Shown: positions 1 to 35,774 of the stretch, in pieces
Layout of the letters: the number at the start of each line of letters is the position of its first letter
How positions within the stretch are numbered: the first letter of the stretch is position 1
Origin: a virus
Lineage: Duplodnaviria > Heunggongvirae > Uroviricota > Caudoviricetes
Strand: one strand, 5' to 3'
IMG/VR virus record: IMGVR_UViG_2534681674_000025
Length of the DNA: 35,774 bases
Notes under the pieces: generated by a model
Databases searched by the model: none
Told to the model about the DNA's origin: nothing
What the model saw: the letters and a program-made list of their open reading frames with translations, nothing else
Position numbers and translations under genes: made by a program

Positions 1-1002
1 TTACCCTCTATTGTCAAAAGGGTTCAATTCAACAGCAGCCTCTAAATGACCTGGAGCAAAATGCGCATAACGCATAGTCATTTTTATATCGCTATGCCCC
101 AGTATTTTTTGCAACACAAGAATATTTCCGCCCCGCATCATAAAATGACTGGCAAACGTGTGACGTAGCACATGAGTTAATTGCCCATCAGGAAGCTCGA
201 TCTTCGCTCTCTTAATTGCAGCGTCAAAAGCCTCATAACATGGTGAAAATAGCGCTCCTCGTTTTTTAGGAAGCATAGCCTGCAATTGAGGTGAAATCGG
301 TACAGTGCGGTTCTTCTTTCCTTTAGTTTTAACAAATGTGATTCGACCGGGCAGTACTTGAGATTGCTTTAATCCTTCTGCTTCACTCCACCGAGCACCC
401 GTCGCAAGCCCAATACGGACAACAACCCCCAAATCTTTATTCCGTGACTCATCACACGCAATCAGAAGGCGTTCAATCTCATCTACATACAGAAACGCCA
501 GTTCCTTTTCTTCCTCACGAAACTTGCGAATACCAGTCAGGGGGTTTTCACCAGACCACTCCCCAAGGCGCTTCAGTTCGGCAAAAACAGCATGTAGATA
601 TGACTGCTCGCGATTAACGGTTGCTTCACTAAGTTTTTTCTTCCCCTTGGGATTCCATTCTCCTGATAGCCTTCTTTCCCGATAAGTAGCAAACATATTT
701 TTGTCAAACTGAGAAGCAAATGGATCTCCCAGCCTGGAACAAATCGCCTCAAGTTTGACTTTGCGCTCTGCACCAGAGGACAAGGTTTTACCGTACATCT
801 CAAACCAACGAGCAATCAACTCAGAAAGACGAGGACCAGAACCATCTTGAAACTCGTCTCCAACTCTACTATTCATTAAACGGCGCTCATAAGAGAGCGC
901 CTCACTTTTTGTCGCAAACTGTTTACGAATGCGTTTTCCCGATGCCCCGTAGGGATAACATTCGCAAAGCCATTTACCTGATGGAATCTTACGAACCGAC
1001 AT
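1..1002 (-). CDS. int: Tyrosine recombinase / phage integrase (333 aa)
   Basis: C-terminal catalytic region HVLRHTFASHFMMRGG...LGHSDIKMTMRYAHF with the R..H..R..Y signature of tyrosine recombinases; sits at the prophage edge next to the repressor region as in P2. Confidence 0.93.
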   Translation of the reverse strand: MSVRKIPSGKWLCECYPYGASGKRIRKQFATKSEALSYERRLMNSRVGDEFQDGSGPRLSELIARWFEMYGKTLSSGAERKVKLEAICSRLGDPFASQFDKNMFATYRERRLSGEWNPKGKKKLSEATVNREQSYLHAVFAELKRLGEWSGENPLTGIRKFREEEKELAFLYVDEIERLLIACDESRNKDLGVVVRIGLATGARWSEAEGLKQSQVLPGRITFVKTKGKKNRTVPISPQLQAMLPKKRGALFSPCYEAFDAAIKRAKIELPDGQLTHVLRHTFASHFMMRGGNILVLQKILGHSDIKMTMRYAHFAPGHLEAAVELNPFDNRG

Positions 1003-1007
1003 TTTAG

Positions 1008-1355
1008 TTACTTATCACATAAATCAAATGCAGCCTTAGTGACATCCCCCAGACTCTTTTTTAACCCTGGGGCGGCATCATTATCTAGCCAAAATGGATT
1101 ATTGTTATCTAACGGTAACGCACCAAATGTTTTACCTTTTATTCGAGCCAAACCTGTAAGTGCATATAACTTATTATCGTCAAAATTCATCACATAAGGA
1201 TTACCATCAAGACACTGTAATTGAACCTCATCAGTATTAAATGGCCATACCCCATTGAAACTCTCACGTTCAATAGTTTTAAAAGGCATTGCGACGGCGG
1301 AAAAAGAAAACATAGATAAAAAAGTAACTAATAGTTGAACCTTTTTTACTTTCAT
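1008..1355 (-). CDS. Secreted periplasmic protein, DUF2511/YebY-like (115 aa), cargo
   Basis: N-terminal signal peptide (MKVKKVQLLVTFLSMFSFSAVA), two conserved Cys, DNNNP motif recalled from YebY-like proteins; RBS GAGGTAA upstream; local AT-rich composition. Confidence 0.6.
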   Translation of the reverse strand: MKVKKVQLLVTFLSMFSFSAVAMPFKTIERESFNGVWPFNTDEVQLQCLDGNPYVMNFDDNKLYALTGLARIKGKTFGALPLDNNNPFWLDNDAAPGLKKSLGDVTKAAFDLCDK

Positions 1356-1384
1356 ATCATTACCTCAATTTAGCTCAAGTAAGA

Positions 1385-2035
1385 TTACAAATTAAAAAAC
1401 GCCCTAGAAATGACACCGCCTACCAAAACCCCTACGCAGATAAAGAATATTATTTCTTTTGGATAAAGTCGGATTAATTCTGAAGCACGAAGTCGGACTT
1501 CTGGTAAGGTCGAACTCTCTGTGTGGCTTGATGCCGATTGTTGCTCTAACCACGACAATGCAGACTGTAACTGAGAACGAGTAAGATCGTTTAAACGTCC
1601 TGTACCGAAATTGATATGGCAATACCGCAGAAGTTTTTGTCGAAGTCCACAGTCTTCACTGTTACGTAGTAATAAACTTACAAGAGCCTTACAGGCATCA
1701 TGATCTTTACATCGCTCAAGCATTGCATGCAGAAAACTCTCCGCTGTTTTATATTGATTTACTGTCATATCATCAATACCAGCTACACCAATCTCCGCAT
1801 GTACTTTTTGCCAAATAATAAACGCTTCAGTATTGCTAGCTTCTGCAATAGCAGCAACCAAGCTATTTAGCTCCTTACGCTGAGCCTTAAGCAAAGGGCG
1901 ATCGTCATCATCATTATTCGAAGGGATTGCGATATTGACGGTCTGAGAACCATCATATCGCTCTATCTGAATATTCTTTTCGTGAAAATCACGCCCAGCA
2001 ACGCGATTGTTTGAACCGTTTGAGTTGACGGCCAT
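1385..2035 (-). CDS. Hypothetical C-terminally membrane-anchored protein (216 aa), cargo
   Basis: Complete ORF 15 bp downstream of the repressor gene; single C-terminal hydrophobic helix (IIFFICVGVLVGGVISRAFF); N-terminus shares the motif NNR[IV]AGRD[FY] with the repressor C-terminus. Confidence 0.7.
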   Translation of the reverse strand: MAVNSNGSNNRVAGRDFHEKNIQIERYDGSQTVNIAIPSNNDDDDRPLLKAQRKELNSLVAAIAEASNTEAFIIWQKVHAEIGVAGIDDMTVNQYKTAESFLHAMLERCKDHDACKALVSLLLRNSEDCGLRQKLLRYCHINFGTGRLNDLTRSQLQSALSWLEQQSASSHTESSTLPEVRLRASELIRLYPKEIIFFICVGVLVGGVISRAFFNL

Positions 2036-2050
2036 GTCACCTCCCTACTA

Positions 2051-2455
2051 TCACCTACCCTTAGTTTCGTTATAGTCACGACCAGCGATACGGTTATTAC
2101 CACCAGAAATATTTAACTCACGTCCTGATGGCTGAGTTTCCTTTTCACTGATCGCACCTTTTAAAGCCCCAATCACCGCATTTTTCACATCTAACGAAGC
2201 TGCTCGAAAGCGAGTAATCAACTCCTGCTCATCATCGTTATAAGTTTCAGGTGAGTGAATTCCCAACACAACATACTGAACATCAAGGCCAAAACGAGAC
2301 AGCGCTGCCAAATACGCAGCATCAGGAAAGCTATCTCCTTTCTCATATCTAAGCTGAGTTAGCTTTTTGACTCCACCAATGTCGCTCATGGCAACTTGAC
2401 TAAGTCCCAATCTTTCCCTTTCCTCACGCAACCGCTGACCAATATCATTTTTCAT
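2051..2455 (-). CDS. XRE-family helix-turn-helix immunity repressor (C / CI analogue, 134 aa)
   Basis: N-terminal HTH (QRLREERERLGLSQVAMSDIGGVKKLTQLRYEKG); divergent from the early operon across a promoter/operator region, as P2 C is from cox. Confidence 0.85.
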   Translation of the reverse strand: MKNDIGQRLREERERLGLSQVAMSDIGGVKKLTQLRYEKGDSFPDAAYLAALSRFGLDVQYVVLGIHSPETYNDDEQELITRFRAASLDVKNAVIGALKGAISEKETQPSGRELNISGGNNRIAGRDYNETKGR

Positions 2456-2530
2456 ACAAAAACCTTGACAGGTATCTTTTTTGATACCAAAATGATTTCA
2501 CGAGCTATTAGATGATCACAATATACCACT
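2456..2530. promoter_or_regulatory. Divergent early promoter/operator region (lysis-lysogeny switch)
   Basis: TTGACA (2465-2470) followed 17 nt later by CAAAAT (2488-2493) on +; perfect inverted repeat GGTATC-N6-GATACC (2471-2488) overlapping the spacer, a likely operator. Confidence 0.45.
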
Positions 2531-2737
2531 ATGAAACAAGTTCTTCACGATACCAGATCACGCATTCCGCGTAACACCGCCACAGGTCCAAGACTGGCAC
2601 TTCGGCTGTCCCTCGAGGAGCGAGCCGTCATTGATGAAATGGCAGCTAAAGAACAACGCTCATCCTCTAACATGGCGCGCATGATCTTCCTTCGCGGCCT
2701 AGAGCTAACCCAGAAAGAACAAAACAAATCTTCCTGA
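2531..2737 (+). CDS. Small ribbon-helix-helix-like DNA-binding protein (68 aa), first gene of early operon
   Basis: RLALRLSLEERAVIDEMAAKEQRSSSNMARMIFLRGL fits a beta-strand/helix/helix RHH pattern; position equivalent to a Cro/Cox-type early regulator. Confidence 0.55.
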   Translation: MKQVLHDTRSRIPRNTATGPRLALRLSLEERAVIDEMAAKEQRSSSNMARMIFLRGLELTQKEQNKSS

Positions 2738-2753
2738 TCAGGAGGCTAGTGGG

Positions 2754-2957
2754 ATGTCAGGTATAACCATCAATATCAATGTGAATGCCCCCTATGTATC
2801 CCTGCAGAAATATGCAGAGATAACAGGTATCCCTCTTAATACATGCAAAAAGATGTTGGCTGACGGTCGAATTATTATCCGACCCAAACGCGCCAAAATG
2901 GAAAAGCCTGAAGTAAACCTTGTGGCGATGTTAAAAGACGCTTTGGCTAACAGCTAA
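2754..2957 (+). CDS. Cox/Apl-like HTH excisionase-regulator (67 aa)
   Basis: YVSLQKYAEITGIPLNTCKKMLADGRI resembles the P2 Cox HTH region as recalled; RBS GGAGG before the ATG. Confidence 0.55.
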   Translation: MSGITININVNAPYVSLQKYAEITGIPLNTCKKMLADGRIIIRPKRAKMEKPEVNLVAMLKDALANS

Positions 2958-2978
2958 AACAATGAACAGAGCACCATC

Positions 2979-3329
2979 ATGAAAAAAAACGCTAATAATC
3001 CATACTCCAAATTTCGTAATGGCGTAGAACGCCATGTACACCACGTCGCTACCAGTGCATCACGTAGTAACAGTCGCTATAACCTGAACGAGACGCACGC
3101 AACACCGGATGGCCACGCTGTAAAACAAATCGGCGAGCATGCCTGGCTGATTGAGAAAGCTGGAATCGTGGTCCACAAATGCCCACGCAATCCGTTTACC
3201 GGAAACCGCATTTTTGCATTGAACTGCGGCGACAATCACTTCGGGCAGGATTTCACATTATACGAAGCACTTCGCACGGTTGATCGTCTGCTTCGCGGGC
3301 AAAGTTTTATTAAACAGGCTGATTTATAA
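2979..3329 (+). CDS. Hypothetical early-operon protein (116 aa)
   Basis: ORF in operon context; no recognisable motif. Confidence 0.55.
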   Translation: MKKNANNPYSKFRNGVERHVHHVATSASRSNSRYNLNETHATPDGHAVKQIGEHAWLIEKAGIVVHKCPRNPFTGNRIFALNCGDNHFGQDFTLYEALRTVDRLLRGQSFIKQADL

Positions 3330-3339
3330 CAGGTGCTTT

Positions 3340-3618
3340 ATGACCAAAGAGCATGCACAAGGTGTATTTATCCGTTTTATTGATTTTCGCGGTGAACTGT
3401 TATTACGCGCATCAGCCATTGACGTAGTTGTTCCATCCGAAAAAAACGCAGCTACTTACGTTTATCTGAACGGTACGCGCCTGACTGTGGAGCTTCCGTA
3501 CCAGACCGTACGAGAAATCATTAGCGAAGCTGAAAAGGCACGTCAGGTTAATGGCGATGAACCCTATATCGAAATTATTTGTATGGATTCAGAAGCTGAA
3601 ATTCAGAAAGCAGATTAA
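3340..3618 (+). CDS. Hypothetical early-operon protein (92 aa)
   Basis: ATG at 3340 within the 3280-3618 ORF, directly after the preceding gene. Confidence 0.55.
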   Translation: MTKEHAQGVFIRFIDFRGELLLRASAIDVVVPSEKNAATYVYLNGTRLTVELPYQTVREIISEAEKARQVNGDEPYIEIICMDSEAEIQKAD

Positions 3619-3629
3619 AGGGCGTTGTG

Positions 3630-3872
3630 ATGGGCAAAGAATATAAAACTCTCATTAACAAAGCACTTGAGCGTTTTTATTTTCGCTTAAGTGCATCAGG
3701 CGCTCATGCTGAACGTGCGGCCCGTGACTCATTGACCAGAGCAATCCGAAGTCTGTATGACGTGGCTTTTTACGCTGATGATCTGGATGCACTTAACGAA
3801 CTTTCCGAGCTGATCTATGCCGCAGAATGCGGGGAACATATTGAACCGTATAAGCTGGGAAATATCGCATGA
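3630..3872 (+). CDS. Hypothetical early-operon protein (80 aa)
   Basis: ORF with AAAGGG RBS; stop overlaps the next start (ATGA). Confidence 0.5.
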   Translation: MGKEYKTLINKALERFYFRLSASGAHAERAARDSLTRAIRSLYDVAFYADDLDALNELSELIYAAECGEHIEPYKLGNIA

Positions 3873-3982
3873 GTATATTTATCTCATGGCTTGTTCTGAT
3901 TATTTCGGTGGTCTGCGCCATTGGGATTATGCGAATTATTAATTCAGTAAAAAAGATTGAACGCTTTTTCACTGAAGAATAA
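3869..3982 (+). CDS. Small hydrophobic single-helix peptide (37 aa: MSIFISWLVLIISVVCAIGIMRIINSVKKIERFFTEE)
   Basis: Translationally coupled ATGA overlap with the upstream gene; one predicted transmembrane helix; below the ORF-track size cut-off, read from the sequence. Confidence 0.4.
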   Translation: MSIFISWLVLIISVVCAIGIMRIINSVKKIERFFTEE

Positions 3983-4068
3983 CCGCGCAAATAAGACCCC
4001 AGGTTAAATAAGAAAATGTGAAAACAATCCGCATTCGCGGAGGTATTCGCACACGCCAAGGAGGCGTA

Positions 4069-4272
4069 ATGGCAATTAAGCATTTTCCCGTCGTTCGTTT
4101 CACCTCCAAAGGACGTGAATACGAAGTTGACGAACGCCTGATTACCACAATCGACAAACACCGTTCAGAAAAGGATGCATATCACATCTATCTCACTGAC
4201 GGCACTTACTTTTGCGCCACCAACGTGGTGCAGGTAAATCTTATCAGACAGGTACAGGAGTCACGCAGATGA
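4069..4272 (+). CDS. Hypothetical early-operon protein (67 aa)
   Basis: AAGGAGG RBS upstream of ATG 4069; stop overlaps the next start. Confidence 0.5.
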   Translation: MAIKHFPVVRFTSKGREYEVDERLITTIDKHRSEKDAYHIYLTDGTYFCATNVVQVNLIRQVQESRR

Positions 4273-4514
4273 CCATTCTGGACTACATCGCTGCCAATCC
4301 GGGTTGTAGCGGTGGAGAAATCGCCGCAGCACTGAATACACCAACCACAACCATTAATGCGGAGCTACGCCGTCTCTGGCGCAGCGGTTCAGTCATAAGA
4401 AAAGAGCGCAAAACAGGCGGTCGCTTTTCTTATCAGGTAAACCCGATGCCGTTTGGGTGTAGCAACCCACTAACCCAGATGTTCAACCAGCTACTGAGGG
4501 AAATCAGAGCATGA
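4269..4514 (+). CDS. Small winged-helix-like DNA-binding protein (81 aa)
   Basis: MTILDYIAANPGCSGGEIAAALNTPTTTINAELRRLWRSGSV resembles a wHTH recognition module; ATGA overlap with the upstream gene. Confidence 0.55.
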   Translation: MTILDYIAANPGCSGGEIAAALNTPTTTINAELRRLWRSGSVIRKERKTGGRFSYQVNPMPFGCSNPLTQMFNQLLREIRA

Positions 4515-4655
4515 GCACCTCCAACTGCCGGAAACCACGTCGGGCTTCAGCAGCTCATCCGGCAGCAAAACAAACTCCATTAATTCCTGTTCCGGGTCTT
4601 TCCTGCACCTTGTGGCGGGAGGCCTTCGCACATCTGTAACAAGAGGATTGCCGCA

Positions 4656-5021
4656 ATGATTCTCGCCAACGACTTTCTTGAATACCTGCTCAACACAGAG
4701 CGTGATCTTGCCGTTCGCGTGCGTGAACGTTATGACATGTACCTGAAATCCCTGCCTGTACCGCAGCTCGCTGACGGAAAGATTGTTATTGATGGTCGCT
4801 ACATGATTGACAGCCACGAGGGAAATTACAGGCTTTACCGCATTGAAGGTGGCACCCCGTCCGTTATTGGCATTTACCAGCGCCCATCCTCTGCAATCGT
4901 CAATGTGATTGCCGACAGCATCCGCATCACACATCGCCATGCCGACACAGAAGACACCGTGCTGGAAATTCAGCGGCTGGCTACAGTCTGCCGCGACACC
5001 CTGAATGGCATGACGAAGTAA
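4656..5021 (+). CDS. Hypothetical protein upstream of A (121 aa)
   Basis: ORF immediately preceding the replication gene; no recognisable motif. Confidence 0.55.
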   Translation: MILANDFLEYLLNTERDLAVRVRERYDMYLKSLPVPQLADGKIVIDGRYMIDSHEGNYRLYRIEGGTPSVIGIYQRPSSAIVNVIADSIRITHRHADTEDTVLEIQRLATVCRDTLNGMTK

Positions 5022-5027
5022 ATCACT

Positions 5028-7850
5028 ATGACGGCAGAGTACATCAGGGACTGGCAACAACCGCGCCACGCAGTGGGGCGTGAAGGAACGGGGATCCCCG
5101 CTCCTGAATCCGCGCTTTCCTCCTGGCTGGATGCCTACCGGGCAGAGAACGAGCGCCGCCAGGAAATGGCTGATGCGGCGTTCTCCGCCACGCCGCTGGG
5201 CAACCTGATTAATAAAAGCCTGGACGCACAGGAAAAACAGGACAAAACAATCACACTGGCAGGAGACGCCAGAAAACAGGCACGCGGCGCGGTAGATGAG
5301 GCCATGGCCTCACTGCGCCTGCTGCCGTCCTATCTGCGCGATCCGCTTATTCGCCACCTCTCCTTCCTGCGCAAAAAACAGGAAGCCGATCGTCAGAAAG
5401 GAAAAAACGCCAGGCAGGCAGAACGCTATGCGCGTGGGACCCTGCGCAAAATATTCGAACGTCTGGAGCGCACCGATCACCGCTGGCTGACATCGGGTTA
5501 TCGCTCCCTTGCCGGACGTGAACGCCTGGACGATTTGCTTTACCTGCCGCAACTCAACAAACACCAGATACAGACGCTGGCCACCATGACGGCGGCGATG
5601 TTCAGCAGCACCTTCGAAAAACTCTGCGATGGTTTTGGCGCGACTGATGGCGAGCTGACCATGGATGTAACGCTGAAGGCGTATCAGATGCTGGCCCGCA
5701 TGGCGTTACACTTACACGCCATGCCTCCGCATTATGACGCACTGACAACAGACAAAGACCGGAGGCACGAACCGGACACAGAACTGCTGCCGGGCGCAAT
5801 CCTTCGCCTGACCTGTGCGGAATGGTGGAAACGCAAACTGTGGCTGTTACGTTGCGAGTGGAGAGAAGAACAACTCCGCGCCGCCTGTCTGGTTTCCAGA
5901 AAAACATCGCCCTATCTGAGCCAGGACGCGTTAAGCGAGTTTCGCGCACAGCGCGAGAAAACACGCGATTTCCTGAAAAGTTTCATGCTGGAAAATGAAG
6001 ACGGGTTCACGATTGATCTCGAGACGGTGTATTACGCGGGAGTAAGTAACCCGGTTCACCGTAAGGCAGAAATGATGGCCACCATGAAGGGGCTGGAACT
6101 TCTGGCCGAAGCCCGTGGCGACAAAGCGGTGTTTCTGACTGTCACCTGCCCGTCAAAATACCACGCCACAACGGAGAACGGTCATCCGAATCCCAAATGG
6201 AACGGGGCCACAATGCGCGACTCCAGCGATTACCTGGTTAACACGTTTTTTGCGGCGGTCCGCAAAAAACTGAACCGCGACGACCTGCGCTGGTATGGCA
6301 TCCGCACGGTGGAGCCTCATCATGACGGCACCGTGCACTGGCATATGATGGTCTTTGCACATCCGGAAGAAATCGACACCATTGTGTCCCATACCCGCGA
6401 TATTGCCATTCAGGAAGACCGCCACGAGCTGGGCAATGATATTACTCCGCGCTTTAAGGTGGAGTATGTCGACGGCTCAAAAGGCACGCCAACCAGCTAC
6501 ATCGCCACCTACATCGGAAAGAACCTGGACAGCCGCGCCGTGGATGGCATCGACCCGAAAACGGACAAGCCACGCGTGGACCACGAAACCGGAAAATCAA
6601 TGGCCGAGAGCGTGGAACGCGCCATCGGCTGGGCGCGTCTTCACCGCGTCCGCCAGTTCCAGTTCTTTGGTATCCCCCCCCGTCAGGTATGGCGTGAACT
6701 CCGCCGCCTTGCCAGTCAGATGGCCCGCAACCCGGAAGGTCCACAACGTCTGGAAAATGACGCAATGGATACGGTACTCGCTGCCGCTGATGCCGGGTGT
6801 TTTGCCACCTACATTGAGAAACAGGGTGGCGTACTTGTTCCACGCAAAGACTACCTGATTCGCACCGCCTACGACCTCGCAGAAGAGCTGAACGATTACG
6901 GCGAGCAAAGCGTACAGATTTACGGGATCTGGTCGCCACAAATCGGGGAATCTTCCCGCGTGTGCACGCACCCGGATAACTGGAAGCTGGTAAGACGTAA
7001 ACCGGAAGCGGAAGACAGCGCCCGCGAAAATGGTTTTGACCTTCAGGGCGGCCCTGCCGCCCCTTGGACTCGTGGCAATAACTGTCCCCGTGTACAGGAA
7101 ACGGACAACAACGGGACAGAACAGCCGGAAGAACGGCCAGCACCGTGGCCGCAGCTCCCTGACGGCGTTGAAGTGAACGAATGGATGCGCTCACTGAAAC
7201 GGCACGAACGCCGGGCGCTGATGCGTTCGCTTCGTGACAAACAGGCAAAAAACAGCAGTGATGAAGCGCAGAGCTGGACACAGAGCCGCAAACAGCAGCG
7301 GCCTTTGCCTGATAACCACGAATTACTCGCTAAAGAATGGCGGGAGTCTGCTGAATCTCTCGGCCTGCATATCGGTGAACAACAGATGCAGCACCTGTTA
7401 CGGGGCGGCAGTCTGTACGTTGACGGCAGCATCATTGCACCGCAGGGATTTGAAATTGTACGCAAACCGGATACCCGCCTGGACAGCCGAATCACGCAGC
7501 TCTGGCAGCGCCTGAGCCGTAATCATGGCGTAAGCAGCACGGAGATCCGCCATAACCCGGTCGCCAGCTATCTGGCACAGCTGGGGGCATCAGACCCTGA
7601 AGCCGCCGCACGCCTGGCATCCACACTTCAGCAGGACCAGAACACCATGAAAACACCCGTTACCGTGCTTTCTGACATGCTGCGCGCCATCCGCGACGCA
7701 GAGCACGCACAGAGAATCAGTGAAACCACTGAACGCGCCAGCCGCAAAGCAGACCTGCTGCGGGGTGGCCTGACCAGTGGAAACAAAAAACAGACAGAAA
7801 CGGGACTCACAAATCCCGTAAATGAGCAAAAAACGCGCCGCGATATATGA
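5028..7850 (+). CDS. A: Rolling-circle replication initiator endonuclease (P2 gpA family, 940 aa)
   Basis: Large protein at the end of the early operon with an HWHMMVF HUH-type motif typical of the phage GPA family; longer than P2 A (about 760 aa as recalled). Confidence 0.85.
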   Translation: MTAEYIRDWQQPRHAVGREGTGIPAPESALSSWLDAYRAENERRQEMADAAFSATPLGNLINKSLDAQEKQDKTITLAGDARKQARGAVDEAMASLRLLPSYLRDPLIRHLSFLRKKQEADRQKGKNARQAERYARGTLRKIFERLERTDHRWLTSGYRSLAGRERLDDLLYLPQLNKHQIQTLATMTAAMFSSTFEKLCDGFGATDGELTMDVTLKAYQMLARMALHLHAMPPHYDALTTDKDRRHEPDTELLPGAILRLTCAEWWKRKLWLLRCEWREEQLRAACLVSRKTSPYLSQDALSEFRAQREKTRDFLKSFMLENEDGFTIDLETVYYAGVSNPVHRKAEMMATMKGLELLAEARGDKAVFLTVTCPSKYHATTENGHPNPKWNGATMRDSSDYLVNTFFAAVRKKLNRDDLRWYGIRTVEPHHDGTVHWHMMVFAHPEEIDTIVSHTRDIAIQEDRHELGNDITPRFKVEYVDGSKGTPTSYIATYIGKNLDSRAVDGIDPKTDKPRVDHETGKSMAESVERAIGWARLHRVRQFQFFGIPPRQVWRELRRLASQMARNPEGPQRLENDAMDTVLAAADAGCFATYIEKQGGVLVPRKDYLIRTAYDLAEELNDYGEQSVQIYGIWSPQIGESSRVCTHPDNWKLVRRKPEAEDSARENGFDLQGGPAAPWTRGNNCPRVQETDNNGTEQPEERPAPWPQLPDGVEVNEWMRSLKRHERRALMRSLRDKQAKNSSDEAQSWTQSRKQQRPLPDNHELLAKEWRESAESLGLHIGEQQMQHLLRGGSLYVDGSIIAPQGFEIVRKPDTRLDSRITQLWQRLSRNHGVSSTEIRHNPVASYLAQLGASDPEAAARLASTLQQDQNTMKTPVTVLSDMLRAIRDAEHAQRISETTERASRKADLLRGGLTSGNKKQTETGLTNPVNEQKTRRDI

Positions 7851-7926
7851 AGCGCGCACAAAACAGGCAAAAGCGGGATTTCAGAATCCTGTAACCGATT
7901 AATTAATCAACATAAGGAAAAGCGAC

Positions 7927-16654: not shown

Positions 16655-17455
16655 ATGATTACTCCTGCACAACAACACTGGCAGAACGTGATGGCACAGC
16701 GCGCAGGCCGGGCGAATGAAGGTGTGGACCACGCCGCGCGTACCGCGCATGAAGAGGTGCTGTATCGTCTGCGTCTGGCACAGGCCAGGCTAAAGGGCGT
16801 ACAGGCCAGAAGCGCGAAAGCCGCCATCAAAAAAGAGTTGTTGCCGGACTTTTCCGGCTGGATTGAGGGAACGCTGGAGACTGACGGCGGGCAACAGGAC
16901 GAAGTAATTGCCACGCTGATGGTGTGGGCGATTGACTGCGGCGATCTTCCGCTGGCGCTGCGTATTGGTGCATATGTGGTCCGTCACAACCTCATCATGC
17001 CGGATAACTTTGGCCGTACTGCTGCCACGGTACTGACCGAAGAAATCTGCAACCCGGTACTGACGCAGGCCGGGACGGATGCCGACGCGGATTTATCCGC
17101 CTTTATCGAACCACTGGACACACTTTGGGAAATTGTCGCCAACCAGGACATGCCGGACGAAGTGCGCGCCAAATTATGCAAGGCGTGTGCCTTTGCCCGT
17201 CGTGGCCTGACAGATGCAGACAACATGGCCTCATCACTGAAGCTGCTGCGCGAAGCGATGCACCTGAACCCGAACGCAGGTGTGAAACGCGAGATTGCAA
17301 CCCTTTCCCGCGCCCTGAAAAAAGCCGATTCCGCAGCCGCACCAGAAGACGCCAGCGCACAGCAGACGCAGGACGAAAGCAGCAAAAGTAAAAAGACAAC
17401 GCAGAAGCCTGCAACACGAAAAACCACCGCGTCGCAGAAGGCGAAGCGCGGTTAA
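16655..17455 (+). CDS. M: Terminase small (endonuclease) subunit, gpM homologue (266 aa)
   Basis: KKELLPDF...ADMPDEVRAKL...AGVKREI matches gpM as recalled; basic K/R-rich C-terminal tail. Confidence 0.9.
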   Translation: MITPAQQHWQNVMAQRAGRANEGVDHAARTAHEEVLYRLRLAQARLKGVQARSAKAAIKKELLPDFSGWIEGTLETDGGQQDEVIATLMVWAIDCGDLPLALRIGAYVVRHNLIMPDNFGRTAATVLTEEICNPVLTQAGTDADADLSAFIEPLDTLWEIVANQDMPDEVRAKLCKACAFARRGLTDADNMASSLKLLREAMHLNPNAGVKREIATLSRALKKADSAAAPEDASAQQTQDESSKSKKTTQKPATRKTTASQKAKRG

Positions 17456-17558
17456 CGACTGACCCCGTCAGCGGGCGGCGTGCGCGGTGTTCCGGTTTGA
17501 CTCCGTGACCGTTTACACCGCGCACCCACCGCCCGATTTTTTTTCAGGAGTGAACTCC

Positions 17559-18053
17559 ATGAGTATGGTTGCCAGAACTGAACCAGGACCCGCAGAGGAC
17601 GACATCACCGATACCGATGATGGCGACACTCGCATTTCAGCAGGTGCATTCTGGCCGGATATTGTGCTGCGCGAGCTGCGTCTGGCGGTACGACTGCCGG
17701 GCCGCGTGACCACCTCCCGCCTGCTGCATACCGCCACTGGGGCCGTGGCTCACGTTACCCGCGAACTGGAAGCGTGGCAGCAGGAACAGCAGGCGGCTGG
17801 CCATCAGACGCTGGCCGATGTTCCGGCACCCGTAATTAACGGAGAAAGCGTCAATCTCTGGCACTGGCGCAATGCTGTTTATACCGCCACACGTGCCCTG
17901 ATTCTGGAGCGTTACCGCGATGCGGACACAACGGACAAGGGCGATCGCCGGGCGGACGCACTGGATATACAGACATCGGATTTGTGGCGCGATGTGAGCT
18001 GGGCCATCTCTGACATTCTGTGCCGCCCGCGAATCTTTGCGGAGTTGTGCTGA
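17559..18053 (+). CDS. L: Head completion/stabilisation protein, gpL homologue (164 aa)
   Basis: Position after M, size matches P2 gpL; CAGGAG RBS before ATG 17559. Confidence 0.85.
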   Translation: MSMVARTEPGPAEDDITDTDDGDTRISAGAFWPDIVLRELRLAVRLPGRVTTSRLLHTATGAVAHVTRELEAWQQEQQAAGHQTLADVPAPVINGESVNLWHWRNAVYTATRALILERYRDADTTDKGDRRADALDIQTSDLWRDVSWAISDILCRPRIFAELC

Positions 18054-18253
18054 TGAAAGTGAAGGCACTGGAAGACGACACCGTGGATTCGCTCTGTTTC
18101 CGGTACTACGGCACGACGCAGGGCGTCACCGAAAAGGTGCTGGATGCCAACCCCGGACTCTGTCAGCAGGTATTTCTGGACGCCGGGCAGGAAGTGGAGA
18201 TGCCGGAGCCGGAGAAGAAGAAACGAGAAATGATTCAGTTGTGGGGGGAGTAG
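18053..18253 (+). CDS. X: Tail protein X homologue (66 aa)
   Basis: MKVKALEDDTVDSLCFRYYGTTQGVTEKVLDANPGL parallels P2 gpX as recalled; ATGA overlap with L. Confidence 0.8.
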   Translation: MKVKALEDDTVDSLCFRYYGTTQGVTEKVLDANPGLCQQVFLDAGQEVEMPEPEKKKREMIQLWGE

Positions 18254-18255
18254 CA

Positions 18256-18579
18256 GTGAGCACCATTCAAACAGGGATCACAGAGCAGGTTATTGCGTGG
18301 CTCTTTGACCACCTGCCAACGGTGTATGCAGTAGGCGCGGCGGTCAGCATTTCCGCGCTGATGAGTCTTTATGACGGACGAACACTGGTTCAGACCGTAA
18401 CGGGATCGCTGGCGTGCGGCGTTCTTGCCATGGCCGTGGCCGGGTCGTTGCGCTTCTTCGGGTTTCCTGAAGATGCCGTAACGTTTATCGGCGCATCAAT
18501 CGGTTTTATGGGGGCAGAGAAAGTACGCGACAAGGTTATTGCGGCCTTTAATCGCAGGGTGAAGGAGAAGGACGAATGA
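18256..18579 (+). CDS. Holin (107 aa, GTG start)
   Basis: Three hydrophobic segments and a charged C-terminus (RRVKEKDE); GGGGGGAG RBS; immediately precedes the endolysin. Confidence 0.65.
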   Translation: MSTIQTGITEQVIAWLFDHLPTVYAVGAAVSISALMSLYDGRTLVQTVTGSLACGVLAMAVAGSLRFFGFPEDAVTFIGASIGFMGAEKVRDKVIAAFNRRVKEKDE

Positions 18580-18968
18580 GCAACACATTTAAATTCAGCA
18601 GCCGGAGCGAAAAGAATTTGCAGGGCGTAAATCCTGATCTGGTGAAAGTGACCCGACGGGCACTGGAAATTTCGGAAGTGGATTTTGGTATCACCGAAGG
18701 ATTGCGCAGCCGTTACCGCCAGAAGCAACTTGTGGCCACGGGTAAGAGCCATACCATAAACAGCCGCCACCTTACGGGGCATGCCGTGGATGTTGTGGCT
18801 TATGTCGGCAGCCAGGTGTCATGGGAATGGCCGCTGTACGAAAAAATCGCAGCAGCATTCAGACAGGCCAGCCAGGAACTGAATATTCCGGTGGAATGGG
18901 GCGGCGACTGGAAGACCCTGAAAGACGGACCGCATTTTCAGTTACCACACGGAGCCTATCCGGCATGA
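18576..18968 (+). CDS. Endolysin, peptidase M15 family (L-alanyl-D-glutamate endopeptidase type, 130 aa)
   Basis: Zinc-binding motifs SRHLTGHAVDV and DGPHFQL typical of M15 peptidoglycan peptidases; overlaps the holin stop. Confidence 0.85.
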   Translation: MSNTFKFSSRSEKNLQGVNPDLVKVTRRALEISEVDFGITEGLRSRYRQKQLVATGKSHTINSRHLTGHAVDVVAYVGSQVSWEWPLYEKIAAAFRQASQELNIPVEWGGDWKTLKDGPHFQLPHGAYPA

Positions 18969-19372
18969 AGCTCTGGCCCACGCTTGGCGTCGCTTTCCTT
19001 CTGATTGCCGCATGGGGAACATCCATGCGTCTGTCGTGGTCGCTGGGCCGGGAGAACGCCAGAAACGAAGCGCAGACCAGCACCCTGAAAAGTACCGTCG
19101 ACACACTGAATATCATCAGCGCCGGGGTACAGGATATGCAGCAGGTGCTGGCTCAACTCCGCGCGGAAAATCAGCAACGCAATCAGGACGGAGAGGTAAG
19201 ACGTGAACAGCTACGCAACGATATTGCAAAAGATGAATGCGCCCACGCTTTGCCTGACGCTCGTTTTACTGACAGGTTGCGCAGGCACGCAGAACGCGCC
19301 ACGGCCAGCGCCGTCAGTCCGGCTTATACCGCAGACGCTGACCATGCCGGTAACGCCTCCCCCCTTCCCTGA
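18965..19372 (+). CDS. i-spanin (Rz/LysB-like, 135 aa)
   Basis: N-terminal transmembrane helix (LGVAFLLIAAWGTSM) then a coiled-coil-like periplasmic domain; ATGA overlap with the endolysin. Confidence 0.7.
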   Translation: MKLWPTLGVAFLLIAAWGTSMRLSWSLGRENARNEAQTSTLKSTVDTLNIISAGVQDMQQVLAQLRAENQQRNQDGEVRREQLRNDIAKDECAHALPDARFTDRLRRHAERATASAVSPAYTADADHAGNASPLP

Positions 19373-19514
19373 CCCACCCACATGGGGAAACCTCGGAATA
19401 TGGGGCGACCGCCTTCTGGATGCACTGGAAACCTGTAACGCGGATAAACGGGCCATTGCTGAACTGGATAAGAGAATAGCCGAACTGACACACCAGACGG
19501 GAGTAACACAATGA
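19233..19514 (+). CDS. o-spanin lipoprotein (Rz1/LysC-like, 93 aa) overlapping the i-spanin in another frame
   Basis: Lipobox LLTGC after a short signal sequence; proline-rich mature region; overlapping arrangement as in P2 lysB/lysC. Confidence 0.6.
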   Translation: MNAPTLCLTLVLLTGCAGTQNAPRPAPSVRLIPQTLTMPVTPPPFPDPPTWGNLGIWGDRLLDALETCNADKRAIAELDKRIAELTHQTGVTQ

Positions 19515-21391
19515 CCAGTAAGAACTTTGCACTGATTACAGCCATGACACAGGCTGAACTGACCCGGAAAGTGAATGAATATCTTGCGAAGGGGTGGCAT
19601 CTTCAGGGGGACACACGGGTAGCTTACGAGCCCGGCACCCCGTGGTATCTCATGCAGGCCATGGTGGCCGATGGTGCCACCGAGACGCCCTCTGAGCCAT
19701 TACCAAACAACAAGACGCCGGAATGGTACTACGTGGTTGTGCTTGCCGGGCAGTCCAACGGCATGGCTTACGGTGAAGGGCTTCCGTTACCGGATTCTTA
19801 CGATGCTCCGGATCCGCGCATTAAACAGCTGGCGCGCCGCAGTACGGTACCCCCGGGTGGAGAGGGTTGTACGTATAACGACATCATCCCGGCTGACCAC
19901 TGTCTGCATGATGTGCAGGATATGAGTACGCTGAATCATCCGAAGGCGGACCTGAGCAAAGGTCAGTACGGCTGTGTGGGACAGGGACTTCATATTGCCA
20001 AAAAACTACTCCCGTATATCCCGAATAACGCGGGGATCCTGCTGGTACCATGCTGTCGTGGTGGTTCGGCATTCACTCAGGGCGCGGAGGGAACATTCAG
20101 TACGACCACGGGGGCCAGCCAGGATTCGGCGCGCTGGGGTGCGGGTAAGCCGTTATATCAGGACCTGATCGCACGCACCAAAGCGGCATTACAGAAGAAC
20201 CCGAAAAATGTGTTGCTGGCGGTGTGCTGGATGCAGGGCGAATTTGACATGAGCGCTGCCACCTACGCACAGCAACCGGACCTGTTCACGGCCATGCTGA
20301 AGCAGTTCCGTACTGACCTTTCCGGATTTAACGCGCAGTGCCATGGCGGCAGTGCTGCAGTTATACCGTGGATTTGTGGCGACACGACGTATTACTGGAA
20401 AAACACATACGGCACACAGTATGACTCCGTCTACGGCGCGTACAAAAACAGGGAGAGCGACAACGTTTTCTTTGTGCCGTTCATGACCGACGGTAACGGC
20501 AACAACACGCCCACCAACTTACCGGCAGAAGACCCGGATATTGCTGATGCAGGTTATTACGGCGCGCAATCCCGTAGTAATGGTAATTGGGTATCGTCAA
20601 ATCGTCCGACACATTTCAGTTCATGGGCACGCAGGGGCATTATTTCGGATCGCCTGGCAACCGCTATTCTGAACGCAGTTGGTCGAACCAGCGCCTTCAT
20701 CAGCGGTACCGCACCGGAAATCAAACCCTCGCCCGGCGGCGACACTCCATCGGGGCCGTCTGATGGTGACACATCCGTTCGTACAGTCTCCCTGCTGCCG
20801 ACAGCCGGAGAGGCTGCTGCGCAGGGCTGGACCATCACCGGCGGCAGTGTTGCGCTGGAAGATGGTGTGTTTAAGGTTACCAAGCAGAGCAATAAAACTT
20901 GGTCCCTGATGCATCCGGTGGATGACGCAGTCTCCCTGCTGACACGGGGTGGCAGACTGAGCTGTAAGTTTCGACTGTCAGGCGCACTGACCAACAACCA
21001 GTTCGGTCTGGGAATTTATCTGTATACCGATGTAGCGTTACCTGACGTCGTGGCGATGACCGGGACTGGTAACCCGTTCCTGATGTCGTTCTTCACCCAG
21101 ACCACAGACGGCAAACTGAATCTGATGCATCACAAGAAAGCCGGAAACACAAAGTTGGGCGAGTTCGGGAATTACAGTAACGACTGGCAGACGCTGGAGC
21201 TGGTGTTCACCGCCGGCAGTGCCACGGTTACTCCGAAACTGAATGGAGTGGCTGGCCCGGCATTCCAGGTCATAAAAGACAGTCTGACACTGGGGCTGAA
21301 TGCGCTGACGTTAACTGATATCACTAAAAATGCCGCGTACGGCGTCGATATCGGCAGCCTGGTGCTGGAAATCAATAATCCCGCAGTATAA
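19511..21391 (+). CDS. NanS-p-like O-acetyl esterase (DUF1737 + SASA/SGNH hydrolase domains, 626 aa), moron
   Basis: N-terminal DUF1737-like segment (AMTQAELTRKVNEYLAKGWHLQGD); SGNH-type catalytic motif VLAGQSNGMAYGEG; architecture of prophage-encoded NanS-p esterases of enterohaemorrhagic E. coli as recalled. Confidence 0.8.
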   Translation: MTSKNFALITAMTQAELTRKVNEYLAKGWHLQGDTRVAYEPGTPWYLMQAMVADGATETPSEPLPNNKTPEWYYVVVLAGQSNGMAYGEGLPLPDSYDAPDPRIKQLARRSTVPPGGEGCTYNDIIPADHCLHDVQDMSTLNHPKADLSKGQYGCVGQGLHIAKKLLPYIPNNAGILLVPCCRGGSAFTQGAEGTFSTTTGASQDSARWGAGKPLYQDLIARTKAALQKNPKNVLLAVCWMQGEFDMSAATYAQQPDLFTAMLKQFRTDLSGFNAQCHGGSAAVIPWICGDTTYYWKNTYGTQYDSVYGAYKNRESDNVFFVPFMTDGNGNNTPTNLPAEDPDIADAGYYGAQSRSNGNWVSSNRPTHFSSWARRGIISDRLATAILNAVGRTSAFISGTAPEIKPSPGGDTPSGPSDGDTSVRTVSLLPTAGEAAAQGWTITGGSVALEDGVFKVTKQSNKTWSLMHPVDDAVSLLTRGGRLSCKFRLSGALTNNQFGLGIYLYTDVALPDVVAMTGTGNPFLMSFFTQTTDGKLNLMHHKKAGNTKLGEFGNYSNDWQTLELVFTAGSATVTPKLNGVAGPAFQVIKDSLTLGLNALTLTDITKNAAYGVDIGSLVLEINNPAV

Positions 21392-21414
21392 GGAAGAGCA
21401 GGAGAGCAAAACAG

Positions 21415-21882
21415 ATGCTTAAGACAAACAGTCTGCGAGAGTCCATGCTTCATGGATGTCGGTGGTGCCAGGCTAATCCCGAGAAATTCACCATTTTCGT
21501 GGAGAGCGGCAACATTGAAACGACCGGAGAAGCGCCCTCGTTTGTTTACCGCTATCAGATGGTGATGTTTGTCATGGATTACGCCGGAGAGCTGGACGAC
21601 CTCACGCTGCCGCTGCTGGCGTGGTTATCCGAAAATCAGCCACAGTTGTTGCTCAATCCGGAGCGTAATCAGGACATCAAATTTTCTGCCGTTATCAATG
21701 ACGATGACAGCGCCGATCTCCTGTTTACGCTCCCCCTGCGGGAACGCGTTCGCATCACGCGCAACAGTCAGGGCACACCGCAGGCAGAACACCTGCCGGA
21801 GCCAAAACCCCGTCTGCCTTCTTCCGAAGGCGACTGGTCGCATGTATTCCAGGATGTGACGTGGGGTGAAAGCGATGGATAA
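21415..21882 (+). CDS. R: Tail completion protein, gpR homologue (155 aa)
   Basis: Size identical to P2 gpR (155 aa); MLK...SLR N-terminus and LAWL.ENQP core recalled from gpR. Confidence 0.85.
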   Translation: MLKTNSLRESMLHGCRWCQANPEKFTIFVESGNIETTGEAPSFVYRYQMVMFVMDYAGELDDLTLPLLAWLSENQPQLLLNPERNQDIKFSAVINDDDSADLLFTLPLRERVRITRNSQGTPQAEHLPEPKPRLPSSEGDWSHVFQDVTWGESDG

Positions 21883-22510
21883 GGCATTCACCCGCGTGGA
21901 TGAAACCTTTGAGGCTATCCGCGACAGCCTGAATCAGCAGGCCATCAATAACATCGCCAGAAAGCTGGCACAGGATTTACGTCGCGCCCAGCAGGCACGT
22001 ATCCGGTCACAAAAAGCGCCGGACGGGACCGAATGGACACCACGCAGACGCCGCGTAACCCGGATATAGGAGCGCATTCGCTTTATCTGGAATAACGAAG
22101 CACGCACGCTGAAAAACTGGCATCACGACACGGGGAAATACGGGCGAACCATTACCGGGTGGGATGAGGATAAAAACAATATCCGCACGTTTTACCGGGA
22201 TGACATCGACCGTTTTCTGGAAATACGCACCCGGCGCATCAACCAGGACAGCACAAAGCGCGTCCCCATGTTCGTAAAACTGCGCACCGCCCGCTACCTG
22301 AAAGCCCGTGCAGATGCCTCCGGTGTGACGGTGGGTTACAGCGGCGTGGCCGCACGTATTGCACGCGTTCATCAGTTCGGTGAGCGCGATCAGGTTGCGC
22401 CGGGCATTTTCACCGATTACCCGGTACGTGAGCTGTTGGGTATCAGCCAGGCAGATGAGCGCCTGATTTATAACACGGTGCTGGGCCGGATTGCGGAGGC
22501 TGTACGGTGA
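21875..22510 (+). pseudogene. S: Tail completion/virion morphogenesis gene S interrupted by a 171-bp in-frame insertion carrying a TAG codon
   Basis: N-part (64 codons) ends at TAG 22067-22069; frame stays open to 22510; C-part carries the conserved VGYSGVAARIARVHQFG motif. Segment 22064-22234 is flanked by direct repeat ACCCGG (22058-22063, 22229-22234); removing it gives about 154 codons, matching P2 S (150 aa as recalled). Confidence 0.7.
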
Positions 22511-23088
22511 GCGCAGAACTCATGCGACTGCTGAGCAACATCATCCGCACCGGGATCATCTCTGAAGTTGATGAGAAGTCCTGGCGCGTGCGCGTTCGCA
22601 GCGGCGAACTGGAAACAGGCTGGTTGCGCTGGAACACCACGCGCGCGGGAGCCTTCAATGTGTGGCTGCCGCCATCACCAGGCGAACAGGTGGTAATTGC
22701 CTGCATTGGCGGCAACCCGGAAACCGCCATGATAATTGGCAGCCTGTGGAGTGATGCCAGTCCGGCCCCCGGCAAAAGCCTGAAAGAAATCGTGGTCAGC
22801 GCGCCGGATGGCGCGGTGTTCCGCTACGACGCAGACGCTGGCGCACTGAGCGCCAGCGGCATGAAAACAGCCACCCTGCAGGCATCCGTCAGCGTGACAC
22901 TGGATACGCCCGTCGTGGAATGCACAAACCTTCTGAGAACAGCGACGCTTGACGTCACAAAAGGGGGAAAGATGAGCGGCAATATCACGCACAGCGGCGG
23001 CAACTTCACCTCAAACGGCATCACAGTGCATACGCATAAACACGGTGGCGTTAAAGGTGGCAGCGATTCGACAGGAGGCCCGCAGTGA
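22507..23088 (+). CDS. V: Baseplate spike/assembly protein, gpV homologue (GTG start; alternative ATG at 22522)
   Basis: Position and size; glycine-rich C-terminus with HTHKHGG metal-binding-like motif typical of gpV spikes. Confidence 0.88.
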   Translation: MSAELMRLLSNIIRTGIISEVDEKSWRVRVRSGELETGWLRWNTTRAGAFNVWLPPSPGEQVVIACIGGNPETAMIIGSLWSDASPAPGKSLKEIVVSAPDGAVFRYDADAGALSASGMKTATLQASVSVTLDTPVVECTNLLRTATLDVTKGGKMSGNITHSGGNFTSNGITVHTHKHGGVKGGSDSTGGPQ

Positions 23089-23435
23089 CAGCCCGCTACA
23101 CAGGAATGAACCCGGACGGGACGGGAAACCTGAATGATATGGAGCACCTGAAACAGTCAGCCAGGGACATCCTGACCACCCCGCTGGCCAGCCGGGTTAT
23201 GCGACGGGAATATGGCAGCCTTGTACCTGATTTGATTGACGAACCCATGAATAACACCACGCGTCTGCAATGCATGAGTGCTGCCGTGATTGCGCTGACA
23301 CGATGGGAACCCCGCATTGCCCTGGACGCCATCGACGTTGTCTGGAAAGCGGGAGGCCGCGCCGGGGTGACGCTGTCGGGCACTGTCATGCAGACCATGC
23401 AGAATGTTGAGTTAACCATCACGCTGAGGGAGTAA
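23085..23435 (+). CDS. W: Baseplate wedge protein, gpW homologue (116 aa)
   Basis: Size matches P2 gpW (115 aa); gpW/gp25-like. Confidence 0.88.
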   Translation: MTARYTGMNPDGTGNLNDMEHLKQSARDILTTPLASRVMRREYGSLVPDLIDEPMNNTTRLQCMSAAVIALTRWEPRIALDAIDVVWKAGGRAGVTLSGTVMQTMQNVELTITLRE

Positions 23436-23438
23436 ATC

Positions 23439-24335
23439 ATGCCTGCTGTTGACCTTTCCCAGTTACCGGAACCCGCCATCATCGCGGAGCCTGACTTTGA
23501 AGCAATTCTGGCTGACACAAAGGCCATGATGATTGCGTCCTATCCTGCCGAACAGCGTGAAGCCGTCTCCGCCGCGCTGGAGCTGGAATCGGAGCCCCTG
23601 AACGTTATCGCTCAAACCATGTCTTTTCGTGAAATGCTGTTACGCCAGCGGGTTAACGAGGGCGCACGCGCCTGCATGTTAAGCCACGGTTCAGGGACAA
23701 ACCTGGACAACCTCGCGGGCAATATGAACACAAAGCGCCTGGTTATCACTCCGGCAACGGATACCACCGACGCGGTGATGGAGAGCGACACCTCGCTGAG
23801 ACTGCGGGCGCAGCGGGCGTATGACGGCCTGAGTGTTGCTGGCCCGTCAGGTGCATACGAGTATTTTGCACGCAGCGCCAGCGGTCTGGTGCGTGATGCG
23901 CGGGCCATCAGCCCGTCTCCGGCCTGTGTGACGGTTTCCATTCTGTCCACTGAAGGCGACGGCACAGCAACGGAGGCGTTGCTTAATACCGTTCGCGCCG
24001 TTCTGAATGCAGAGGATACCCGCCCGGTGGCCGACCGCCTGACGGTACAGAGCGCCAGAATCGTGACATGGCGGCTGAATGCAAAACTGTACTTTTACCC
24101 CGGCCCGGAATCCGAACCTATTCTGGCCGCGGCGGAATCGTCATTCAGGAAGTGGCTGGCTGAACAGGGGCTTATCGGTCAGGACGTGGCGTTGTCCGCC
24201 ATTGCTGCCGCACTGCATGTGCACGGTGTGCAACGCGTGGAGATAATCGAACCCACACAGAATATGGCCATCAGCGACATACAGGCGGCGCGCTGTGAGT
24301 CATTCACCATCAGCGAAGGTGGGCGCAATGAGTAA
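23439..24335 (+). CDS. J: Baseplate assembly protein, gpJ homologue (298 aa)
   Basis: Size and position match P2 gpJ (about 302 aa). Confidence 0.9.
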   Translation: MPAVDLSQLPEPAIIAEPDFEAILADTKAMMIASYPAEQREAVSAALELESEPLNVIAQTMSFREMLLRQRVNEGARACMLSHGSGTNLDNLAGNMNTKRLVITPATDTTDAVMESDTSLRLRAQRAYDGLSVAGPSGAYEYFARSASGLVRDARAISPSPACVTVSILSTEGDGTATEALLNTVRAVLNAEDTRPVADRLTVQSARIVTWRLNAKLYFYPGPESEPILAAAESSFRKWLAEQGLIGQDVALSAIAAALHVHGVQRVEIIEPTQNMAISDIQAARCESFTISEGGRNE

Positions 24336-24936
24336 TTCACTGTTACCACCATCAGCCAGCAATTTCATGCGTTGTGCCGAAGCCGTCGGAACACGCATTA
24401 CAGACATTCCGGTAGACCTCAACACGCTGTGGTCGCCGGACACCTGCCCGGTGCATCTGCTGCCTTATCTCGCCTGGGCGTTTTCCGTTGACCGCTGGGA
24501 TCGCAACTGGCCGGAAGAGACAAAGCGACAGGTAATTCGTGATGCATGGCTGACACACCGACACAAAGGGACCATCAGCGCACTGCGAAGAGCCGTGGAG
24601 CCTCTCGGCTACCTGATTGAAGTAAAGGAGTGGTGGCAACTCAACGAGGAGCCAGGAACATTTCGCATTGTTGTCGGAGTACTTGATCAGGGCATCACCG
24701 ATGAAATGTATCAGGAACTTGAGCGCCTTATTGCGGATGCAAAACCAGTAAGTCGCCATCTGACGGGGCTGGCGATCAGCCTGAGTGTGAACGGAAAGAT
24801 TTTCGTTGGTACGGGATGCTATCACGGCGATGCCCTGACGGTTTATCCCTACACCCCGGAGTCCATTATTGTCGAAGGGGATTATTTCCCTGCCCCGGCC
24901 ATTCATTTAATTGATAATCTGAGAGTAAACGCATGA
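24328..24936 (+). CDS. I: Baseplate/tail protein, gpI homologue (202 aa)
   Basis: ATG at 24328 overlapping the J stop; position before tail-fibre gene H. Confidence 0.85.
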
Positions 24937-26936
24937 CAGTGAAATACTACGCCATTCTGACTAATCAGGGCGCGGCACGACTGGCTAACGCGACGATGCT
25001 CGGCAGTAAGCTGAATCTGACGCAAATGGCCGTTGGTGATGCAAATGGTGTGTTACCAACACCAGACCCTGCACAAACAAAACTGATTAACCAGAAACGC
25101 ATTGCACCGCTGAATCTTCTGAATGTTGACCCTAACAATCAGAGCCAGATTATTGCGGAGCAAATCATCCCTGAAGACGAGGGAGGATTCTGGATCCGTG
25201 AGATTGGTCTTTATGATGATAAAGGTGTACTCATTGCGGTGGCAAACTGCCCGGAAACGTACAAACCGCAGTTGCAGGAAGGCAGTGGACGCACCCAGAC
25301 TATCCGCATGATTCTGGTTGTCACGAACACCAAAGCCATCACGCTGAAAATCGACCCGTCTGTGGTTCTGGCAACCCGCAAATATGTGGATGATAAAATC
25401 TCAAAGCACGAGCAGTCACGACGTCACCCGGACGCCTCACTGACCGCAAAAGGCTTTGTTCAACTCAGTAGCGCCACCAACAGCGATTCAGAAACGCTGG
25501 CGGCAACACCAAAGGCGGTAAAGGCAGCCTATGACCTTGCTAACGGGAAATATACCGCACAGGACGCCACGACAGCACAAAAAGGCATTGTCCAGCTCAG
25601 TAGCGCCACCAACAGCGATTCAGAAACGCTGGCGGCAACACCAAAGGCGGTAAAGGCAGCCTATGACCTTGCTAACGGGAAATATACCGCACAGGACGCC
25701 ACGACGGCACAAAAAGGAATTGTCCAGCTCAGTAGTGCAACCAACAGCACATCTGAAACGCTTGCTGCAACACCGAAAGCAGTGAAAGCAGCTAATGACA
25801 ATGCGAATGGTCGGGTACCTTCTGCCCGTAAGGTGAATGGTAAGGCGCTTTCGGCGGATATAACACTGACGCCGAAAGATATTGGTACGCTTAACTCAAC
25901 AACAATGTCATTCAGCGGTGGTGCTGGTTGGTTCAAATTAGCAACGGTAACCATGCCACAGGCGAGTTCTGTTGTTTCAATTACGTTGATTGGTGGCGCT
26001 GGATTTAACGTCGGTTCACCTCAACAGGCAGGTATATCTGAACTTGTTTTGCGTGCAGGTAATGGTAATCCGAAGGGGATTACTGGTGCTTTATGGCAGC
26101 GCACATCGACAGGGTTTACAAATTTTGCCTGGGTCAATACATCTGGTGATACTTACGATATTTACGTTGCAATCGGAAATTATGCGACTGGTGTAAATAT
26201 TCAATGGGATTATACCAGTAATGCCAGCGTGACGATTCATACGTCACCAGCATATTCTGCTAATAAGCCGGAAGGGTTAACGGACGGTACAGTTTATTCA
26301 CTCTATACGCCATCAGAGCAGTTTTATCCGCCTGGCGCACCAATCCCGTGGCCATCGGATACCGTTCCGTCTGGTTATGCCCTGATGCAGGGGCAGACTT
26401 TTGACAAATCTGCCTACCCGAAACTTGCAGCCGCTTATCCGTCAGGCGTGATCCCTGATATGCGTGGCTGGACGATTAAGGGCAAACCCGCCAGTGGCCG
26501 GGCCGTATTGTCTCAGGAACAGGACGGCATTAAATCGCACACCCACAGCGCCAGCGCATCCAATACGGATTTGGGGACGAAAACCACATCGTCGTTTGAT
26601 TACGGTACTAAAACGACCAGTTCATTTGATTACGGCACAAAAACCACAAATAGCGCAGGAGCTCATTCACACAATATACCTGTTGGTCACACTGGCGCGG
26701 GGAATGGTGTATCAGCCGGTTATAACGCTGCGTTAGGTACTGGTACCACGTCGAGCGCAGGAGAGCATGCTCACAATGTATATATCGGTGCCCATAACCA
26801 CACTATCGGCATTGGTGCTCATGCCCATTCTGTCATTATTGGTCCCCACGGACACACCATCACCGTTAATGCTACGGGGAACGCAGAAAACACCGTAAAA
26901 AACATCGCATTTAACTATATTGTGAGGCTTGCATAA
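24933..26936 (+). CDS. H: Tail fibre protein, gpH homologue (667 aa) with internal tandem repeats and His-rich C-terminal domain
   Basis: Conserved N-terminus [20 protein letters not shown]...; three 44-aa collar repeats ([23 protein letters not shown]); C-terminal [10 protein letters not shown] repeats and HxH motifs. Confidence 0.9.
25455..25810 (+). repeat. Tandem 132-bp coding repeats inside H (two near-identical copies plus a diverged third)
   Basis: Copy 1 at 25455-25586 and copy 2 at 25587-25718 are nearly identical at DNA level; copy 3 (25719-25810) is diverged. Confidence 0.85.
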
Positions 26937-27514
26937 TGACATTCAGAATGAGTGAACAATCACGGACCATAAAAATTTATAATCTACTGACCGGAACCAA
27001 TGAGTTTATTGGTGAAGGTGATGCATACATTTCACCTCATACAGGTCTGCCTGCAAACAGTACCGATATTGCCCCGCCAGATATTCCGGCTGGCTTCGTG
27101 GCCGTTTTCAACAGTGATGAGGCATCGTGGCATCTCGTTGAAGACCATCGGGGTAAAACGGTTTATGACGTGGCATCAGGGGACTCGTTATTTATTTCTG
27201 AACTCGGTCCGTTACCGGAAAATGTTACCTGGTTGTCGCCGTATGGAGAGTATCAGAAGTGGAACGGCACATCCTGGGTGAAAGATGCAGAAGCAGAAAA
27301 ACTATTTCGGATAAGGGAGGCGGAAGAAACAAAAAACAGCCTGATGCAGGTAGCCAGTGAGCATATTGCACCACTTCAGGATGCTATAGATTTAGATATT
27401 GCGACGGAGGAAGAGACATCGTTACTGGCTGCATGGAAGACATATCGAGTATTGTTGCATCGTGTTGATACAACAGTAGCAGCAGATATTGAGTGGCCAG
27501 TCGCCCCACAATAA
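26936..27514 (+). CDS. G: Tail fibre assembly chaperone, gpG/Tfa homologue (192 aa)
   Basis: Directly downstream of H with TAATG overlap; size near P2 gpG. Confidence 0.85.
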
Positions 27515-27520
27515 AAAGAA

Positions 27521-27550
27521 AAAGCCATCGATAGAAATATCGATGGCTTT
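27521..27550. terminator. Bidirectional rho-independent terminator between convergent G and acetyltransferase genes
   Basis: Perfect 13-bp stem AAAGCCATCGATA / TATCGATGGCTTT with GAAA loop; T-rich tail on the minus strand. Confidence 0.7.
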
Positions 27551-27557
27551 ATGTACT

Positions 27558-28130
27558 CTATTTATACAATACAGCACCGCTCTTTTTAGTTATATATGTG
27601 CAGTTCGATGGTATATCTTTATTTATAAAAGACATTGCACCTATTTTTACATTATCCCCAATTTTACGGGATAATCCAATGATGCAACAATTAGCTCCGA
27701 TATCAACGTTGCTACCAATTTTTACTCTTGAACCAGGTATGTCACCATCTATCTGTCCAATGGTCGTATTCTGTCGTAACACCAGATTTTCACCAGCATC
27801 AACAGCAAAATGAACAACAATTCCAGCATGATGGGGAATTGTTAACCCTTTTCCAATATTTGCGCCCAATCCAATTTCGCAACCAAATTTGTTAATTATT
27901 TTACTGTTTAACTTCTTGGCTGCTTTCTTATGTAATTTATTACCATTAATATACATTTCGTTAGCCAACCGCCACCAGAAAAGGAAATTCCTGTTACGCT
28001 GCTTTTTCTCTCTTAAAAGCCTCCAGATATCCATACGTTTCCGCCGAATTACTTCATGTTTCCAGAAGTTTTTTAAATTAGTAGAGTTCCCAAATAAAAC
28101 AAAGTGAATTGCCATTAGGTAAGACAGCAC
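27558..28130 (-). CDS. Hexapeptide-repeat (left-handed beta-helix) acetyltransferase, CysE/NodL/NeuO-like, in an AT-rich island (190 aa from GTG 28130; longest ORF to 28163)
   Basis: Hexapeptide repeats (IGANIGKGLTIPHHAGIVV, IGSNVDIGANCCIIG, IGDNVKIGAMSFI); RBS AAGGAG 6 nt before GTG; strongly AT-rich relative to flanking phage genes. Confidence 0.8.
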   Translation of the reverse strand: MLSYLMAIHFVLFGNSTNLKNFWKHEVIRRKRMDIWRLLREKKQRNRNFLFWWRLANEMYINGNKLHKKAAKKLNSKIINKFGCEIGLGANIGKGLTIPHHAGIVVHFAVDAGENLVLRQNTTIGQIDGDIPGSRVKIGSNVDIGANCCIIGLSRKIGDNVKIGAMSFINKDIPSNCTYITKKSGAVLYK

Positions 28131-28286
28131 GATAATCTCCTTAATTATTATTTCAGACCACACATGTTATAAGGTTAAGAGATTATAAAATCCTGTTGTT
28201 TATTATTCAAAAACAATTTTCTGAGAAGGACATACAACAGCAAGTCGCCAGTCACCTTCATCAGGAAATTGGCGACATACGTTAAA

Positions 28287-28781
28287 TCAGAGCAGCCCCT
28301 TAACTGAGCTGGCCGCGCTATTAAGGGATGATGTCACCTTATCTTTGAAGCCGGACAACATATCGCTGAACGATGAGGATTGCAGGCGCTCCCGCAAATC
28401 CTCATCACAGCGTTCAAGAGTCAGTGAAAATTCTATCTTTTTCGCCTTACCGTAGCGATCAAACTCGGAACGGGTCGTATTCGTTTCAGTCAGTACATAC
28501 ATGCCGTAAATCTGCCCGACACCATCAATCAGAGGCCAGGGCCGTCCTGTATATGCCTGCGTGGTCAGCAATGAAAGCGACACTTCGCCACCTGTAATTT
28601 CAGGATAAAGCACGCCGGAAAGCACAATGAGATCATCACCTGCACCGATATACTGCCAGCTTGCTGAACGGTTAACGCGTTCATTTTTCACATGCCGCCA
28701 GCTTTTGTTTTGCTGTAACTGCTGATGCGGCAATGTGCGCAGCTCAAAAACAAACATGCCGTAGATCATCATCATGACCAT
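28287..28781 (-). CDS. U: Tail protein U homologue (164 aa)
   Basis: SWRH...LSGVLYPEITGGEVSLSLL...RSEF matches gpU as recalled; follows the tape-measure gene. Confidence 0.85.
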   Translation of the reverse strand: MVMMMIYGMFVFELRTLPHQQLQQNKSWRHVKNERVNRSASWQYIGAGDDLIVLSGVLYPEITGGEVSLSLLTTQAYTGRPWPLIDGVGQIYGMYVLTETNTTRSEFDRYGKAKKIEFSLTLERCDEDLRERLQSSSFSDMLSGFKDKVTSSLNSAASSVKGLL

Positions 28782-28787
28782 GACTCC

Positions 28788-31631
28788 TCAATCTTTATCG
28801 TAAAAACTGCCACGTCCGGCACGGGCGCGCCGTTCCATCTCTGCCCTGACCATTTCACCGACCAGTTTCGCCAGTTCGCGGGGATTCTGCGTAACAACGT
28901 TATGCAGATGAACATGAATTTCACCGCAAAATCCGGAGACAGCAGGCTCCCGGTTACGGGAAGTTGCAGGAACTGATGCCACTGGCGATCGTATGGCCTC
29001 CGCCACCGGGCGGGAGCTGGCCGCAACAACAGGGACCAGCGCCGGAGGCAGCGGAGCCGAGACCACGGGTGTGATATTAATTGCGGGGGCAGGCTTACTG
29101 ACCTGCGCAATCTTCCGCTCCTGCCACTCCCCACGAACAGCAAGTGCGCGGGGCAGGTTCTTAAAGACAATATCGCCGGGGCCAATGCGTTTTTTCGTCT
29201 CATCAACCAGCTTACCTGTGTTATCAGCAATTTTGCTGAGTCTGCGTAGCGTCCCGGTATTGCTGTCTGTGAGCGGTTTGTTGTCTTTGGGTTTATCACC
29301 TCCGGTGCCATTGCCATTTTCCACAGGCTTCGGCGGATTGATTTTCGCCAGGTCCCCCTGAAGCAAGGCAACCTTGTCCTGAAGAATGGCCGCACGCTGT
29401 GCGTCTTCGATTTTCTTGCGCGCCCTTTCCGCTTCATCCGGAAGGACACCAAGTTTTTCAAGTATCCACGCCAGCGTATCCAGTAGCATTTTTGCAGGTG
29501 TCAGAACAAGTTGTAACGCACCGCCAAGAACGTTACCGAATACCTCGCCAGCACTGGTGCATTTATCCAGCGTTTCCTTGCTGGACTCCATCGGTGACAA
29601 CAGCGATTTAAACCAGTTAAACACCAGGCTGATCCCGCTTCCGATTGCGTCAAAAACAGGGCCAAACCGTTCAAAGGTTTCACGCAACGGGGTCAGCCTT
29701 TCCATAATCCCGCTGAACACCCCGGCAAAAAATGCCCTGATGGGATCCCAGTATTTCCAGATAAGAACGGCAGCTCCGGCAAGCGCAGCCACGATAAGAC
29801 CAACCGGACTGAACAGCGCCCCGATAGCGCCACCCAGCAAAGAAACAGAACCCGTCACCATTCCCCACAGCGCAGGCAACACCCTGATGACATTCATTGA
29901 CCGGGTAAGAATGTCGAAACCAAGACGCAAGGTGGCCAGCTTCCCGTAAAGCACCCCAATAACCAGCGACAACGAGCCAATCGTTGCAGTCATTGCCAGC
30001 AACGCACCGCCTGCTATCAGTAGCTGGCGCGTCAGTACCGGATGGGCCTGCGCCAGCGAGGTGATTTTTTCAAGCACCCGCGTGAGCCACTGCGTGACAG
30101 AACGCAGCGGACCGTCAACCAGATCACTGATGCGAATACGAAGACCTTCCCATGCGCTGTCGAGATTTTTCAGGTCTCCATCAAGATTATCGGCCATTAC
30201 TTTTGCAACGCGATCGGCCTCTCCCCTTGCCCCCTGCAATTCTCTGGTCAGTTTTTGCAGTTCTCCTGAACCAGCCGCCGCAACAAGCGTCTGCAAACCA
30301 ACGAACGCCTCTTCTCCGGCGATGTCCTTGAAGAAGGAGACCTGGTCCACCTGTCCGTATTTTTGTGTCGCCTTATAGAGATCAAGCAGCACATCCTCCA
30401 TCGGGCGCATTTTGCCTCTGGCGTCAGCAACTGACACCCCCAGCTCTTTCAGTGCATCAGCCGCAGCTTTTGGCGGTGATGCAAGGCGGGACAGACTTGC
30501 GCGCATGGCCGTACCAGCATCGCTTCCGCGAAGACCATTATTGGCAAGCATCCCGGCCATGGCCGCCGCTTCTTCAAGACTGATACCAAGTTTTGCGGCA
30601 ACCGGACCGGTATACTTCATGGTTTCGCCCAGCGCGCGTAAATCAGTATTGGTCCGGGTGAATGCTGCTGTCAGCGTATCGCCAACCCGGTCCATTTGAT
30701 CGGCTGTCAGGTTGAACTGTGTGAGGATATTGGAGCCTATATCAGCCGTCTCGCCGAGTTCGACGCCACCTGCCAGCGCCATATTAAGAACACCGGGCAA
30801 TGCGGCCTGAATGGCCTGCGGAGTAAAACCAGCCATTGCCAGAAAGCTCTGCCCACTGGCGGCATCACTCGCAGTAAACTGTGTTTCAGAACCAAGTTTT
30901 AACGCCTGCTCACGCAGCGCCTTAAACTGCGGGCTGTTTTTGTCGATTCGCGTCAGTGCCTGAACGCGGGACATCTCTTTGCCGAACCCGATCGCAGGCT
31001 GCAAAAAACGCCCGGCGGCATAGCCGCCAGCCGCTGCAGCACCAATTGCCAGCGCACCACCTGTTTTCAGTTTTCCCGCGGTTTCCTGCGCGCGCGAATA
31101 CCGCTCACGCGCCCGCGTTACACGCGCAAGCGCCTGCCGTTCGCGTTCAAGCTGGTTGTTGTACTGTTCGGTGCGTCTGATGGCCTGCTGGATGGTGTTA
31201 TCGCTGCCTGTCAGGGAAATGCCGTGGCGTTTCAGCTCTCCGCCAAGCTCCCGCATTTTCTGAATTTCCCGTGTGCGCGATTCATTCAGGCGTTCAAGCC
31301 GGGTGCTTAACTGCTGCATCAGCTTTTGTTGTTTTTCGCTGAGCACTGTACCCGTGCGTTGTAACTGATTAAGGGCGTTAAGCTGGCGTCGTGCTTTCAC
31401 GATGCCAGCATCCGCTTTACTGACAGCGTCACGGGCGCGCTCAAATGAACGCGCCTGACGCTCGAGATTTTTGATCGCCCCCTGCGTTCGCTGGATGGAG
31501 TCACCAAACTGCCCCATCAGGCGGCGGGCGTTTTCGGCAGGCCGGGTCAGCCTGTCAACGGCGCTGAAAGCGACCCGGATATCAAGAGTCTTCATTATCT
31601 GCATTCCCGCTGCGAAGTGCCGCCCGCTCAC
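28788..31631 (-). CDS. T: Tail tape measure protein, gpT homologue (start uncertain; 947 aa from longest ORF)
   Basis: Large alpha-helical, Ala/Gly-rich protein between the tail chaperone and U genes. Confidence 0.9.
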   Translation of the reverse strand: MSGRHFAAGMQIMKTLDIRVAFSAVDRLTRPAENARRLMGQFGDSIQRTQGAIKNLERQARSFERARDAVSKADAGIVKARRQLNALNQLQRTGTVLSEKQQKLMQQLSTRLERLNESRTREIQKMRELGGELKRHGISLTGSDNTIQQAIRRTEQYNNQLERERQALARVTRARERYSRAQETAGKLKTGGALAIGAAAAGGYAAGRFLQPAIGFGKEMSRVQALTRIDKNSPQFKALREQALKLGSETQFTASDAASGQSFLAMAGFTPQAIQAALPGVLNMALAGGVELGETADIGSNILTQFNLTADQMDRVGDTLTAAFTRTNTDLRALGETMKYTGPVAAKLGISLEEAAAMAGMLANNGLRGSDAGTAMRASLSRLASPPKAAADALKELGVSVADARGKMRPMEDVLLDLYKATQKYGQVDQVSFFKDIAGEEAFVGLQTLVAAAGSGELQKLTRELQGARGEADRVAKVMADNLDGDLKNLDSAWEGLRIRISDLVDGPLRSVTQWLTRVLEKITSLAQAHPVLTRQLLIAGGALLAMTATIGSLSLVIGVLYGKLATLRLGFDILTRSMNVIRVLPALWGMVTGSVSLLGGAIGALFSPVGLIVAALAGAAVLIWKYWDPIRAFFAGVFSGIMERLTPLRETFERFGPVFDAIGSGISLVFNWFKSLLSPMESSKETLDKCTSAGEVFGNVLGGALQLVLTPAKMLLDTLAWILEKLGVLPDEAERARKKIEDAQRAAILQDKVALLQGDLAKINPPKPVENGNGTGGDKPKDNKPLTDSNTGTLRRLSKIADNTGKLVDETKKRIGPGDIVFKNLPRALAVRGEWQERKIAQVSKPAPAINITPVVSAPLPPALVPVVAASSRPVAEAIRSPVASVPATSRNREPAVSGFCGEIHVHLHNVVTQNPRELAKLVGEMVRAEMERRARAGRGSFYDKD

Positions 31632-32120
31632 GCCAGCTAACCACTTCGCCGGGCGTCATCATGAAGATTTCGGCGGGCGACCAGTTAAAAATGGCGGCAA
31701 TATCCGCCACCAGATCTTCGATGTGCTCAAAGCACACCAGAGTGATTACGCTGCCGTCTCCTGCACGCTCTTCGCGCCAGAGTCTGGCTCGCTCATAAAA
31801 TTTACAGCCACTGCGCACAACTGAATAAAATCGCGTGACGACATTTTTTTAATCATCACTTCATCCAGTCGTGGCGAGGTCACGCGAGGCAACAGCGTAA
31901 ACATGGTATCCGCTTTCAGATTCAGCACATCAGACAGCGACAGACCACGCAGGGATCCAGCCTGCTCAATAGCCCCGGTGATCTCCACATACGTGATTTT
32001 TTCGCCACCACGCTCAATTGGTCGGGTCAGTTTTACGCCACGTTCGACAGCCATATCCTCACCTGCCGTCACATCATCCGCCACGGTGTTATTCCGGGTT
32101 TCAGTATCGATGTCTTTCAT
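31582..32120 (-). CDS. gpE+E' fusion product made by programmed -1 ribosomal frameshift (E frame to about 31845, then -1 frame to 31585)
   Basis: -1 frame ORF (31582-31848) overlaps the E 3' end; the shift must occur on the A7 run because a TAA lies in the -1 frame immediately upstream. Confidence 0.6.
31746..32120 (-). CDS. E: Tail assembly chaperone gpE homologue (likely start at 32054, about 102 aa)
   Basis: Position between the tube and tape-measure genes; contains a slippery A-run near its 3' end with an overlapping -1 frame ORF. Confidence 0.8.
   Translation of the reverse strand: MKDIDTETRNNTVADDVTAGEDMAVERGVKLTRPIERGGEKITYVEITGAIEQAGSLRGLSLSDVLNLKADTMFTLLPRVTSPRLDEVMIKKMSSRDFIQLCAVAVNFMSEPDSGAKSVQETAA
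31844..31850 (-). promoter_or_regulatory. Slippery sequence (A7 on the coding strand) for the E/E' -1 frameshift
   Basis: AAAAAAA within codons ATT AAA AAA ATG of E; conserved tail-chaperone frameshift logic. Confidence 0.55.
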
Positions 32121-32175
32121 CAGTTGTCTCCTTTTCAGTCAAAGGCGACGCACTGCGCCGCCTGCATATTACTTA

Positions 32176-32688
32176 TCAGCCAAGCCCAAGCGCGGAACGG
32201 ATACGGTCAGGCACAATGTCCTTGCCGTCCTTCCGGTAGATGTGGTTCAACAGGTCGATTTCCCACAGCGGGCGATCGTTAACGCTCAGCTTGTAGTAGG
32301 TGTTTTTGACAGCGTAAGTGTGTGATGTGGCTTCGCCCTGTTTGGCTTCCCCCATATCAATTTCCGTCACACGCCCGCGCATCTCGATTTCATACAGATC
32401 GCTTTCTGCATCGGTGTAGTATTCACCCGCAAAACGCAGCAGCGTGCCGTCAATCGTGCCGCCATATTTAAGGAACAGCGCACGAACAGCTCCCCCCATG
32501 ACAAAACTCGCATCAAGCGCGGAGTCGTCCAGACCGAGATCAATACTTACCGCCCCCATCATGCCACCACCACGATAGCTGTCGGTTTTGCGCGTCAGTT
32601 TGGGCGGCGTGACGGATGTCACTTTACCCACTTCGTTTTCACCATCCACAAACAACGTAAAAAAGCGAAGATGTTTTGGTACAGCCAT
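32176..32688 (-). CDS. FII: Tail tube protein, gpFII homologue (170 aa)
   Basis: Size matches P2 FII (172 aa); directly downstream of the sheath gene. Confidence 0.9.
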   Translation of the reverse strand: MAVPKHLRFFTLFVDGENEVGKVTSVTPPKLTRKTDSYRGGGMMGAVSIDLGLDDSALDASFVMGGAVRALFLKYGGTIDGTLLRFAGEYYTDAESDLYEIEMRGRVTEIDMGEAKQGEATSHTYAVKNTYYKLSVNDRPLWEIDLLNHIYRKDGKDIVPDRIRSALGLG

Positions 32689-33872
32689 CAGGCACCTCCC
32701 AGCACCGCAAATGCGGGACCAAAGAATTCATCAGTAAACGTCTGGTAAAGCTCCATGTCTTCCAGCGGGGGAACAGGCGTATATTTGTAGCGAATACGCA
32801 CACGTCCCTGACGTAAATTCGTGGTGCCGTTATCCACCACGTCATACCAGCACTCCGCACCAATCAGTTTCCCGGCAGTAACCAGCGAATCCAGTTTTGC
32901 CCTGATGGCGCTGATAACATCCTTCACATTCGCAGGTGTCAGTGGACTGTCGATGGTTTCAAACTGCGCTTCCGCAATTGAATCAGCCAGCACCTGTGCG
33001 GTTCGGGTATACACCTCAAAGATGTAGGCGTTCGTTTCCGGTGTGCGGTTGCCCCAGAAGCGGAACCCGTTGCGACGAATAATGGTCGTGATTTCTTTGT
33101 TGTTGAGGCTATTGGCATCGCTGTCTTCGGCCTGCAACGACCAGAACACATGCCTGGACATTCCCAGCACATTTTTAACCGGAACGTTGGACAGCGATTT
33201 GTGCCAGCCCTGCTCATGGTCAATGTACGCACGAAGGCCGCACGCATAAGCAGGCGCGGGGAACGTTTCGTTTTTGCCACTTTTCGGGTTGTAGGCGATG
33301 AAGTCCGGCCATAAGAGCATCACCTCACGTTCGTTGAATTTCTGGCGGTAGGTAATCGCCTCAGCCATCGTGTTACAGCCGTGACATGAGGCATACACAA
33401 ACGCGCGCAGTTTACCTGCAATCACGCACAGGGATTTTGTTACAGCCTCCGTGTCCAGCTCCGGCGCGGCCAGAATACGCGGACGGTATCCGATGCTTTC
33501 ATCCTGCTCTGCAACAAGCAGCGCATACATCCCCGTATAGCTGCCGTCATCCTCAGAACCACCGATAACCAGTTGATCCTGCGTCTTTCCGTCTTCTTCT
33601 TTGTGTTCAGCCACGCGAACGACGATCACCTTTGTGCTCACCTGGTCTGCGATGGCCTTAAGCGCACGATAAAGCGTCCCCGTTGTCCCGCATTTTCCCA
33701 GCACGTCATTGACGCGGGTCAGCAGTGTGGGCTTATTCAGCGGGAACAGCTTCGCGTCCGCATCATCCGCCGTTGCCACGATACCGATAACGCTGGAATC
33801 AACATCGTTAATCGCTGTTACCAGGTCGGTATTTTCCGTAACACGGGCACCATGAAAACGAGTTTCACTCAT
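32688..33872 (-). CDS. FI: Contractile tail sheath protein, gpFI homologue (394 aa)
   Basis: FPLNKP, KLRAF.Y, WPDF, EQGWHK.LSNV, IRR.GFRFWGNRT, YTPVPPLE motifs match P2 FI as recalled. Confidence 0.92.
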   Translation of the reverse strand: MSETRFHGARVTENTDLVTAINDVDSSVIGIVATADDADAKLFPLNKPTLLTRVNDVLGKCGTTGTLYRALKAIADQVSTKVIVVRVAEHKEEDGKTQDQLVIGGSEDDGSYTGMYALLVAEQDESIGYRPRILAAPELDTEAVTKSLCVIAGKLRAFVYASCHGCNTMAEAITYRQKFNEREVMLLWPDFIAYNPKSGKNETFPAPAYACGLRAYIDHEQGWHKSLSNVPVKNVLGMSRHVFWSLQAEDSDANSLNNKEITTIIRRNGFRFWGNRTPETNAYIFEVYTRTAQVLADSIAEAQFETIDSPLTPANVKDVISAIRAKLDSLVTAGKLIGAECWYDVVDNGTTNLRQGRVRIRYKYTPVPPLEDMELYQTFTDEFFGPAFAVLGGA

Positions 33873-34029
33873 AGCTTCAGCCCCTTGTATCCGTTAAATG
33901 ATTCGGCAACAATCATCACCCACCACGTGCGTAATCTCACCCCTGCGCCGTTCTCCCGCCACGGCGACAACAAAAAGCAGTAACCCCCTCCGCACGCACA
34001 TGCGACCATGCCGCACAGGGAGGGAACAG
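33873..34029. promoter_or_regulatory. Divergent promoter region between FI (-) and D (+) with candidate late-activator site
   Basis: GTTCT-N12-ACAACAAAAAG at 33950-33977, same motif, spacing and orientation as the site between P and O (14605-14631). Confidence 0.4.
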
Positions 34030-35139
34030 ATGACCGATACCACCATGCAATTGCTCAGTCAGGGCACAGACCCCGTGAAAATGCCGGATTTTGATATTCT
34101 CGCGGAGGGTAAAACGCTGTCAGGCGTGGCAGAGCGCCTGATGAGCCTGTCACTGACCGACAACCGGGGATTTGAGGCGGACCAGCTCACCATCACGCTG
34201 GATGATGCGGATGGTCAGTTGCAGCTACCGCCACGGGGCGCGCGCCTGACGGTTCTCATTGGCTGGAAAGGAGAACCGCTGACAGAAAAAGGCACTTACA
34301 TTGTTGATGAAATCGCTCACGAAGGACCGCCGGACAGGCTGACTGTTTCAGCCAGAAGCGCAGATTTTCGGGATGAATTTAACGTTAAACGTGAGGTGTC
34401 CTGGCATGATGTGACCGTTGAGCGCGTGGTATCTGCCATCGCTCATCGGTACGGTCTGAAACCGCAAATCAGCGAAATGCTGATGGATATCGAAATCGAC
34501 CACGCCGACCAGACCGAAGAAAGCGATATGTCCTTCCTTACGCGCATGGCGGAAATGCTGGGCGCAATCACCACGGTAAAAAGCGGCAATCTGTTATTCA
34601 TCATGCCAGGTGGTGGCGTGAACGCACAGGGCCAGCCGTTGCCCTCGTTCGCCATTACACGCAGCAGCGGCGATCGCCATCAGTTCCGTATTGCTGACCG
34701 CGAGGCGTATACGGGGGTACGCGCCTACTGGCTTGATCTTAATTACGGGAAAAAGAAAAAAGTCAGCGTGAAACGCCGTAAACCGCCAAAACCCAAAAAG
34801 GAGAAAAGCAGCAGCCGTGAAGGTGATTATATGGAAGGCGCGGAAGGCAATGTGTTTGTGTTACGCAAGACTTATCAGAACGAGCAGGCAGCAAGACGCG
34901 CAGCGGCGGCAAAGTGGCAGCAGCTACAACGCGGAGCCGCATCATTCTCCATCACGCTGGCATGTGGTCGTGCAGAACTCTACCCCGAAATGCATGGCAC
35001 GGTAACAGGATTTAAAAGCGAGATTGATAATCAGGACTGGATTATTGCAAAAGCCGAGCACACCATCGATAACAGCGGCTTTACCACGCAGCTTGAGCTT
35101 GAGGCAAAAATCTCGGAATGGATAGCAGAAACAGAGTGA
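34030..35139 (+). CDS. D: Tail protein D homologue (369 aa)
   Basis: AGGGAGG RBS before ATG 34030; size near P2 gpD (387 aa); followed by ogr. Confidence 0.88.
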   Translation: MTDTTMQLLSQGTDPVKMPDFDILAEGKTLSGVAERLMSLSLTDNRGFEADQLTITLDDADGQLQLPPRGARLTVLIGWKGEPLTEKGTYIVDEIAHEGPPDRLTVSARSADFRDEFNVKREVSWHDVTVERVVSAIAHRYGLKPQISEMLMDIEIDHADQTEESDMSFLTRMAEMLGAITTVKSGNLLFIMPGGGVNAQGQPLPSFAITRSSGDRHQFRIADREAYTGVRAYWLDLNYGKKKKVSVKRRKPPKPKKEKSSSREGDYMEGAEGNVFVLRKTYQNEQAARRAAAAKWQQLQRGAASFSITLACGRAELYPEMHGTVTGFKSEIDNQDWIIAKAEHTIDNSGFTTQLELEAKISEWIAETE

Positions 35140-35181
35140 GCAACTTAGAATAGCAGCAGCACCACGTTAAGGGAGGTCGCT

Positions 35182-35442
35182 ATGTTCCGTTGTCCGCTTT
35201 GTGGCGCATCTGCCCGTATCCGCACCAGTCGTCCTGAAAATGATTCAAACACCGTGCGGCAAAAGTATTACCAGTGTAACAACCTGGAATGCGGCGTATG
35301 CTTCTCAACACTGGAAGCTTTCCATAAATTCACATCAAAACACACCTCCGGCGTTCACTCTTCAGAAGGTATCCCGTGGCATGAGCTGCCAGCTTCACAC
35401 AGGGGAAACAATCAGATGAGTTTGCCTTTACCTCAGAATTAA
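35182..35442 (+). CDS. ogr: Ogr/Delta-family zinc-finger late transcription activator (86 aa)
   Basis: MFRCPLCGASARIRTSR...YYQCNNLECGVCF parallels P2 Ogr (MFHCPLC...HQCQNVNCSATF) with a CxxC...CxxC zinc finger. Confidence 0.88.
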   Translation: MFRCPLCGASARIRTSRPENDSNTVRQKYYQCNNLECGVCFSTLEAFHKFTSKHTSGVHSSEGIPWHELPASHRGNNQMSLPLPQN

Positions 35443-35633
35443 CAGGCAGAATTGCCGGAGTAACAAAAAAGCGATAGATTACGCGCGGGTGCCTTTCGGC
35501 TGATGGTCGGAGGGAATACCCGAAGGCCAGATGTGGAAAGGCCCCGGAAAACATTTCTGTTTAACCGAGGCCCTAACATATCTACCTTAAGCAAGTGATA
35601 GGTTAGCGCCTCTCCAACAAAGGAGCAAGCGCT

Positions 35634-35774
35634 ATGTCGCAAAAATCGCTTACGGCCATCACGTTCTGCGTGACGGTAATCCTCATCATCTGGATGCTAC
35701 ACGGTTCGCTGTGTGAAATACGGATGAGCTTCTGGGGAGCGGAGTTTGCGGCGTTCTTACAGTGTAAGCAGTAA
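35634..35774 (+). CDS. hok: Hok/Gef-family type I toxin (46 aa: MSQKSLTAITFCVTVILIIWMLHGSLCEIRMSFWGAEFAAFLQCKQ)
   Basis: N-terminal transmembrane helix followed by the family signature SLCEIR...E.AAF; AAGGAG RBS 8 nt upstream; below the ORF-track cut-off, read from the sequence; stop codon is the last 3 bases of the window. Confidence 0.75.
   Translation: MSQKSLTAITFCVTVILIIWMLHGSLCEIRMSFWGAEFAAFLQCKQ

What the first reader, a model, noticed from the sequence alone, without database searches (positions are those of the whole stretch)
1008..2035. AT-rich two-gene cargo between the integrase and the immunity repressor
Canonical P2 has int directly next to C. Here two extra co-directional genes sit between them: a signal-peptide-bearing DUF2511/YebY-like periplasmic protein and a 216-aa C-terminally anchored membrane protein. 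Composition is visibly more AT-rich than the phage backbone. Being expressed with the repressor in the lysogen, envelope-located products at this position are candidates for superinfection exclusion or lysogenic conversion.
Basis: partly seen in the sequence, partly recalled or inferred. Interest (0 to 1): 0.5.

Follow-up and report, generated by a model that had tools for sequence, protein, structure and literature searches.

The report
Repressor-linked membrane partner plus swappable periplasmic gene
The two genes between the integrase and the repressor of this P2-like E. coli prophage are different things: one is a replaceable periplasmic cargo gene, while the other is a membrane-anchored protein that always travels with this type of repressor and shares a short end-motif with it, which suggests an undescribed repressor-to-membrane link.

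Summary
Both ORFs are real. They lie in one leftward operon: repressor (2051-2455), 216-aa protein (1385-2035), DUF2511 protein (1008-1355), integrase (1-1002). The window is the CP-933T-type P2-like prophage next to yecA, and the same block is in 506 of 5426 complete E. coli genomes.

The "two-gene cargo" reading is half right.
- **DUF2511/YebY-like gene: true cargo.** It is the most AT-rich (35% GC). Its product has a signal peptide and is detected in published O157:H7 proteomes. In related prophages the same slot holds at least 12 unrelated gene families, or nothing.
- **216-aa protein: not cargo.** It has one Flk_N domain and a C-terminal tail anchor, so most of it faces the cytoplasm. In about 110 loci it, or another membrane protein, directly follows this XRE repressor family. 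This holds in P2-like and Mu-like prophages, from E. coli to Pseudomonas.
- **Shared motif.** The repressor's C-terminal tail (NISGGNNRIAGRDYNE) and the partner's N-terminus (SNGSNNRVAGRDFHE) carry the same N/G-rich motif. Motif subtypes co-vary between partners (p about 1e-4). Synonymous sites differ, so selection acts on the protein.

Best reading: the membrane protein is a partner of the repressor. How the link works (sequestration, amyloid-like signalling or abortive infection) is inferred. No function has been tested for either gene.

The parts
2051..2455 (-). XRE-family HTH protein (134 aa) at the position of the immunity repressor (P2 C equivalent); first gene of the lysogenic operon
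2066..2113 (-). Repressor C-terminal tail motif NISGGNNRIAGRDYNE
   Evidence: Coordinates checked by translation. The motif is present on nearly all close repressor homologues (strict pattern in 30, and one-residue variants in most others, of 120 listed) and in variant forms on distant ones. pLDDT is below 50 in the monomer model.
1385..2035 (-). 216-aa tail-anchored protein with one Flk_N domain; the conserved partner of the repressor
   Evidence: phrog_5825 E 7e-103. NCBIfam Flk partial match E 8e-16. PF27202 Flk_N on its homologues. BLASTP to K-12 Flk E 2e-10. Always immediately downstream of the repressor gene.
1979..2023 (-). N-terminal motif SNGSNNRVAGRDFHE of the 216-aa protein, the same type as the repressor tail
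   Evidence: Translation checked. The strict motif is at residue 10 in 113 of 120 homologues. Co-variation with the cognate repressor tail. Synonymous sites are diverged: 35 of 78 identical-residue codons use the same codon.
1520..1900 (-). Flk_N helical domain (residues 46-172)
   Evidence: AF2 pLDDT about 88, five helices. Aligns to both repeats of E. coli Flk.
1400..1459 (-). C-terminal tail anchor (KEIIFFICVGVLVGGVISRA)
   Evidence: Hydrophobic terminal segment conserved in the family. AF2 helix 192-215. Flk is an experimentally established tail-anchored protein (PMC6794478).
1008..1355 (-). DUF2511/YebY-like periplasmic protein (115 aa); the variable cargo gene
1290..1355 (-). Signal peptide of the DUF2511 protein (MKVKKVQLLVTFLSMFSFSAVA, A-V-A cleavage motif)
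1..1002 (-). Tyrosine integrase; last gene of the operon
   Evidence: Pfam Int_N E 5e-32 and Phage_integrase E 3e-22. Next to yecA in the genomes that match.
2465..2493 (+). Early promoter-like site: TTGACA, 17 nt, CAAAAT
   Evidence: Promoter scan, 10 of 12 matches. The same architecture is conserved in P2-like and Mu-like relatives.
2471..2488 (.). Palindrome GGTATC-N6-GATACC filling the promoter spacer; candidate operator of the repressor
   Evidence: GGTA...TACC palindromes lie at the same place in 12 of the 16 loci for which the scan returned an upstream region; the other four carry different palindromes there. Inferred, not tested.

Best explanation
The interval is part of a four-gene lysogenic operon, repressor > 216-aa protein > DUF2511 > integrase. 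It contains two different kinds of gene.

(1) The 216-aa protein is a cytoplasm-facing, tail-anchored inner-membrane protein built from one Flk_N domain. It is a fixed partner of this XRE repressor family rather than cargo. The two proteins carry the same short N/G-rich motif on their abutting ends, the repressor's C-terminal tail and the partner's N-terminus. The most likely working principle is a direct motif-to-motif (homotypic, probably beta-strand) association. This would tie the repressor to a membrane-anchored protein, much as a membrane anti-sigma factor co-expressed with its sigma factor holds or senses it. The direction of control is not known: the membrane protein may sequester or modulate the repressor, or the repressor may control the membrane protein.

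(2) The DUF2511 gene is a true moron in a swappable slot between the immunity module and int. Its product is a Sec-exported, disulfide-bonded, YebY/MlbQ-fold periplasmic protein made in lysogens. Its function is unknown. By analogy with MlbQ it may bind a small envelope-active ligand.

Shown: gene order, homologies, linkage, motif sharing and co-variation, slot variability, expression of the DUF2511 protein and the repressor.
Inferred: physical interaction, membrane coupling, any phenotype.
For: Operon:
- Gaps of 15, 29 and 5 nt, RBSs GGGAGGTGA and GAGGTAA, and no minus-strand terminator-like site found between 2455 and 1.

Linkage:
- In Klebsiella and E. coli loci the Flk_N gene directly follows the HTH gene.
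- The same holds in 17 genome loci from Rosenbergiella to Pseudomonas.
- In a survey of about 110 loci, 109 Flk_N-type ORFs were found. In every locus where the upstream ORF was recovered, it is an XRE-HTH gene with the tail motif, at a gap of 0-18 nt (-4 to 32 nt in the Mu-like loci).
- The pair also occurs in Mu-like transposable prophages that have rve and AAA_22 genes.
- In L030, L031, L116 and L118 the partner has no recorded Flk_N domain but keeps the N-terminal motif and a membrane segment.

Motif:
- The strict pattern NRxAGRD[FY] is at residue 10 of 113 of 120 partners and about 13 residues from the C-terminus of the repressors.
- Subtypes match within pairs. Examples: GGVAARDIINN / GGVAGRDIVNQ, and FHGSVGQSVAGSITNKSGVTFNV / FHGEVGQAAGGDINNYGVNISFV.
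- Permutation tests: cognate sum 735 against 453 +/- 51 for 15 pairs (p about 1e-5). Within the 8 Mu-like pairs the exact fraction of permutations reaching the observed score is 1.5e-4.
- Only 35 of 78 identical-residue codons are the same codon, so conservation is at the protein level.
- Both motif segments are disordered in monomer models.

Homology and topology:
- Flk_N homology. Flk is tail-anchored and binds FlhA-C in a two-hybrid assay.

Cargo:
- At least 12 unrelated families occupy the slot.
- Klebsiella prophages at the same att site carry either a 288-aa BRCT-like gene or DUF2511.
- An E. coli variant at yecA carries a different 128-aa exported protein.
- DUF2511 is the lowest-GC gene of the block.
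Against: - No experiment or complex prediction shows that the two proteins touch.
- Shared ancestry of the two motif copies, through gene fission or duplication, could explain part of the within-pair similarity.
- The loci in the permutation test are not phylogenetically independent.
- The phage also encodes a separate 'derepression protein', so a second modulator of the repressor is not obviously needed.
- For DUF2511, no phenotype is known, and even YebY itself has no settled function.
Confidence: 0.6

Rival explanations
1. Amyloid-like signalling or abortive infection. The shared motif is a templating sequence of the HET-s/BASS kind. The repressor acts as the sensor (for example when displaced, titrated or attacked by an incoming phage or satellite). 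It converts the membrane protein into an oligomeric, membrane-damaging form, killing the cell or excluding the invader.
For: - Same logic as the E. coli prophage system Bab/Agp: adjacent collinear genes with the motif at the C-terminus of one product and the N-terminus of the next.
- Motif composition is N 3.2x, G 1.8x, with Q, I and V enriched, and L 0.14x, K 0.30x, P 0.40x. This matches the bias reported for BASS motifs.
- Length is about 16-26 residues, and both copies are disordered in monomer models.
- Pair-specific similarity.
- The middle domain of the partner is replaceable, while the motif and the membrane segment are kept.
Against: - The partners are not NLR/STAND or Bell/HeLo proteins.
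- The membrane protein is permanently anchored and is homologous to the non-toxic housekeeping protein Flk.
- The motif contains a conserved charged core (R-D-x-x-E).
- There is no PADLOC match.
- The background amino-acid frequencies used were approximate values from memory.
- Fibril formation cannot be tested here.
Confidence: 0.2
2. One reading: both genes are independent morons (lysogenic conversion or superinfection exclusion) that happen to sit between C and int.
For: - Both are absent from P88 and P2.
- The region is AT-rich.
- Both are co-transcribed with the repressor.
- Envelope-related products are typical of exclusion genes. The adjacent slot clearly accepts cargo.
Against: - The 216-aa gene never varies independently of the repressor family, across P2-like and Mu-like phages.
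- The shared, co-varying motif is unexplained by this reading.
- Its GC is like that of the repressor gene and int.
- Its bulk is cytoplasmic.
Confidence: 0.1
3. Flk mimic. The prophage protein acts like host Flk on a type III export gate (FlhA, or EscV of the LEE injectisome in EHEC) and so alters motility or virulence secretion in the lysogen.
For: - Flk_N homology and identical tail-anchored topology.
- Flk binds FlhA-C and holds the flagellar export apparatus in early mode.
- The prophage is common in STEC.
Against: - The score is far below the NCBIfam Flk cutoff (58 vs 353 bits), and there is one repeat instead of two.
- The module is abundant in Klebsiella pneumoniae (the index lists P0096 in 1158 blocks of the collection), which is classically non-flagellate (general knowledge).
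- In some loci the Flk_N domain is replaced by unrelated domains.
- This reading does not explain the motif shared with the repressor.
Confidence: 0.05
4. Historical relic. An ancestral HTH-motif-domain-TM protein was split by duplication and fission. The duplicated motif is a scar, kept for separate reasons in each protein (for example repressor self-association), with no contact between the two.
For: - The two ORFs are in the same frame in the window and, by hand count, in about two thirds of the 16 loci checked (coordinates).
- The motif lies exactly at the junction.
Against: - No fused form occurs among 232 repressor homologues or 194 partner homologues.
- Triple stop TGA TAG TAG in the window, and out-of-frame arrangements in 5 loci.
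- The motif is retained on non-homologous partners.
- Subtype co-variation persists over deep divergence even though synonymous sites are randomised.
Confidence: 0.05

Closest known systems
Flk (Fluke/RflH) of Salmonella and E. coli
   Same: Flk_N domain (PF27202 on homologues; NCBIfam Flk residues 18-149 matched, E 8e-16; BLASTP E 2e-10). Cytoplasmic body held on the inner membrane by a C-terminal tail anchor.
   Different: One Flk_N repeat instead of two. 216 vs 331 aa. Carries the N-terminal NRxAGRD motif that Flk lacks. Encoded next to a prophage repressor. Present in non-flagellate hosts. Score far below the equivalog cutoff.
YebY (E. coli AZY operon, PDB 7n0j) and MlbQ (lantibiotic self-resistance), Pfam DUF2511
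   Same: Family HMM above cutoff. Conserved Cys48-Cys113 pair. Signal peptide and periplasmic location.
   Different: Not in a yobA-yebZ-yebY copper operon. Belongs to a small prophage-borne subfamily (18 clusters) that was found only in the HTH-Flk_N-[slot]-int position in the loci examined. The JBC 2021 YebY paper already noted yebY homologues between a recombinase and a phage CI-type HTH gene in Enterobacteriaceae.
Amyloid signalling pairs: fungal HET-S/NWD2, bacterial BASS (Bell/NLR), E. coli prophage Bab/Agp (BASS11)
   Same: Adjacent collinear genes whose products share a short terminal motif of about 20 residues. N/G/Q/V/I-rich and K/P/L-poor. One partner is membrane-directed. Pair-specific motif similarity.
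   Different: The soluble partner is an HTH repressor, not an NLR or TPR sensor. The membrane partner is a constitutively tail-anchored Flk_N protein, not a Bell/HeLo pore former. The terminal polarity is reversed. Fibril formation is untested.
Membrane anti-sigma / sigma pairs such as RseA-sigmaE (analogy only, from general knowledge)
   Same: A DNA-directed regulator gene is followed by, and translationally coupled to, a single-pass membrane protein whose N-terminal cytoplasmic part is proposed to bind it.
   Different: No homology. The regulator is a repressor. Binding is inferred from a shared motif, not shown.
Repressor-operon morons: lambda rexAB; P2 old, tin, fun(Z) (general knowledge)
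   Same: Accessory genes expressed in the lysogen. AT-rich. Variable between related phages. This fits the DUF2511 slot.
   Different: The position between the immunity module and int is not one of the classical P2 moron sites. The exclusion phenotype known for rex/old/tin is not shown here. No PADLOC match.

Membership tests
Pfam PF10709 DUF2511 / YebY family | Match to the family HMM at or above the gathering score | tested here: met
   28.4 bits vs cutoff 21, residues 28-113 on profile positions 2-87 of 87. PF10709 precomputed on homologues.
Pfam PF10709 DUF2511 / YebY family | Two strictly conserved cysteines that form the Cys48-Cys113 disulfide | tested here: met
   Cysteines at positions 48 and 113 of the 115-aa protein. 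They align with the YebY cysteines. The disulfide is described in PMC8689200. Bond formation itself was not tested.
Pfam PF10709 DUF2511 / YebY family | Signal peptide and extracytoplasmic location | tested here: met
AZY (yobA-yebZ-yebY) copper operon member | Encoded with CopC/CopD homologues | tested here: not met
   The neighbours are the integrase and the Flk_N protein.
Flk_N domain family (PF27202) | Match to the Flk_N profile | tested here: met
   PF27202 is precomputed for P0001 (99% identical) and nearly all homologues, and is named Flk_N. The local Pfam copy lacks this model. BLASTP to both repeats of K-12 Flk gives E 2e-10 and 6e-7.
Flk orthologue (NCBIfam NF007987 equivalog) | Full-length score at or above the curated cutoff; two repeats; about 330 aa | tested here: not met
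   58.3 bits vs cutoff 353. Only profile positions 18-149 of 339 are matched. There is a single repeat.
Tail-anchored inner-membrane protein | A single hydrophobic segment at the extreme C-terminus and no signal peptide | tested here: met
   Residues about 194-210 of 216. Conserved in the family. AF2 helix 192-215. Membrane insertion itself was not tested.
Amyloid signalling motif pair (BASS/HET-s type) | The same short motif at the C-terminus of one product and the N-terminus of the adjacent, collinear gene's product | tested here: met
   Cognate-versus-permuted test.
Amyloid signalling motif pair (BASS/HET-s type) | N/G/Q/V/I-rich, K/P/L-poor composition; about 20-25 residues | tested here: met
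   (background frequencies approximate) compared with the description. Length 16-26 residues.
Amyloid signalling motif pair (BASS/HET-s type) | Association with an NLR/STAND-type sensor and a Bell/HeLo-type executioner | tested here: not met
   The partners are an XRE HTH protein and a Flk_N tail-anchored protein.
Amyloid signalling motif pair (BASS/HET-s type) | Fibril or prion formation and templating between the two motifs | not testable with these tools
   Needs peptide fibrillation, ThT/Congo red and GFP-foci assays as.
Phage moron / variable cargo | Presence/absence or replacement at the same position among closely related prophages, plus atypical composition | tested here: met
   Met for the DUF2511 gene only: at least 12 alternative families or an empty slot, same-att-site alternatives, 35.3% GC. 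For the 216-aa gene the same test is not met, because it is invariably linked to the repressor.
Known anti-phage defence system (PADLOC-DB v2) | Match to any defence-protein model | tested here: not met
   No family at E up to 0.1 for either protein.

The most novel reading that the evidence does not exclude
A widespread family of prophage immunity repressors, in P2-like and Mu-like phages of Gammaproteobacteria, is wired to a tail-anchored membrane protein through a shared self-templating (amyloid-like or beta-arch) end motif. The lysogeny switch, or a repressor-guarded suicide response, would then be controlled by motif-driven co-assembly at the inner membrane. This would be the first case of amyloid-type signalling built into a phage repressor, and it would give the first biochemical handle on the Flk_N domain.
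Probability: 0.25. Interest if true: 0.85.

Novelty: new variant of a known kind. Interest (0 to 1): 0.6.

Why it matters
This prophage sits in about 9% of complete E. coli genomes, including O157:H7 EDL933, yet neither gene has a known role.

If the repressor and the membrane protein are coupled through their shared motif, it would reveal a new way for temperate phages to connect the lysis-lysogeny decision, or a defence response, to the cell membrane. The module is reused by two unrelated phage types. It would also extend motif-sharing gene-pair signalling beyond NLR-type immune sensors, and it would suggest what the poorly understood Flk_N domain does.

The neighbouring slot is a small, previously unexploited hotspot in which to look for lysogen-expressed envelope or defence genes.

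Tried and rejected
- **Stop-codon read-through fusion of the repressor and the 216-aa protein.** Rejected. The ORFs are in frame in the window but separated by TGA TAG TAG, they are out of frame in 5 related loci, and no fused homologue exists.
- **DNA-level repeat or recent gene conversion as the cause of the shared motif.** Rejected. Synonymous positions differ.
- **Fold comparison.**
  - Foldseek against BFVD gave nothing at E up to 0.001; the best named hit was an ORF6C-domain protein at E 0.09.
  - afdb50 was unavailable.
  - None of this was used for functional inference.
- **PDB sequence search with the family profile.** Nothing.
- **PADLOC.** No defence model matches.
- **Deposited phage genomes.** Only the poorly assembled prophage record 520873 carries the module, so no studied phage can be used as a guide.
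- **Weak Pfam hits of the 216-aa protein** to zf-P11 and ELYS. Below cutoff and ignored.
Full report
**What is in the window.** The left end of the window carries four minus-strand ORFs in a row:
- a tyrosine integrase (1-1002);
- a 115-aa ORF (1008-1355);
- a 216-aa ORF (1385-2035);
- a 134-aa XRE-type HTH protein (2051-2455).

An Arc-like ORF (2531-2737), a Cox-like ORF (2754-2957) and a DUF4761 ORF lie on the other strand. The DNA is 100% identical to E. coli 2013C-3264 and 99.8% identical to O157:H7 EDL933, where it lies next to yecA. It is therefore the CP-933T-type P2-like prophage (genus Xuanwuvirus, P88-like). The block int-115aa-216aa-HTH occurs once per genome in 506 of 5426 complete E. 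coli genomes at 98% identity or more. P88 itself has int directly next to a different, 94-aa C protein.

**Operon structure.**
- The four genes are separated by 15, 29 and 5 nt.
- The 216-aa and 115-aa ORFs have strong ribosome-binding sites (GGGAGGTGA and GAGGTAA).
- The consensus scan found no terminator-like site on the minus strand between 2455 and 1, and only one weak internal promoter-like match.
- On the plus strand, a near-consensus promoter (TTGACA, 17 nt, CAAAAT; 2465-2493) has its spacer filled by the palindrome GGTATC-N6-GATACC (2471-2488).
- The same arrangement, with GGTA...TACC palindromes, recurs upstream of the homologous HTH gene in related P2-like and Mu-like prophages. The recognition helix of the HTH is nearly invariant among them.

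This supports, by inference, that the HTH protein is the immunity repressor acting on the early promoter.

**Composition.** The interval 1008-2035 is 39.1% GC against 52.6% for the whole window, in the lowest 1.6% of equal-sized windows.

| Gene | GC | GC3 |
|---|---|---|
| DUF2511 | 35.3% | 26.7% |
| 216-aa gene | 41.5% | 33.2% |
| Repressor | 43.7% | 34.8% |
| int | 45.0% | 37.1% |

The signal is uneven, and the whole early arm is AT-richer than the late genes. Only the DUF2511 gene stands out from its immediate neighbours.

**The DUF2511 gene is real cargo.**
- Identity of the protein:
  - It passes the Pfam DUF2511 threshold.
  - It belongs to phrog_2950.
  - It aligns to solved YebY with both cysteines conserved: Cys48 and Cys113, the disulfide pair described for YebY.
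- Evidence that it is made and exported:
  - It starts with a typical Sec signal peptide.
  - It was quantified in a ciprofloxacin proteome.
  - SignalP scores it as SPI, and it was recovered from the secretome in a T2SS-dependent way.
- Evidence that the slot is variable:
  - In related prophages the position between the 216-aa homologue and int holds at least 12 unrelated families, or nothing. Examples are a DUF8087 acidic protein, a 288-295-aa BRCT-like protein, a 291-298-aa protein, zinc-ribbon proteins, two-TM proteins and another exported protein.
  - Prophages at the same attachment site differ here. Klebsiella prophages at pgsA-uvrC carry either the BRCT-like gene or DUF2511. E. coli prophages at yecA carry DUF2511, DUF8087 or a 128-aa exported protein.
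  - The prophage-type DUF2511 subfamily is small (18 clusters). In the loci examined it is found only in this slot.
  - That yebY homologues can lie between a recombinase and a phage HTH gene was already remarked in the YebY structural paper.

**The 216-aa gene is not cargo.**
- What the protein is:
  - It belongs to phrog_5825.
  - It matches the N-terminal half of the NCBIfam Flk model (E 8e-16, far below the equivalog cutoff).
  - Its homologues carry Pfam PF27202, Flk_N.
  - BLASTP aligns it to both internal repeats of E. coli K-12 Flk.
  - Like Flk, an experimentally established tail-anchored protein, it ends in a hydrophobic segment.
  - AF2 models residues 46-172 as a confident five-helix domain, 192-215 as a helix, and 1-41 as disordered. 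About 190 residues therefore face the cytoplasm.
- The family:
  - An exhaustive search of 1.84 billion representatives finds only 92 clusters.
  - These split into chromosomal Flk (330-410 aa, two repeats) and a prophage type (185-215 aa).
- Linkage to the repressor:
  - In every related locus where the upstream gene was recovered, the gene lies immediately downstream of an XRE repressor of the same family as the window's. The gap is 0-18 nt and most often 9 nt (-4 to 32 nt in the Mu-like loci).
  - This covers Klebsiella, E. coli, Rosenbergiella, Mixta, Izhakiella, Enterobacter, Kosakonia, Yersinia, Hafnia, Serratia and Pseudomonas, plus 80 IMG/VR contigs.
  - The same pair also sits at the repressor position of Mu-like transposable prophages in Pectobacterium, Gilliamella, Pseudomonas and metagenomes.

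**A shared, co-varying end motif.**
- The repressor ends in ...NISGGNNRIAGRDYNETKGR, and the 216-aa protein begins MAVNSNGSNNRVAGRDFHE....
- The strict pattern NRxAGRD[FY] is at residue 10 of 113 of 120 partner homologues and about 13 residues from the C-terminus of the close repressor homologues.
- More distant repressors end in variants such as GQFAGNQIINN, GQIAGGNIY, GGVAARDIINN or FHGSVGQSVAGSITNKSGVTFNV. Their downstream partners begin with the matching variant: GQFSSRDIINI, EQIAGRDIY, GGVAGRDIVNQ, FHGEVGQAAGGDINNYGVNISFV.
- In four loci (L030, L031, L116, L118) the partner has no recorded Flk_N domain, but it still has the N-terminal motif and a membrane segment. The conserved features are therefore the motif and the membrane anchor.
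- Cognate tail/head pairs score higher than permuted pairs. For 15 pairs the sum is 735 against 453 +/- 51. Within the eight Mu-like pairs, the exact fraction of permutations reaching the observed score is 1.5e-4.
- The two coding copies use the same codon at only 35 of 78 identical-residue positions. The similarity is therefore kept at the protein level, not by a DNA repeat or recent conversion.
- Both motif segments are modelled as disordered in the monomers.
- There is no fused HTH-Flk_N protein among the homologues. The window has three consecutive stop codons between the ORFs.

**How it most likely works.**
- Shown: a conserved gene pair with translational coupling, a shared co-varying terminal motif, one soluble DNA-binding partner, and one partner held on the cytoplasmic face of the membrane.
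- Inferred: the two motifs pair with each other, so that the repressor is physically coupled to the membrane protein.
- Known homologue: Flk works by binding a cytoplasmic domain (FlhA-C) at the membrane and holding it in one state. This fits a tethered protein-binding role.
- Analogy: the gene order (regulator first, then a membrane protein with an N-terminal cytoplasmic binding region) resembles sigma/anti-sigma pairs. This is an analogy from general knowledge.
- Not decided: the direction of control. Possibilities are sequestration or release of the repressor in response to a membrane signal, or activation of the membrane protein when the repressor changes state.

**The amyloid-signalling reading.** Several features match those described for bacterial amyloid signalling sequences, and for the E. 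coli prophage Abi pair Bab/Agp:
- N, G, Q, I and V enriched, and L, K and P depleted (with approximate background values);
- a length of about 16-26 residues;
- terminal positions on adjacent collinear gene products;
- pair-specific similarity.

The partner domains differ (no NLR, no Bell/HeLo), and fibril formation cannot be tested here. I therefore keep this as the most novel reading not excluded, not as a classification.

**Other readings.**
- A Flk-mimic role on host type III export is unlikely to be general. The module is very common in Klebsiella pneumoniae, the Flk_N domain is replaceable, and such a role does not explain the repressor motif.
- A pure fission-relic explanation does not account for motif retention on non-homologous partners or for subtype co-variation.
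- Neither protein matches a PADLOC defence model.
- Fold searches gave only generic helical-bundle similarities.

**Novelty and verdict.**
- The prophage and its gene calls are known. The DUF2511 context has been noted in print, and its expression is documented.
- I found no description of the repressor/Flk_N pairing or of the shared motif in the searchable literature.
- Apart from one poorly assembled prophage record, the module is absent from 50,697 deposited phage genomes.
- I rate the finding a new variant of a known kind, namely motif-sharing adjacent gene pairs and repressor-operon accessory genes.
- The interest is moderate to high and rests on the inferred coupling. The original 'AT-rich two-gene cargo' claim is only half right.

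Noticed in passing
window 2465-2493 (+), palindrome 2471-2488; also L019, L024, L025, L028, L031-L034, L116-L119: The early promoter has an 18-bp palindrome (GGTA...TACC) exactly filling the 17-nt spacer between TTGACA and the -10. The architecture and the outer half-site bases are conserved between P2-like and Mu-like prophages from E. coli to Pseudomonas. The HTH recognition helix (GGVKKLTQLNYEKGE) is nearly invariant, which is unusual for immunity repressors. A few loci have other palindromes (GAGATC-N4-GATCTC; TGCGAAC-N4-GTTCGCA).
   Followed up: partly
window 2520-2528 (-): A candidate extended -10 (TGGTATATT) for the repressor-operon promoter lies inside the start of the Arc-like ORF. 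The surrounding CATAGTGGTATATTGTGATC is conserved in enteric P2-like relatives. It would face the early promoter.
   Followed up: no
window 2531-2737 (+) versus about 2545-2682 (-): RefSeq annotates a 45-aa hypothetical ORF on the minus strand here. However, the plus-strand 68-aa ORF matches PHROG phrog_3431 'Arc-like repressor' at E 1e-28. The early operon probably starts with an Arc-like protein followed by a Cox-like protein.
   Followed up: partly
window 27200-28400; ORF 27558-28163 (-): This is the second AT-rich island of the window (35-38% GC, the lowest in the window), just after the tail-fibre genes. It holds a 201-aa ORF with weak hexapeptide-repeat (acyl/acetyltransferase-like) matches that are below the Pfam cutoff. 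It is a likely moron at a classical P2 cargo position.
   Followed up: partly
window 24933-26936 (+): The 667-aa tail-fibre-like ORF contains a nearly perfect triplicated segment of about 45 residues (...[44 protein letters not shown]...), and further short repeats near the C-terminus.
   Followed up: no
window about 5140-5370 (+) (L003 9135-9365; EDL933_RS34525): A 'derepression protein' gene (PF25738-type) is preceded by a gap of about 320 nt in the early region. It may be a Tum/epsilon-like antirepressor and so a separate induction route.
   Followed up: no
L001 (NC_049344.1, Escherichia phage 520873) 2040-3080: The only deposited phage record with this module has frameshifts. Its integrase is split in two, and the DUF2511 and Flk_N genes are unannotated and matched only in pieces.
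   Followed up: partly
L005 6647-7513, L017 5629-6507, L019 5657-6532 and relatives: Alternative cargo in the same slot includes a 288-295-aa protein with an N-terminal BRCT domain and weak WYL-like similarity, and a 291-aa protein with a weak match to PADLOC candidate PDC-S48 (E 1e-8). The slot may therefore collect defence-related genes.
   Followed up: partly
L029 3926-5591 (Pseudomonas carbonaria): Here the HTH protein carries two motif copies and is followed by two motif-bearing membrane proteins in a row: a 152-aa Cys-rich protein and a 199-aa Flk_N-like protein.
   Followed up: no

Follow-up and report, generated by a model that had tools for sequence, protein, structure and literature searches.

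The stretch of DNA analysed here (the window, 35,774 nt) belongs to a P2-like prophage of E. coli. The repressor gene is the first of a leftward operon with the gene order int-DUF2511-partner-repressor, which is divergent from the Arc-like, Cox-like and gpA genes. The coordinates of the genes and of smaller elements are given in Table 1. "Partner" is used throughout for the product of the gene immediately after the repressor gene.

Table 1. Genes and sequence elements around the repressor operon (positions are those of the window).
Feature	Position	Strand	Evidence or remark
Immunity repressor, 134 aa	2051..2455	-	Weak Pfam HTH_31/HTH_19/HTH_3; PHROG 8 "transcriptional regulator", 2.5e-14; AF2
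Repressor architecture: XRE-type HTH, residues 1-65; two helices, 74-106; disordered tail, 105-134			AF2
Tail motif LNISGGNNRIAGRDYNE (repressor residues 114-130), followed by the basic end TKGR	2066..2116	-	
Intergenic spacer, 15 nt, with ribosome-binding site GGGAGG (2040-2045)	2036..2050	-	Sequence
Partner, 216 aa, tail-anchored membrane protein: head motif, Flk_N helical domain, C-terminal TM	1385..2035	-	
Head motif VNSNGSNNRVAGRDFHE (partner residues 3-19)	1979..2029	-	
Helical Flk_N-type domain of partner, residues 45-172	1520..1903	-	
C-terminal transmembrane anchor of partner, residues 192-215	1391..1462	-	AF2 helix and hydrophobicity window
Third operon gene: DUF2511, 115 aa, N-terminal signal-peptide-like segment	1008..1355	-	PF10709, 2.3e-6; PHROG 2950
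P2-type tyrosine integrase, last gene of leftward operon	1..1002	-	Int_N, 5e-32; Phage_integrase, 2.5e-22
Inverted repeat, candidate operator of the switch	2444-2462 / 2478-2496 (2444..2496)		
Promoter-like TTGACA-17-CAAAAT, overlapped by the inverted repeat; candidate early promoter	2465-2493	+	Consensus match only
Divergent early genes: Arc-like, 2531..2737; Cox-like, 2754..2957	2531..2957	+	Annotation of the 98%-identical Escherichia phage 520873

The repressor operon and its products

The upstream gene product is an XRE/CI-type prophage immunity repressor, with an N-terminal HTH, a gene divergent from the early operon and a location near int. The Pfam matches listed in Table 1 fall below the cut-offs of their families, the best of the matches to repressor families PHROG 8, 4 and 3 is the one to PHROG 8, and further weak matches are to an MqsA-type HTH and, in PADLOC, to RmrA/control-protein entries at the level of the HTH only. 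No Peptidase_S24 match was found in the 134 aa, and past the HTH only the two helices and the tail are present (Pfam, AF2). The protein lacks the LexA/lambda CI-type C-terminal domain needed for RecA-stimulated self-cleavage. Small XRE repressors without a RecA-cleavable domain are found in P2-like and Mu-like phages.

The partner belongs to the Flk_N domain family, with PF27202 precomputed on nearly all of its homologues including a 99%-identical protein (P0001), and the more distant representatives of the family include Flk-like proteins of 330-410 aa. It corresponds to PHROG 5825, which has no annotated function; this and the other partner-side family, PHROG 6521, carry unknown or "membrane protein" labels. 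No toxin, holin or defence family was detected in the partner (Pfam, PHROGs, PADLOC), and PADLOC returned 0 matches for seven partner or third-gene proteins. Sub-threshold Pfam matches to zf-P11 and ELYS were dismissed as not meaningful.

No terminator-like site was found in the repressor operon between positions 900 and 2800. About 10% of complete E. coli genomes carry the module, O157:H7 among them. The third-gene slot is variable across related phages, about half of the loci having a lipoprotein or secreted protein there and the others variable cargo, and a census of the gene after the partner, which is not constant, rules out a conserved third component of the module.

A peptide shared by the repressor tail and the partner head

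The repressor C-terminal end reads ...ELNISGGNNRIAGRDYNETKGR* and the partner N-terminal end reads MAVNSNGSNNRVAGRDFHEKN. In a BLASTP comparison, repressor residues 114-130 align with partner residues 3-19, with 10 of 17 positions identical and 15 of 17 positive (E=2e-5, a value that holds for this single repressor-partner comparison). The similarity reported by the first-pass annotation is thus real, and the span given there, 1985-2110, covers both cores. The annotation had also described many synonymous differences, taking them as a sign of conservation at the peptide level and not of a recent DNA duplication, and both statements stand. The codon is the same at only 4 of the 10 identical residues and nucleotide identity is 59% over the aligned 51 nt, which rules out a DNA-level repeat or recent duplication; in most of the motif classes described below, synonymous differences likewise outnumber identical codons at conserved residues. 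A degenerate DNA pattern for NR[IV]AGRD[YF] has exactly two sites in the window, 1985-2008 and 2072-2095, both on the minus strand, and was found in 0 of 100 shuffled controls.

The motif residues are conserved in both families. R122, R126, D127 and E130 are invariant in 27 repressor homologues while the linker before them varies, and S5, G7, N10, R11, G14, D16 and E19 are invariant in 28 partner homologues (about 60-96% identical). Tail and head motifs are each under purifying selection. AF2 monomer models leave both in disordered regions: pLDDT is <50 over the tail motif, and the head is part of a disordered stretch at the N-terminus, about 40 residues long, which goes on with further beta-prone segments (NIQIERYDGSQTVNIAIPS). 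The same charges (R, R-D, E) occur at the same positions of tail and head. The two differ systematically elsewhere, the tail having the form ..SGxG[NH]R.. and the head ..GxxNR... A second GRD-type segment follows in several heads (locus L036, ..AGRDFHEKNITTDNFISRDFVNI..; L050; L054; BcepMu gp18, ..VGQAIQAGEANIADRSVNIRAGSIGSVAGRDIVNVN..). The head in the window continues as the beta-prone NIQIERYDGSQTVNIAI, without a clear repeat.

Whether the pairing recurs in other prophages was the check proposed in the first-pass annotation, and the outcome is strongly positive. Forty distinct loci were picked by homology of the HTH domain only, with the motif not used for selection, and N-termini of the other ORFs in the same loci served as the null. 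In 36 of the 40, similarity between the tail and the head of the next gene product exceeds the 99th percentile of the null. The four misses are two pairs that look matched by eye (L004 and L070), a start-codon miscall (L045) and a truncated partner (L072). Pairs occur in prophages of gamma- and beta-proteobacteria that are Mu-like or P2-like, and among cultured phages in B3 (ORF18/ORF20), BcepMu (gp17/gp18) and KS10 (gp13/gp12). Predictions made from the partner side were confirmed in both cases (L324 and L325), and four further look-ups from the repressor side all matched. A genome-wide scan with the DNA pattern gave mostly chance, out-of-frame matches, and those in-frame terminal matches with the neighbouring gene inside the retrieved stretch are all paired (L244, L268, L272, L274, L295, L304 and L318). 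Tail and head are also absent together: in a P2/186-like prophage, the related repressor P0224 has no tail and the next gene encodes no head. A fused repressor-partner protein was not found among the homologues, the long proteins P0206 and P0179 being tandem-HTH proteins.

At least 15 motif classes are distinguished between phage lineages, each tail being matched to its own head (for example, tail QIFNGDISGQFAGNQIINN with head QEFNGTAQGQFSSRDIINI, and tail KQTFHGSVGQSVAGNVTN with head SQDFHGGVGQAAAGDINN). The summed score of the cognate pairing is 623 over 15 classes, and the maximum in 200,000 random re-pairings is 535, so that 0 of 200,000 reach the cognate value. Some classes are related, and the cognate head is strictly top-ranked in 6 of the 15 and among the top two in 12. 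The AGRD core of the class found in the window is nearly invariant across Enterobacterales, Pseudomonas and Burkholderiales. Residue-by-residue co-variation within this class is weak and reaches significance at the N-terminal flank alone (positions -9 to -7), so that the evidence for co-variation rests on differences between classes.

The proteins that carry the motifs are diverse, with various DNA-binding domains joined to various partners. The repressors have at least four different kinds of N-terminal domain, and the partners are of at least four types, namely Flk_N with a TM anchor, Flk_N with a TM segment and a periplasmic Cys domain, a Zn-ribbon with two TM segments, and a plain 2-TM form. 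Almost all partners are inner-membrane proteins, and only the tail/head motif and membrane anchoring are common to these differing repressor and partner types. This modularity favours contact between motif and motif over contact between motif and domain.

Possible roles of the matched motifs

The first-pass annotation took the motif as a mark of functional coupling between co-transcribed proteins, which is supported. From sequence comparison, tail and head probably bind each other. The reading that we prefer, held with slightly less than even confidence, is that a homotypic beta-type connector couples the repressor to the membrane protein, probably for SOS-independent control of lysogeny; the earlier idea of a tether or decoy by which the membrane protein modulates the repressor survives as part of it. 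The disordered tail and the disordered cytoplasmic head would bind via stacking of beta-strands, each motif supplying one strand-turn-strand-turn-strand rung (INVS-GxG-NRVA-GRD-YNE) as in beta-solenoid and amyloid signalling motifs, and the stack would tie the lysogeny repressor physically to the inner membrane. Control of the switch independently of SOS is the most likely use, given that these repressors lack a LexA/CI-type autocleavage domain and that many partners have a periplasmic domain.

A signal that runs from membrane protein to repressor is possible, though we lean somewhat against it. On this route, a membrane or envelope cue would cause the partner to cluster and the heads to nucleate the fold, the repressor tails would be recruited or templated into the partner assembly, and the repressor would be pulled off its operators so that the early promoter fires. 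That the assembly is cross-beta or prion-like is more doubtful, and a full prion-like switch, in which a membrane sensor nucleates a cross-beta fold that converts the repressor tail and sequesters the repressor irreversibly, giving lytic growth without SOS, is unlikely. Several points weigh against the connector. The weak co-variation within the AGRD class, a core shorter than that of typical BASS motifs and the lack of repressor-partner fusions are among them. The like charges of tail and head would be stacked on one another in an in-register parallel cross-beta arrangement. In addition, both proteins are made in the lysogen from one operon and unregulated binding would titrate the repressor constantly, so an extra control step is assumed.

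The coupling could also run in the reverse direction, a rather unlikely reading. The membrane protein would then be an effector (a toxin, or an abortive-infection or superinfection-exclusion protein) controlled by the repressor tail. Either the tail would cap the head and block self-assembly of the partner while the repressor is abundant, in an antitoxin-like and addiction-like manner, or repressor oligomers would nucleate partner assembly, the part that an NLR plays towards HET-S or Bell. The partners are small, lie in the membrane and lack enzymatic domains, and several, with two TM segments, resemble holins or small toxins; in known amyloid signalling it is the membrane-acting protein that is the effector, and exclusion or moron genes are common downstream of prophage repressors, the third gene here often being a lipoprotein. 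However, known effectors have the motif at the C-terminus and triggers at the N-terminus, and here it is the membrane protein that has the N-terminal copy. Type II toxin-antitoxin pairs likewise have the gene for an HTH protein upstream of the gene for its target, and the weak MqsA-type match could be added to this, but the partner matches no toxin family (Pfam, PHROGs, PADLOC). Matches to holin and defence families are also lacking, and the 525 E. coli genomes that keep the partner show no sign of its decay through toxicity. Flk, the one relative through the Flk_N domain known to have been studied, is regulatory rather than toxic.

It is less probable again that the tail is primarily an oligomerisation element of the repressor, tail-tail stacking serving cooperative or looping operator binding and the head capping or breaking oligomers, or simply buffering free repressor at the membrane, with no templated conversion. 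Small repressors need to oligomerise for cooperativity, and after the HTH this one has only helices 74-106. L198 has a single partner for three repressor paralogues in tandem, two of which keep the tail, and the systematic differences between tail and head fit non-equivalent tail-tail and tail-head contacts. Against this, such a role gives the head no reason to follow the tail class from lineage to lineage, and tailed repressors without headed partners would be expected to be common; they were not seen, with 36 of 40 loci matched and the one tail-less repressor followed by a headless gene.

A shared binding partner or common degron was among the explanations offered by the first-pass annotation, and this part of its interpretation is disfavoured. 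Recognition of both peptides by a third factor (a host protease or adaptor, a chaperone, a membrane-targeting factor or a phage protein), with the motif a shared degron or address and no mutual binding, is quite improbable. Disordered terminal peptides are typical of degrons, the C-terminal tail of the Mu repressor governs its degradation by ClpXP, and an AGRD core so nearly invariant across three host groups would suit a conserved receptor. However, at least 15 divergent classes stay matched pair by pair, unrelated partners share the head only, and two classes coexist in Pectobacterium (L002 versus L041 and L092). The gene beside the pair is variable, and the tails end in K/R-rich sequence unlike known ClpX or Tsp C-degrons. 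Finally, an absence of function, the copies being a relic of local duplication or of a recombination junction, or a DNA- or RNA-level element across the gene boundary, would suit two copies lying 87 nt apart in direct orientation but is hardly credible, as synonymous differences are saturated, conservation in both proteins is among the highest in the motifs, and the pairing persists in Mu-like as well as P2-like phages, whose flanking domains differ, with classes that co-vary.

A connector of the kind that we prefer, conserved and specific to each lineage, would offer a concrete route from the cell envelope to the genetic switch, and the module occurs in the model phages B3 and BcepMu. If the reading is true, there would be at least 15 naturally orthogonal short peptide pairs usable as specific protein-protein connectors.

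Relationship to known systems

Like the partner in the window and many other partners, Flk, a tail-anchored inner-membrane regulator of the Salmonella and E. coli flagellum, combines Flk_N with a C-terminal anchor. Flk differs in being about 330-410 aa with two Flk_N stretches, in starting MQP(L/V)SGPG.. without a head motif, and in being chromosomally encoded with no repressor neighbour.

Transcription factors are sequestered at the membrane in RseA/sigma-E, Mlc-PtsG and PutA, through folded domain-domain interfaces. As proposed here, a cytoplasm-facing membrane protein holds or releases a soluble regulator on an envelope or transport signal, and some of the partners are bitopic with a periplasmic domain. 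The pairs described above have matched terminal peptides in place of folded interfaces, and none of those systems is known to involve a phage repressor.

In lambda, the lysis-lysogeny switch receives feedback from products co-transcribed from cI-rexA-rexB (Thomason et al., bioRxiv 10.1101/2021.04.19.439022; PMC11077077). There too, a membrane protein gene is among those co-transcribed with the repressor in the lysogen. However, the lambda operon has no shared peptide motif, RexA is soluble and binds DNA, RexB is a polytopic membrane protein, and the protein families are unrelated.

The closest layout is that of amyloid signalling gene pairs. BASS1-10 are carried by gene pairs for a Bell-domain protein and an NLR, are reported almost only from multicellular Actinobacteria and Cyanobacteria, and have motifs of about 25 aa with conserved G/N/Q and charged residues, in which K, P and L are scarce and Q, N, G, V and I abundant (Dyrka et al., bioRxiv 10.1101/2020.01.06.895854). 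The repressor pairs have the same arrangement as BASS and the fungal prototype HET-S/NWD2, in which a terminal motif is common to one C-terminus and to the N-terminus of the adjacent gene product, there are many motif families each matched within its pair, the motif lies in a disordered terminus, and one member acts at the membrane. Composition agrees with the bias published for BASS and beta-helical proteins, with enrichment of N (3.2-fold), G (2.3-fold), I (1.8-fold), Q (1.4-fold) and V (1.35-fold) and depletion of L (0.11-fold), K (0.32-fold) and P (0.36-fold). The ..VVQ[AG][GR]D[IV].G.. of BASS1-like motifs is a lead only. In contrast to BASS and HET-S/NWD2, where an NLR goes with a Bell/HeLo pore-former, a prophage repressor that binds DNA is here paired with an integral membrane protein; NB-ARC, NACHT, Bell, TIR and CHAT domains were not found in the repressor or partner proteins, and the pair is not one of an NLR/STAND receptor with a Bell/HeLo or immune effector. 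The N-terminal copy is on the membrane protein, the core, at about 17-24 aa, is shorter than a typical BASS motif, no all-in-one fusions were seen, and the hosts, unlike those of BASS, are unicellular Proteobacteria. If the connector reading is true, the logic of amyloid signalling gene pairs extends beyond NLR and cell-death systems and beyond multicellular bacteria.

The first-pass annotation did not recognise the motif pair as a described module. This appears correct for repressors, as no paper tying amyloid signalling or matched terminal motifs to phage repressors was found in the literature and the pairing of a repressor with a membrane protein by a terminal motif appears to be undescribed, but the amyloid signalling pairs HET-S/NWD2, BASS and Bab/Agp had been missed. 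Bab/Agp (BASS11) is an abortive infection system of E. coli that causes cell death on T5 infection, Agp being a TPR-GreA/B-C-PIN sensor and Bab a small pore-forming-like effector (Ibarlosa et al., bioRxiv 10.1101/2024.11.07.622273). It is likewise a prophage-borne pair of adjacent genes with a common terminal motif in E. coli, and as it works there, amyloid templating can signal in this host. In the pairs described here, one member is the lysogeny repressor itself; if Mu-like and P2-like phages of Proteobacteria do use the prion-like switch described above, theirs would be the first amyloid signalling module with a transcription factor as its target and the choice between lysis and lysogeny as its outcome, and such motifs would be widespread in unicellular bacteria.

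Matched terminal motifs of the repressor and the adjacent membrane protein

The 134-aa XRE-type immunity repressor ends in ...ELNISGGNNRIAGRDYNETKGR, and the 216-aa membrane protein encoded by the next gene (the partner), whose start is separated from the repressor end by 15 nt and a GGGAGG ribosome-binding site, begins MAVNSNGSNNRVAGRDFHEKN. Repressor residues 114-130 and partner residues 3-19 share 10 of 17 identical and 15 of 17 similar positions (BLASTP, E=2e-5). A degenerate DNA pattern for NR[IV]AGRD[YF] finds two sites only in the window, in the C-terminal motif of the repressor (tail) and the N-terminal motif of the partner (head), and none in shuffled sequences. The same codon is used at 4 of the 10 identical residues, and nucleotide identity between the motifs is 59%. 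The first-pass annotation, which reported a common terminal peptide encoded with synonymous differences, is therefore right in every respect.

Partner homologues from Enterobacterales (~60-96% identical) retain M-x-V-N-S-x-G-x-x-N-R-x-A-G-R-D-[FY]-x-E at the extreme N-terminus, with S5, G7, N10, R11, G14, D16 and E19 invariant. Close repressor homologues retain ..INVSGxGNR[VI]AGRD[YF][NH]ExKK at the extreme C-terminus, after a variable Ser/Ala/Gly linker. Both motifs lie in disordered termini of the AF2 models. The repressor model consists of an HTH (1-65), helices (74-106) and a tail with pLDDT <50; that of the partner has pLDDT <50 over residues 1-40, a confident helical domain (45-172; Flk_N, PF27202, by precomputed Pfam assignment) and a C-terminal TM helix (192-215). 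In most motif classes (lineage-specific variants) a short K/R-rich end follows the tail motif (TKGR, NENKK, GKGKKRK, NKKNK, RRRKTK), and could be an aggregation gatekeeper or a membrane or DNA contact.

The window represents a P2-like prophage, with 97.9% identity to Escherichia phage 520873 (Peduoviridae, Xuanwuvirus) over positions 1000-2800. Of 5,426 complete E. coli genomes, 525 contain this stretch, many O157:H7 strains among them. Terminator-like sites are absent between the four leftward genes, which probably constitute one lysogenic operon, like C-int in P2. In the deposited genome of phage 520873 (L001; NC_049344.1 / CP025923.1, 2459..3065), the partner gene is unannotated and its alignment is broken into three pieces (93.8% identity), and the integrase is likewise split into two CDS, reflecting either decay or sequencing errors with frameshifts. 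Elsewhere in the window, the ParM/StbA-type partition motor is of a plasmid type unusual for an integrating phage, and IS insertion may have made the prophage defective.

Features of the prophage and its lysogeny region
Feature	Position	Strand	Remarks
int	1..1002	-	
DUF2511 secreted protein	1008..1355	-	
Partner, 216 aa	1385..2035	-	
XRE-type repressor, 134 aa	2051..2455	-	
K/R-rich end after tail motif	2054..2065		
Candidate operator of the switch	2444..2496		Imperfect 19-nt inverted repeat overlapping the sole good sigma-70-like promoter between repressor and Arc-like gene
Arc-like gene, Cox-like gene, DUF4761, gpA replicase		+	Divergent from the leftward genes
ParM/StbA actin-like segregation ATPase, 319 aa	7927..8886	+	PF06406 9e-82, PF21523 8e-69; cargo directly after gpA replicase
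IS3-type transposase	9935..10915	+	rve, HTH_21; adjoins apparent portal gene fragment
Portal gene, apparently a fragment only, 213 aa	11745..12386	-	Profile positions 97-294 of 321
DUF1737-SASA (sialate O-acetylesterase)-DUF6645 protein, 626 aa	19511..21391	+	Within late region; NanS-p-like, as in EHEC prophages

Recurrence, co-variation and modularity of the pairs

The tails of distant repressor homologues differ and are G/N/Q-rich, and the downstream genes open with the matching variant, as in a Mu-like prophage of Pectobacterium (tail QIFNGDISGQFAGNQIINN, head QEFNGTAQGQFSSRDIINI) and in Gilliamella (QIINGSVNGQISAGNIYNN, QNFNDRVEQVAGENIINV), where the partner has two TM segments and lacks Flk_N. 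IMG/VR loci found solely through HTH homology gave 40 distinct pairs of a repressor and the downstream product; in 36 of these, tail-head similarity exceeds the 99th percentile of a null distribution drawn from the N-termini of other ORFs in the same loci. Of the four below it, two appear matched on visual inspection; the other two involve a miscalled start codon and a truncated partner, respectively. Four further classes fetched individually (P. aeruginosa, two metagenomic Mu-like phages and one marine) all match. In the converse direction, an exhaustive search yielded two partner heads, and the upstream repressor tails matched prediction in both cases (IIHGDVGIVAEGDVI with VVHGDVGQTVKGNVTI; EIKGDVGNVVSGSVNIT with VIHGNVMGNVIKGNVTV). 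Matched pairs are also present in the cultured phages B3 of Pseudomonas (ORF18 GISVTGDGNRTAGRDFHERKE, ORF20 VNIEVTGSNNIVAGRDFIENH), BcepMu (gp17 QEQVFHGSVGQAVKVEG, gp18 KQEFNKPVGQAIQAGE) and KS10 (gp13 MVASGSGITQVGSRV, gp12 MSASGFGIIQVAGDL), and recurrence of the pairing in other prophages, as raised in the first-pass annotation, is thus borne out.

Across 15 motif classes the cognate scores sum to 623; random re-pairing, repeated 200,000 times, yields at most 535, and an earlier re-pairing test with 10 classes gave 0 of 100,000. The cognate is within the top two in 12 of 15 classes and strictly top-ranked in just 6, because some classes are interrelated (the FHGxVGQ group). Residue-level co-variation within the AGRD class, that of the window pair, is slight.

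An AGRD-class DNA pattern scan of IMG/VR revealed that one motif pair joins differing repressor N-domains (the RLREERERLG family; MGTYLPIGERLAEERKRLGFNQ..; ..HLRLREELDRVGLK..; CI-like ..LLRLKEHLGLETDKEVAELLG..; longer proteins of 200-256 aa) to differing partners (Flk_N with a TM anchor; a Zn-ribbon, CPxCE..CxxC, with 2 TM; 140-aa 2-TM proteins; 233-aa Flk_N proteins). A simple hydrophobicity criterion gives one or more TM segments in nearly every partner. A bitopic class, represented by BcepMu gp18 (L086 2863..3645) and partners in loci L056, L069, L070, L071 and L079, carries a conserved, presumably periplasmic C-terminal C.F.G..Y..G..I......D..C after the TM segment, which may be a sensor domain. 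Partners have in common only the head and membrane anchoring, and repressors only DNA binding and the tail, which argues for recognition of motif by motif rather than by a folded domain such as Flk_N. The partner family has 92 representatives at 50% identity, and in most of those that are full-length and phage-sized the N-terminal head follows the general pattern Q-x-F-x-G-x-V-G-x-V-A-x-G-D-[IV]-x-N or its AGRD variant. Flk proper has no head, nor does the product of the gene that follows the tail-less repressor relative P0224 in a P2/186-like E. coli prophage.

Strict adjacency is not required, as an 88-aa gene lies between tail-bearing repressor and head-bearing partner in a P2-like prophage (L324 1595..1861). 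The gap is 116 nt in L104/L163. A Salmonella enterica contig (L198 767..2801) has three tandem XRE repressor paralogues followed by one Flk_N partner, whose head is of the AGRD class; the AGRD tail is intact in two and decayed in the third (..ISDARNISDTGNNENK).

A possible membrane connector and its alternatives

The observation in the first-pass annotation is confirmed and greatly extended; its interpretation, a shared binding partner, a common degron or tether, or a decoy, is supported in part only. Judged from the sequences, tail and head probably bind directly, and a homotypic beta-type connector would couple the repressor to the inner membrane. Its most likely purpose would be SOS-independent inactivation, in which an envelope cue clusters the membrane partner and the repressor is inactivated or sequestered. 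This is proposed because no S24 autocleavage domain is present in the repressor, periplasmic domains occur in some partners, and templated assembly would supply the irreversibility needed for commitment to lysis. The whole chain is our leading model, held with a little less than even confidence; signalling from membrane to repressor is itself tentative, and a cross-beta or prion-like assembly is conceivable but somewhat doubtful. Like charges would line up in an in-register stack, and constitutive co-expression of repressor and partner requires an extra control step.

The main rival, which is rather unlikely, reverses the direction: the repressor tail would cap or trigger the partner, and the partner would act at the membrane as an effector (a toxin, an abortive-infection factor or an exclusion factor). 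That the tail is the repressor's own oligomerisation element, with the head as competitor or buffer, is a softer variant of lower probability. A third-party receptor or degron recognising both peptides is improbable because the classes are many and co-varying, with two in a single genus. A neutral relic is scarcely credible, as it is contradicted by the conservation pattern.

Relationship to amyloid signalling pairs

No repressor-partner fusions were found, and the literature searched, including a 2026 review of amyloid switches, contains no link between such motifs and phage repressors. As far as found, a prophage master repressor with a membrane protein is a functional context without precedent for matched-motif pairs. 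The pairing is widespread, occurs in model phages and pathogenic E. coli, and is directly testable.

As in amyloid signalling gene pairs, a short motif is located at the C-terminus of one protein and the N-terminus of its neighbour, and many motif families exist that match within each pair. Such pairs include BASS1-10 of Actinobacteria and Cyanobacteria (10.1101/2020.01.06.895854) and Bab/Agp (BASS11) in an E. coli prophage defence island (10.1101/2024.11.07.622273); HET-S/NWD2 of fungi has the same arrangement. Compared with the remainder of these proteins, the motifs are enriched in N (x3.2), G (x2.3), I (x1.8), Q (x1.4) and V (x1.35), and depleted in L (x0.11), K (x0.32) and P (x0.36), the bias reported for BASS and beta-helical proteins (BASS: 10.1101/2020.01.06.895854). 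The pairs also differ substantially: here a repressor is matched with an integral membrane protein rather than an NLR with a Bell/HeLo effector, the N-terminal copy is on the membrane protein, and the motif core is short. Amyloid character is a candidate property of the motifs. The pair fits best among the matched-motif gene pairs of the amyloid-signalling type, as a variant whose functional context is new.

Follow-up and report, generated by a model that had tools for sequence, protein, structure and literature searches.

Escherichia coli OkiPb01713 carries, in the late operon of a P88-like prophage (Xuanwuvirus, Peduoviridae) inserted between yecA and leuZ, a three-domain esterase of the NanS-p type. 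The explanation that we favour overall, with somewhat more confidence than doubt, is that this intact gene is an optional late-operon cassette of mosaic descent, whose N-terminal DUF1737 domain probably serves as a capsid tether. In EHEC, NanS-p esterases are discussed as factors of both fitness and virulence, and they are commonly regarded as cargo genes of lambdoid prophages, Stx prophages among them. A copy within a P2-family prophage occurs in 373 of 5,426 complete E. coli genomes (about 7%), including those of strain 55989 and the O104:H4 outbreak lineage.

The esterase and its domains

The window, i.e. the whole stretch of 35,774 nucleotides that was analysed, contains the following features of the esterase gene:

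19511-21391, plus strand: esterase CDS, 626 aa, NanS-p type (ORF list; Pfam, PHROG and PDB matches)
19511-19675, plus strand: DUF1737 domain of the P2-type clade, aa 1-55, proposed capsid anchor (PF08410; AF2)
19676-19717, plus strand: linker 1, aa 56-69, disordered and hypervariable (pLDDT; allele identity; identity profile)
19718-20680, plus strand: SGNH/SASA catalytic domain, aa 70-390 (3pt5 match; invariant Ser82 and His368)
20681-20800, plus strand: linker 2, aa 391-430, rich in Pro, Ser and Gly (alignment; between two PDB-matched regions)
20801-21388, plus strand: C-terminal lectin-like jelly-roll domain, DUF6645 (6yp6; PF20350)

The open reading frame is intact, with an ATG start and a TAA stop at 21389-21391, and is matched by PHROG 143 across its full length. 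The first-pass annotation had described a protein of this length with DUF1737 and SASA/SGNH features, which the Pfam, PHROG and PDB matches confirm. Pfam placed DUF1737 (PF08410) at aa 4-53 (27.5 bits; cut-off 24), SASA at aa 75-271 (E 3e-12, above the gathering score) and DUF6645 (PF20350), which had gone unmentioned, at aa 477-587 (E 2.2e-19). The solved structure of NanS/YjhS (3pt5) is matched by residues 69-388 (E 1.3e-122) and the C-terminal domain of NanS-p (6yp6) by residues 431-623 (E 3.7e-30). Ser82 in SGNH block I (GQSN) and His368 in block IV (RPTH) are both invariant in the esterase alignment. The SGNH blocks of NanS-p have been described, and the RPTH variant also occurs in Stx2 phage 86 (PMC10462455).

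The window protein is a predicted sialate 9-O-acetyl esterase of the NanS-p type. The gene is a common, already annotated member of this known family; the PGAP entry for the identical gene is WP_000202152.1, 'DUF6645 domain-containing protein'. Esterase activity is established for NanS-p alleles from EDL933 and from O104:H4 (PMC8065619). A genome of the O104:H4 outbreak lineage contains a P2-type allele that is 94.7% identical to the window esterase and was probably among those assayed for esterase activity.

A pseudogene reading was ruled out for the window copy, which is intact and under purifying selection. The prophage itself may produce no virions at all, since its tail gene S contains an amber codon and it has also acquired an IS3 insertion.

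An optional cassette in the late operon

The surroundings of the esterase gene are as follows:

18256-18579, plus strand: holin (this and the next three genes: Pfam, PHROG, PGAP)
18576-18968, plus strand: M15 endolysin
18965-19372, plus strand: LysB/Rz
19326-19514, plus strand: LysC/Rz1
19459-21457: segment replacing the lysC/R junction of esterase-less relatives (P88 alignment; LysC/R protein comparison)
19499-19503, plus strand: Shine-Dalgarno motif GGGAG (read from the sequence)
19511-19514, plus strand: ATGA overlap of esterase start and lysC stop (read from the sequence)
21415-21882, plus strand: tail completion gene R (Pfam P2_Phage_GpR, E 1.4e-38)

The position assigned earlier, between the lysis cassette and R, is borne out by the holin, M15 endolysin, LysB and LysC upstream and by P2 gpR downstream. 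The prophage keeps the P2-type late gene order gpO-gpN-gpM-L-X-lysis-R-S-V, with the esterase inside the morphogenesis and lysis operon that runs from gpO to S, and outside the cassette it shares 97% nucleotide identity with P88 and its relatives. R starts after a gap of 23 nt behind the esterase, with a Shine-Dalgarno motif AGGAG at 21400-21404. In a consensus scan of positions 16000-24000, the single terminator-like site on the plus strand lay within the holin gene, and none was found between lysC and R; the two weak promoter-like sites were fewer than the 3.7 expected from shuffled sequence. P2-type late-promoter dyads (TGT-N12-ACA) had two matches versus about nine by chance, none of them close to the late operon; the activator site of the P88-like genus probably differs from the P2 dyad. 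The dyad scan is uninformative, so that gene packing and the P2 paradigm form the basis for assigning the gene to the late operon. Expression coupled to the late operon, as proposed in the first-pass annotation, is plausible on the strength of the lysC overlap, the 23-nt gap and promoter and terminator matches that do not exceed chance.

The term moron, applied earlier to this gene, fits only in part, since the consensus scans show neither a promoter nor a terminator belonging to it and the G+C content of the gene (0.56) equals that of the flanks (0.52-0.57 along the gene, 0.54-0.60 in the flanks). What the gene shares with morons is its presence or absence at the same site in close relatives. 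An acetyltransferase-like gene of the same prophage (27558-28130) has, in contrast to the esterase, a G+C content of 0.36.

Besides the 373 E. coli genomes with the esterase in this slot, 686 (about 13%) have lysC adjoining R. The same empty junction is found in eight phages, namely P88, PhiR44_2, 520873, 503458, 500465-2, Chuche, P884B11 and Shae_phiSM. In the segment that replaces this junction, the esterase is flanked by the ~18 terminal codons of lysC on one side and the ~14 initial codons of R on the other. Among carriers, some alleles are decayed by frameshifts or internal deletions, and truncated ones occur in otherwise similar prophages; because of these alleles the enzyme appears to be dispensable. 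One could suppose that the esterase is an overlooked essential structural gene of P2-like phages, given its position within the morphogenesis operon and the capsid binding of DUF1737 in phi24B. We give this idea almost no credence: it is refuted by the esterase-less phages that exist as isolated particles, and the eight phages and 686 genomes with the empty junction as well as the truncated alleles speak against it. The gene is optional, and not every P2-like phage has an orthologue.

Pattern scans of IMG/VR identified 33 loci with the P2-type DUF1737 clade, all of which are P2-type with the esterase in the same slot. Seven of them represent a second P2-type lineage, with a gpN 62% identical, which also occurs in 14 genomes of E. 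coli. A megablast search of the phage collection returned no match to this lineage, which is thus far known solely in prophage form. The clade and the slot are common to both P2 lineages and, therefore, point to a long residence in the P2 family. A scan of GTDB species representatives gave five loci, none of them P2-type. A literature search for DUF1737 or NanS together with P2-like phages or Peduoviridae returned nothing relevant; the primary NanS-p papers were outside its scope.

Mosaic descent and the capsid link

Kinship with the nanS-p genes of lambdoid Stx phages, which had been suggested before, is evident from 87% nucleotide identity to Stx1a-phage alleles over 19717-21376. The catalytic domain is 71-89% identical to lambdoid alleles; it shares 89% identity with a Stx1a-phage allele and 84% with some P2-type alleles. 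For the C-terminal domain, identity is 97% with a lambdoid allele from Escherichia albertii and 31-39% with the second P2 lineage. Sliding-window comparison with the E. albertii allele revealed one further feature:

20765-21264, plus strand: stretch of 98-100% nucleotide identity to the lambdoid-prophage allele of Escherichia albertii

This stretch reflects a recent exchange across phage families. The E. albertii locus (L008) has the lambdoid gene order RusA, Q antiterminator, methylase, esterase, P21 holin, lysozyme. The identity profile shifts at linker 1, where the body of the enzyme has its 5' boundary of recombination. The gene is a mosaic, in which the body (catalytic and lectin-like domains) recombines with lambdoid nanS-p alleles. 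The moron exchange between phage families that was postulated earlier thus stands for the catalytic and C-terminal parts, but not for DUF1737 (22-35% identity to the lambdoid types) and not for the gene as a whole. Recent import of the whole gene from a lambdoid phage was ruled out, as DUF1737 and the slot are common to a P2 lineage with so divergent a gpN. In Mu-like prophages, a homologous body is joined to an unrelated N-terminus. The enzyme part is traded among alleles of unrelated, co-resident prophage families, which fits the idea of a "mobile gene pool" put forward by Schmidt.

In contrast to the body, the DUF1737 module tracks the phage family. Its identity is 95% among P88-like alleles, 55-100% among P2-type phages and 22-39% between phage families, and the hairpin motif EPG.PWYLMQAM is invariant across both P2-type lineages. 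Eleven synonymous versus three nonsynonymous differences give a dN/dS of 0.06. These values show that P2-type phages have their own DUF1737 clade, under purifying selection. The AF2 model (pLDDT 74) comprises a strand (3-11), a helix (14-26) and a hairpin (30-40/43-54), and this topology of one helix and three strands agrees with the published description of the phi24B domain. From residue 56 on pLDDT falls below 50, and identity between alleles in linker 1 is 0-7%. A PDB fold search with the model yielded generic small alpha/beta matches, none of them significant (best E 0.065), with no phi24B capsid entry among the targets, and a database search with the 69-aa N-terminus alone recovered only truncated fragments. 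DUF1737 could also stay with the phage backbone simply from divergence too great for recombination with lambdoid alleles.

A second association of the module was found in the major capsid protein:

15557-16609, plus strand: major capsid protein gpN (P2 gpN structure 7jw1, E 2.5e-81)

A 375-bp allele block of gpN (15674-16048, codons 40-164) is perfectly associated with the presence of the esterase. Nucleotide identity of this block is 99.5-100% for carriers and 86.5-88.7% for non-carriers. Across the joint table of 44 loci, gpN types never mix between the 28 carriers and 16 non-carriers, and gpN is the only non-adjacent late gene without such mixing; types of gpO, gpM, L, X and the holin are shared. 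The genome-wide margins are similar, with the carrier gpN allele in 376 E. coli records versus 373 genomes with an occupied site. DUF1737 of phi24B gp84 forms a capsid-binding hexamer, as determined by cryo-EM in a 2026 preprint (bioRxiv 10.64898/2026.04.10.717836). By analogy, the gpN association together with this binding suggests a virion-associated role of the window protein rather than that of a cargo purely for the benefit of lysogens.

The mechanism that we propose would run as follows. The esterase would be made only once the prophage enters lytic growth and, lacking a signal peptide, would leave the cell at lysis by holin, endolysin and spanin. DUF1737 would probably tether it to the exterior of the P2-type capsid, as its homologue does in phi24B, so that virions would bear a mucin-directed enzyme. 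The SGNH domain would strip 9-O-acetyl groups from mucin sialic acids, assisted by the C-terminal carbohydrate-binding domain, and the resulting Neu5Ac could be used by surviving kin.

The same gene may instead be pure cargo, a moron whose soluble product is freed at lysis to the benefit of lysogens, with the capsid-allele link reflecting shared ancestry of a sub-lineage. Such lineage structure could underlie the link because the samples are phylogenetically non-independent and the joint table is limited to 44 loci. Also, growth on Neu5,9Ac2 with the help of lambdoid homologues has been documented (PMC8065619, PMC5923452), and the optional nature of the cassette and its decayed alleles indicate that the phage can do without the esterase. 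On the T=9 capsid of phi24B, gp84 occupies only the hexon site at the threefold axis (bioRxiv 10.64898/2026.04.10.717836); P2-type capsids are T=7, have no hexon at this axis and hence no site of the gp84 type. The 11 fixed gpN differences lie in residues 85-164 (E-loop, spine-helix and following segment), away from the A-domain hexon pore used in phi24B. A further point against a tether is that DUF1737 of the P2 type shares only 22-35% identity with the phi24B type. We nevertheless consider pure cargo unlikely, though far from negligible. The gene lacks signals and a compositional anomaly of its own, DUF1737 is strongly purified by selection and follows the phage family while the body shuffles, the gpN link survives recombination of the intervening gpM, L, X and holin genes, and the homologous phi24B domain is a demonstrated capsid binder. 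Moreover, P4 Psu is known to decorate the outside of P2-type gpN shells (PMC7552001).

If the esterase is tethered to virions, it might also serve infection, by deacetylating glycans of the bacterial surface (O-antigen, acetylated polysialic or other capsules) and exposing a receptor instead of acting on mucin. This idea was raised for NanS-p in a review (PMC8065619) and is in line with the location of the gene among virion genes; a hexapeptide acetyltransferase-like gene in a low-G+C island of the prophage hints at surface modification based on acetylation. We regard it as improbable, as P88 and other relatives infect without the esterase and sialic acid, either free or bound to mucin, is the substrate of the closest solved and characterised homologues. 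Receptor-modifying enzymes are usually located on the tail, from which capsid placement, if as in phi24B, differs.

The favoured reading of a capsid-tethered, mucin-directed esterase can be extended to one that we advance tentatively, as a real possibility rather than a probable one. Namely, NanS-p proteins would be modular virion accessories, with an exchangeable, mucin-directed body on family-specific anchors: lambdoid and P2-type phages would each use a DUF1737 subtype, Mu-like phages a module of other origin. The P88-like anchor would have co-evolved with the 375-bp gpN block, and the esterase would be displayed only on capsids of that allele. Were this modular reading true, the window protein would be the first case of a P2-family phage encoding a decoration protein of its own. 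Co-inheritance of the DUF1737 module and gpN offers a concrete and cheap test of the new claim of capsid anchoring by DUF1737; if the claim is true, these phages would provide a natural system for co-evolution of decoration and capsid proteins and for phage display of mucus-active enzymes.

Comparison with known systems

Chromosomal NanS (YjhS, 3pt5) is homologous to the window protein over ~320 residues and has an identical block I (GQSN). NanS consists of the catalytic domain alone (a 337-residue chain in 3pt5), is exported by a signal peptide and is encoded in the nanCMS operon. In the window protein, DUF1737 takes the place of the signal peptide and a C-terminal lectin-like domain is added.

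The esterase of Mu-like prophages (682 aa, e.g. P0097) has a SASA and DUF6645 body ~60% identical to that of the window protein. The first ~110 residues bear no relation to DUF1737 and have no Pfam or PHROG match. The gene lies at the prophage end, between gin and com/mom; the DUF1378 and DUF826 genes come next, an arrangement also seen in Stx phages and in the second P2 lineage.

T4 Hoc displays mucin-binding domains on capsids. P4 Psu is non-essential and binds the exterior of the gpN shell (PMC7552001); its likeness to the window protein, for which binding is predicted, would be one of function only. Comparison of the window protein with P4 Psu, T4 Hoc and lambda gpD revealed no relationship in sequence or fold. 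Classical morons of the P2 family, such as the low-G+C genes near the tail-fibre genes, are likewise optional and interrupt a conserved gene order, but have their own signals and a deviant composition, neither of which applies to the esterase.

The closest counterparts are the NanS-p proteins of lambdoid Stx phages (933W L0105/z1466; phi24B gp84 = vb_24B_21), which have the same three domains and conserved SGNH blocks. The window DUF1737 differs from that of phi24B in having another hairpin loop at the position of the Tyr42 anchor and, unlike the genes of Stx phages, the window gene is not linked to stx. Both kinds of genes are located in a late operon beside lysis genes; the lambdoid ones follow Q/stx and precede the holin, whereas in this P2-family myovirus the esterase stands behind the lysis genes and in front of R.

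Esterase gene, late operon and host prophage

The first-pass annotation had described a NanS-p-like esterase between the lysis genes and the tail gene R, and the ORF list, Pfam, PHROG and structure matches bear this observation out in every particular. The ORF is covered end to end by PHROG 143, and its three Pfam domains, including the predicted DUF1737 and SASA, all score above the gathering cut-off:

19511-21391, plus strand, single esterase ORF of 626 codons, ATG to TAA
aa 4-53, DUF1737
aa 75-271, SASA
aa 477-587, DUF6645

Residues 69-388 match the solved structure of E. coli NanS/YjhS (3pt5; E 1.3e-122), and residues 431-623 match the crystallised NanS-p C-terminal domain (6yp6; E 3.7e-30). 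This lectin-like third domain is the sole addition to the earlier observation. All compared alleles have SGNH block I (GQSN, Ser82) and block IV (RPTH, His368) unchanged; the RPTH variant of block IV is known from Stx2 phage 86 (PMC10462455). The gene is securely an intact member of NanS-p, a known family, and is neither rare nor unannotated: PGAP already labels it 'DUF6645 domain-containing protein'. By homology, the enzyme would remove 9-O-acetyl groups from sialic acids. Activity and support of growth on Neu5,9Ac2 have been reported for the NanS-p alleles of EDL933 and O104:H4 (PMC8065619, PMC5923452). Since DUF1737 occupies the place of a signal peptide, the esterase must rely on phage lysis for its release.

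The window is a P88-like prophage (Xuanwuvirus, Peduoviridae). Over the stretch compared, 18900-22000, there is 100% identity with a prophage that E. coli OkiPb01713 (bovine, Okinawa) carries between yecA and the tRNA genes leuZ-cysT-glyW. The late genes follow one another on one strand as gpO, gpN, gpM, L, X, holin, M15 endolysin, LysB, LysC, esterase, R, S, V and onward, with overlaps or with gaps of up to about 100 nt. The junctions of the esterase gene are:

19511-19514, plus strand, ATGA overlap of esterase start and lysC stop, preceded by GGGAG
23 nt past the esterase stop, plus strand, start of R, preceded by AGGAG

A consensus scan detected no terminator-like site on the plus strand between lysC and R, and weak promoter-like sites in the 16-24 kb region were fewer (2) than expected from shuffled sequences (3.7). 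The G+C content of the gene (0.52-0.57) is similar to that of its flanks, while a true foreign island at 27.5-28 kb has 0.36. From the overlapping start, the 23-nt gap, the lack of own signals and the flank-like G+C we infer, as is natural under the P2 paradigm, that the esterase would be expressed within the late operon. The simple Ogr-site pattern had 2 matches, against about 9 expected by chance, and none of them was close to this operon.

Several other genes characterize this prophage copy (PGAP annotations of the first and last are from the identical locus):

~7926-9204, ParM-like segregation/partitioning genes
~9702-10915, IS3-family transposase with programmed frameshift and annotated AL1L pseudoknot, in the early/replication region
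21866-22510, gene S (tail completion/virion morphogenesis)
27558-28130, minus strand, hexapeptide-repeat acetyltransferase-like gene (190 aa, G+C ~0.36; serine acetyltransferase according to PGAP)
35634-35774, right end, Hok/Gef toxin gene

In gene S, a CAG codon conserved in 24 relatives is replaced by TAG at 22067-22069, and PGAP calls the gene a pseudogene with an internal stop. This amber mutation is private to this prophage copy and probably makes tail completion defective. Because of the amber codon and the IS3 insertion, the prophage may fail to produce complete virions; the lysis cassette is intact, as is the esterase. Gene S of the P88-like prophage of UMNK88 is also interrupted, by an IS3 family element. 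The acetyltransferase-like gene, whose Pfam Hexapep matches are weak and below the cut-off, belongs to a low-G+C island with the tail-fibre assembly gene on one side and tail genes on the other, a classical moron position. One phage thus combines an O-acetyl esterase with a possible O-acetyltransferase. The ParM-like and Hok/Gef genes represent plasmid-like maintenance functions within a P2-family element.

Optional cassette and mosaic structure

The esterase is not a structural gene common to all P2-like phages. In P88, PhiR44_2, 520873, 503458, 500465-2, Chuche, P884B11 and Shae_phiSM, the flanks are matched at ~97%, ~1.9 kb is missing, and lysC directly adjoins R, the gene order proposed as a check by the first-pass annotation. 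Relative to these empty sites, the replaced segment is:

~19459 (in the lysC 3' end) to ~21457 (R codon 14)

Among 5,426 complete E. coli genomes, the occupied arrangement was found in 373 and the empty one in 686. Strain 55989 (99.6% match) is a carrier, as is a strain of the O104:H4 outbreak lineage, with 94.7% identity between its esterase and that of the window. Three GenBank phage records contain the esterase, and all three are cut within the gene. OkiPb01713 possesses one occupied and one empty prophage. The latter (2851382-2865482) has no esterase and another gpN allele, and its head-completion protein L is identical to that of the window; this strain thus houses two related prophages whose capsid alleles differ. 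Decayed P2-type alleles were also seen (L016, L038, and L017/L018 with the esterase at 5019 and 7182). In one form, an internal deletion preserves the reading frame and yields a protein of 286 aa that retains DUF1737 and the last part of the C-terminal domain; other alleles shift frame after 218 or 273 codons, and these shifts may be sequencing errors of draft assemblies.

The window protein shares with a Stx1a-phage allele 35% identity in DUF1737, 0% in linker 1 (aa 56-69), 89% in the catalytic domain and 84% in the C-terminal domain. The corresponding values for other P88-like alleles are 95% (DUF1737), 7% (linker 1) and 84-96% (catalytic domain). At the nucleotide level, 19765-19964 is nearer to the Stx1a allele than to other P88-like alleles, and 20765-21264 is 98-100% identical to an Escherichia albertii allele located in a lambdoid context (RusA, antiterminator Q, methylase, P21-type holin, lysozyme).

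The window-type DUF1737 clade in IMG/VR was confined to P2-type loci (33 of 33), always in the lysC-R slot. Seven of these loci belong to a second P2 lineage, which also occurs in 14 complete E. coli genomes (e.g. NCTC9112) and for which megablast against the phage collection gave no match. Its gpN is only 62%, its R 58% and its DUF1737 55-65% identical to those of the window; its endolysin is of lysozyme type. The enzyme bodies (catalytic plus C-terminal domains) of this lineage diverge even among themselves, with 63-66% identity in the catalytic and 28-41% in the C-terminal domain. At least one of its loci (L039) has a small DUF1378 gene after the esterase; in Stx phages, the DUF1378 gene comes after nanS-p (PMC10462455). 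The same kind of enzyme body occurs in Mu-like prophages of E. coli (three loci), where DUF1378 and DUF826 genes come next, an order also seen in Stx phages:

L054, 10001-12049, Mu-like esterase of 682 aa (SASA and DUF6645), between gin invertase and com/mom

Its N-terminus of ~110 residues is unrelated and had no family match in Pfam or PHROG.

This mosaicism changes the interpretation of the esterase. The enzyme body belongs to a recombining pool common to unrelated prophage families, and the N-terminal module follows the phage family. The proposed moron exchange across families is partly supported: the optional late-operon cassette and the exchange of its enzyme body with alleles in other prophage families are secure, and the exchange does not extend to DUF1737. 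In one database protein (P0022, 752 aa, on a 6.6-Mb contig), a P2-type esterase shortened near its C-terminus is fused to a phage tail-collar domain (PF07484); this fusion could be genuine recombination or an artefact of assembly or annotation.

DUF1737, the capsid gene and a putative tether

Late-gene proteins were compared between 28 carriers and 16 non-carriers. The types of gpN, the major capsid protein, never mix (carriers >=98.9%, non-carriers <=95.7%). No other gene non-adjacent to the cassette behaves in this way: carriers and non-carriers share types of gpO, upstream of gpN, and of the genes from gpN to the cassette (gpM, L, X and holin). The difference is located in one block:

15674-16048, plus strand, 375-bp gpN allele block, nucleotide identity 99.5-100% in carriers vs 86.5-88.7% in non-carriers

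Within it, 11 amino-acid differences are fixed (residues 85-164). Genome-wide, the carrier-type block was found in 376 E. coli records and the occupied site in 373 genomes. Judged by this pattern, DUF1737 appears linked to gpN.

Across its 55 codons, DUF1737 has 11 synonymous and 3 nonsynonymous differences among P88-like alleles (dN/dS 0.06); between both P2 lineages, dN/dS is 0.09-0.18. These values point to a functional domain. The reading that DUF1737 tethers the esterase to the P2-type capsid is less secure than the exchange of the enzyme body and more interesting; if the rest holds, we see about even chances for it. It is favoured by the family-specific clade, purifying selection and co-inheritance with a non-contiguous gpN allele. 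Mapped on the P2 gpN structure (7jw1), the gpN differences lie in the E-loop, in the spine-helix region and in the outer-surface segment after it. That they are not at the hexon pore speaks against the tether, as do the phylogenetic non-independence of the carriers and non-carriers compared and the chance that DUF1737 stays with its backbone merely from being too diverged to recombine with lambdoid alleles. The differences are also outside the A-domain apex, the binding site of Sid and Psu (PMC7552001); Psu decoration of gpN shells is itself a precedent for a tether.

Another precedent is phage phi24B, in which the N-terminal domain of gp84 is bound as a hexamer in capsid hexons via a hairpin-loop tyrosine (2026 cryo-EM preprint, bioRxiv 10.64898/2026.04.10.717836). 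The threefold hexon used there is, however, missing from T=7 capsids, a further point against the tether. The AlphaFold model of the window DUF1737 (pLDDT 74), a strand, a helix and a beta-hairpin followed by a disordered linker, has the same topology as described for gp84. Conservation within P2-type DUF1737 is highest in the hairpin, EPG(T/V)PWYLMQAM, which is unlike the corresponding hairpin in both lambdoid types. A modular anchor co-inherited with the capsid gene would offer a new, testable angle on NanS-p.

Follow-up and report, generated by a model that had tools for sequence, protein, structure and literature searches.

An amber codon in the long-form tail completion gene S of a P88-like, probably defective Escherichia coli prophage

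Why should a tail gene of a P2-like prophage run to 211 codons, when its counterpart in P2 has 150, and carry a stop codon within its frame? The question is raised by the S homologue in the 35,774-nt stretch of DNA analysed here (the window), which by its sequence we assign to a P88-like prophage of E. coli (Xuanwuvirus, Peduoviridae). The initial annotation had noted the greater length from the translation, and an in-frame TAG; both hold, and the TAG, at codon 65, is the sole stop within the 211-codon frame. It had further proposed that a 171-bp in-frame segment between two ACCCGG repeats was a miniature insertion, a domain insertion later hit by a nonsense mutation, or a case where expression depends on amber suppression. 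We suggest instead that the locus is very probably a long-form S gene knocked out by a CAG to TAG change and caught up in the clonal decay of a defective P88-like prophage. The features discussed are listed in Table 1.

Table 1. Features of the S locus and of other genes of the prophage, in window coordinates.
Feature	Position	Strand	Description
IS3-family element	9649..10957	+	1,309 bp, 25-nt terminal inverted repeats; early region
Portal gene (Q homologue)	11745..12791	-	ochre codon, TAC to TAA, at codon 135 (12387-12389)
R homologue	21415..21882	+	tail completion / tube terminator, PF06891; intact, overlaps the S start
S homologue	21875..22510	+	tail completion / 'virion morphogenesis' protein, PF05069; 211 codons, one internal TAG
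Truncated product	21875..22069	+	64 aa from ATG; 67 aa from GTG at 21866; two N-terminal helices only
ACCCGG copy 1	22058..22063	+	chance repeat
Amber codon TAG, codon 65	22067..22069	+	from CAG (Gln65), C-to-T at 22067
Module, codons 65-123	22067..22243	+	in long-form S, absent from 150-aa S; conserved, all-beta
ACCCGG copy 2	22229..22234	+	chance repeat
Residual C-terminal ORF	22268..22510	+	80 aa, from Met132, the first in-frame start past the TAG
V homologue	22507..23088	+	baseplate spike; intact

The locus lies directly after R and before V-W-J-I, and the order R-S-V-W-J-I in the window is that of the late operon in the P2 record and also that of P88. With glutamine at codon 65 the protein scores 95.7 bits with PF05069 (Phage_tail_S; cut-off 24.3). 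The match falls into two separate stretches, and in the better one residues 121-203 align with positions 59-144 of the profile. When four short S proteins, among them the 150-aa gpS of P2, were combined into a profile, it matched residues 5-64 and 124-206 but not residues 65-123. The window protein shows the fold of a tail completion protein, and the AlphaFold2 model of an intact protein 99% identical to it (P0001; mean pLDDT 82) places two helices at the N terminus, at residues 2-21 and 24-47. Profile, synteny and fold all place the gene in PF05069; the frame for the full protein is not open, being stopped at codon 65 with Met132 as the next in-frame start, and the window copy is a pseudogene.

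Compared with P2 gpS (150 aa, 26% identity), some 59 residues are extra in the window protein, falling between positions 63 and 70 of the short-form profile. We tried a BLASTP alignment with P2 gpS for placing the edges of this stretch; its gaps were scattered, and the profile matches were used instead. The claim of some 57–59 residues beyond the canonical 150-aa S is borne out by both the Pfam and the short-form profile matches, with edges uncertain by a few codons (Pfam puts this module at about 63-120).

The segment is not an insertion specific to this lineage, as had been supposed, since all close relatives have the full-length gene. Thirteen Xuanwuvirus phage records, among them P88, 503458, 520873, 500465-2, P88_4B11, Shae_phiSM, PhiR44_2 and Chuche, match the whole S gene at 97.5–98.4% identity. 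Where these records are annotated, S is one uninterrupted CDS, of 636 bp in P88 and P88_4B11; that of Shae_phiSM is annotated from a later start. The S gene is also found in 1,050 of 5,426 complete E. coli genomes, at the full length of 636 bp in 1,045 of them. In P88 the gene product is gp34 (YP_009113077.1 / AIZ95142.1), annotated 'virion morphogenesis protein / tail protein': the same 636-bp gene in the same position between R and V, 98% identical to the window gene and encoding the 211-aa form with the module. It differs at codon 65, where P88 has CAG (Gln) and an open frame and the window has TAG. P88 is an inducible, plaque-forming phage for which a growth curve, electron microscopy and host-range data have been reported (PMC5285337). 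Since P88 is viable with a 636-bp S, the long form must work.

Beyond Xuanwuvirus, protein searches return S forms of 211-213 aa from Salmonella, Edwardsiella, Klebsiella, Dickeya, Serratia, Citrobacter, Brenneria and others, at identities as low as ~45%. A 235-aa relative at 32% identity keeps the module, and relatives of 155-159 aa are without it. The 211-aa protein is the normal form of S in Xuanwuvirus and in many enterobacterial P2-like prophages, and a departure in length from the type phage P2 is not in itself a sign of mobile insertion. The initial annotation had named two findings that would go against its proposal, that S homologues of about 210 aa align across the segment and that the TAG is a sequencing error. 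The first is what we observe; the second, as set out below, does not hold.

Could the 171-bp segment nevertheless be a recent miniature mobile insertion, MITE-like or of another kind, with ACCCGG as its target-site duplication? A 6-bp direct repeat does border an in-frame segment that is missing from canonical 150-aa S, and the pair at 22058 and 22229 is present as described, but it carries no significance beyond chance. A third copy lies within the S gene at 22419, and the + strand of the window holds 17 copies, 3 of them within S, where its composition predicts 11.7. When the gene was shuffled, the two junction zones shared at least one 6-mer in 31% of shuffles; in the real sequence they share two. 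A repeat scan of 21800-22550 found no terminal inverted repeats at the segment ends, and a dozen other chance repeats of 8-10 nt, longer than ACCCGG.

The distribution of the segment likewise speaks against mobility. A tblastn search with the module against 50,697 phage records matched 49 of them, at one place per record, and in the annotated records this place was the S gene of a P2-like phage every time, one fragment in Aeromonas phage AP1 excepted. E. coli genomes with the gene have it at a median of one place and a maximum of three, and every close relative (13 phage records and 1,047 further records with the full gene) has the segment, so that there is no empty site. It is moreover kept as protein down to 32–45% identity in other genera, and the model gives it a beta fold at high confidence. 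Inverted repeats, a duplication beyond chance, multiple copies and empty sites are what would characterise a MITE-like element, and none of the four was found; the segment is single-copy and almost certainly not a recent mobile insertion. That its deletion restores the S frame, which had been put forward as a mark of insertion, is trivial, 171 being a multiple of three. As to the fragment in AP1 (MT713136.1, 254 kb), it is a 271-bp piece at 242157-242427, 98.9% identical to E. coli S and lying in unannotated DNA, and is probably a chimeric assembly or a contamination.

Among 32 long forms, the module is at least as conserved as the parts of S that flank it: mean pairwise identity is 57% in the module, 47% in the N-terminal part and 56% in the C-terminal part. 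Invariant positions of the module include W, G, D, R and F residues. It is also the most confident part of the AlphaFold2 model (pLDDT 92-94), with five beta strands. The module, which follows the N-terminal helical hairpin and precedes the C-terminal core, is an old and selected trait of a whole subfamily of S proteins. Of the three proposals, that of an inserted domain with a later nonsense mutation is thus right in essence, with one correction: the domain belongs to the subfamily and is not an event in this lineage. As far as we could find, a beta module in long-form S has not been described in the literature. Five related proteins (P0003, P0005, P0006, P0007 and P0009), 98-100% identical over aligned positions and most of them from single short contigs, have lost 14-35 internal residues in frame, within the module or next to it and not the same ones in each protein. 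These deletions may be further products of decay or assembly artefacts.

We then consider the stop codon itself. The window S differs from that of E. coli DA33135 at one position, the C-to-T change at 22067 (DA33135 has CAG), and CAG is likewise found at codon 65 of Shae_phiSM and P88_4B11. A 57-mer with the TAG at its centre finds its site in 1,018 complete E. coli genomes and an exact match in one of them, that of strain OkiPb01713 (bovine faeces, Okinawa; NZ_AP042682.1); an exact-pattern scan of species-representative genomes, one per species, gave no match. The S gene of OkiPb01713, ACZ44J_RS11715, is annotated by PGAP as a pseudogene with an 'internal stop'. It is the same amber allele in the same prophage with the same IS insertion, differing from the window in an intact portal gene and in threonine rather than alanine at S residue 159. 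Among contigs, the truncated product is on record as an exact match on 70 in its 67-aa form and on 17 in its 64-aa form (~87 in total, one of them bearing the name E. coli 97.0246), and the intact S protein is on well over 1,800. All six contigs with the truncated product that we fetched have the TAG. In sister contigs the gene callers give the C-terminal piece as a separate 80-aa PF05069 fragment; because the first start after the TAG is Met132, the module cannot arise by re-initiation.

A sequencing or assembly error would explain a single-base difference from the nearest intact allele, and the IMG/VR piece that matches the window exactly probably has the same source, hence is not independent of it. 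However, the complete genome of OkiPb01713 has the same TAG, as do at least six separate NCBI assemblies with differences from the window at other sites, and the truncated product stands on record on 87 contigs, which leaves an error next to no likelihood. The TAG is a real allele, confined to one near-identical prophage lineage. We also considered a Dcm-deamination hotspot for the C-to-T change. A Dcm site is CCAGG; the wild-type context here is ATACAGGAG, and the candidate was dropped.

A real TAG might also be a functional one, with S made through amber suppression or programmed readthrough as a regulated or low-level form of tail completion. The amber allele is not a singleton (~87 contigs), and at a TAG derived from CAG a glutamine-inserting suppressor restores exactly the wild-type residue, as is well established genetically. 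Yet the stop is not conserved among homologues: it is missing from the aligned phages and from 1,017 of the 1,018 complete genomes with the site, and every carrier examined has the same prophage in near-identical form. A cognate suppressor tRNA was found neither in the window, where we detected no tRNA gene over the 35,774 nt, nor at glnV and glnX of OkiPb01713, where the glnX-glnV cluster was located and both tRNA-Gln(CUG) genes are wild type, with anticodon CTG. As a reading of sequence, this negative applies to the window together with glnV and glnX of OkiPb01713. The supE-type glnV allele (anticodon CTA) occurs in 155 of ~5,400 records, and its carriers, among the 60 matches listed, are mostly named K-12 laboratory strains. 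The stop is followed by G, and UAG followed by G is a comparatively efficient terminator in E. coli. The same prophages also have further knock-outs in portal and terminase genes, which would be unexpected if particle production were maintained. Low-level natural readthrough of the UAG by tRNA-Gln may occur; that expression depends on amber suppression is very unlikely for a rare derived allele with no tRNA gene in the window and with glnV and glnX wild type.

These further lesions differ between copies of the prophage. The OkiPb01713 prophage is 99.89% identical to window 2040-35774, with 36 differences, of which 28 fall inside the IS element and 8 elsewhere; it has in common with the window the S TAG and the IS insertion at the same site. 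Over window 11866-32069 a contig of E. coli 97.0246 (AEZJ02000020.1) shows 100% identity, and its portal gene has the same TAC to TAA change. Portal codon 135 is intact (TAC) in OkiPb01713 and in three other sister copies (L013, L014 and L015). Two of these, L013 and L015, have a 5-bp deletion, equivalent to window 13219-13223, that splits the large terminase gene, and the portal gene of L014 contains an in-frame insertion of 6 bp. The S amber is the one lesion common to every copy examined, the other point and indel lesions varying by sub-lineage, and independent lesions are thus present in other essential genes. This is the pattern expected when particle production is no longer under selection. 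The window retains intact lysis genes (holin, endolysin, LysB/C) and intact cargo genes, and the remaining late genes that were compared are likewise intact.

The IS3-family element, which we take to be IS629/IS3411-like, cuts the 3' end of an ORF at 9225-9677. In the OkiPb01713 copy PGAP annotates an IS3 family transposase with programmed frameshift. Between the window and OkiPb01713 the IS copy differs by 27 substitutions and a 1-bp deletion near 10021, the deletion falling in a feature annotated by PGAP, in OkiPb01713, as a frameshift pseudoknot. Such differences point to conversion between IS copies or to a collapse in assembly.

What loss of S would mean can be gauged from P2, whose record annotates S as 'essential tail gene; tail completion'. 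P2 gpS belongs to a tail completion class that also holds SPP1 gp16.1, lambda gpZ and Mu gpG, and mutants in gpS are reported to be defective in head-tail joining or to have sheaths of abnormal length (PMC11099176, PMC11784142). Amber mutants of P2 gene S go back to Lengyel et al. 1974, as cited in these two papers. According to those citations they are likewise nonsense mutations in the same gene, for which faulty tail completion or head-tail joining is the phenotype to be expected, and differ from the present case in being conditional lethals selected in suppressor hosts; the window has a natural allele of wild strains, with no suppressor found at glnV or glnX.

We therefore return to the reading favoured above, in which a long-form S gene was knocked out in a decaying prophage. 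A single C-to-T transition turned Gln65 (CAG) of S into an amber codon (TAG). Translation would then end after 64 residues and yield no tail completion protein, and without S tails would not be completed and no infectious particles would form. In the window the portal ochre codon would mean, in addition, that heads are not made either. The amber lesion is inherited clonally and is followed by independent lesions, the portal ochre in the window and the terminase frameshift in sister copies, while the element would persist as a defective prophage under relaxed selection. Given that gpS is an essential tail gene product in P2, no infectious particles are expected from the prophage. What the sequences show is the mutation with its rarity and inheritance, the further lesions and the conserved module; the loss of the S protein and the loss of infectivity are what we infer from them.

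It may be asked whether the inactivation of S was itself selected, the host keeping a prophage that could not kill it by productive induction while retaining its cargo (a SASA/DUF6645 esterase-like protein, an acetyltransferase, hok and immunity). All carriers examined have the amber allele, which is on dozens of assemblies, and the cargo genes in the window are intact. A defect in tail completion would, however, leave induction and lysis possible, with holin, endolysin and LysB/C intact, so that the benefit to the host is unclear; clonal hitch-hiking accounts for the frequency of the allele equally well, and one SNP allows no test for selection. We consider selected inactivation unlikely, and prefer clonal decay of the defective prophage.

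The module has a resemblance that we leave unexplained. Its motif RTLKNW..DTGK.GRTITGW (S residues ~75-102, window 22097-22180) is similar to the bacterial WD40 consensus RTLKVWD.ETGK..RTLTGH, and the region can be likened to strands B-C-D of a WD40 blade. A phmmer search with the module alone returned, besides long-form S proteins, some two dozen proteins with multiple repeats, the lowest E value being 3e-12; six of these were scanned with Pfam, and all six are WD40 proteins. Each repeat scores at most 15 bits, however, the strong E values being sums of weak repeats; the Pfam WD40 model gave no match to the module, and profile-profile comparison of module and WD40 with hhalign gave a probability of 24% over 27 columns. 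Homology to WD40 was set aside on these grounds. It is a rather doubtful possibility that the module is a functional decoration of the P2-type neck, perhaps derived from a WD40-type blade. In that case part of a beta-propeller repeat would have been taken up into a tail completion protein, and the amber codon would be a natural knock-out at the start of the module.

The finding itself is an ordinary pseudogene in a defective prophage. The amber allele is already known through its annotation as a pseudogene in RefSeq, and the long form is routinely annotated 'phage virion morphogenesis protein'. With an S amber, a portal ochre and an IS insertion the prophage is to be scored as defective, which bears on predictions of inducibility and on its use as a complete phage genome in viral catalogues. 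It also provides a clean example of decay, with one founding lesion in common and different secondary lesions in sister lineages.

Several other features of the window deserve mention. Its first position is the stop codon of the integrase gene and its last the end of hok, and because of this its limits are gene-call boundaries and not attachment sites; the Hok/Gef toxin gene lies at 35634-35774. Together with ParM-like and partition/stability proteins, encoded at 7927-9205, Hok/Gef makes up a set of plasmid-type maintenance genes in a P2-like element. Between the lysis cassette and R sits a cargo gene for a 626-aa protein (19511-21391, +) with DUF1737, a SASA sialate-O-acetylesterase-like domain and DUF6645; DA33135 and OkiPb01713 have this gene, and P88 has only a 137-bp spacer at the site. 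A serine-acetyltransferase / hexapeptide-repeat gene (27558-28130, -), between the tail-fibre assembly gene and U, is likely to be a cargo gene of lysogenic conversion. Lastly, the tail fibre gene H (24933-26936) contains an internal direct repeat at 25448-25799 with a period of 132 nt and ~91% identity, and in two sister prophages (L014 and L016) the tail fibre gene is 132 nt shorter.

Follow-up and report, generated by a model that had tools for sequence, protein, structure and literature searches.

A candidate glycan O-acetyltransferase gene next to the tail-fibre module of a P88-like Escherichia coli prophage

Organization of the locus

The window, a 35.8-kb stretch of DNA (35,774 nucleotides), is assigned to a P88-like (Xuanwuvirus), P2-like prophage of E. 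coli. The locus (Table 1) contains a single open-reading frame, listed on the minus strand at 27558–28163, and its coding sequence starts at the GTG at 28130, which matches the RefSeq call and agrees with the N-termini of the homologues. An initial sequence-only reading had placed an AT-rich acetyltransferase gene between a tail-fibre chaperone gene and the tail-core block, and this arrangement is confirmed by the Caudo_TAP domain encoded on one side and by gpU on the other. gpU is the first gene of an inverted U-T-E-FII-FI block, the tape measure, E, FII and FI genes following on the minus strand. The tail fibre is a hybrid, with an N-terminus of the P2 gpH type and a C-terminal tip of the lambda Stf (orf-314) type. 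In the fibre tip and tfa the nucleotide identity is 87.5–91% to lambda stf/tfa and 94–95% to the P1-like JL22 and Ro157c2YLVW.

Table 1. Coordinates of the acetyltransferase gene, its expression signals and the flanking tail genes in the window
Feature	Position	Strand	Evidence and remarks
Tail-fibre gene	24933–26936	+	Pfam Phage_tail_fib, Phage_fiber_2, Collar
tfa, tail-fibre assembly chaperone, lambda Tfa type	26936–27514	+	Caudo_TAP, 1e-40
Terminator hairpin, 13-bp stem, between the convergent tfa and acetyltransferase genes	27521–27550		Fold energy and shuffles
Left-handed β-helix (LbH) acetyltransferase gene	27558–28130	−	190 amino acids; RefSeq WP_000954200.1 “serine acetyltransferase”; phrog_2154
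Ribosome-binding site AAGGAG	28137–28142	−	Read from the sequence; GTG start 6 nt downstream
Predicted sigma-70 promoter, TTGAAT-17 nt-TATAAT	28182–28210	−	10/12 matches; prediction only
gpU tail gene	28287–28781	−	Phage_P2_GpU, 2.5e-38, and annotations; right edge of the variable slot

The acetyltransferase gene has a GC content of 35.6% (GC3 32.5%), compared with 53.0% for the remainder of the window. The 573-bp segment of lowest GC in the entire window falls within it, and only 0.45% of the sliding windows are equally low.

The hairpin beyond its 3′ end folds with −19.5 kcal/mol (z −6.95) as read on the plus strand and −18.8 kcal/mol (z −5.19) on the minus strand, and none of 200 shuffles folded as well. 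A proper U-run, UUUUUCUUUUU, lies behind the hairpin in the minus-strand reading only, and for this reason the hairpin is predicted to be a canonical intrinsic terminator for the acetyltransferase gene and a weak one for tfa. The bidirectional terminator initially proposed therefore stands as a strong hairpin on both strands, while the missing U-run on the plus strand leaves it weak in the direction of tfa. The hairpin is conserved in the copies of the gene carried by P1-like phages. Homology to these copies ends at the start codon, indicating that the upstream region is supplied by each backbone separately.

The predicted promoter precedes the GTG by about 45 nt and falls in an AT-rich spacer of 156 bp that only the phage backbone of the window possesses. 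The region contains five promoter-like sites, a count not above the background expected from shuffles (3.4 ± 1.9). The gene is oriented against the late tail operon. Tandem repeats were searched for in 27450–28350 and none were found, so that 5′ heptanucleotide contingency repeats of the NeuO type do not occur there.

The slot between tfa and gpU varies among related phages, as expected of the variable-cargo hotspot that had been suggested. In other Xuanwuviruses (P88, 520873 and Shae_phiSM) it is occupied by an invertible segment with an alternative tail fibre and an invertase, in PhiR44_2 it is empty, and in one further P88-like prophage it holds the acetyltransferase together with a methyltransferase. 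Phages with the canonical P2 gene order carry 64–65%-identical homologues exactly between G and FI, the interval occupied by Z/fun in P2, and the proposed equivalence of the slot to Z/fun agrees with this position. Like the window gene, Z/fun is AT-rich, dispensable and variable between relatives at the same place in the tail gene order, but its protein is unrelated to the acetyltransferase, and in the P88-like backbone the FI–U block is inverted, so that the slot lies between G and U. That the conversion genes of P2 are AT-rich is already said in a title, that of Calendar et al. (1998), cited in PMC5694545. With its ribosome-binding site, predicted promoter and terminator, deviant composition and presence or absence among related phages, the acetyltransferase gene has the features of a moron, as first suggested.

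Fold, active site and the relationship to CysE and WcaB

The AlphaFold2 model of the protein (pLDDT 90.2) consists of a helical N-terminal domain of about 82 residues and a coiled β-strand domain comprising residues 84–165. The top Foldseek matches are serine acetyltransferases (TM 0.6–0.7, probability 1.00), and the family profile matches LbH enzymes in the PDB with E-values down to 4e-25. The Pfam Hexapep model gives 23.9 bits, under its gathering score of 27. The predicted fold places the protein in the left-handed β-helix (hexapeptide) acyltransferase superfamily, in line with the original assignment to hexapeptide acetyltransferases, which the conserved catalytic residues described below also uphold. 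The narrower description as CysE/NodL/NeuO-like holds in part: the protein is related to CysE and WcaB, with much lower scores against NeuD and the maltose/galactoside acetyltransferases. It belongs to phrog_2154, a phage protein family carrying no assigned function, with residues 13–190 matching profile positions 3–181 of 185 (E = 3.3e-86). No viral fold in BFVD was matched at E ≤ 0.001.

The catalytic His100, a histidine in 54 of 55 family members, aligns with His158 of CysE. Position 85, which aligns with Asp143 of CysE, is acidic in all 55 (Asp in 32, Glu in 23), and Gln120 is invariant. The N-terminal helical domain, of about 80 residues in the family, contains an invariant FWWRLAN motif, and the acceptor loop (residues 126–137) is hypervariable, with 3.01 bits as opposed to 1.18 elsewhere in the helix. 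The protein is strongly basic (31 Lys and Arg against 12 Asp and Glu). It contains no hydrophobic span, the highest Kyte-Doolittle mean over 19 residues being 1.10, and a Pfam search for the AT3 domain (Acyl_transf_3) gave no match.

The protein is annotated everywhere as a serine acetyltransferase, and a protein under this name is listed as fitness cargo in a study of Citrobacter rodentium prophages (PMC6456863). Its structural similarity to CysE (PDB codes 1t3d, 6wye, 4n69 and others) extends to both the helical N-terminal domain and the β-helix, the equivalents of His158 and Asp143 are retained, and the active-site loop is equally long. The N-terminal domain, however, is about half the size (~80 as against ~140 residues), with no match to the Pfam SATase_N domain, and the C-terminus, which reads KKSGAVLYK, is not a CysK-binding tail ending in Ile. 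In profile–profile comparison with CysE (hhalign E = 6e-18, 28% identity) the alignment begins only at CysE residue 111. The residues Asp157, Arg192 and His193 of CysE, which bind serine and cysteine, align to Pro99, Ser134 and Arg135. Among the 55 family members the first of these columns is occupied by Pro, Ala, Ser, Phe and others and never by Asp, while the second (Asp, Leu, Gly, Ala, Asn, Lys and others) and the third (Arg, Val, Ile, Tyr and others) are not conserved.

Every NCBIfam cut-off tested is failed, including those of TIGR01172 for CysE (61.1 bits, cut-off 210.65) and NF008349 (36.1, cut-off 397). The protein is thus not a housekeeping CysE, a possibility that the sequence-only reading had singled out for checking. 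L-serine was consequently rejected as the acceptor, the annotation being contradicted at the level of individual residues. A genuine serine O-acetyltransferase, acting as an auxiliary metabolic gene that produces O-acetylserine free of cysteine feedback and so boosts cysteine supply or CysB signalling, would be in keeping with the RefSeq and PGAP names, with the CysE enzymes as best matches among solved structures and with the conserved His and Asp/Glu pair. The low equivalog scores, the lost or unconserved serine contacts, the hypervariable loop, the shortened N-terminal domain and the altered C-terminus make it very improbable, and the profile, moreover, is nearer to WcaB than to CysE.

WcaB, the colanic acid O-acetyltransferase of E. 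coli, is the best profile–profile match (hhalign E = 8e-24), with 35% identity over the whole β-helix. It is a short, soluble LbH enzyme of the CysE-like subfamily which modifies a sugar on the cytoplasmic side, and in these respects it resembles the window protein; its histidine motif is TIHHG, compared with TIPHHAG here. The window protein differs from it in the N-terminal helical domain and scores below the cut-offs of the WcaB equivalogs (53 bits, cut-off 196, and 51.9, cut-off 194.65) as well as of EpsC (74.8, cut-off 150), and its gene is a mobile single gene located outside any wca cluster. These comparisons indicate a homolog of WcaB which is neither a WcaB nor an EpsC equivalog. Taken together, the probable activity of the protein is O-acetylation of a glycan and not of serine.

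Linkage to tail-fibre modules and the genomic context of relatives

Of 5426 complete E. coli genomes, 530 (~10%) carry the gene, the major STEC lineages among them, and it is also present in phage-plasmids of the P1-like type. In each of the 575 E. coli records that contain it, the 3′ end of tfa adjoins it, and the pair is carried by backbones as different as P88-like phages, P1-like phage-plasmids and a baseplate-J/DUF2612 prophage. Among the IMG/VR clusters (80% identity) with enough downstream sequence, 8 of 11 have a convergent Caudo_TAP gene within 150 bp, and two more have tail-fibre genes within 2 kb; the pairing is retained down to 44% identity. In one group of loci (L104–L108) the gene is located on the same strand as the tail fibre and chaperone genes and downstream of them. 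The sequence-only reading had missed this regular association with genes of tail-fibre assembly, which recurs in phages that are otherwise unrelated.

The acetyltransferase and its tfa co-diverge only weakly (Spearman 0.38, from non-independent pairs), and the linkage may accordingly reflect position and not function, cargo being received at the end of the fibre operon. At this value no specificity for one fibre type is claimed. Lambda has the same stf/tfa type and lacks the acetyltransferase. The 5′ third of the gene is mosaic between backbones. One copy (L109) is a pseudogene and that of JL22 is annotated as truncated, the role of the gene being given as unknown in the JL22 paper (PMC9603915).

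The context of more distant relatives brings in genes of glycan synthesis. In a Xenorhabdus prophage the acetyltransferase gene is followed by a GT25 glycosyltransferase gene adjoining the tail fibre, and in a Gilliamella prophage by a GT9 gene, convergent with the tail fibre and J. In two further loci (L098 and L099) HtrL_YibB separates the acetyltransferase gene from that of the tail-fibre chaperone. In Zophobihabitans a GT9 gene is followed by four genes that share a strand (GT9, pyruvyl transferase, acetyltransferase and GT25), and in six or seven species of Halopseudomonas, Pseudomonas and Dechloromonas the gene is found, with native GC content, between hldE-msbA and neuB/pse genes. The LPS-type contexts emerged from a wider GTDB scan, the first three distant homologues inspected being solitary. 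No tail or LPS marker gene is located within 5 kb in 66 of the 80 species-level relatives, and many are solitary, borne on plasmids such as the EPEC EAF plasmid or placed beside integrases. The neighbor-joining tree of the relatives has no support values and is only a rough guide. Acetylation of a surface glycan by the window protein is unproven, but the proposal is strengthened by the GT25, GT9 and HtrL_YibB neighbours and by the LPS-core and nonulosonic-acid contexts of its relatives.

Proposed role in lysogenic conversion and alternatives

The preferred reading is that of a self-contained moron, made of promoter, ribosome-binding site, gene and terminator, which would be transcribed against the late tail operon. 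Its product would be a soluble, basic acetyltransferase with a helical N-terminal domain and a left-handed β-helix, presumably trimeric, in which the His100–Glu85 pair, corresponding to His158–Asp143 of CysE, activates a hydroxyl group of the acceptor for acetyl transfer from acetyl-CoA. Instead of L-serine, the likeliest acceptor would be a sugar within an envelope glycan which still faces the cytoplasm at the inner membrane. Foremost among the candidates is the LPS core oligosaccharide, the alternatives being undecaprenyl-linked units of O-antigen, colanic acid or ECA. Expression from the resident prophage would alter the cell surface, that is, cause lysogenic conversion, and the most probable benefit would be a changed adsorption of phages which use the acetylated glycan. 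Such a benefit would explain the co-inheritance with tail-fibre and chaperone modules. This whole chain, from a lysogen-expressed glycan (probably LPS) O-acetyltransferase to receptor masking, in which we infer the trimeric state, the acceptor, the expression and the effect on adsorption, is drawn from genomic context and put forward tentatively as an account that may be correct.

A more far-reaching version is that the phrog_2154 proteins are a widespread family of O-acetyltransferases of the LPS core or another conserved envelope glycan, captured from LPS clusters of the host and welded to the fibre cassette, so that a “key” and a “lock change” move together among P2-, P1-, lambda- and other backbones while the hypervariable loop tunes the target. 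This version is speculative and rather doubtful in its entirety. Against the preferred reading stand the weak co-divergence with tfa, the lack of the gene in lambda, the many relatives with no marker gene nearby, the diverse O-antigens of the carriers (O157, O26, O111, O104 and O55) and the receptor reported for the lambda Stf-type fibre tip, the protein OmpC and not LPS. We know of no description of O-acetylation of the E. coli LPS core. In the literature only passing mentions of family members were found and no functional study of any of them; nothing relevant was found on CP-933T, and the work of Silas et al. and the Klebsiella papers give general context only.

The best functional analogy is NeuO, the LbH polysialic-acid O-acetyltransferase of the E. 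coli K1 prophage CUS-3, which is encoded beside the gene of the receptor-binding protein and, as a soluble enzyme, modifies the very glycan that its phage recognizes. It belongs, however, to a different subfamily and is not among the sequence or fold matches of the window protein, its 5′ heptanucleotide repeats are missing from the window gene, and the carriers of the latter are mostly not K1. Oac of Sf6, GtrC and OafA, lysogen-expressed enzymes whose genes lie beside the tailspike gene or near att, block adsorption through acetylation of the receptor glycan, and in this they resemble the role proposed here. They are integral-membrane AT3 proteins acting at the periplasmic side, unlike the window protein, which has neither a hydrophobic span nor an AT3 match. 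The earlier statement that O-acetylation of surface polysaccharides is a frequent activity of prophage acetyltransferases with this fold was overstated, as the classic seroconverting enzymes Oac and GtrC are of the AT3 type and NeuO is, to our knowledge, the only LbH precedent from a prophage.

If the protein does acetylate a surface glycan, it would be an unrecognized lysogenic-conversion factor, which may alter phage susceptibility, a matter of relevance to the typing of STEC by phages and to therapy with them, and possibly antigenicity. It would also show plainly that receptor-binding and receptor-modifying functions can be exchanged as one cassette. On the more far-reaching version, about a tenth of complete E. 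coli genomes, those of O157:H7, O26, O111 and O104:H4 among them, would have an undescribed O-acetylation of an envelope glycan.

The same prophage encodes a protein with DUF1737, SASA and DUF6645 domains (ORF 19511–21391), which is a sialate esterase of the NanS-p/YjhS type, a kind typically found in Stx phages. The sequence-only reading had paired it with the acetyltransferase, the two being enzymes for removing and for adding O-acetyl groups. The esterase is indeed present, but the pairing is unsupported: it is 87% identical in nucleotides to the type of Stx lambdoid phages and absent from the sequenced Xuanwuviruses, and its allele (at least 95% identity) is found in ~51 E. coli records compared with the 575 of the acetyltransferase. 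Functional coupling of two genes distributed so independently was rejected.

The same chemistry could instead benefit the bacterium in its animal host, through antigenicity, resistance to serum and complement, biofilm formation or colonization, with the fibre locus as a mere cargo site. Carriage of the gene centres on pathogenic lineages (O157:H7, O26, O111, O104:H4 and O55:H7, the last as DEC5E), a sister clade is borne by the EPEC EAF virulence plasmid, where it lies downstream of bfp, the NanS-p-like esterase is another host-directed moron of the same prophage, and the weak co-divergence with tfa points the same way. The enrichment in STEC may reflect clonal sampling, however, and the convergent pairing with tfa is kept across very different backbones to 44% identity, insect-gut phages of Orbaceae included, so this explanation is considered unlikely.

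More improbable still is an enzyme of anti-phage defence or counter-defence with a target other than a glycan, for example a protein, a nucleotide or a small-molecule signal. Defence genes are known from the Z/fun slot of P2 and from related slots, and the gene is AT-rich mobile cargo of a single gene, present in phage hotspots, on plasmids and near integrases and toxin-antitoxin genes; the strongly basic character of the protein also counts in favour. No family of the PADLOC-DB v2 defence models, on the other hand, was matched at E ≤ 1, chromosomal relatives with native composition are located in LPS-core and sugar clusters, phage relatives are paired with glycosyltransferases, and the closest characterized homolog by profile is a sugar acetyltransferase.

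Hardly any weight can be given to an action on the phage's own tail-fibre module, such as modification of the fibre or chaperone during assembly, for which the strict adjacency to tfa and the same-strand arrangement of L104–L108 would speak: in the window the gene runs opposite to the late operon with its own predicted promoter and terminator, it is dispensable, lambda and others with the same stf/tfa type as well as viable P88-like phages lacking it, and many relatives are found outside phages. A neutral passenger currently without function, carried along by recombination of the fibre module, is scarcely tenable either: the L109 pseudogene, the truncated JL22 copy and the mosaic 5′ third would fit it, but dN/dS against other alleles is 0.10–0.25 over dS up to about 2–3, which shows purifying selection, the catalytic residues are nearly invariant, and the gene is intact within the badly degraded prophage of O157:H7 EDL933.

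Gene and encoded protein

The interval 27558–28286 contains a single genuine gene, read on the minus strand, which encodes a left-handed β-helix (LbH) protein named 'serine acetyltransferase' in RefSeq. The best-fitting start is a GTG preceded at 6 nt by AAGGAG, and gives a 190-aa protein identical to WP_000954200.1, with which the N-termini of homologues are concordant. The GC content of the gene is 35.6% (GC3 32.5%) compared to 53.0% for the remainder of the window, and the lowest-GC 573-bp window in the entire 35.8 kb falls within it. The sequence-only reading, which had described an AT-rich gene with its own ribosome-binding site, is thus borne out by the GC comparison and by the AAGGAG motif. 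It had also called the terminator bidirectional. The hairpin folds stably on both strands (−19.5 kcal/mol, z −6.95 on the plus strand; −18.8 kcal/mol, z −5.19 on the minus strand; equaled by none of 200 shuffles), but a U-run follows it in the minus-strand reading only, so that as a terminator it is sound for the acetyltransferase gene but weak for the tail-fibre chaperone gene tfa. The sigma-70-like site stays a prediction only, because the regional count of such sites is not above chance. The gene carries no NeuO-like 5' repeats.

Features of the window discussed in the text
Feature	Coordinates	Strand	Remarks
Integrase gene	1–1002		
Low-GC island	771–1355	−	minimum GC 0.366; the second such island in the window
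DUF2511 ORF	1008–1355		115 aa; directly adjoins the integrase gene
ParM-like plasmid segregation and partition/stability genes	7927–9205	+	after the replication endonuclease gene
IS3-family element	9703–10915	+	HTH_Tnp_1 and rve ORFs; between partition-like genes and portal gene
Esterase ORF, NanS-p/YjhS type	19511–21391	+	DUF1737, SASA, DUF6645; in the late operon, between lysis genes (LysC) and tail genes
Tail fibre with chaperone	24933–27514	+	
Terminator hairpin	27521–27550	both strands read	13-bp stem; between stop codons of tfa and the acetyltransferase gene
Acetyltransferase gene	27558–28130	−	longest ORF 27558–28163
Predicted sigma-70-like site	28210–28182	−	TTGAAT-17-TATAAT; ~45 nt upstream of the acetyltransferase start
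Tail-core block	28287–35139		the FI-FII-E-T-U genes inverted relative to P2; the span also takes in plus-strand gpD
gpD gene	33898–35139	+	

Pfam detects only sub-threshold hexapeptide repeats in the protein, and the NCBIfam scores for EpsC (74.8 bits, cut-off 150), cysE (61, cut-off 210) and WcaB (53, cut-off 196) all fall short, so that it reaches no equivalog. In PHROGs it belongs to phrog_2154, 'unknown function' (E 3e-86). It is strongly basic and has no hydrophobic span. An AF2 model built from 55 homologues (pLDDT 90.2) shows the β-helix after five helices (residues 2–82). The top PDB matches by Foldseek and sequence are serine acetyltransferases (TM 0.6–0.7, profile E 4e-25), with no WcaB structure among them. 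When the genuine E. coli K-12 sequences, taken from the genome, were used as references in hhalign, the family profile matched WcaB at E 8e-24 (35% identity) and CysE at E 6e-18 (28% identity).

The catalytic His158 of CysE corresponds to His100, a histidine in 54 of the 55 family members, and Asp143 to position 85, which is Asp or Glu in all 55. The substrate contacts D157, R192 and H193 are replaced by P99, S134 and R135; no family member has Asp at the D157-equivalent position, the R192/H193 columns are unconserved, and nowhere is the domain more variable than in the loop that carries them (126–137; entropy 3.01 vs 1.18 bits). The N-domain reaches roughly half the size of its CysE counterpart, and a CysK-binding tail is missing from the C-terminus. 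Membership in CysE is therefore rejected, and the housekeeping identity that could have overturned the sequence-only reading finds no support in the cysE score or the serine contacts. The protein is kept as a CysE/WcaB-like LbH O-acetyltransferase whose acceptor is probably not an amino acid.

Linkage to tail-fibre modules

The gene occurs in 575 records, representing 530 of 5426 complete E. coli genomes, both on chromosomes (O157:H7 including EDL933, O26, O111, O104:H4) and in 66 plasmid places; the plasmids examined are P1-like phage-plasmids of ~70–100 kb. The adjacent 3' end of tfa is covered in every one of the 575. The tail fibre of the window is a chimera of a P2 gpH-type N-terminus and a lambda Stf (orf-314)-type tip, the tip and its lambda Tfa (orf-194)-type chaperone being 87.5–91% identical to the lambda type at the nucleotide level. 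The block of tip, tfa and acetyltransferase gene is common to the window and the P1-like phage-plasmids at 94–95% nucleotide identity. JL22 and Ro157c2YLVW, both P1-like phages, carry the acetyltransferase gene within the C-segment, between tfa and U'/S'/cin; in STEC299 it stands at the end of another kind of prophage, of myovirus type, which has baseplate J and DUF2612 genes. Homology between these backbones takes in the fibre tip, tfa, terminator and acetyltransferase gene and breaks off at the start codon of the latter, thus each backbone supplies its own upstream region.

The same arrangement extends to distant relatives. The family profile retrieved 80 IMG/VR loci, whose proteins, clustered at 80% identity, gave 11 clusters with enough downstream sequence. 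A convergent Caudo_TAP (Tfa-type chaperone) gene lies within 150 bp of the homologue in eight; in one a P2-H-like fibre and a DUF4376 chaperone are just upstream, in one a tail fibre, chaperone, DUF1353 and HtrL genes are downstream, and one has no tail gene. The pairing is kept down to 44–45% protein identity, where the backbones include lambdoid phages, in which a phage_tail_N fibre gene comes after that of a J-like protein, and DUF2612-baseplate phages of Gilliamella. Divergence of the two partners is only loosely correlated (Spearman 0.38), and lambda has the same stf/tfa type without the acetyltransferase gene, which indicates coupling to the end of tail-fibre cassettes generally and not to one fibre specificity.

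This linkage goes beyond the sequence-only reading. AT-rich lysogenic-conversion morons after tail-fibre genes are a known kind of element. The full-text literature search found no functional study of the gene, no description of its enzyme subfamily, probable target or wrong database name, and none of the way it moves systematically together with tail-fibre cassettes between phage families; in the JL22 paper its presence is explicitly unexplained (PMC9603915).

Prophage setting and the cargo slot

The whole window represents an E. coli prophage of P88-like type (Xuanwuvirus, Peduoviridae). Positions 27400–28400 are 100% identical in E. coli 55989, where the prophage adjoins the tRNA-Leu/Cys/Gly-pgsA locus, and in several STEC strains. 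In plus-strand orientation, genes J-I-H(tail fibre)-G(tfa) come first; the acetyltransferase gene follows, and after it the minus-strand series U-T-E'-E-FII-FI. D and ogr keep the plus orientation. Because of the tail-core inversion, the slot lies between G and U instead of G and FI.

Z/fun of P2 stands between G and FI, and the proposed equivalence of the two positions holds: in the canonical P2-order IMG/VR phages L093, L097 and L109 a 64–65%-identical homologue is located exactly there on the opposite strand. The presence/absence variation expected at the locus was also found. The slot holds a second tail-fibre tip in opposite orientation with tfa and a DNA invertase in P88, 520873 and Shae_phiSM, and only 253 bp in PhiR44_2. 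In another P88-like lineage (L020–L022, 5617–6605) the slot is occupied by an acetyltransferase of 70% identity, an 87-aa remnant of tfa and a class-I methyltransferase, which shows serial accretion of cargo. The invertase sits exactly at the tail-block junction in the three relatives that carry it, which hints at the origin of the inversion or of the slot.

The esterase ORF is a second, independent moron. It is ~87% identical in nucleotide sequence to yjhS / '9-O-acetyl-N-acetylneuraminic acid deacetylase' genes of Stx-converting phages, lambdoid phages of which this gene type is otherwise typical. It is absent from sequenced Xuanwuviruses, and alleles of at least 95% identity occur in only ~51 E. 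coli records. An O-acetyl esterase with a SASA domain is thus present as had been claimed, but nothing was found to make it a functional counterpart of the acetyltransferase. The DUF2511 island is probably a further moron at the att-proximal end. The IS3-family element is absent from the near-identical 55989 prophage, with a coordinate offset of ~1.3 kb, and the ParM-like and partition genes also occur in an O157:H7 EDL933 remnant.

Possible function

Some relatives stand near genes of LPS or glycan synthesis. In Xenorhabdus bovienii prophages (L113/L114, 5001–6393) a GT25 LPS/LOS glycosyltransferase gene (1.6e-35) follows the homologue after 58 bp on the same strand, between the integrase and tail-fibre/baseplate genes. 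In Gilliamella bombicola (L164, 5001–6800) the homologue is followed by a GT9 (heptosyltransferase family) gene, and the pair faces the tail-fibre and J genes of a lambdoid prophage in convergent orientation. HtrL_YibB, a family found in the E. coli waa region, is encoded between homologue and chaperone in L098 and L099 (E 9e-79; L099, 3074–4610). The homologue with GT25, GT9 or HtrL_YibB forms two-gene cassettes beside prophage tail-fibre genes in L113/L114, L164 and L099. The gene order in Zophobihabitans is GT9, GT9, pyruvyl transferase, acetyltransferase, GT25. In six Halopseudomonas/Pseudomonas species and one Dechloromonas MAG, hldE-msbA flank the homologue on one side and NeuB-family, GT28 and cytidylyltransferase-aminotransferase genes on the other; in the Halopseudomonas locus examined (L160) its GC is native (0.56 vs 0.60). 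In a crude NJ tree, LPS-cluster and prophage copies are mixed within the Orbaceae clade; nearly all of the clade to which the window belongs is linked to tail fibres, and its sister group is found on plasmids and islands. Of 80 species-level relatives, 66 had no marker gene of the tail or LPS set within 5 kb, and several inspected ones are solitary AT-rich genes or stand beside integrases or yejM, which counts against a glycan acceptor.

This context suggests that the enzyme is probably a glycan acetyltransferase and not a serine acetyltransferase. The gene would be transcribed on its own in the lysogen, and the enzyme, with acetyl-CoA and the His100-Glu85 pair, would O-acetylate, on the cytoplasmic side, one of the sugars in an envelope glycan, the LPS core being the leading candidate. 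The selected trait would be the surface change, and its most likely benefit interference with phage adsorption, since the gene is coupled to receptor-binding modules. NeuO, Oac and Gtr are likewise encoded beside tailspike genes. As a whole, this chain is a tentative reading of the context, though the best supported of those considered.

The same chemistry with a host-directed benefit is unlikely. A non-glycan defence or counter-defence enzyme is less likely again; PADLOC returns no match for the protein. A true serine acetyltransferase, as the RefSeq name and the PDB matches would have it, is very improbable with the serine contacts lost. The gene evolves at dN/dS 0.10–0.25 against the window allele across a wide dS range, and one of the IMG/VR copies is a pseudogene. 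It is intact in a heavily decayed P2-like prophage of O157:H7 EDL933 (L031, NZ_CP008957.1 2693707–2706279), where everything between partition genes and tfa, head and baseplate genes included, has given way to an IS3 element and the tape-measure gene T is frameshifted. A neutral passenger or a role in tail-fibre maturation is scarcely credible.

Family members also occur in other settings. In Orbaceae bacterium ac157xtp (L124, 3839–6381) two paralogues stand in tandem after a GT9-family gene, all on one strand. EAF-type virulence plasmids of EPEC carry a 50%-identical member (L010–L014, 6001–6594) downstream of bfp, the bundle-forming pilus operon; remnants of IS elements surround it, and phage genes are nowhere near.

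Follow-up and report, generated by a model that had tools for sequence, protein, structure and literature searches.

The inverted FI-to-U tail block of a P88-like prophage is the normal gene order of its branch of the P2 family

INTRODUCTION

Late promoters that depend on activators of the Ogr/Delta type carry a TGT-N12-ACA dyad near position -55 and a -10 element, and have no good -35 element. In P2, the F operon (FI-FII-E-E'-T-U-D, promoter PF) groups seven tail genes, which recur in the same internal order in the J operon of 186. Both operons include a -1 frameshift chaperone pair, are followed by ogr or B downstream of D, and form one unit co-directional with H and G in which the stop of U overlaps the start of D. 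In the annotated P2 record, FI, FII, E, T, U, D, and ogr share the direction of H and G, and 186 and Fels-2 likewise have FI to D in a single direction. A divergent pair of late promoters lies elsewhere in P2, between P and O; in the annotated record, its Ogr site spans positions 3063 to 3080, and the mapped starts at 3016 and 3127 are each 55.5 bp from its centre.

Much closer to the DNA analyzed here are P88 (Xuanwuvirus P88, NC_026014) and Citrobacter phage PhiSM, both of which form plaques (PMC5285337, PMC6456863). We analyzed a 35,774-nt stretch of viral DNA (IMG/VR record IMGVR_UViG_2534681674_000025), referred to as the window, in which the tail block from FI to U had been described in an earlier note as inverted relative to the P2 gene order.

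RESULTS

Gene content and orientation of the tail block

Open reading frames (ORFs) and matches to PHROG and Pfam families bear out the gene identities and strands proposed in the earlier note (Table 1). U, T, E/E', FII, and FI are on the minus strand (28287-33872), opposite to H, G, D, and ogr on the plus strand, and the layout of the window reads G> <U-T-E'/E-FII-FI D> ogr>. Homologues of FI, FII, E/E', T, U, and D were all found in the internal order of P2 (PHROG and Pfam matches; tblastn against P2, 33-49% identity), and the genes of the FI-to-U block are all intact. When the window proteins were mapped onto P2 with tblastn, the strand flip was confined to FI to U. The block is thus truly inverted relative to P2, as it is to 186 and Fels-2, which are also co-directional from FI to D. 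The P2-type operon structure, in which FI to D point the same way as H and G and U is coupled to D, is absent from the window, and D is indeed uncoupled from the FI-to-U transcription unit, as had been suggested.

Table 1. Positions of genes and predicted signals around the inverted block
Feature	Coordinates	Strand	Evidence or remark
gpH	24933-26936	+	
gpG	26936-27514	+	
Strong intrinsic terminator between convergent G and acetyltransferase genes	27521..27550	-	13-bp stem then U run, z = -5.5
Serine/hexapeptide acetyltransferase moron between G and U	27558..28130	-	PHROG_2154; Hexapep 23.9 bits (Pfam curated cut-off, 27)
Sigma-70-like promoter TTGAAT-17-TATAAT upstream of acetyltransferase gene	28182..28210	-	Consensus scan, 10/12 matches
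Hairpin just 3' of U stop, followed by UUGCUGUUGU	28244..28276	-	Fold z = -3.8, 106-nt stretch
gpU tail protein, last gene of inverted block	28287..28781	-	PHROG_76, Pfam PF06995
gpT tape measure, longest ORF	28788..31631	-	PHROG_28; 94% identical to P88 gpT
E' extension, -1 frame	31582..31803	-	Sequence and translation; heptamer A_AAT_TTT at 31803-31797
gpE tail assembly chaperone	31746..32120	-	PHROG_103; weak Pfam PF10109 match below curated cut-off
gpFII tail tube protein	32176..32688	-	PHROG_55; 97% identical to P88 protein, 43% to P2 FII
gpFI tail sheath, first gene of inverted block	32688..33872	-	PHROG_23; 98.7% identical to P88 protein, 45% to P2 FI
FI/D intergenic region, 157 bp, predicted bidirectional late promoter	33873..34029	.	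Alignment of 137 homologous spacers
-10-like hexamer GATGAT, FI-to-U transcript, predicted start ~33905	33912..33917	-	46 bp from activator-site centre
Ogr-type activator site GTTCT-N12-ACAAC	33950..33971	+	TCT 33952-33954, ACA 33967-33969, centre 33960.5
-10-like hexamer GACCAT, D-ogr transcript, predicted start ~34016	34004..34009	+	46 bp from activator-site centre
gpD baseplate hub/late control D protein	34030..35139	+	PHROG_52, Pfam PF05954
ogr/delta-type zinc-finger late activator	35182..35442	+	Pfam PF04606, 5e-14; 97.7% identical to unannotated P88 ORF

The probable gpT start, the ATG at 31595, falls within the 3' end of E' and yields a gene of 2808 nt, the length annotated in P88. For gpD, the start at 33898 in the ORF list was dropped in favor of the ATG at 34030, which is kept in 136 of 137 relatives in the spacer alignment. 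Residues ~1 to 18 of this gpD have no counterpart in P2-type gpD, with which alignments start at residue 19. PHROG_55, the family matched by FII, is labelled "head closure" in the library, yet corresponds to P2 FII.

The inverted layout is shared by a large clade

Judged by its sequence, the window is a P88-like prophage of the Peduoviridae and probably belongs to Xuanwuvirus; P88 aligned with 84% of the 8.9-kb query at 93.6% nucleotide identity. P88 and PhiSM have the same order and orientation, U-T-E'-E-FII-FI followed by D-ogr, and positions 28281-35774 of the window align to them in one piece at 93.6-95.7% nucleotide identity. Most of their proteins, structural and replication proteins included, are 94-99% identical to those of the window (gpU, likewise on the minus strand in P88, is 97.6% identical), and their 157-bp FI/D spacer differs from that of the window by a single base. 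P88 departs from the window in its integrase and immunity genes (the integrase is 39% identical) and in its tail-fibre and cargo regions. Between G and U, it has an invertase and alternative tail-fibre genes where the window has an acetyltransferase moron, and the window holds an extra gene for a NanS-like esterase (19511-21391).

The same layout is found in isolated phages of four genera (P88, SEN5, Kp4871-3, and Kp4846-1). SEN4 and SEN5 (Senquatrovirus) and the Klebsiella phages (Reginaelenavirus, Reipivirus) are from genera other than that of the window, with gpD 63-73% and FI 55-71% identical to its proteins, and they too are arranged G> <U...FI D> ogr. The P2-type operon structure does not define Peduoviridae as a family, since the inverted layout recurs in four of its ICTV genera.

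We surveyed 166 gpD loci, the best 80 per collection, a sample in which P2-type phages are under-represented and whose counts are not prevalences: 146 loci had the P88-type layout (gpD 61-100% identical to that of the window), 19 had the P2-type layout (49-53%), and one was truncated. The inverted arrangement occurred in at least 25 Enterobacterales genera. In simple midpoint-rooted neighbor-joining trees built from the best 80 loci per collection, the P88-type loci were monophyletic for gpD as well as for FI, and across the clade the identities of the two proteins to those of the window co-varied (r = 0.98). The P2-type layout is that of relatives from Pseudomonas, Ralstonia, Burkholderia, and Mannheimia, which suggests that the inversion was a single, old, and derived event. 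The earlier note had implied that the orientation was unusual, and had named reference phages of the clade with this orientation as their standard arrangement as what would speak against it. Such references exist: the orientation is standard in P88, in SEN5, in the Reginaelenavirus and Reipivirus Klebsiella phages, and at the 146 P88-type loci among the best 80 per collection.

The orientation is fixed

The FI/D junction (33500-34400) was present at full length in 1358 of 5426 complete Escherichia coli genomes and the G-acetyltransferase-U junction (26900-28900) in 495 of them, which provides abundant support from independent assemblies across both junctions, whereas a synthetic junction with U and D co-directional gave no full-length hit among the 1415 E. 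coli genomes carrying both pieces. The recurrence of the FI/D junction in 1358 genomes and the absence of the opposite orientation exclude a misassembly and an invertible switch, and the view of the earlier note that the arrangement is stable holds. The idea that the inversion arose in assembly, or is private to one, perhaps decaying, prophage, would have the difference from P2 as its sole basis and is so improbable as to be negligible: the same junctions occur in P88, PhiSM, SEN5, and other isolated phages, the layout extends across the Enterobacterales genera counted above, and no gene of the block is damaged. Scarcely any probability attaches either to a site-specific segment flipped by a Gin/Cin-type invertase, like the one beside gpU in P88, with both orientations coexisting. 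P88 and Fels-2 do encode a DNA invertase beside tail-fibre genes, but invertases of that sort act on tail-fibre segments, and the one in P88 adjoins alternative tail-fibre genes. The window encodes no invertase, and 28287-33872 is not flanked by inverted repeats, of which a search of 26800-35774 found none near 28164-28286 or 33873-34029; moreover, all 146 clade members among the best 80 loci per collection show a single orientation. Horizontal replacement, by which the FI-to-U genes of a different phage lineage would have entered in reverse orientation, would agree with the clear mosaicism that P2-family phages show in the tail-fibre and cargo regions next to the block and with a U C terminus and a D N terminus unlike those of P2-type phages. 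However, the co-variation of FI and gpD and the same clade split obtained with either protein speak against it, and FI, FII, U, and D are about equally diverged from P2 (43-49%), which fits a shared history and does not fit a foreign module. We consider replacement very unlikely and favor an inversion that would have taken place in situ.

The position of the acetyltransferase gene raises a separate question of operon structure, since the earlier note had made it the distal gene of the tail operon, reached by transcripts running from FI through U. The gene follows U on the same strand at a distance of 156 bp, and the hairpin after U, which may terminate the FI-to-U transcript weakly, is trailed by a U tract of modest size, which could allow some read-through. 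Even so, we find this model improbable and the claim unsupported. The gene has its own sigma-70-like promoter, its own terminator, and a strong Shine-Dalgarno sequence (AAGGAG, 28143-28138) 6 nt ahead of the GTG at 28130; its G+C content is ~0.41, versus ~0.55 for the FI-to-U block. It is absent from P2 and from P88, where a convergent gene follows U, and lies outside the P88 backbone; in many clade members, G and U are directly convergent. It travels with tfa: a tfa plus acetyltransferase cassette is common to phages JL22 and Ro157c2YLVW, and the pair is found in unrelated phages with no F operon upstream. The acetyltransferase gene therefore looks like a self-contained moron. PGAP calls exactly the same coding sequence in E. 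coli 55989, and the start at 28163 given in the ORF list was dropped for the GTG. The upstream region (28100-28290) had no match in the phage collection, distant mode included.

The FI/D spacer has the features of a bidirectional late promoter

We aligned 137 distinct sequences homologous to the FI/D spacer and found the segment corresponding to 33905-34009 to be free of gaps. The column-wise count revealed a conserved core T-S-T-N12-ACAAC, with T33952 in 134 spacers, T33954, A33967, and A33969 in all 137, and C33968 in 133, while position 33953 is divided between G (64) and C (73). The left half-site of the window, TCT, thus has one mismatch to the consensus TGT, which is exact in 64 of the 137 relatives. 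A stricter pattern, GTTNN-N12-ACAAC, was rejected, being present in just 55 of the 137 spacers. As for the -10-like hexamers, positions 2, 5, and 6 of GATGAT (A, A, and T) are invariant (137/137), and in GACCAT A34005 is conserved in 111 spacers and A34008 and T34009 in 120 each. Both hexamers match TATAAT at three of six positions, as expected for activator-dependent promoters, although this is weak evidence by itself.

The spacer fits the description of an Ogr/Delta-dependent late promoter, with TCT-N12-ACA at 33952-33969 and, on each side, a hexamer 46 bp from its centre, and the phage encodes an activator of the PF04606 family. Binding of Ogr at this site and both transcription starts are predictions from sequence, and they agree with the earlier reading of 33950-33977 as a functional-looking divergent late promoter, an activator-type site being present within the predicted promoter region. 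The P/O spacer of the window (14605-14626) also contains the motif, as do the two divergent spacers in each of two Klebsiella phages; for SEN5, the scan covered the P/O spacer. An exact match inside gene T (29510-29531) was judged to be due to chance, the window-wide count of the motif not exceeding that in shuffled sequences.

The E/E' ORF pair is retained with an altered P2-type heptamer

Two ORFs overlap between the tube and tape-measure genes, and the second one is read in the -1 frame. It is open from 31818 to 31582 and encodes a homologue of the E' tail of P2, and an E' tail in the -1 frame is found at 153 of 156 related loci. The E gene of the window is 75% identical to that of P88, and a side-by-side comparison of the frameshift region with P88 and P2 (window, GTAAATTTTATGAGC; P88, GTAAATTTTTTGAGC) showed that the heptamer T_TTT_TTG of P2, P88, and most loci has become TTTTATG in the window. 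An overlapping heptamer, A_AAT_TTT, 3 nt upstream of TTTTATG, fits the X_XXY_YYZ rule and would yield the same -1 frame, which makes it a candidate slippery site. The statement of the earlier note that the E/E' frameshift site is preserved is thus correct for the intact -1 E' ORF and incorrect for T_TTT_TTG, which has been lost and leaves A_AAT_TTT in its place.

DISCUSSION

The inversion of the FI-to-U block is real but ordinary: it is old, fixed, and the normal order of the whole P88-like branch. We are confident, short of certainty, that the inverted order is the standard, vertically inherited arrangement of a large Enterobacterales clade of the P2 family, derived from one ancient inversion and served by one Ogr-dependent bidirectional FI/D promoter. 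A single inversion of FI to U in the ancestor of the clade would have divided the P2-type F operon (FI-FII-E-T-U-D) between a leftward late unit, FI-to-U, and a divergent rightward one, D(-ogr). A single bidirectional promoter within the 157-bp FI/D spacer, dependent on Ogr, would most likely drive the two, and the one T(G/C)T-N12-ACAAC site there, centred at 33960.5, would lie ~55.5 bp from each predicted start (~33905 on the minus strand and ~34016 on the plus strand).

The breakpoints retain no trace of the mechanism of the inversion. Keyword searches of the papers on P88, PhiSM, SEN4/5, Serratia PP4, and Burkholderia P2-like phages found no comment on the inversion, which is visible only in the deposited annotations. 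Our observations matter mainly as a correction, in that the family does not uniformly follow the gene order of P2. About 25% of complete E. coli genomes harbor members of a large clade of Enterobacterales prophages with a split and inverted tail-core operon, and this layout should not lead annotators to report a rearrangement or misassembly.

The inversion may also have created a second compact bidirectional Ogr-dependent promoter, by which D and ogr would become a short Ogr-activated late unit with positive feedback, apart from the bulk of the tail genes; we see this proposal as evenly poised between right and wrong. In the portions of the literature that were searched, we found no discussion of a second bidirectional promoter or of ogr feedback. 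If the proposal is true, a lone activator site, +/-55.5 bp from the starts, would set off two RNA polymerases in a geometry strictly fixed throughout the clade, and the P88-type and P2-type clades would constitute a natural paired experiment on the splitting and rewiring of an activator-dependent operon. The point is a modest mechanistic one, but the gap-free spacing in 137 distinct sequences makes the FI/D spacer a clean and easily testable model of bidirectional activation.

Compared with the F operon of P2 and the J operon of 186, the window has FI to U inverted, and D has a promoter side and a Shine-Dalgarno sequence of its own and a new N terminus of ~18 residues; protein identity to P2 is merely 33-49%. 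P2 has no such promoter between FI and D, and the FI/D spacer appears to repeat the P/O design of P2. At the divergent PP/PO promoters of P2, the centre of one Ogr site is 55.5 bp from each of two starts that were mapped experimentally, and in the window the same spacing separates the FI/D site from starts predicted from conservation and geometry alone, the dyad being TGT-N12-CCA in PP/PO and T(G/C)T-N12-ACA in FI/D.

Gene content and orientation

ORF mapping together with PHROG/Pfam scans showed that the window is a complete P2-family prophage, and the gene calls and coordinates of an earlier note made from the sequence alone proved right. A tblastn map of the window proteins was collinear with P2 everywhere except for a strand flip of FI to U, which bears out the note's claim that this block is inverted relative to the canonical order. 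In the annotated P2 record, the genes FI, FII, E/E', T, U, D, and ogr all share the direction of H and G and are driven by PF (mapped start, 17626); 186 and Fels-2 are arranged in the same way.

Genes and predicted regulatory elements of the window
Feature	Position	Strand	Basis or remark
Integrase	1-1002	minus	ORF map, PHROG/Pfam
Replication gene A	5028-7850		ORF map, PHROG/Pfam
Q, P		minus	ORF map, PHROG/Pfam
O, N, M, L, lysis genes, R, S, V, W, J, I		plus	ORF map, PHROG/Pfam
H	24933-26936	plus	ORF map, PHROG/Pfam
G	26936-27514	plus	ORF map, PHROG/Pfam
Acetyltransferase terminator	27550-27521		strong
Serine/hexapeptide acetyltransferase (putative moron), after G	27558-28130	minus	low G+C
Acetyltransferase promoter, TTGAAT-17-TATAAT	28210-28182		sigma-70-like
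U	28287-28781	minus
T	28788-31631	minus	probable ATG, 31595
E	31746-32120	minus
FII	32176-32688	minus
FI	32688-33872	minus
-10-like hexamer GAtnAT	33917-33912	minus	A2, A5, T6 invariant (137/137)
Activator site T-(G/C)-T, N12, ACAAC	33952-33954, 33967-33971		137-spacer alignment
Hexamer RAYCAT	34004-34009	plus	A2, A5, T6 in 111 to 120 of 137
D	34030-35139	plus
ogr	35182-35442	plus

Downstream of gene A lie genes for a ParM-type plasmid segregation ATPase (7927 to 8886, plus strand) and, in the next ORF, a partition protein; these are also present in P88 and in E. coli 55989 and are an unusual feature in a P2-family prophage that integrates. A 626-aa ORF (19511 to 21391, plus strand), located between the lysis genes and R, carries DUF1737, SASA (sialate O-acetylesterase), and DUF6645, the domain architecture of NanS-p esterases from Stx prophages. 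This ORF, which has a counterpart in E. coli 55989 and none in P88 or P2, may be cargo carried within the late operon. A Hok/Gef-family toxin gene (35634 to 35774, plus strand) lies beyond ogr at the right end of the window, matched by one in the same position in P88.

A P88-like phage with a fixed block orientation

Most window proteins are 94 to 99% identical to those of P88, versus 31 to 65% for P2. In a megablast of 26900 to 35774 against the phage collection, 28281 to 35774 formed one continuous alignment, at 93 to 96% identity, to several Xuanwuvirus phages, including phage 500465-2, Citrobacter PhiSM, Xuanwuvirus P884B11, and P88. The RefSeq annotation of P88 has the layout of the window, with U, T, E', E, FII, and FI on the minus strand at 27600 to 33175 and D on the plus strand at 33333. 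The window is a P88-like phage and not a rearranged P2 relative. P88 and PhiSM are temperate and form plaques (PMC5285337, PMC6456863), so the P88-type layout is fully functional. Within 1 to 2455, the window's integrase is only 39% identical to that of P88 and the immunity region is unlike; the two phages share a conserved structural backbone on which the integration/immunity module was exchanged. In E. coli 55989, the same prophage type sits between yecA and the tRNA-Leu/Cys/Gly cluster.

An inverted block could in principle reflect an assembly artefact or one state of a phase-variable switch. The former is ruled out by the recurrence of both junctions in complete E. coli genomes, the FI/D junction (33500 to 34400, at least 80% coverage) in 1358/5426 and the G-acetyltransferase-U junction (26900 to 28900) in 495, in agreement with the earlier note, in which the arrangement appeared stable. 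A synthetic junction joining the U 3' end directly to D in the P2 orientation was found at full length in 0/1415 E. coli genomes carrying both pieces. Neither inverted repeats flanking the block nor an invertase gene was found in the window, and a switch is likewise ruled out: the orientation of the block is fixed.

Distribution and origin of the arrangement

The note implied that the inversion was unusual, which does not hold for this clade: P88, Salmonella phage SEN5 (Senquatrovirus), and Klebsiella phages Kp4871-3 (Reginaelenavirus) and Kp4846-1 (Reipivirus) all have the gene order of the window. We then used gpD alignments to collect the best-scoring 80 GTDB species-representative loci and the best-scoring 80 IMG/VR loci, which were classified by tblastn. 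FI was divergent from D and immediately upstream of it (P88-type) in 146/166 loci, U was coupled to D as in P2 (P2-type) in 19, and 1 was truncated, counts that come from best-scoring loci with P2-type phages under-sampled and are not prevalences. The two types split cleanly by gpD identity to the window (61 to 100% for P88-type loci and 49 to 53% for P2-type loci). P88-type hosts include Salmonella, Klebsiella, Enterobacter, Citrobacter, Serratia, Erwinia, Pantoea, Pectobacterium, Brenneria, Edwardsiella, Yersinia, Hafnia, Xenorhabdus, Photorhabdus, Providencia, and Morganella, and distant relatives (Pseudomonas D14A, Ralstonia YO006_4, Burkholderia SBP15, and Mannheimia 1152AP) are P2-type. 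The P88-type loci formed one exclusive clade in midpoint-rooted neighbor-joining trees of both gpD and FI, and gpD and FI identities co-varied (r = 0.98). The most parsimonious reading is a single ancient inversion in the ancestor of the clade, followed by vertical inheritance.

A P88-type prophage with a gpD 95 to 98% identical to that of the window was also present on a 226-kb contig labelled Vagococcus sp. WN89Y (NZ_JBQPOM010000071.1; locus L007), probably through contamination or mislabelling of this Firmicute-labelled assembly.

The inversion is thus real, and it is the ordinary gene order of P88-type phages: it can be read from public annotated references in at least four ICTV genera, and hundreds of complete E. 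coli genomes carry it. The literature searched (on P88, PhiSM, SEN4/5, a Serratia relative, and Burkholderia P2-like phages) did not comment on it, so that it seems undiscussed rather than unknown.

The E/E' frameshift and the G/U slot

The note described the E/E' frameshift site as preserved, which is correct in part. The intact -1 ORF encodes a homologue of the P2 E' tail, and across the loci compared the E' tail lies in the -1 frame in 153/156. The T_TTT_TTG of P2, present in most relatives including P88, is lost: the window and at least nine near-identical loci read GTA AAT TTT ATG, where a T-to-A change (TTTTATG) destroys it and leaves a candidate A_AAT_TTT (31803 to 31797, minus strand) into the same frame.

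The acetyltransferase does not appear to be the distal gene of the tail operon, as had been proposed. It has its own promoter and terminator, with an AAGGAG Shine-Dalgarno sequence 6 nt ahead of a GTG at 28130 that is also the PGAP start in E. coli 55989; its G+C content is ∼0.41, neither P88 nor P2 has it, there is a hairpin just past the U stop codon, and the tfa-acetyltransferase pair recurs in phages JL22 and Ro157c2YLVW. These features suggest a self-contained moron brought in with the tail-fibre assembly cassette, and partial read-through from the tail operon is conceivable. It may be a lysogenic-conversion gene acting, for example, in O-antigen or receptor acetylation. The G/U gap is a variable slot, occupied in P88 by an invertase and alternative fibre genes, and G and U are directly convergent in many relatives. 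A second variable slot apparently separates D from ogr: several close relatives (L007, L100, L101, L102, L107, and L157) have ogr 2.6 to 5.2 kb downstream of the D start, versus 1.15 kb in the window, which points to cargo insertions in these loci.

A predicted divergent late promoter between FI and D

The note had inferred a divergent late promoter at 33950 to 33977, and comparative evidence supports it well. The FI/D spacer occupies 33873 to 34029. Alignment of 137 distinct homologous FI/D spacers was gap-free from 33905 to 34009 and revealed three conserved elements, an activator site and two hexamers (see table). In the left half of the site, T33952 was conserved in 134/137 and T33954 in 137/137; the ACAAC positions were conserved in 137, 133, 137, 130, and 127 spacers, respectively. 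The site corresponds to the late-activator motif TGT-N12-ACA of P2-family phages and is consistent with those annotated in the P2 record. Each hexamer is 46 bp from the site centre (33960.5), and the starts predicted on this basis, ∼33905 and ∼34016, are both 55.5 bp away from it. P2 PP/PO has the same geometry, with a shared activator site (3063 to 3080; centre, 3071.5) and mapped starts at 3016 and 3127, 55.5 bp on each side. The window's P/O spacer contains GTTCT-N12-ACAAC (14605 to 14626) with -10-like hexamers 46 to 47 bp on either side, and exactly one activator site was found in each divergent spacer scanned (both in Kp4871-3 and Kp4846-1, and P/O in SEN5). Activator binding and transcription starts at the FI/D spacer are predicted from conservation and geometry.

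As the note had stated, D is uncoupled from FI to U; it has a Shine-Dalgarno sequence of its own, and its ATG is conserved. The N-terminal ∼18 residues of gpD are new, since P2-type alignments begin at residue 19. The gpD of the window is full length (369 aa); in E. coli 55989 (L168, 36244 to 37097), the gpD CDS called by PGAP is cut to 801 nt and preceded by a partial pseudogene fragment, and this copy may carry a lesion. With ogr 42 bp after D, the two could plausibly share a late transcript, much as in P2, where ogr ends the F operon and shares its terminator. No activator motif was found ahead of V (start, 22507) in the window, where V overlaps the end of S, as in P88. P88-type phages thus seem to lack the separate PV promoter of P2: whereas P2 uses PP/PO, PV, and PF for late transcription, P88-type phages apparently have two divergent late promoter regions, P/O and FI/D.

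Follow-up and report, generated by a model that had tools for sequence, protein, structure and literature searches.

Two probable late-activator sites and their predicted divergent promoters in a P88-like prophage

A 22-bp near-palindrome, GTTCT-N12-ACAAC, is present in two copies in the P2-like prophage described here, and both copies are very probably operators for the prophage's own Ogr-family late activator, with each operator serving two divergent promoters. This reading is drawn from the DNA itself and from comparison with its relatives. The class of element is already known, as is the site located between the late genes P and O, while the site located between FI and D appears to be a new and widespread instance of this class with a shifted half-site (ACAAC rather than CCA).

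The prophage and its two copies of the motif

The window (the whole stretch of DNA that was analyzed, 35,774 nucleotides) is a P2-family prophage that shares approximately 98% identity with Escherichia phage P88 and Citrobacter phage Shae_phiSM, and this P88-like prophage is placed in the genus Xuanwuvirus of the Peduoviridae. Gene identities were assigned using Pfam. The large terminase gene P (12791-14542, minus strand; Terminase_6N, Terminase_6C, and Terminase_5) heads a leftward P-Q unit, and the capsid scaffold/protease gene O (14697-15533, plus strand; Phage_GPO) heads a rightward unit. The tail sheath gene FI (32688-33872, minus strand; Phage_sheath_1 and related domains) heads the leftward F unit FI-FII-E-T-U (28287-33872, minus strand), which extends to U (28287-28781, minus strand; Phage_P2_GpU) and has a like layout in P88. 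The gene for the baseplate hub, or late control D, protein (34030-35139, plus strand; Phage_GPD) has its start at 34030 rather than 34031, is transcribed away from FI, and is followed by an ogr homologue (35182-35442, plus strand; Ogr_Delta PF04606, E 5e-14), the presumed activator of both dyads. The Ogr homologue shares 39% identity with P2 Ogr and 32% identity with the 186 B protein. All four Cys residues are retained, with the spacing CX2C-X24-CX4C rather than X22, such that the Cys-Cys loop contains two extra residues. The F unit is closed by a strong hairpin terminator (27521-27550, minus strand), wherein a 13-bp stem is followed by a T-run, and between U and this terminator is a 201-aa ORF (27558-28163, minus strand) with a weak hexapeptide-transferase match. 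P88 has an invertible tail-fiber segment and a DNA invertase in place of this ORF/terminator region.

The two copies of the motif are found on the plus strand as GTTCTGGCCGTTTTCTTACAACAAAAG at 14605-14631 and GTTCTCCCGCCACGGCGACAACAAAAAG at 33950-33977. The original prediction that one motif is shared by two pairs of divergently transcribed late genes (P on the minus strand and O on the plus strand; FI on the minus strand and D on the plus strand) was borne out on both counts. The shared motif, GTTCT-N12-ACAACAAAA, is exact, with two matches in the 35.8-kb window (14605 and 33950) and none in 100 dinucleotide-preserving shuffles, while a looser pattern that allows one mismatch has 10 matches in the window versus 4 expected. 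The P/O dyad spans 14605-14626 (centre 14615.5) and is immediately followed by an A-tract (14627-14630), and the FI/D dyad spans 33950-33971 (centre 33960.5) and is likewise followed by an A-tract (33972-33976); neither dyad is assigned to a strand. From the center of the P/O dyad, it is 73.5 nt to the ATG of P (14542, minus strand) and 81.5 nt to that of O (14697); from the center of the FI/D dyad, it is 88.5 nt to the ATG of FI (33872, minus strand) and 69.5 nt to that of D. No Rfam family was found in either gap.

A scan of the whole window for further matches to the exact short form, GTTCT-N12-ACAAC, identified one extra match and none upstream of V. The extra match (29510-29531, minus strand) lies on the coding strand within the tape-measure gene T. 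This match was rejected as an operator and is probably due to chance, as it has no A-tract and is absent from the top matches of the weight matrix described below. The published late-activator consensus is TGT-N12-ACA. Exact matches to this consensus are present in the window only at 11470 and 12209, versus 9 expected by chance, and neither is located at a late gene start. Both window dyads read TcT-N12-ACA, matching five of the six consensus positions and missing one.

Predicted promoter geometry and known late promoters

A consensus sigma-70 scan identified no -35/-10 pair in either 14543-14696 or 33873-34029, and a missing -35 in both gaps is as expected for activator-dependent promoters. 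Candidate -10 elements are found on both sides of each dyad. In the P/O gap, the predicted pP -10 is TAATCT (reverse complement of AGATTA; 14567-14572, minus strand), with its near edge 43.5 bp from the dyad center and a predicted start at about 14560, and the predicted pO element is an extended -10, TG-c-CATCAT (14657-14665, plus strand), with its near edge 44.5 bp from the center and a predicted start at about 14672. In the FI/D gap, the predicted pF -10 is GATGAT (reverse complement of ATCATC; 33912-33917, minus strand; predicted start about 33905) and the predicted pD element is the extended -10 TG-c-GACCAT (34001-34009, plus strand; predicted start about 34016), each with its near edge 43.5 bp from the center. 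The pD hexamer, GACCAT, is weak, and the predicted pD start is just 5' of the ribosome-binding site GGGAGGG (34018-34024). Based on the -10 positions, the predicted start-to-start distances are 112 bp (P/O) and 111 bp (FI/D), compared to a mapped distance of 111 bp in P2, and the predicted starts are 55.5-56.5 bp from the dyad centers, compared to the mapped P2 value of 55.5. With the conserved TG motif (see below), pD and pO could be active to some extent without the activator.

Several additional features of the gaps merit description. Relative to the predicted pO and pD starts, the A-tract adjoining ACAAC occupies about -44 to -40, a placement that may mark a proximal UP-element subsite. 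A (CG)4-type tract (CGCGCGCG) is located directly upstream of the pP and pD -10 elements in most lineages and is absent at pO and pF; in the window this tract is found at 14574-14583 and 33990-33999, and it is degenerate at the window pD (CGCACGCAC). Downstream, a -10-like TAGAAT (35146-35151, plus strand) is located just after the D stop codon and reads TAGAAT, CATAAT, or TAAAAT in relatives. This element is likely to be the promoter of ogr itself, as judged from its sequence and position, and the P2 record annotates an ogr promoter in the equivalent D-ogr gap. In many relatives (L005-L049), but not in the window, a CUCCC...GGGAG hairpin covers the Shine-Dalgarno sequence of ogr, although the predicted stability of this hairpin is not significant (z = -1.3, -0.2).

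Comparison with the mapped late promoters of P2, which had been proposed as a check on the motif, places it in register with the annotated P2 and 186 sites and reveals similar geometry. In P2 (AF063097), a single site (3057-3087) annotated "activator binding site; pO, pP promoters" lies between mapped starts at 3016 (minus strand) and 3127 (plus strand). The center of the P2 dyad is 3071.5, and the hexamers TAGCCT and GAAACT (3115-3120) are each 43.5 bp from it. Separate activator sites are annotated in the P2 record for pV and pF. In 186 (U32222), a single B-protein site (3798-3817) is annotated for both pV and p12, and a further site is annotated for pJ. The P2 sites read GTTGT-N12-CCATC, GTTGT-N12-CCAAC, and GTTGT-N12-CAAAT, and the 186 sites read GTTGT-N12-CCAGT and GTTGT-N12-CCAGC; the 5+12+5 register of GTTCT-N12-ACAAC is common to all of them. 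Like the window P/O gap, P2 pP/pO and 186 p12/pV contain a partial dyad between divergent terminase and scaffold genes. Both phages also resemble the window in encoding an Ogr/B zinc-finger activator, cognate to their sites, and the P2 -10 edges, 43.5 bp on either side of the dyad center, are placed much as in the window. The P/O arrangement is orthologous to P2 pP/pO and 186 p12/pV and, because the bidirectional late region at this position is annotated in both P2 and 186, it is established biology and not a new inference. Direct alignment of the window P/O gap with that of P2 was set aside because the sequences are too diverged, and a comparison centered on the dyad was used in its place. 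Differences from P2 and 186 are found in the half-sites, with the right half being ACAAC plus an A-tract in the window versus CCA(T/A/G)(C/T), and the left half being GTTCT versus GTTGT. Furthermore, the strong half-site faces O in the window and faces P in P2.

The tail sheath operon promoters offer a second comparison. The P2 pF site (17555-17583; start 17626-17628) and the 186 pJ site (14091-14110; start 14159) resemble the window pF in having a GA(T/A)NAT-type -10 and, after it, about 30-40 nt of leader up to the FI ATG. In contrast to the window, P2 pF and 186 pJ are unidirectional and drive an operon that runs from FI through U and D into ogr; in the window the FI-U block runs the other way, D is separated from it, and the dyad also faces D. 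The FI/D region was not found to be orthologous to a known bidirectional region, as the FI...U-D order is collinear in P2, 186, and the Wadgaonvirus 500465-1. The FI/D pair is a separate, lineage-specific instance and not the orthologue of a described region. A search of the accessible literature for the inverted FI-U layout or for a D promoter in P88-like phages identified neither, and a prior mention in the classic P2 and 186 papers is possible.

A related case has been described for the Stenotrophomonas phage Smp131, wherein TGT-N12-ACA-like late sites were assigned by sequence, the sites PP' and PO' have one set of coordinates on opposite strands, and changes in gene order altered which genes are controlled by each late promoter (PMC3931495). 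Smp131 belongs to another lineage and underwent another rearrangement, and no FI/D divergent pair is described for it.

Conservation of the sites and the inverted FI-U block

In both the window and P88, FI-U is on the minus strand and D-ogr is on the plus strand. In contrast, FI-FII-E-T-U-D-ogr is collinear in P2, 186, and 500465-1 and is driven by the unidirectional pF or pJ. Since FI-U is on the strand opposite D, D is not co-transcribed with FI-U, and D (with ogr behind it) requires a promoter of its own. The original prediction had counted one control region more than would be expected if D were transcribed with FI-U, and this inverted gene order, which is unlike that of P2 and 186, accounts for it. 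FI is divergent from D, with ogr downstream, in 47 of 47 related loci (D protein 64-98% identity), the hosts of which include Salmonella, Serratia, Erwinia, Pantoea, Enterobacter, Klebsiella, Kosakonia, Brenneria, Pectobacterium, Edwardsiella, and Symbiopectobacterium. The same divergent layout is found in phages of Novemvirus, Reginaelenavirus, Reipivirus, Senquatrovirus, and Gemsvirus, as well as in a KSP20 fragment from 2009. The FI-U inversion is therefore a lineage trait and not a local accident. Of 5426 complete E. coli genomes, 1370 carry the 301-bp FI/D control region (>=95% identity), some of them in two or three copies, making the P88-like prophage lineage among the commonest in E. 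coli, and a diverged form of the region is found in prophages of many enterobacterial genera. Two loci carry Firmicutes labels (L004, a Vagococcus sp. WN89Y contig, and L045, a Planococcaceae MAG) with D at 98% protein identity, and contamination or mis-binning is the likeliest explanation for the prophage in these records.

The orientation of the window site is informative with respect to the rearrangement. On the strand that runs toward FI, it reads GTTGT-N12-AGAAC, and its good half is the distal one, just as at P2 pF and 186 pJ, consistent with a block that was inverted together with pF and its dyad.

The conservation of the FI/D region was examined by comparative footprinting of 40 FI-D gaps of distinct sequence. 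Each of the 40 contains the dyad, at 68-78 nt from the ATG of FI. Its right half and the A-tract (GACAACAAA) are nearly invariant, and the left half varies by lineage (GTTGT, GGTCT, GTTCT, or GATGT), with about 10 loci containing a perfect GTTGT-N12-ACAAC. On the D side, an invariant TG is followed by one base and a hexamer with invariant A2 and T6, and on the FI side (reverse complement) the element is GA(T/A)NAT with invariant A2, A5, and T6. The spacing between the dyad and these blocks is nearly free of indels, the exceptions being an additional base on the left in 3LV2017 and on the right in L009 and L022, although conservation of spacing within a 157-nt gap is to some degree expected from close packing alone. 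The same arrangement extends to the P/O gap, as the four -10 elements are found at matching offsets around both dyads in four independent lineages in which the sequence between them has diverged. The pP hexamer TAATCT is at one constant distance from the dyad in the window, phiT5282H, 3LV2017, and Kp4847-1, and pO (TGc followed by (C/G)AT(C/G)AT) is at an identical offset in four independent lineages. A search of viral contigs with the O protein returned only loci that are 99-100% identical and uninformative for footprinting. Variation among these close relatives spares the functional elements, with too few SNPs for significance.

The number of sites per genome was probed using a 27-column weight matrix built from 29 unique FI/D sites, from which the window and two near-identical relatives were left out. 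In the window, the highest score from this matrix, 24.9 bits, falls on the FI/D site, followed by 22.0 bits for the P/O site and 11.1 bits for the next match; in 200 shuffled windows the maxima have a mean of 9.7 (sd 3.0), with the highest being 20.5. Exactly two outstanding sites, P/O and FI/D, are also found in P88, phiT5282H, 3LV2017, Kp4847-1, Kp4861-1, 500465-2, ST16-OXA48phi5.4, and CP052639, so that each of nine genomes has two high-scoring sites, a single one in each gap. Furthermore, both sites in a genome have the same half-site flavor, with GTTCT occurring twice in the window, GGTCTGGCC (GGTCTG) twice in phiT5282H, and GTTGTG twice in 3LV2017. Matching half-site variants within a genome are what co-evolution with one cognate activator would produce.

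The suggestion that an additional site might be found upstream of V did not hold. No third, pV-type site is present in the window, where the best remaining matrix score (11.1 bits) is at the level of shuffle noise. The absence of pV is attributed to the overlap of the S stop codon with the V start (22507-22510). SEN5 (L133) keeps an S/V gap and has a third site there at 9257-9283. Consequently, the genes from O through S-V to G (about 13 kb) probably form one unit without an internal activator site, as judged from the sequence.

Two observations concern genes located within this rightward unit. The tail-completion gene S (21875-22510) is interrupted by an in-frame amber TAG at 22067-22069, a codon that is CAG (Gln) in P88, and each of the two pieces still has a match to Pfam Phage_tail_S (3-55 and 59-144 of the profile). 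Tail completion may be impaired in the prophage, or the amber codon may be a sequencing error. Additionally, a 626-aa ORF (19511-21391, plus strand) with DUF1737, SASA (sialate O-acetylesterase-type), and DUF6645 domains is found between the lysis genes and R, where P88 has no gene. This ORF looks like a NanS-p-like esterase cargo gene that would be expressed with the late genes.

Proposed operator function and alternative explanations

P2 Ogr binds inverted repeats centered near -55, and contact with RNA polymerase's alpha subunit is needed, with mutations in ogr suppressing rpoA109. A comparable mechanism is proposed for the window. First, the Ogr homologue would bind each dyad, the center of which lies about 55 bp upstream of the predicted starts of a divergent promoter pair with no -35. 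Next, Ogr bound at one site would recruit RNA polymerase in both directions, presumably via the alpha C-terminal domain as in P2. The two operators would thereby control four units: pP (P-Q), pO (O through S, V, to G), pF (FI-FII-E-T-U), and pD (D into ogr). The FI/D arrangement is proposed to have arisen when the FI-U block was turned around relative to P2 and 186, carrying pF and its dyad with it, which would have placed a symmetric operator beside D. A pD -10 would then have evolved, or been retained, at the mirror-image distance from the dyad. Of the two bidirectional late control regions that were originally predicted, P/O was already part of P2 biology, and FI/D is favored by its mirror-image geometry, with the starts and the dependence on Ogr being predicted for both.

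The alternative that survives best, although it is unlikely, is that the FI/D dyad serves only the ancestral pF, and that D and ogr are expressed from an activator-independent extended -10 promoter that lies beside the operator by chance. An extended -10 can suffice for promoter activity with neither a -35 nor an activator, and the TG-n-hexamer upstream of D is invariant in the 40 sequences. Moreover, ogr seemingly has a -10-like element of its own, such that an Ogr-dependent pD is not strictly needed by the circuit. However, the pD hexamer keeps a constant distance from the dyad in 38 of the 40 sequences, and this distance mirrors that on the pF side, with both being at the 43.5 bp of the mapped bidirectional P2 pP/pO. 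The TGn feature is also shared by pO in the same genomes, the P2 counterpart of which is annotated as activator-dependent, and the poor window hexamer (GACCAT) argues against a pD that functions without an activator. Finally, D is a structural tail gene that is needed only late.

It is less likely still that the dyads are bound by a regulator other than the Ogr homologue, either a phage or a host protein, and that the likeness to P2 is superficial. The right half-site ACAACAAA differs from that of P2 and 186 (CCA..), and the matrix built from this lineage does not detect the P2 and 186 sites. The activators have diverged to 32-45% identity, and a shifted half-site preference is therefore expected. 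In the left half GTTGT, in the N12 spacing and register, and also in location and geometry, the dyads agree with the annotated Ogr/B sites, and the perfect versions of the dyad contain TGT-N12-ACA. Furthermore, an Ogr_Delta gene is syntenic in every one of the 47 loci. The P4 delta, phiR73, and PSP3 Pag activators and Serratia NucC, which are satellite or host-adopted regulators of the same Ogr/Delta family, act on -55 dyads with promoter specificities that overlap and are not identical. The claim that the dyad is consistent with a binding site for the Ogr-type activator encoded at 35182-35442 stands, with binding by Ogr itself being suggested by register and synteny.

The possibility that the two sites resemble each other by chance, or are remnants without function, left for instance by recombination of one gap with the other, is effectively refuted by the comparative data, for while the gene T match illustrates that short-form matches can arise by chance, the long form is absent from all 100 shuffles, the site is conserved across genera in which the spacer and flanks have diverged, an independent matrix recovers both window sites, and neither gap is covered by an Rfam family.

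Beyond the preferred reading of two Ogr operators that each serve divergent promoters, we lean modestly toward a broader regulatory interpretation. The inversion may have made the sheath promoter a second bidirectional Ogr region, with the new pD reading into ogr and creating a late positive-feedback loop. Together with an S-V fusion that removed pV, this would place the whole late regulon on only two operators. The asymmetry of the dyads, in which the strong ACAAC and A-tract face O and D and the weak GTTCT or GGTCT faces P and FI, would then set relative output. For P2 specialists, the case as a whole is an incremental and expected extension rather than a surprise. More generally, a symmetric activator site allows for cheap rearrangement of operons, as inversion of a block along with its -55 dyad puts a usable operator beside the stranded gene. 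The logic of the FI/D region bears on annotation and on the prediction of inducible prophages and the P4-like satellites that depend on them, and Ogr-type activator/promoter pairs are possible orthogonal parts for bidirectional expression.

Three further features were identified elsewhere in the window. A match to the Rfam ALIL pseudoknot, an IS3-family programmed-frameshift element, is found at 9984-10099 (plus strand; 115.7 bits) with ORFs at 9703-10044 and 9935-10915, which points to an insertion sequence of the IS3 family, with the partition-like genes on one side and the portal gene on the other. A full-length match to Rfam IS009 (27279-27477, plus strand; 177 bits) overlaps the 3' part of the tail-fiber assembly gene G. 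Lastly, a 46-aa ORF at the right end of the window (35634-35774, plus strand) encodes a Hok/Gef-family toxin (Pfam E 3.7e-07), and P88 annotates hok/gef equivalently.
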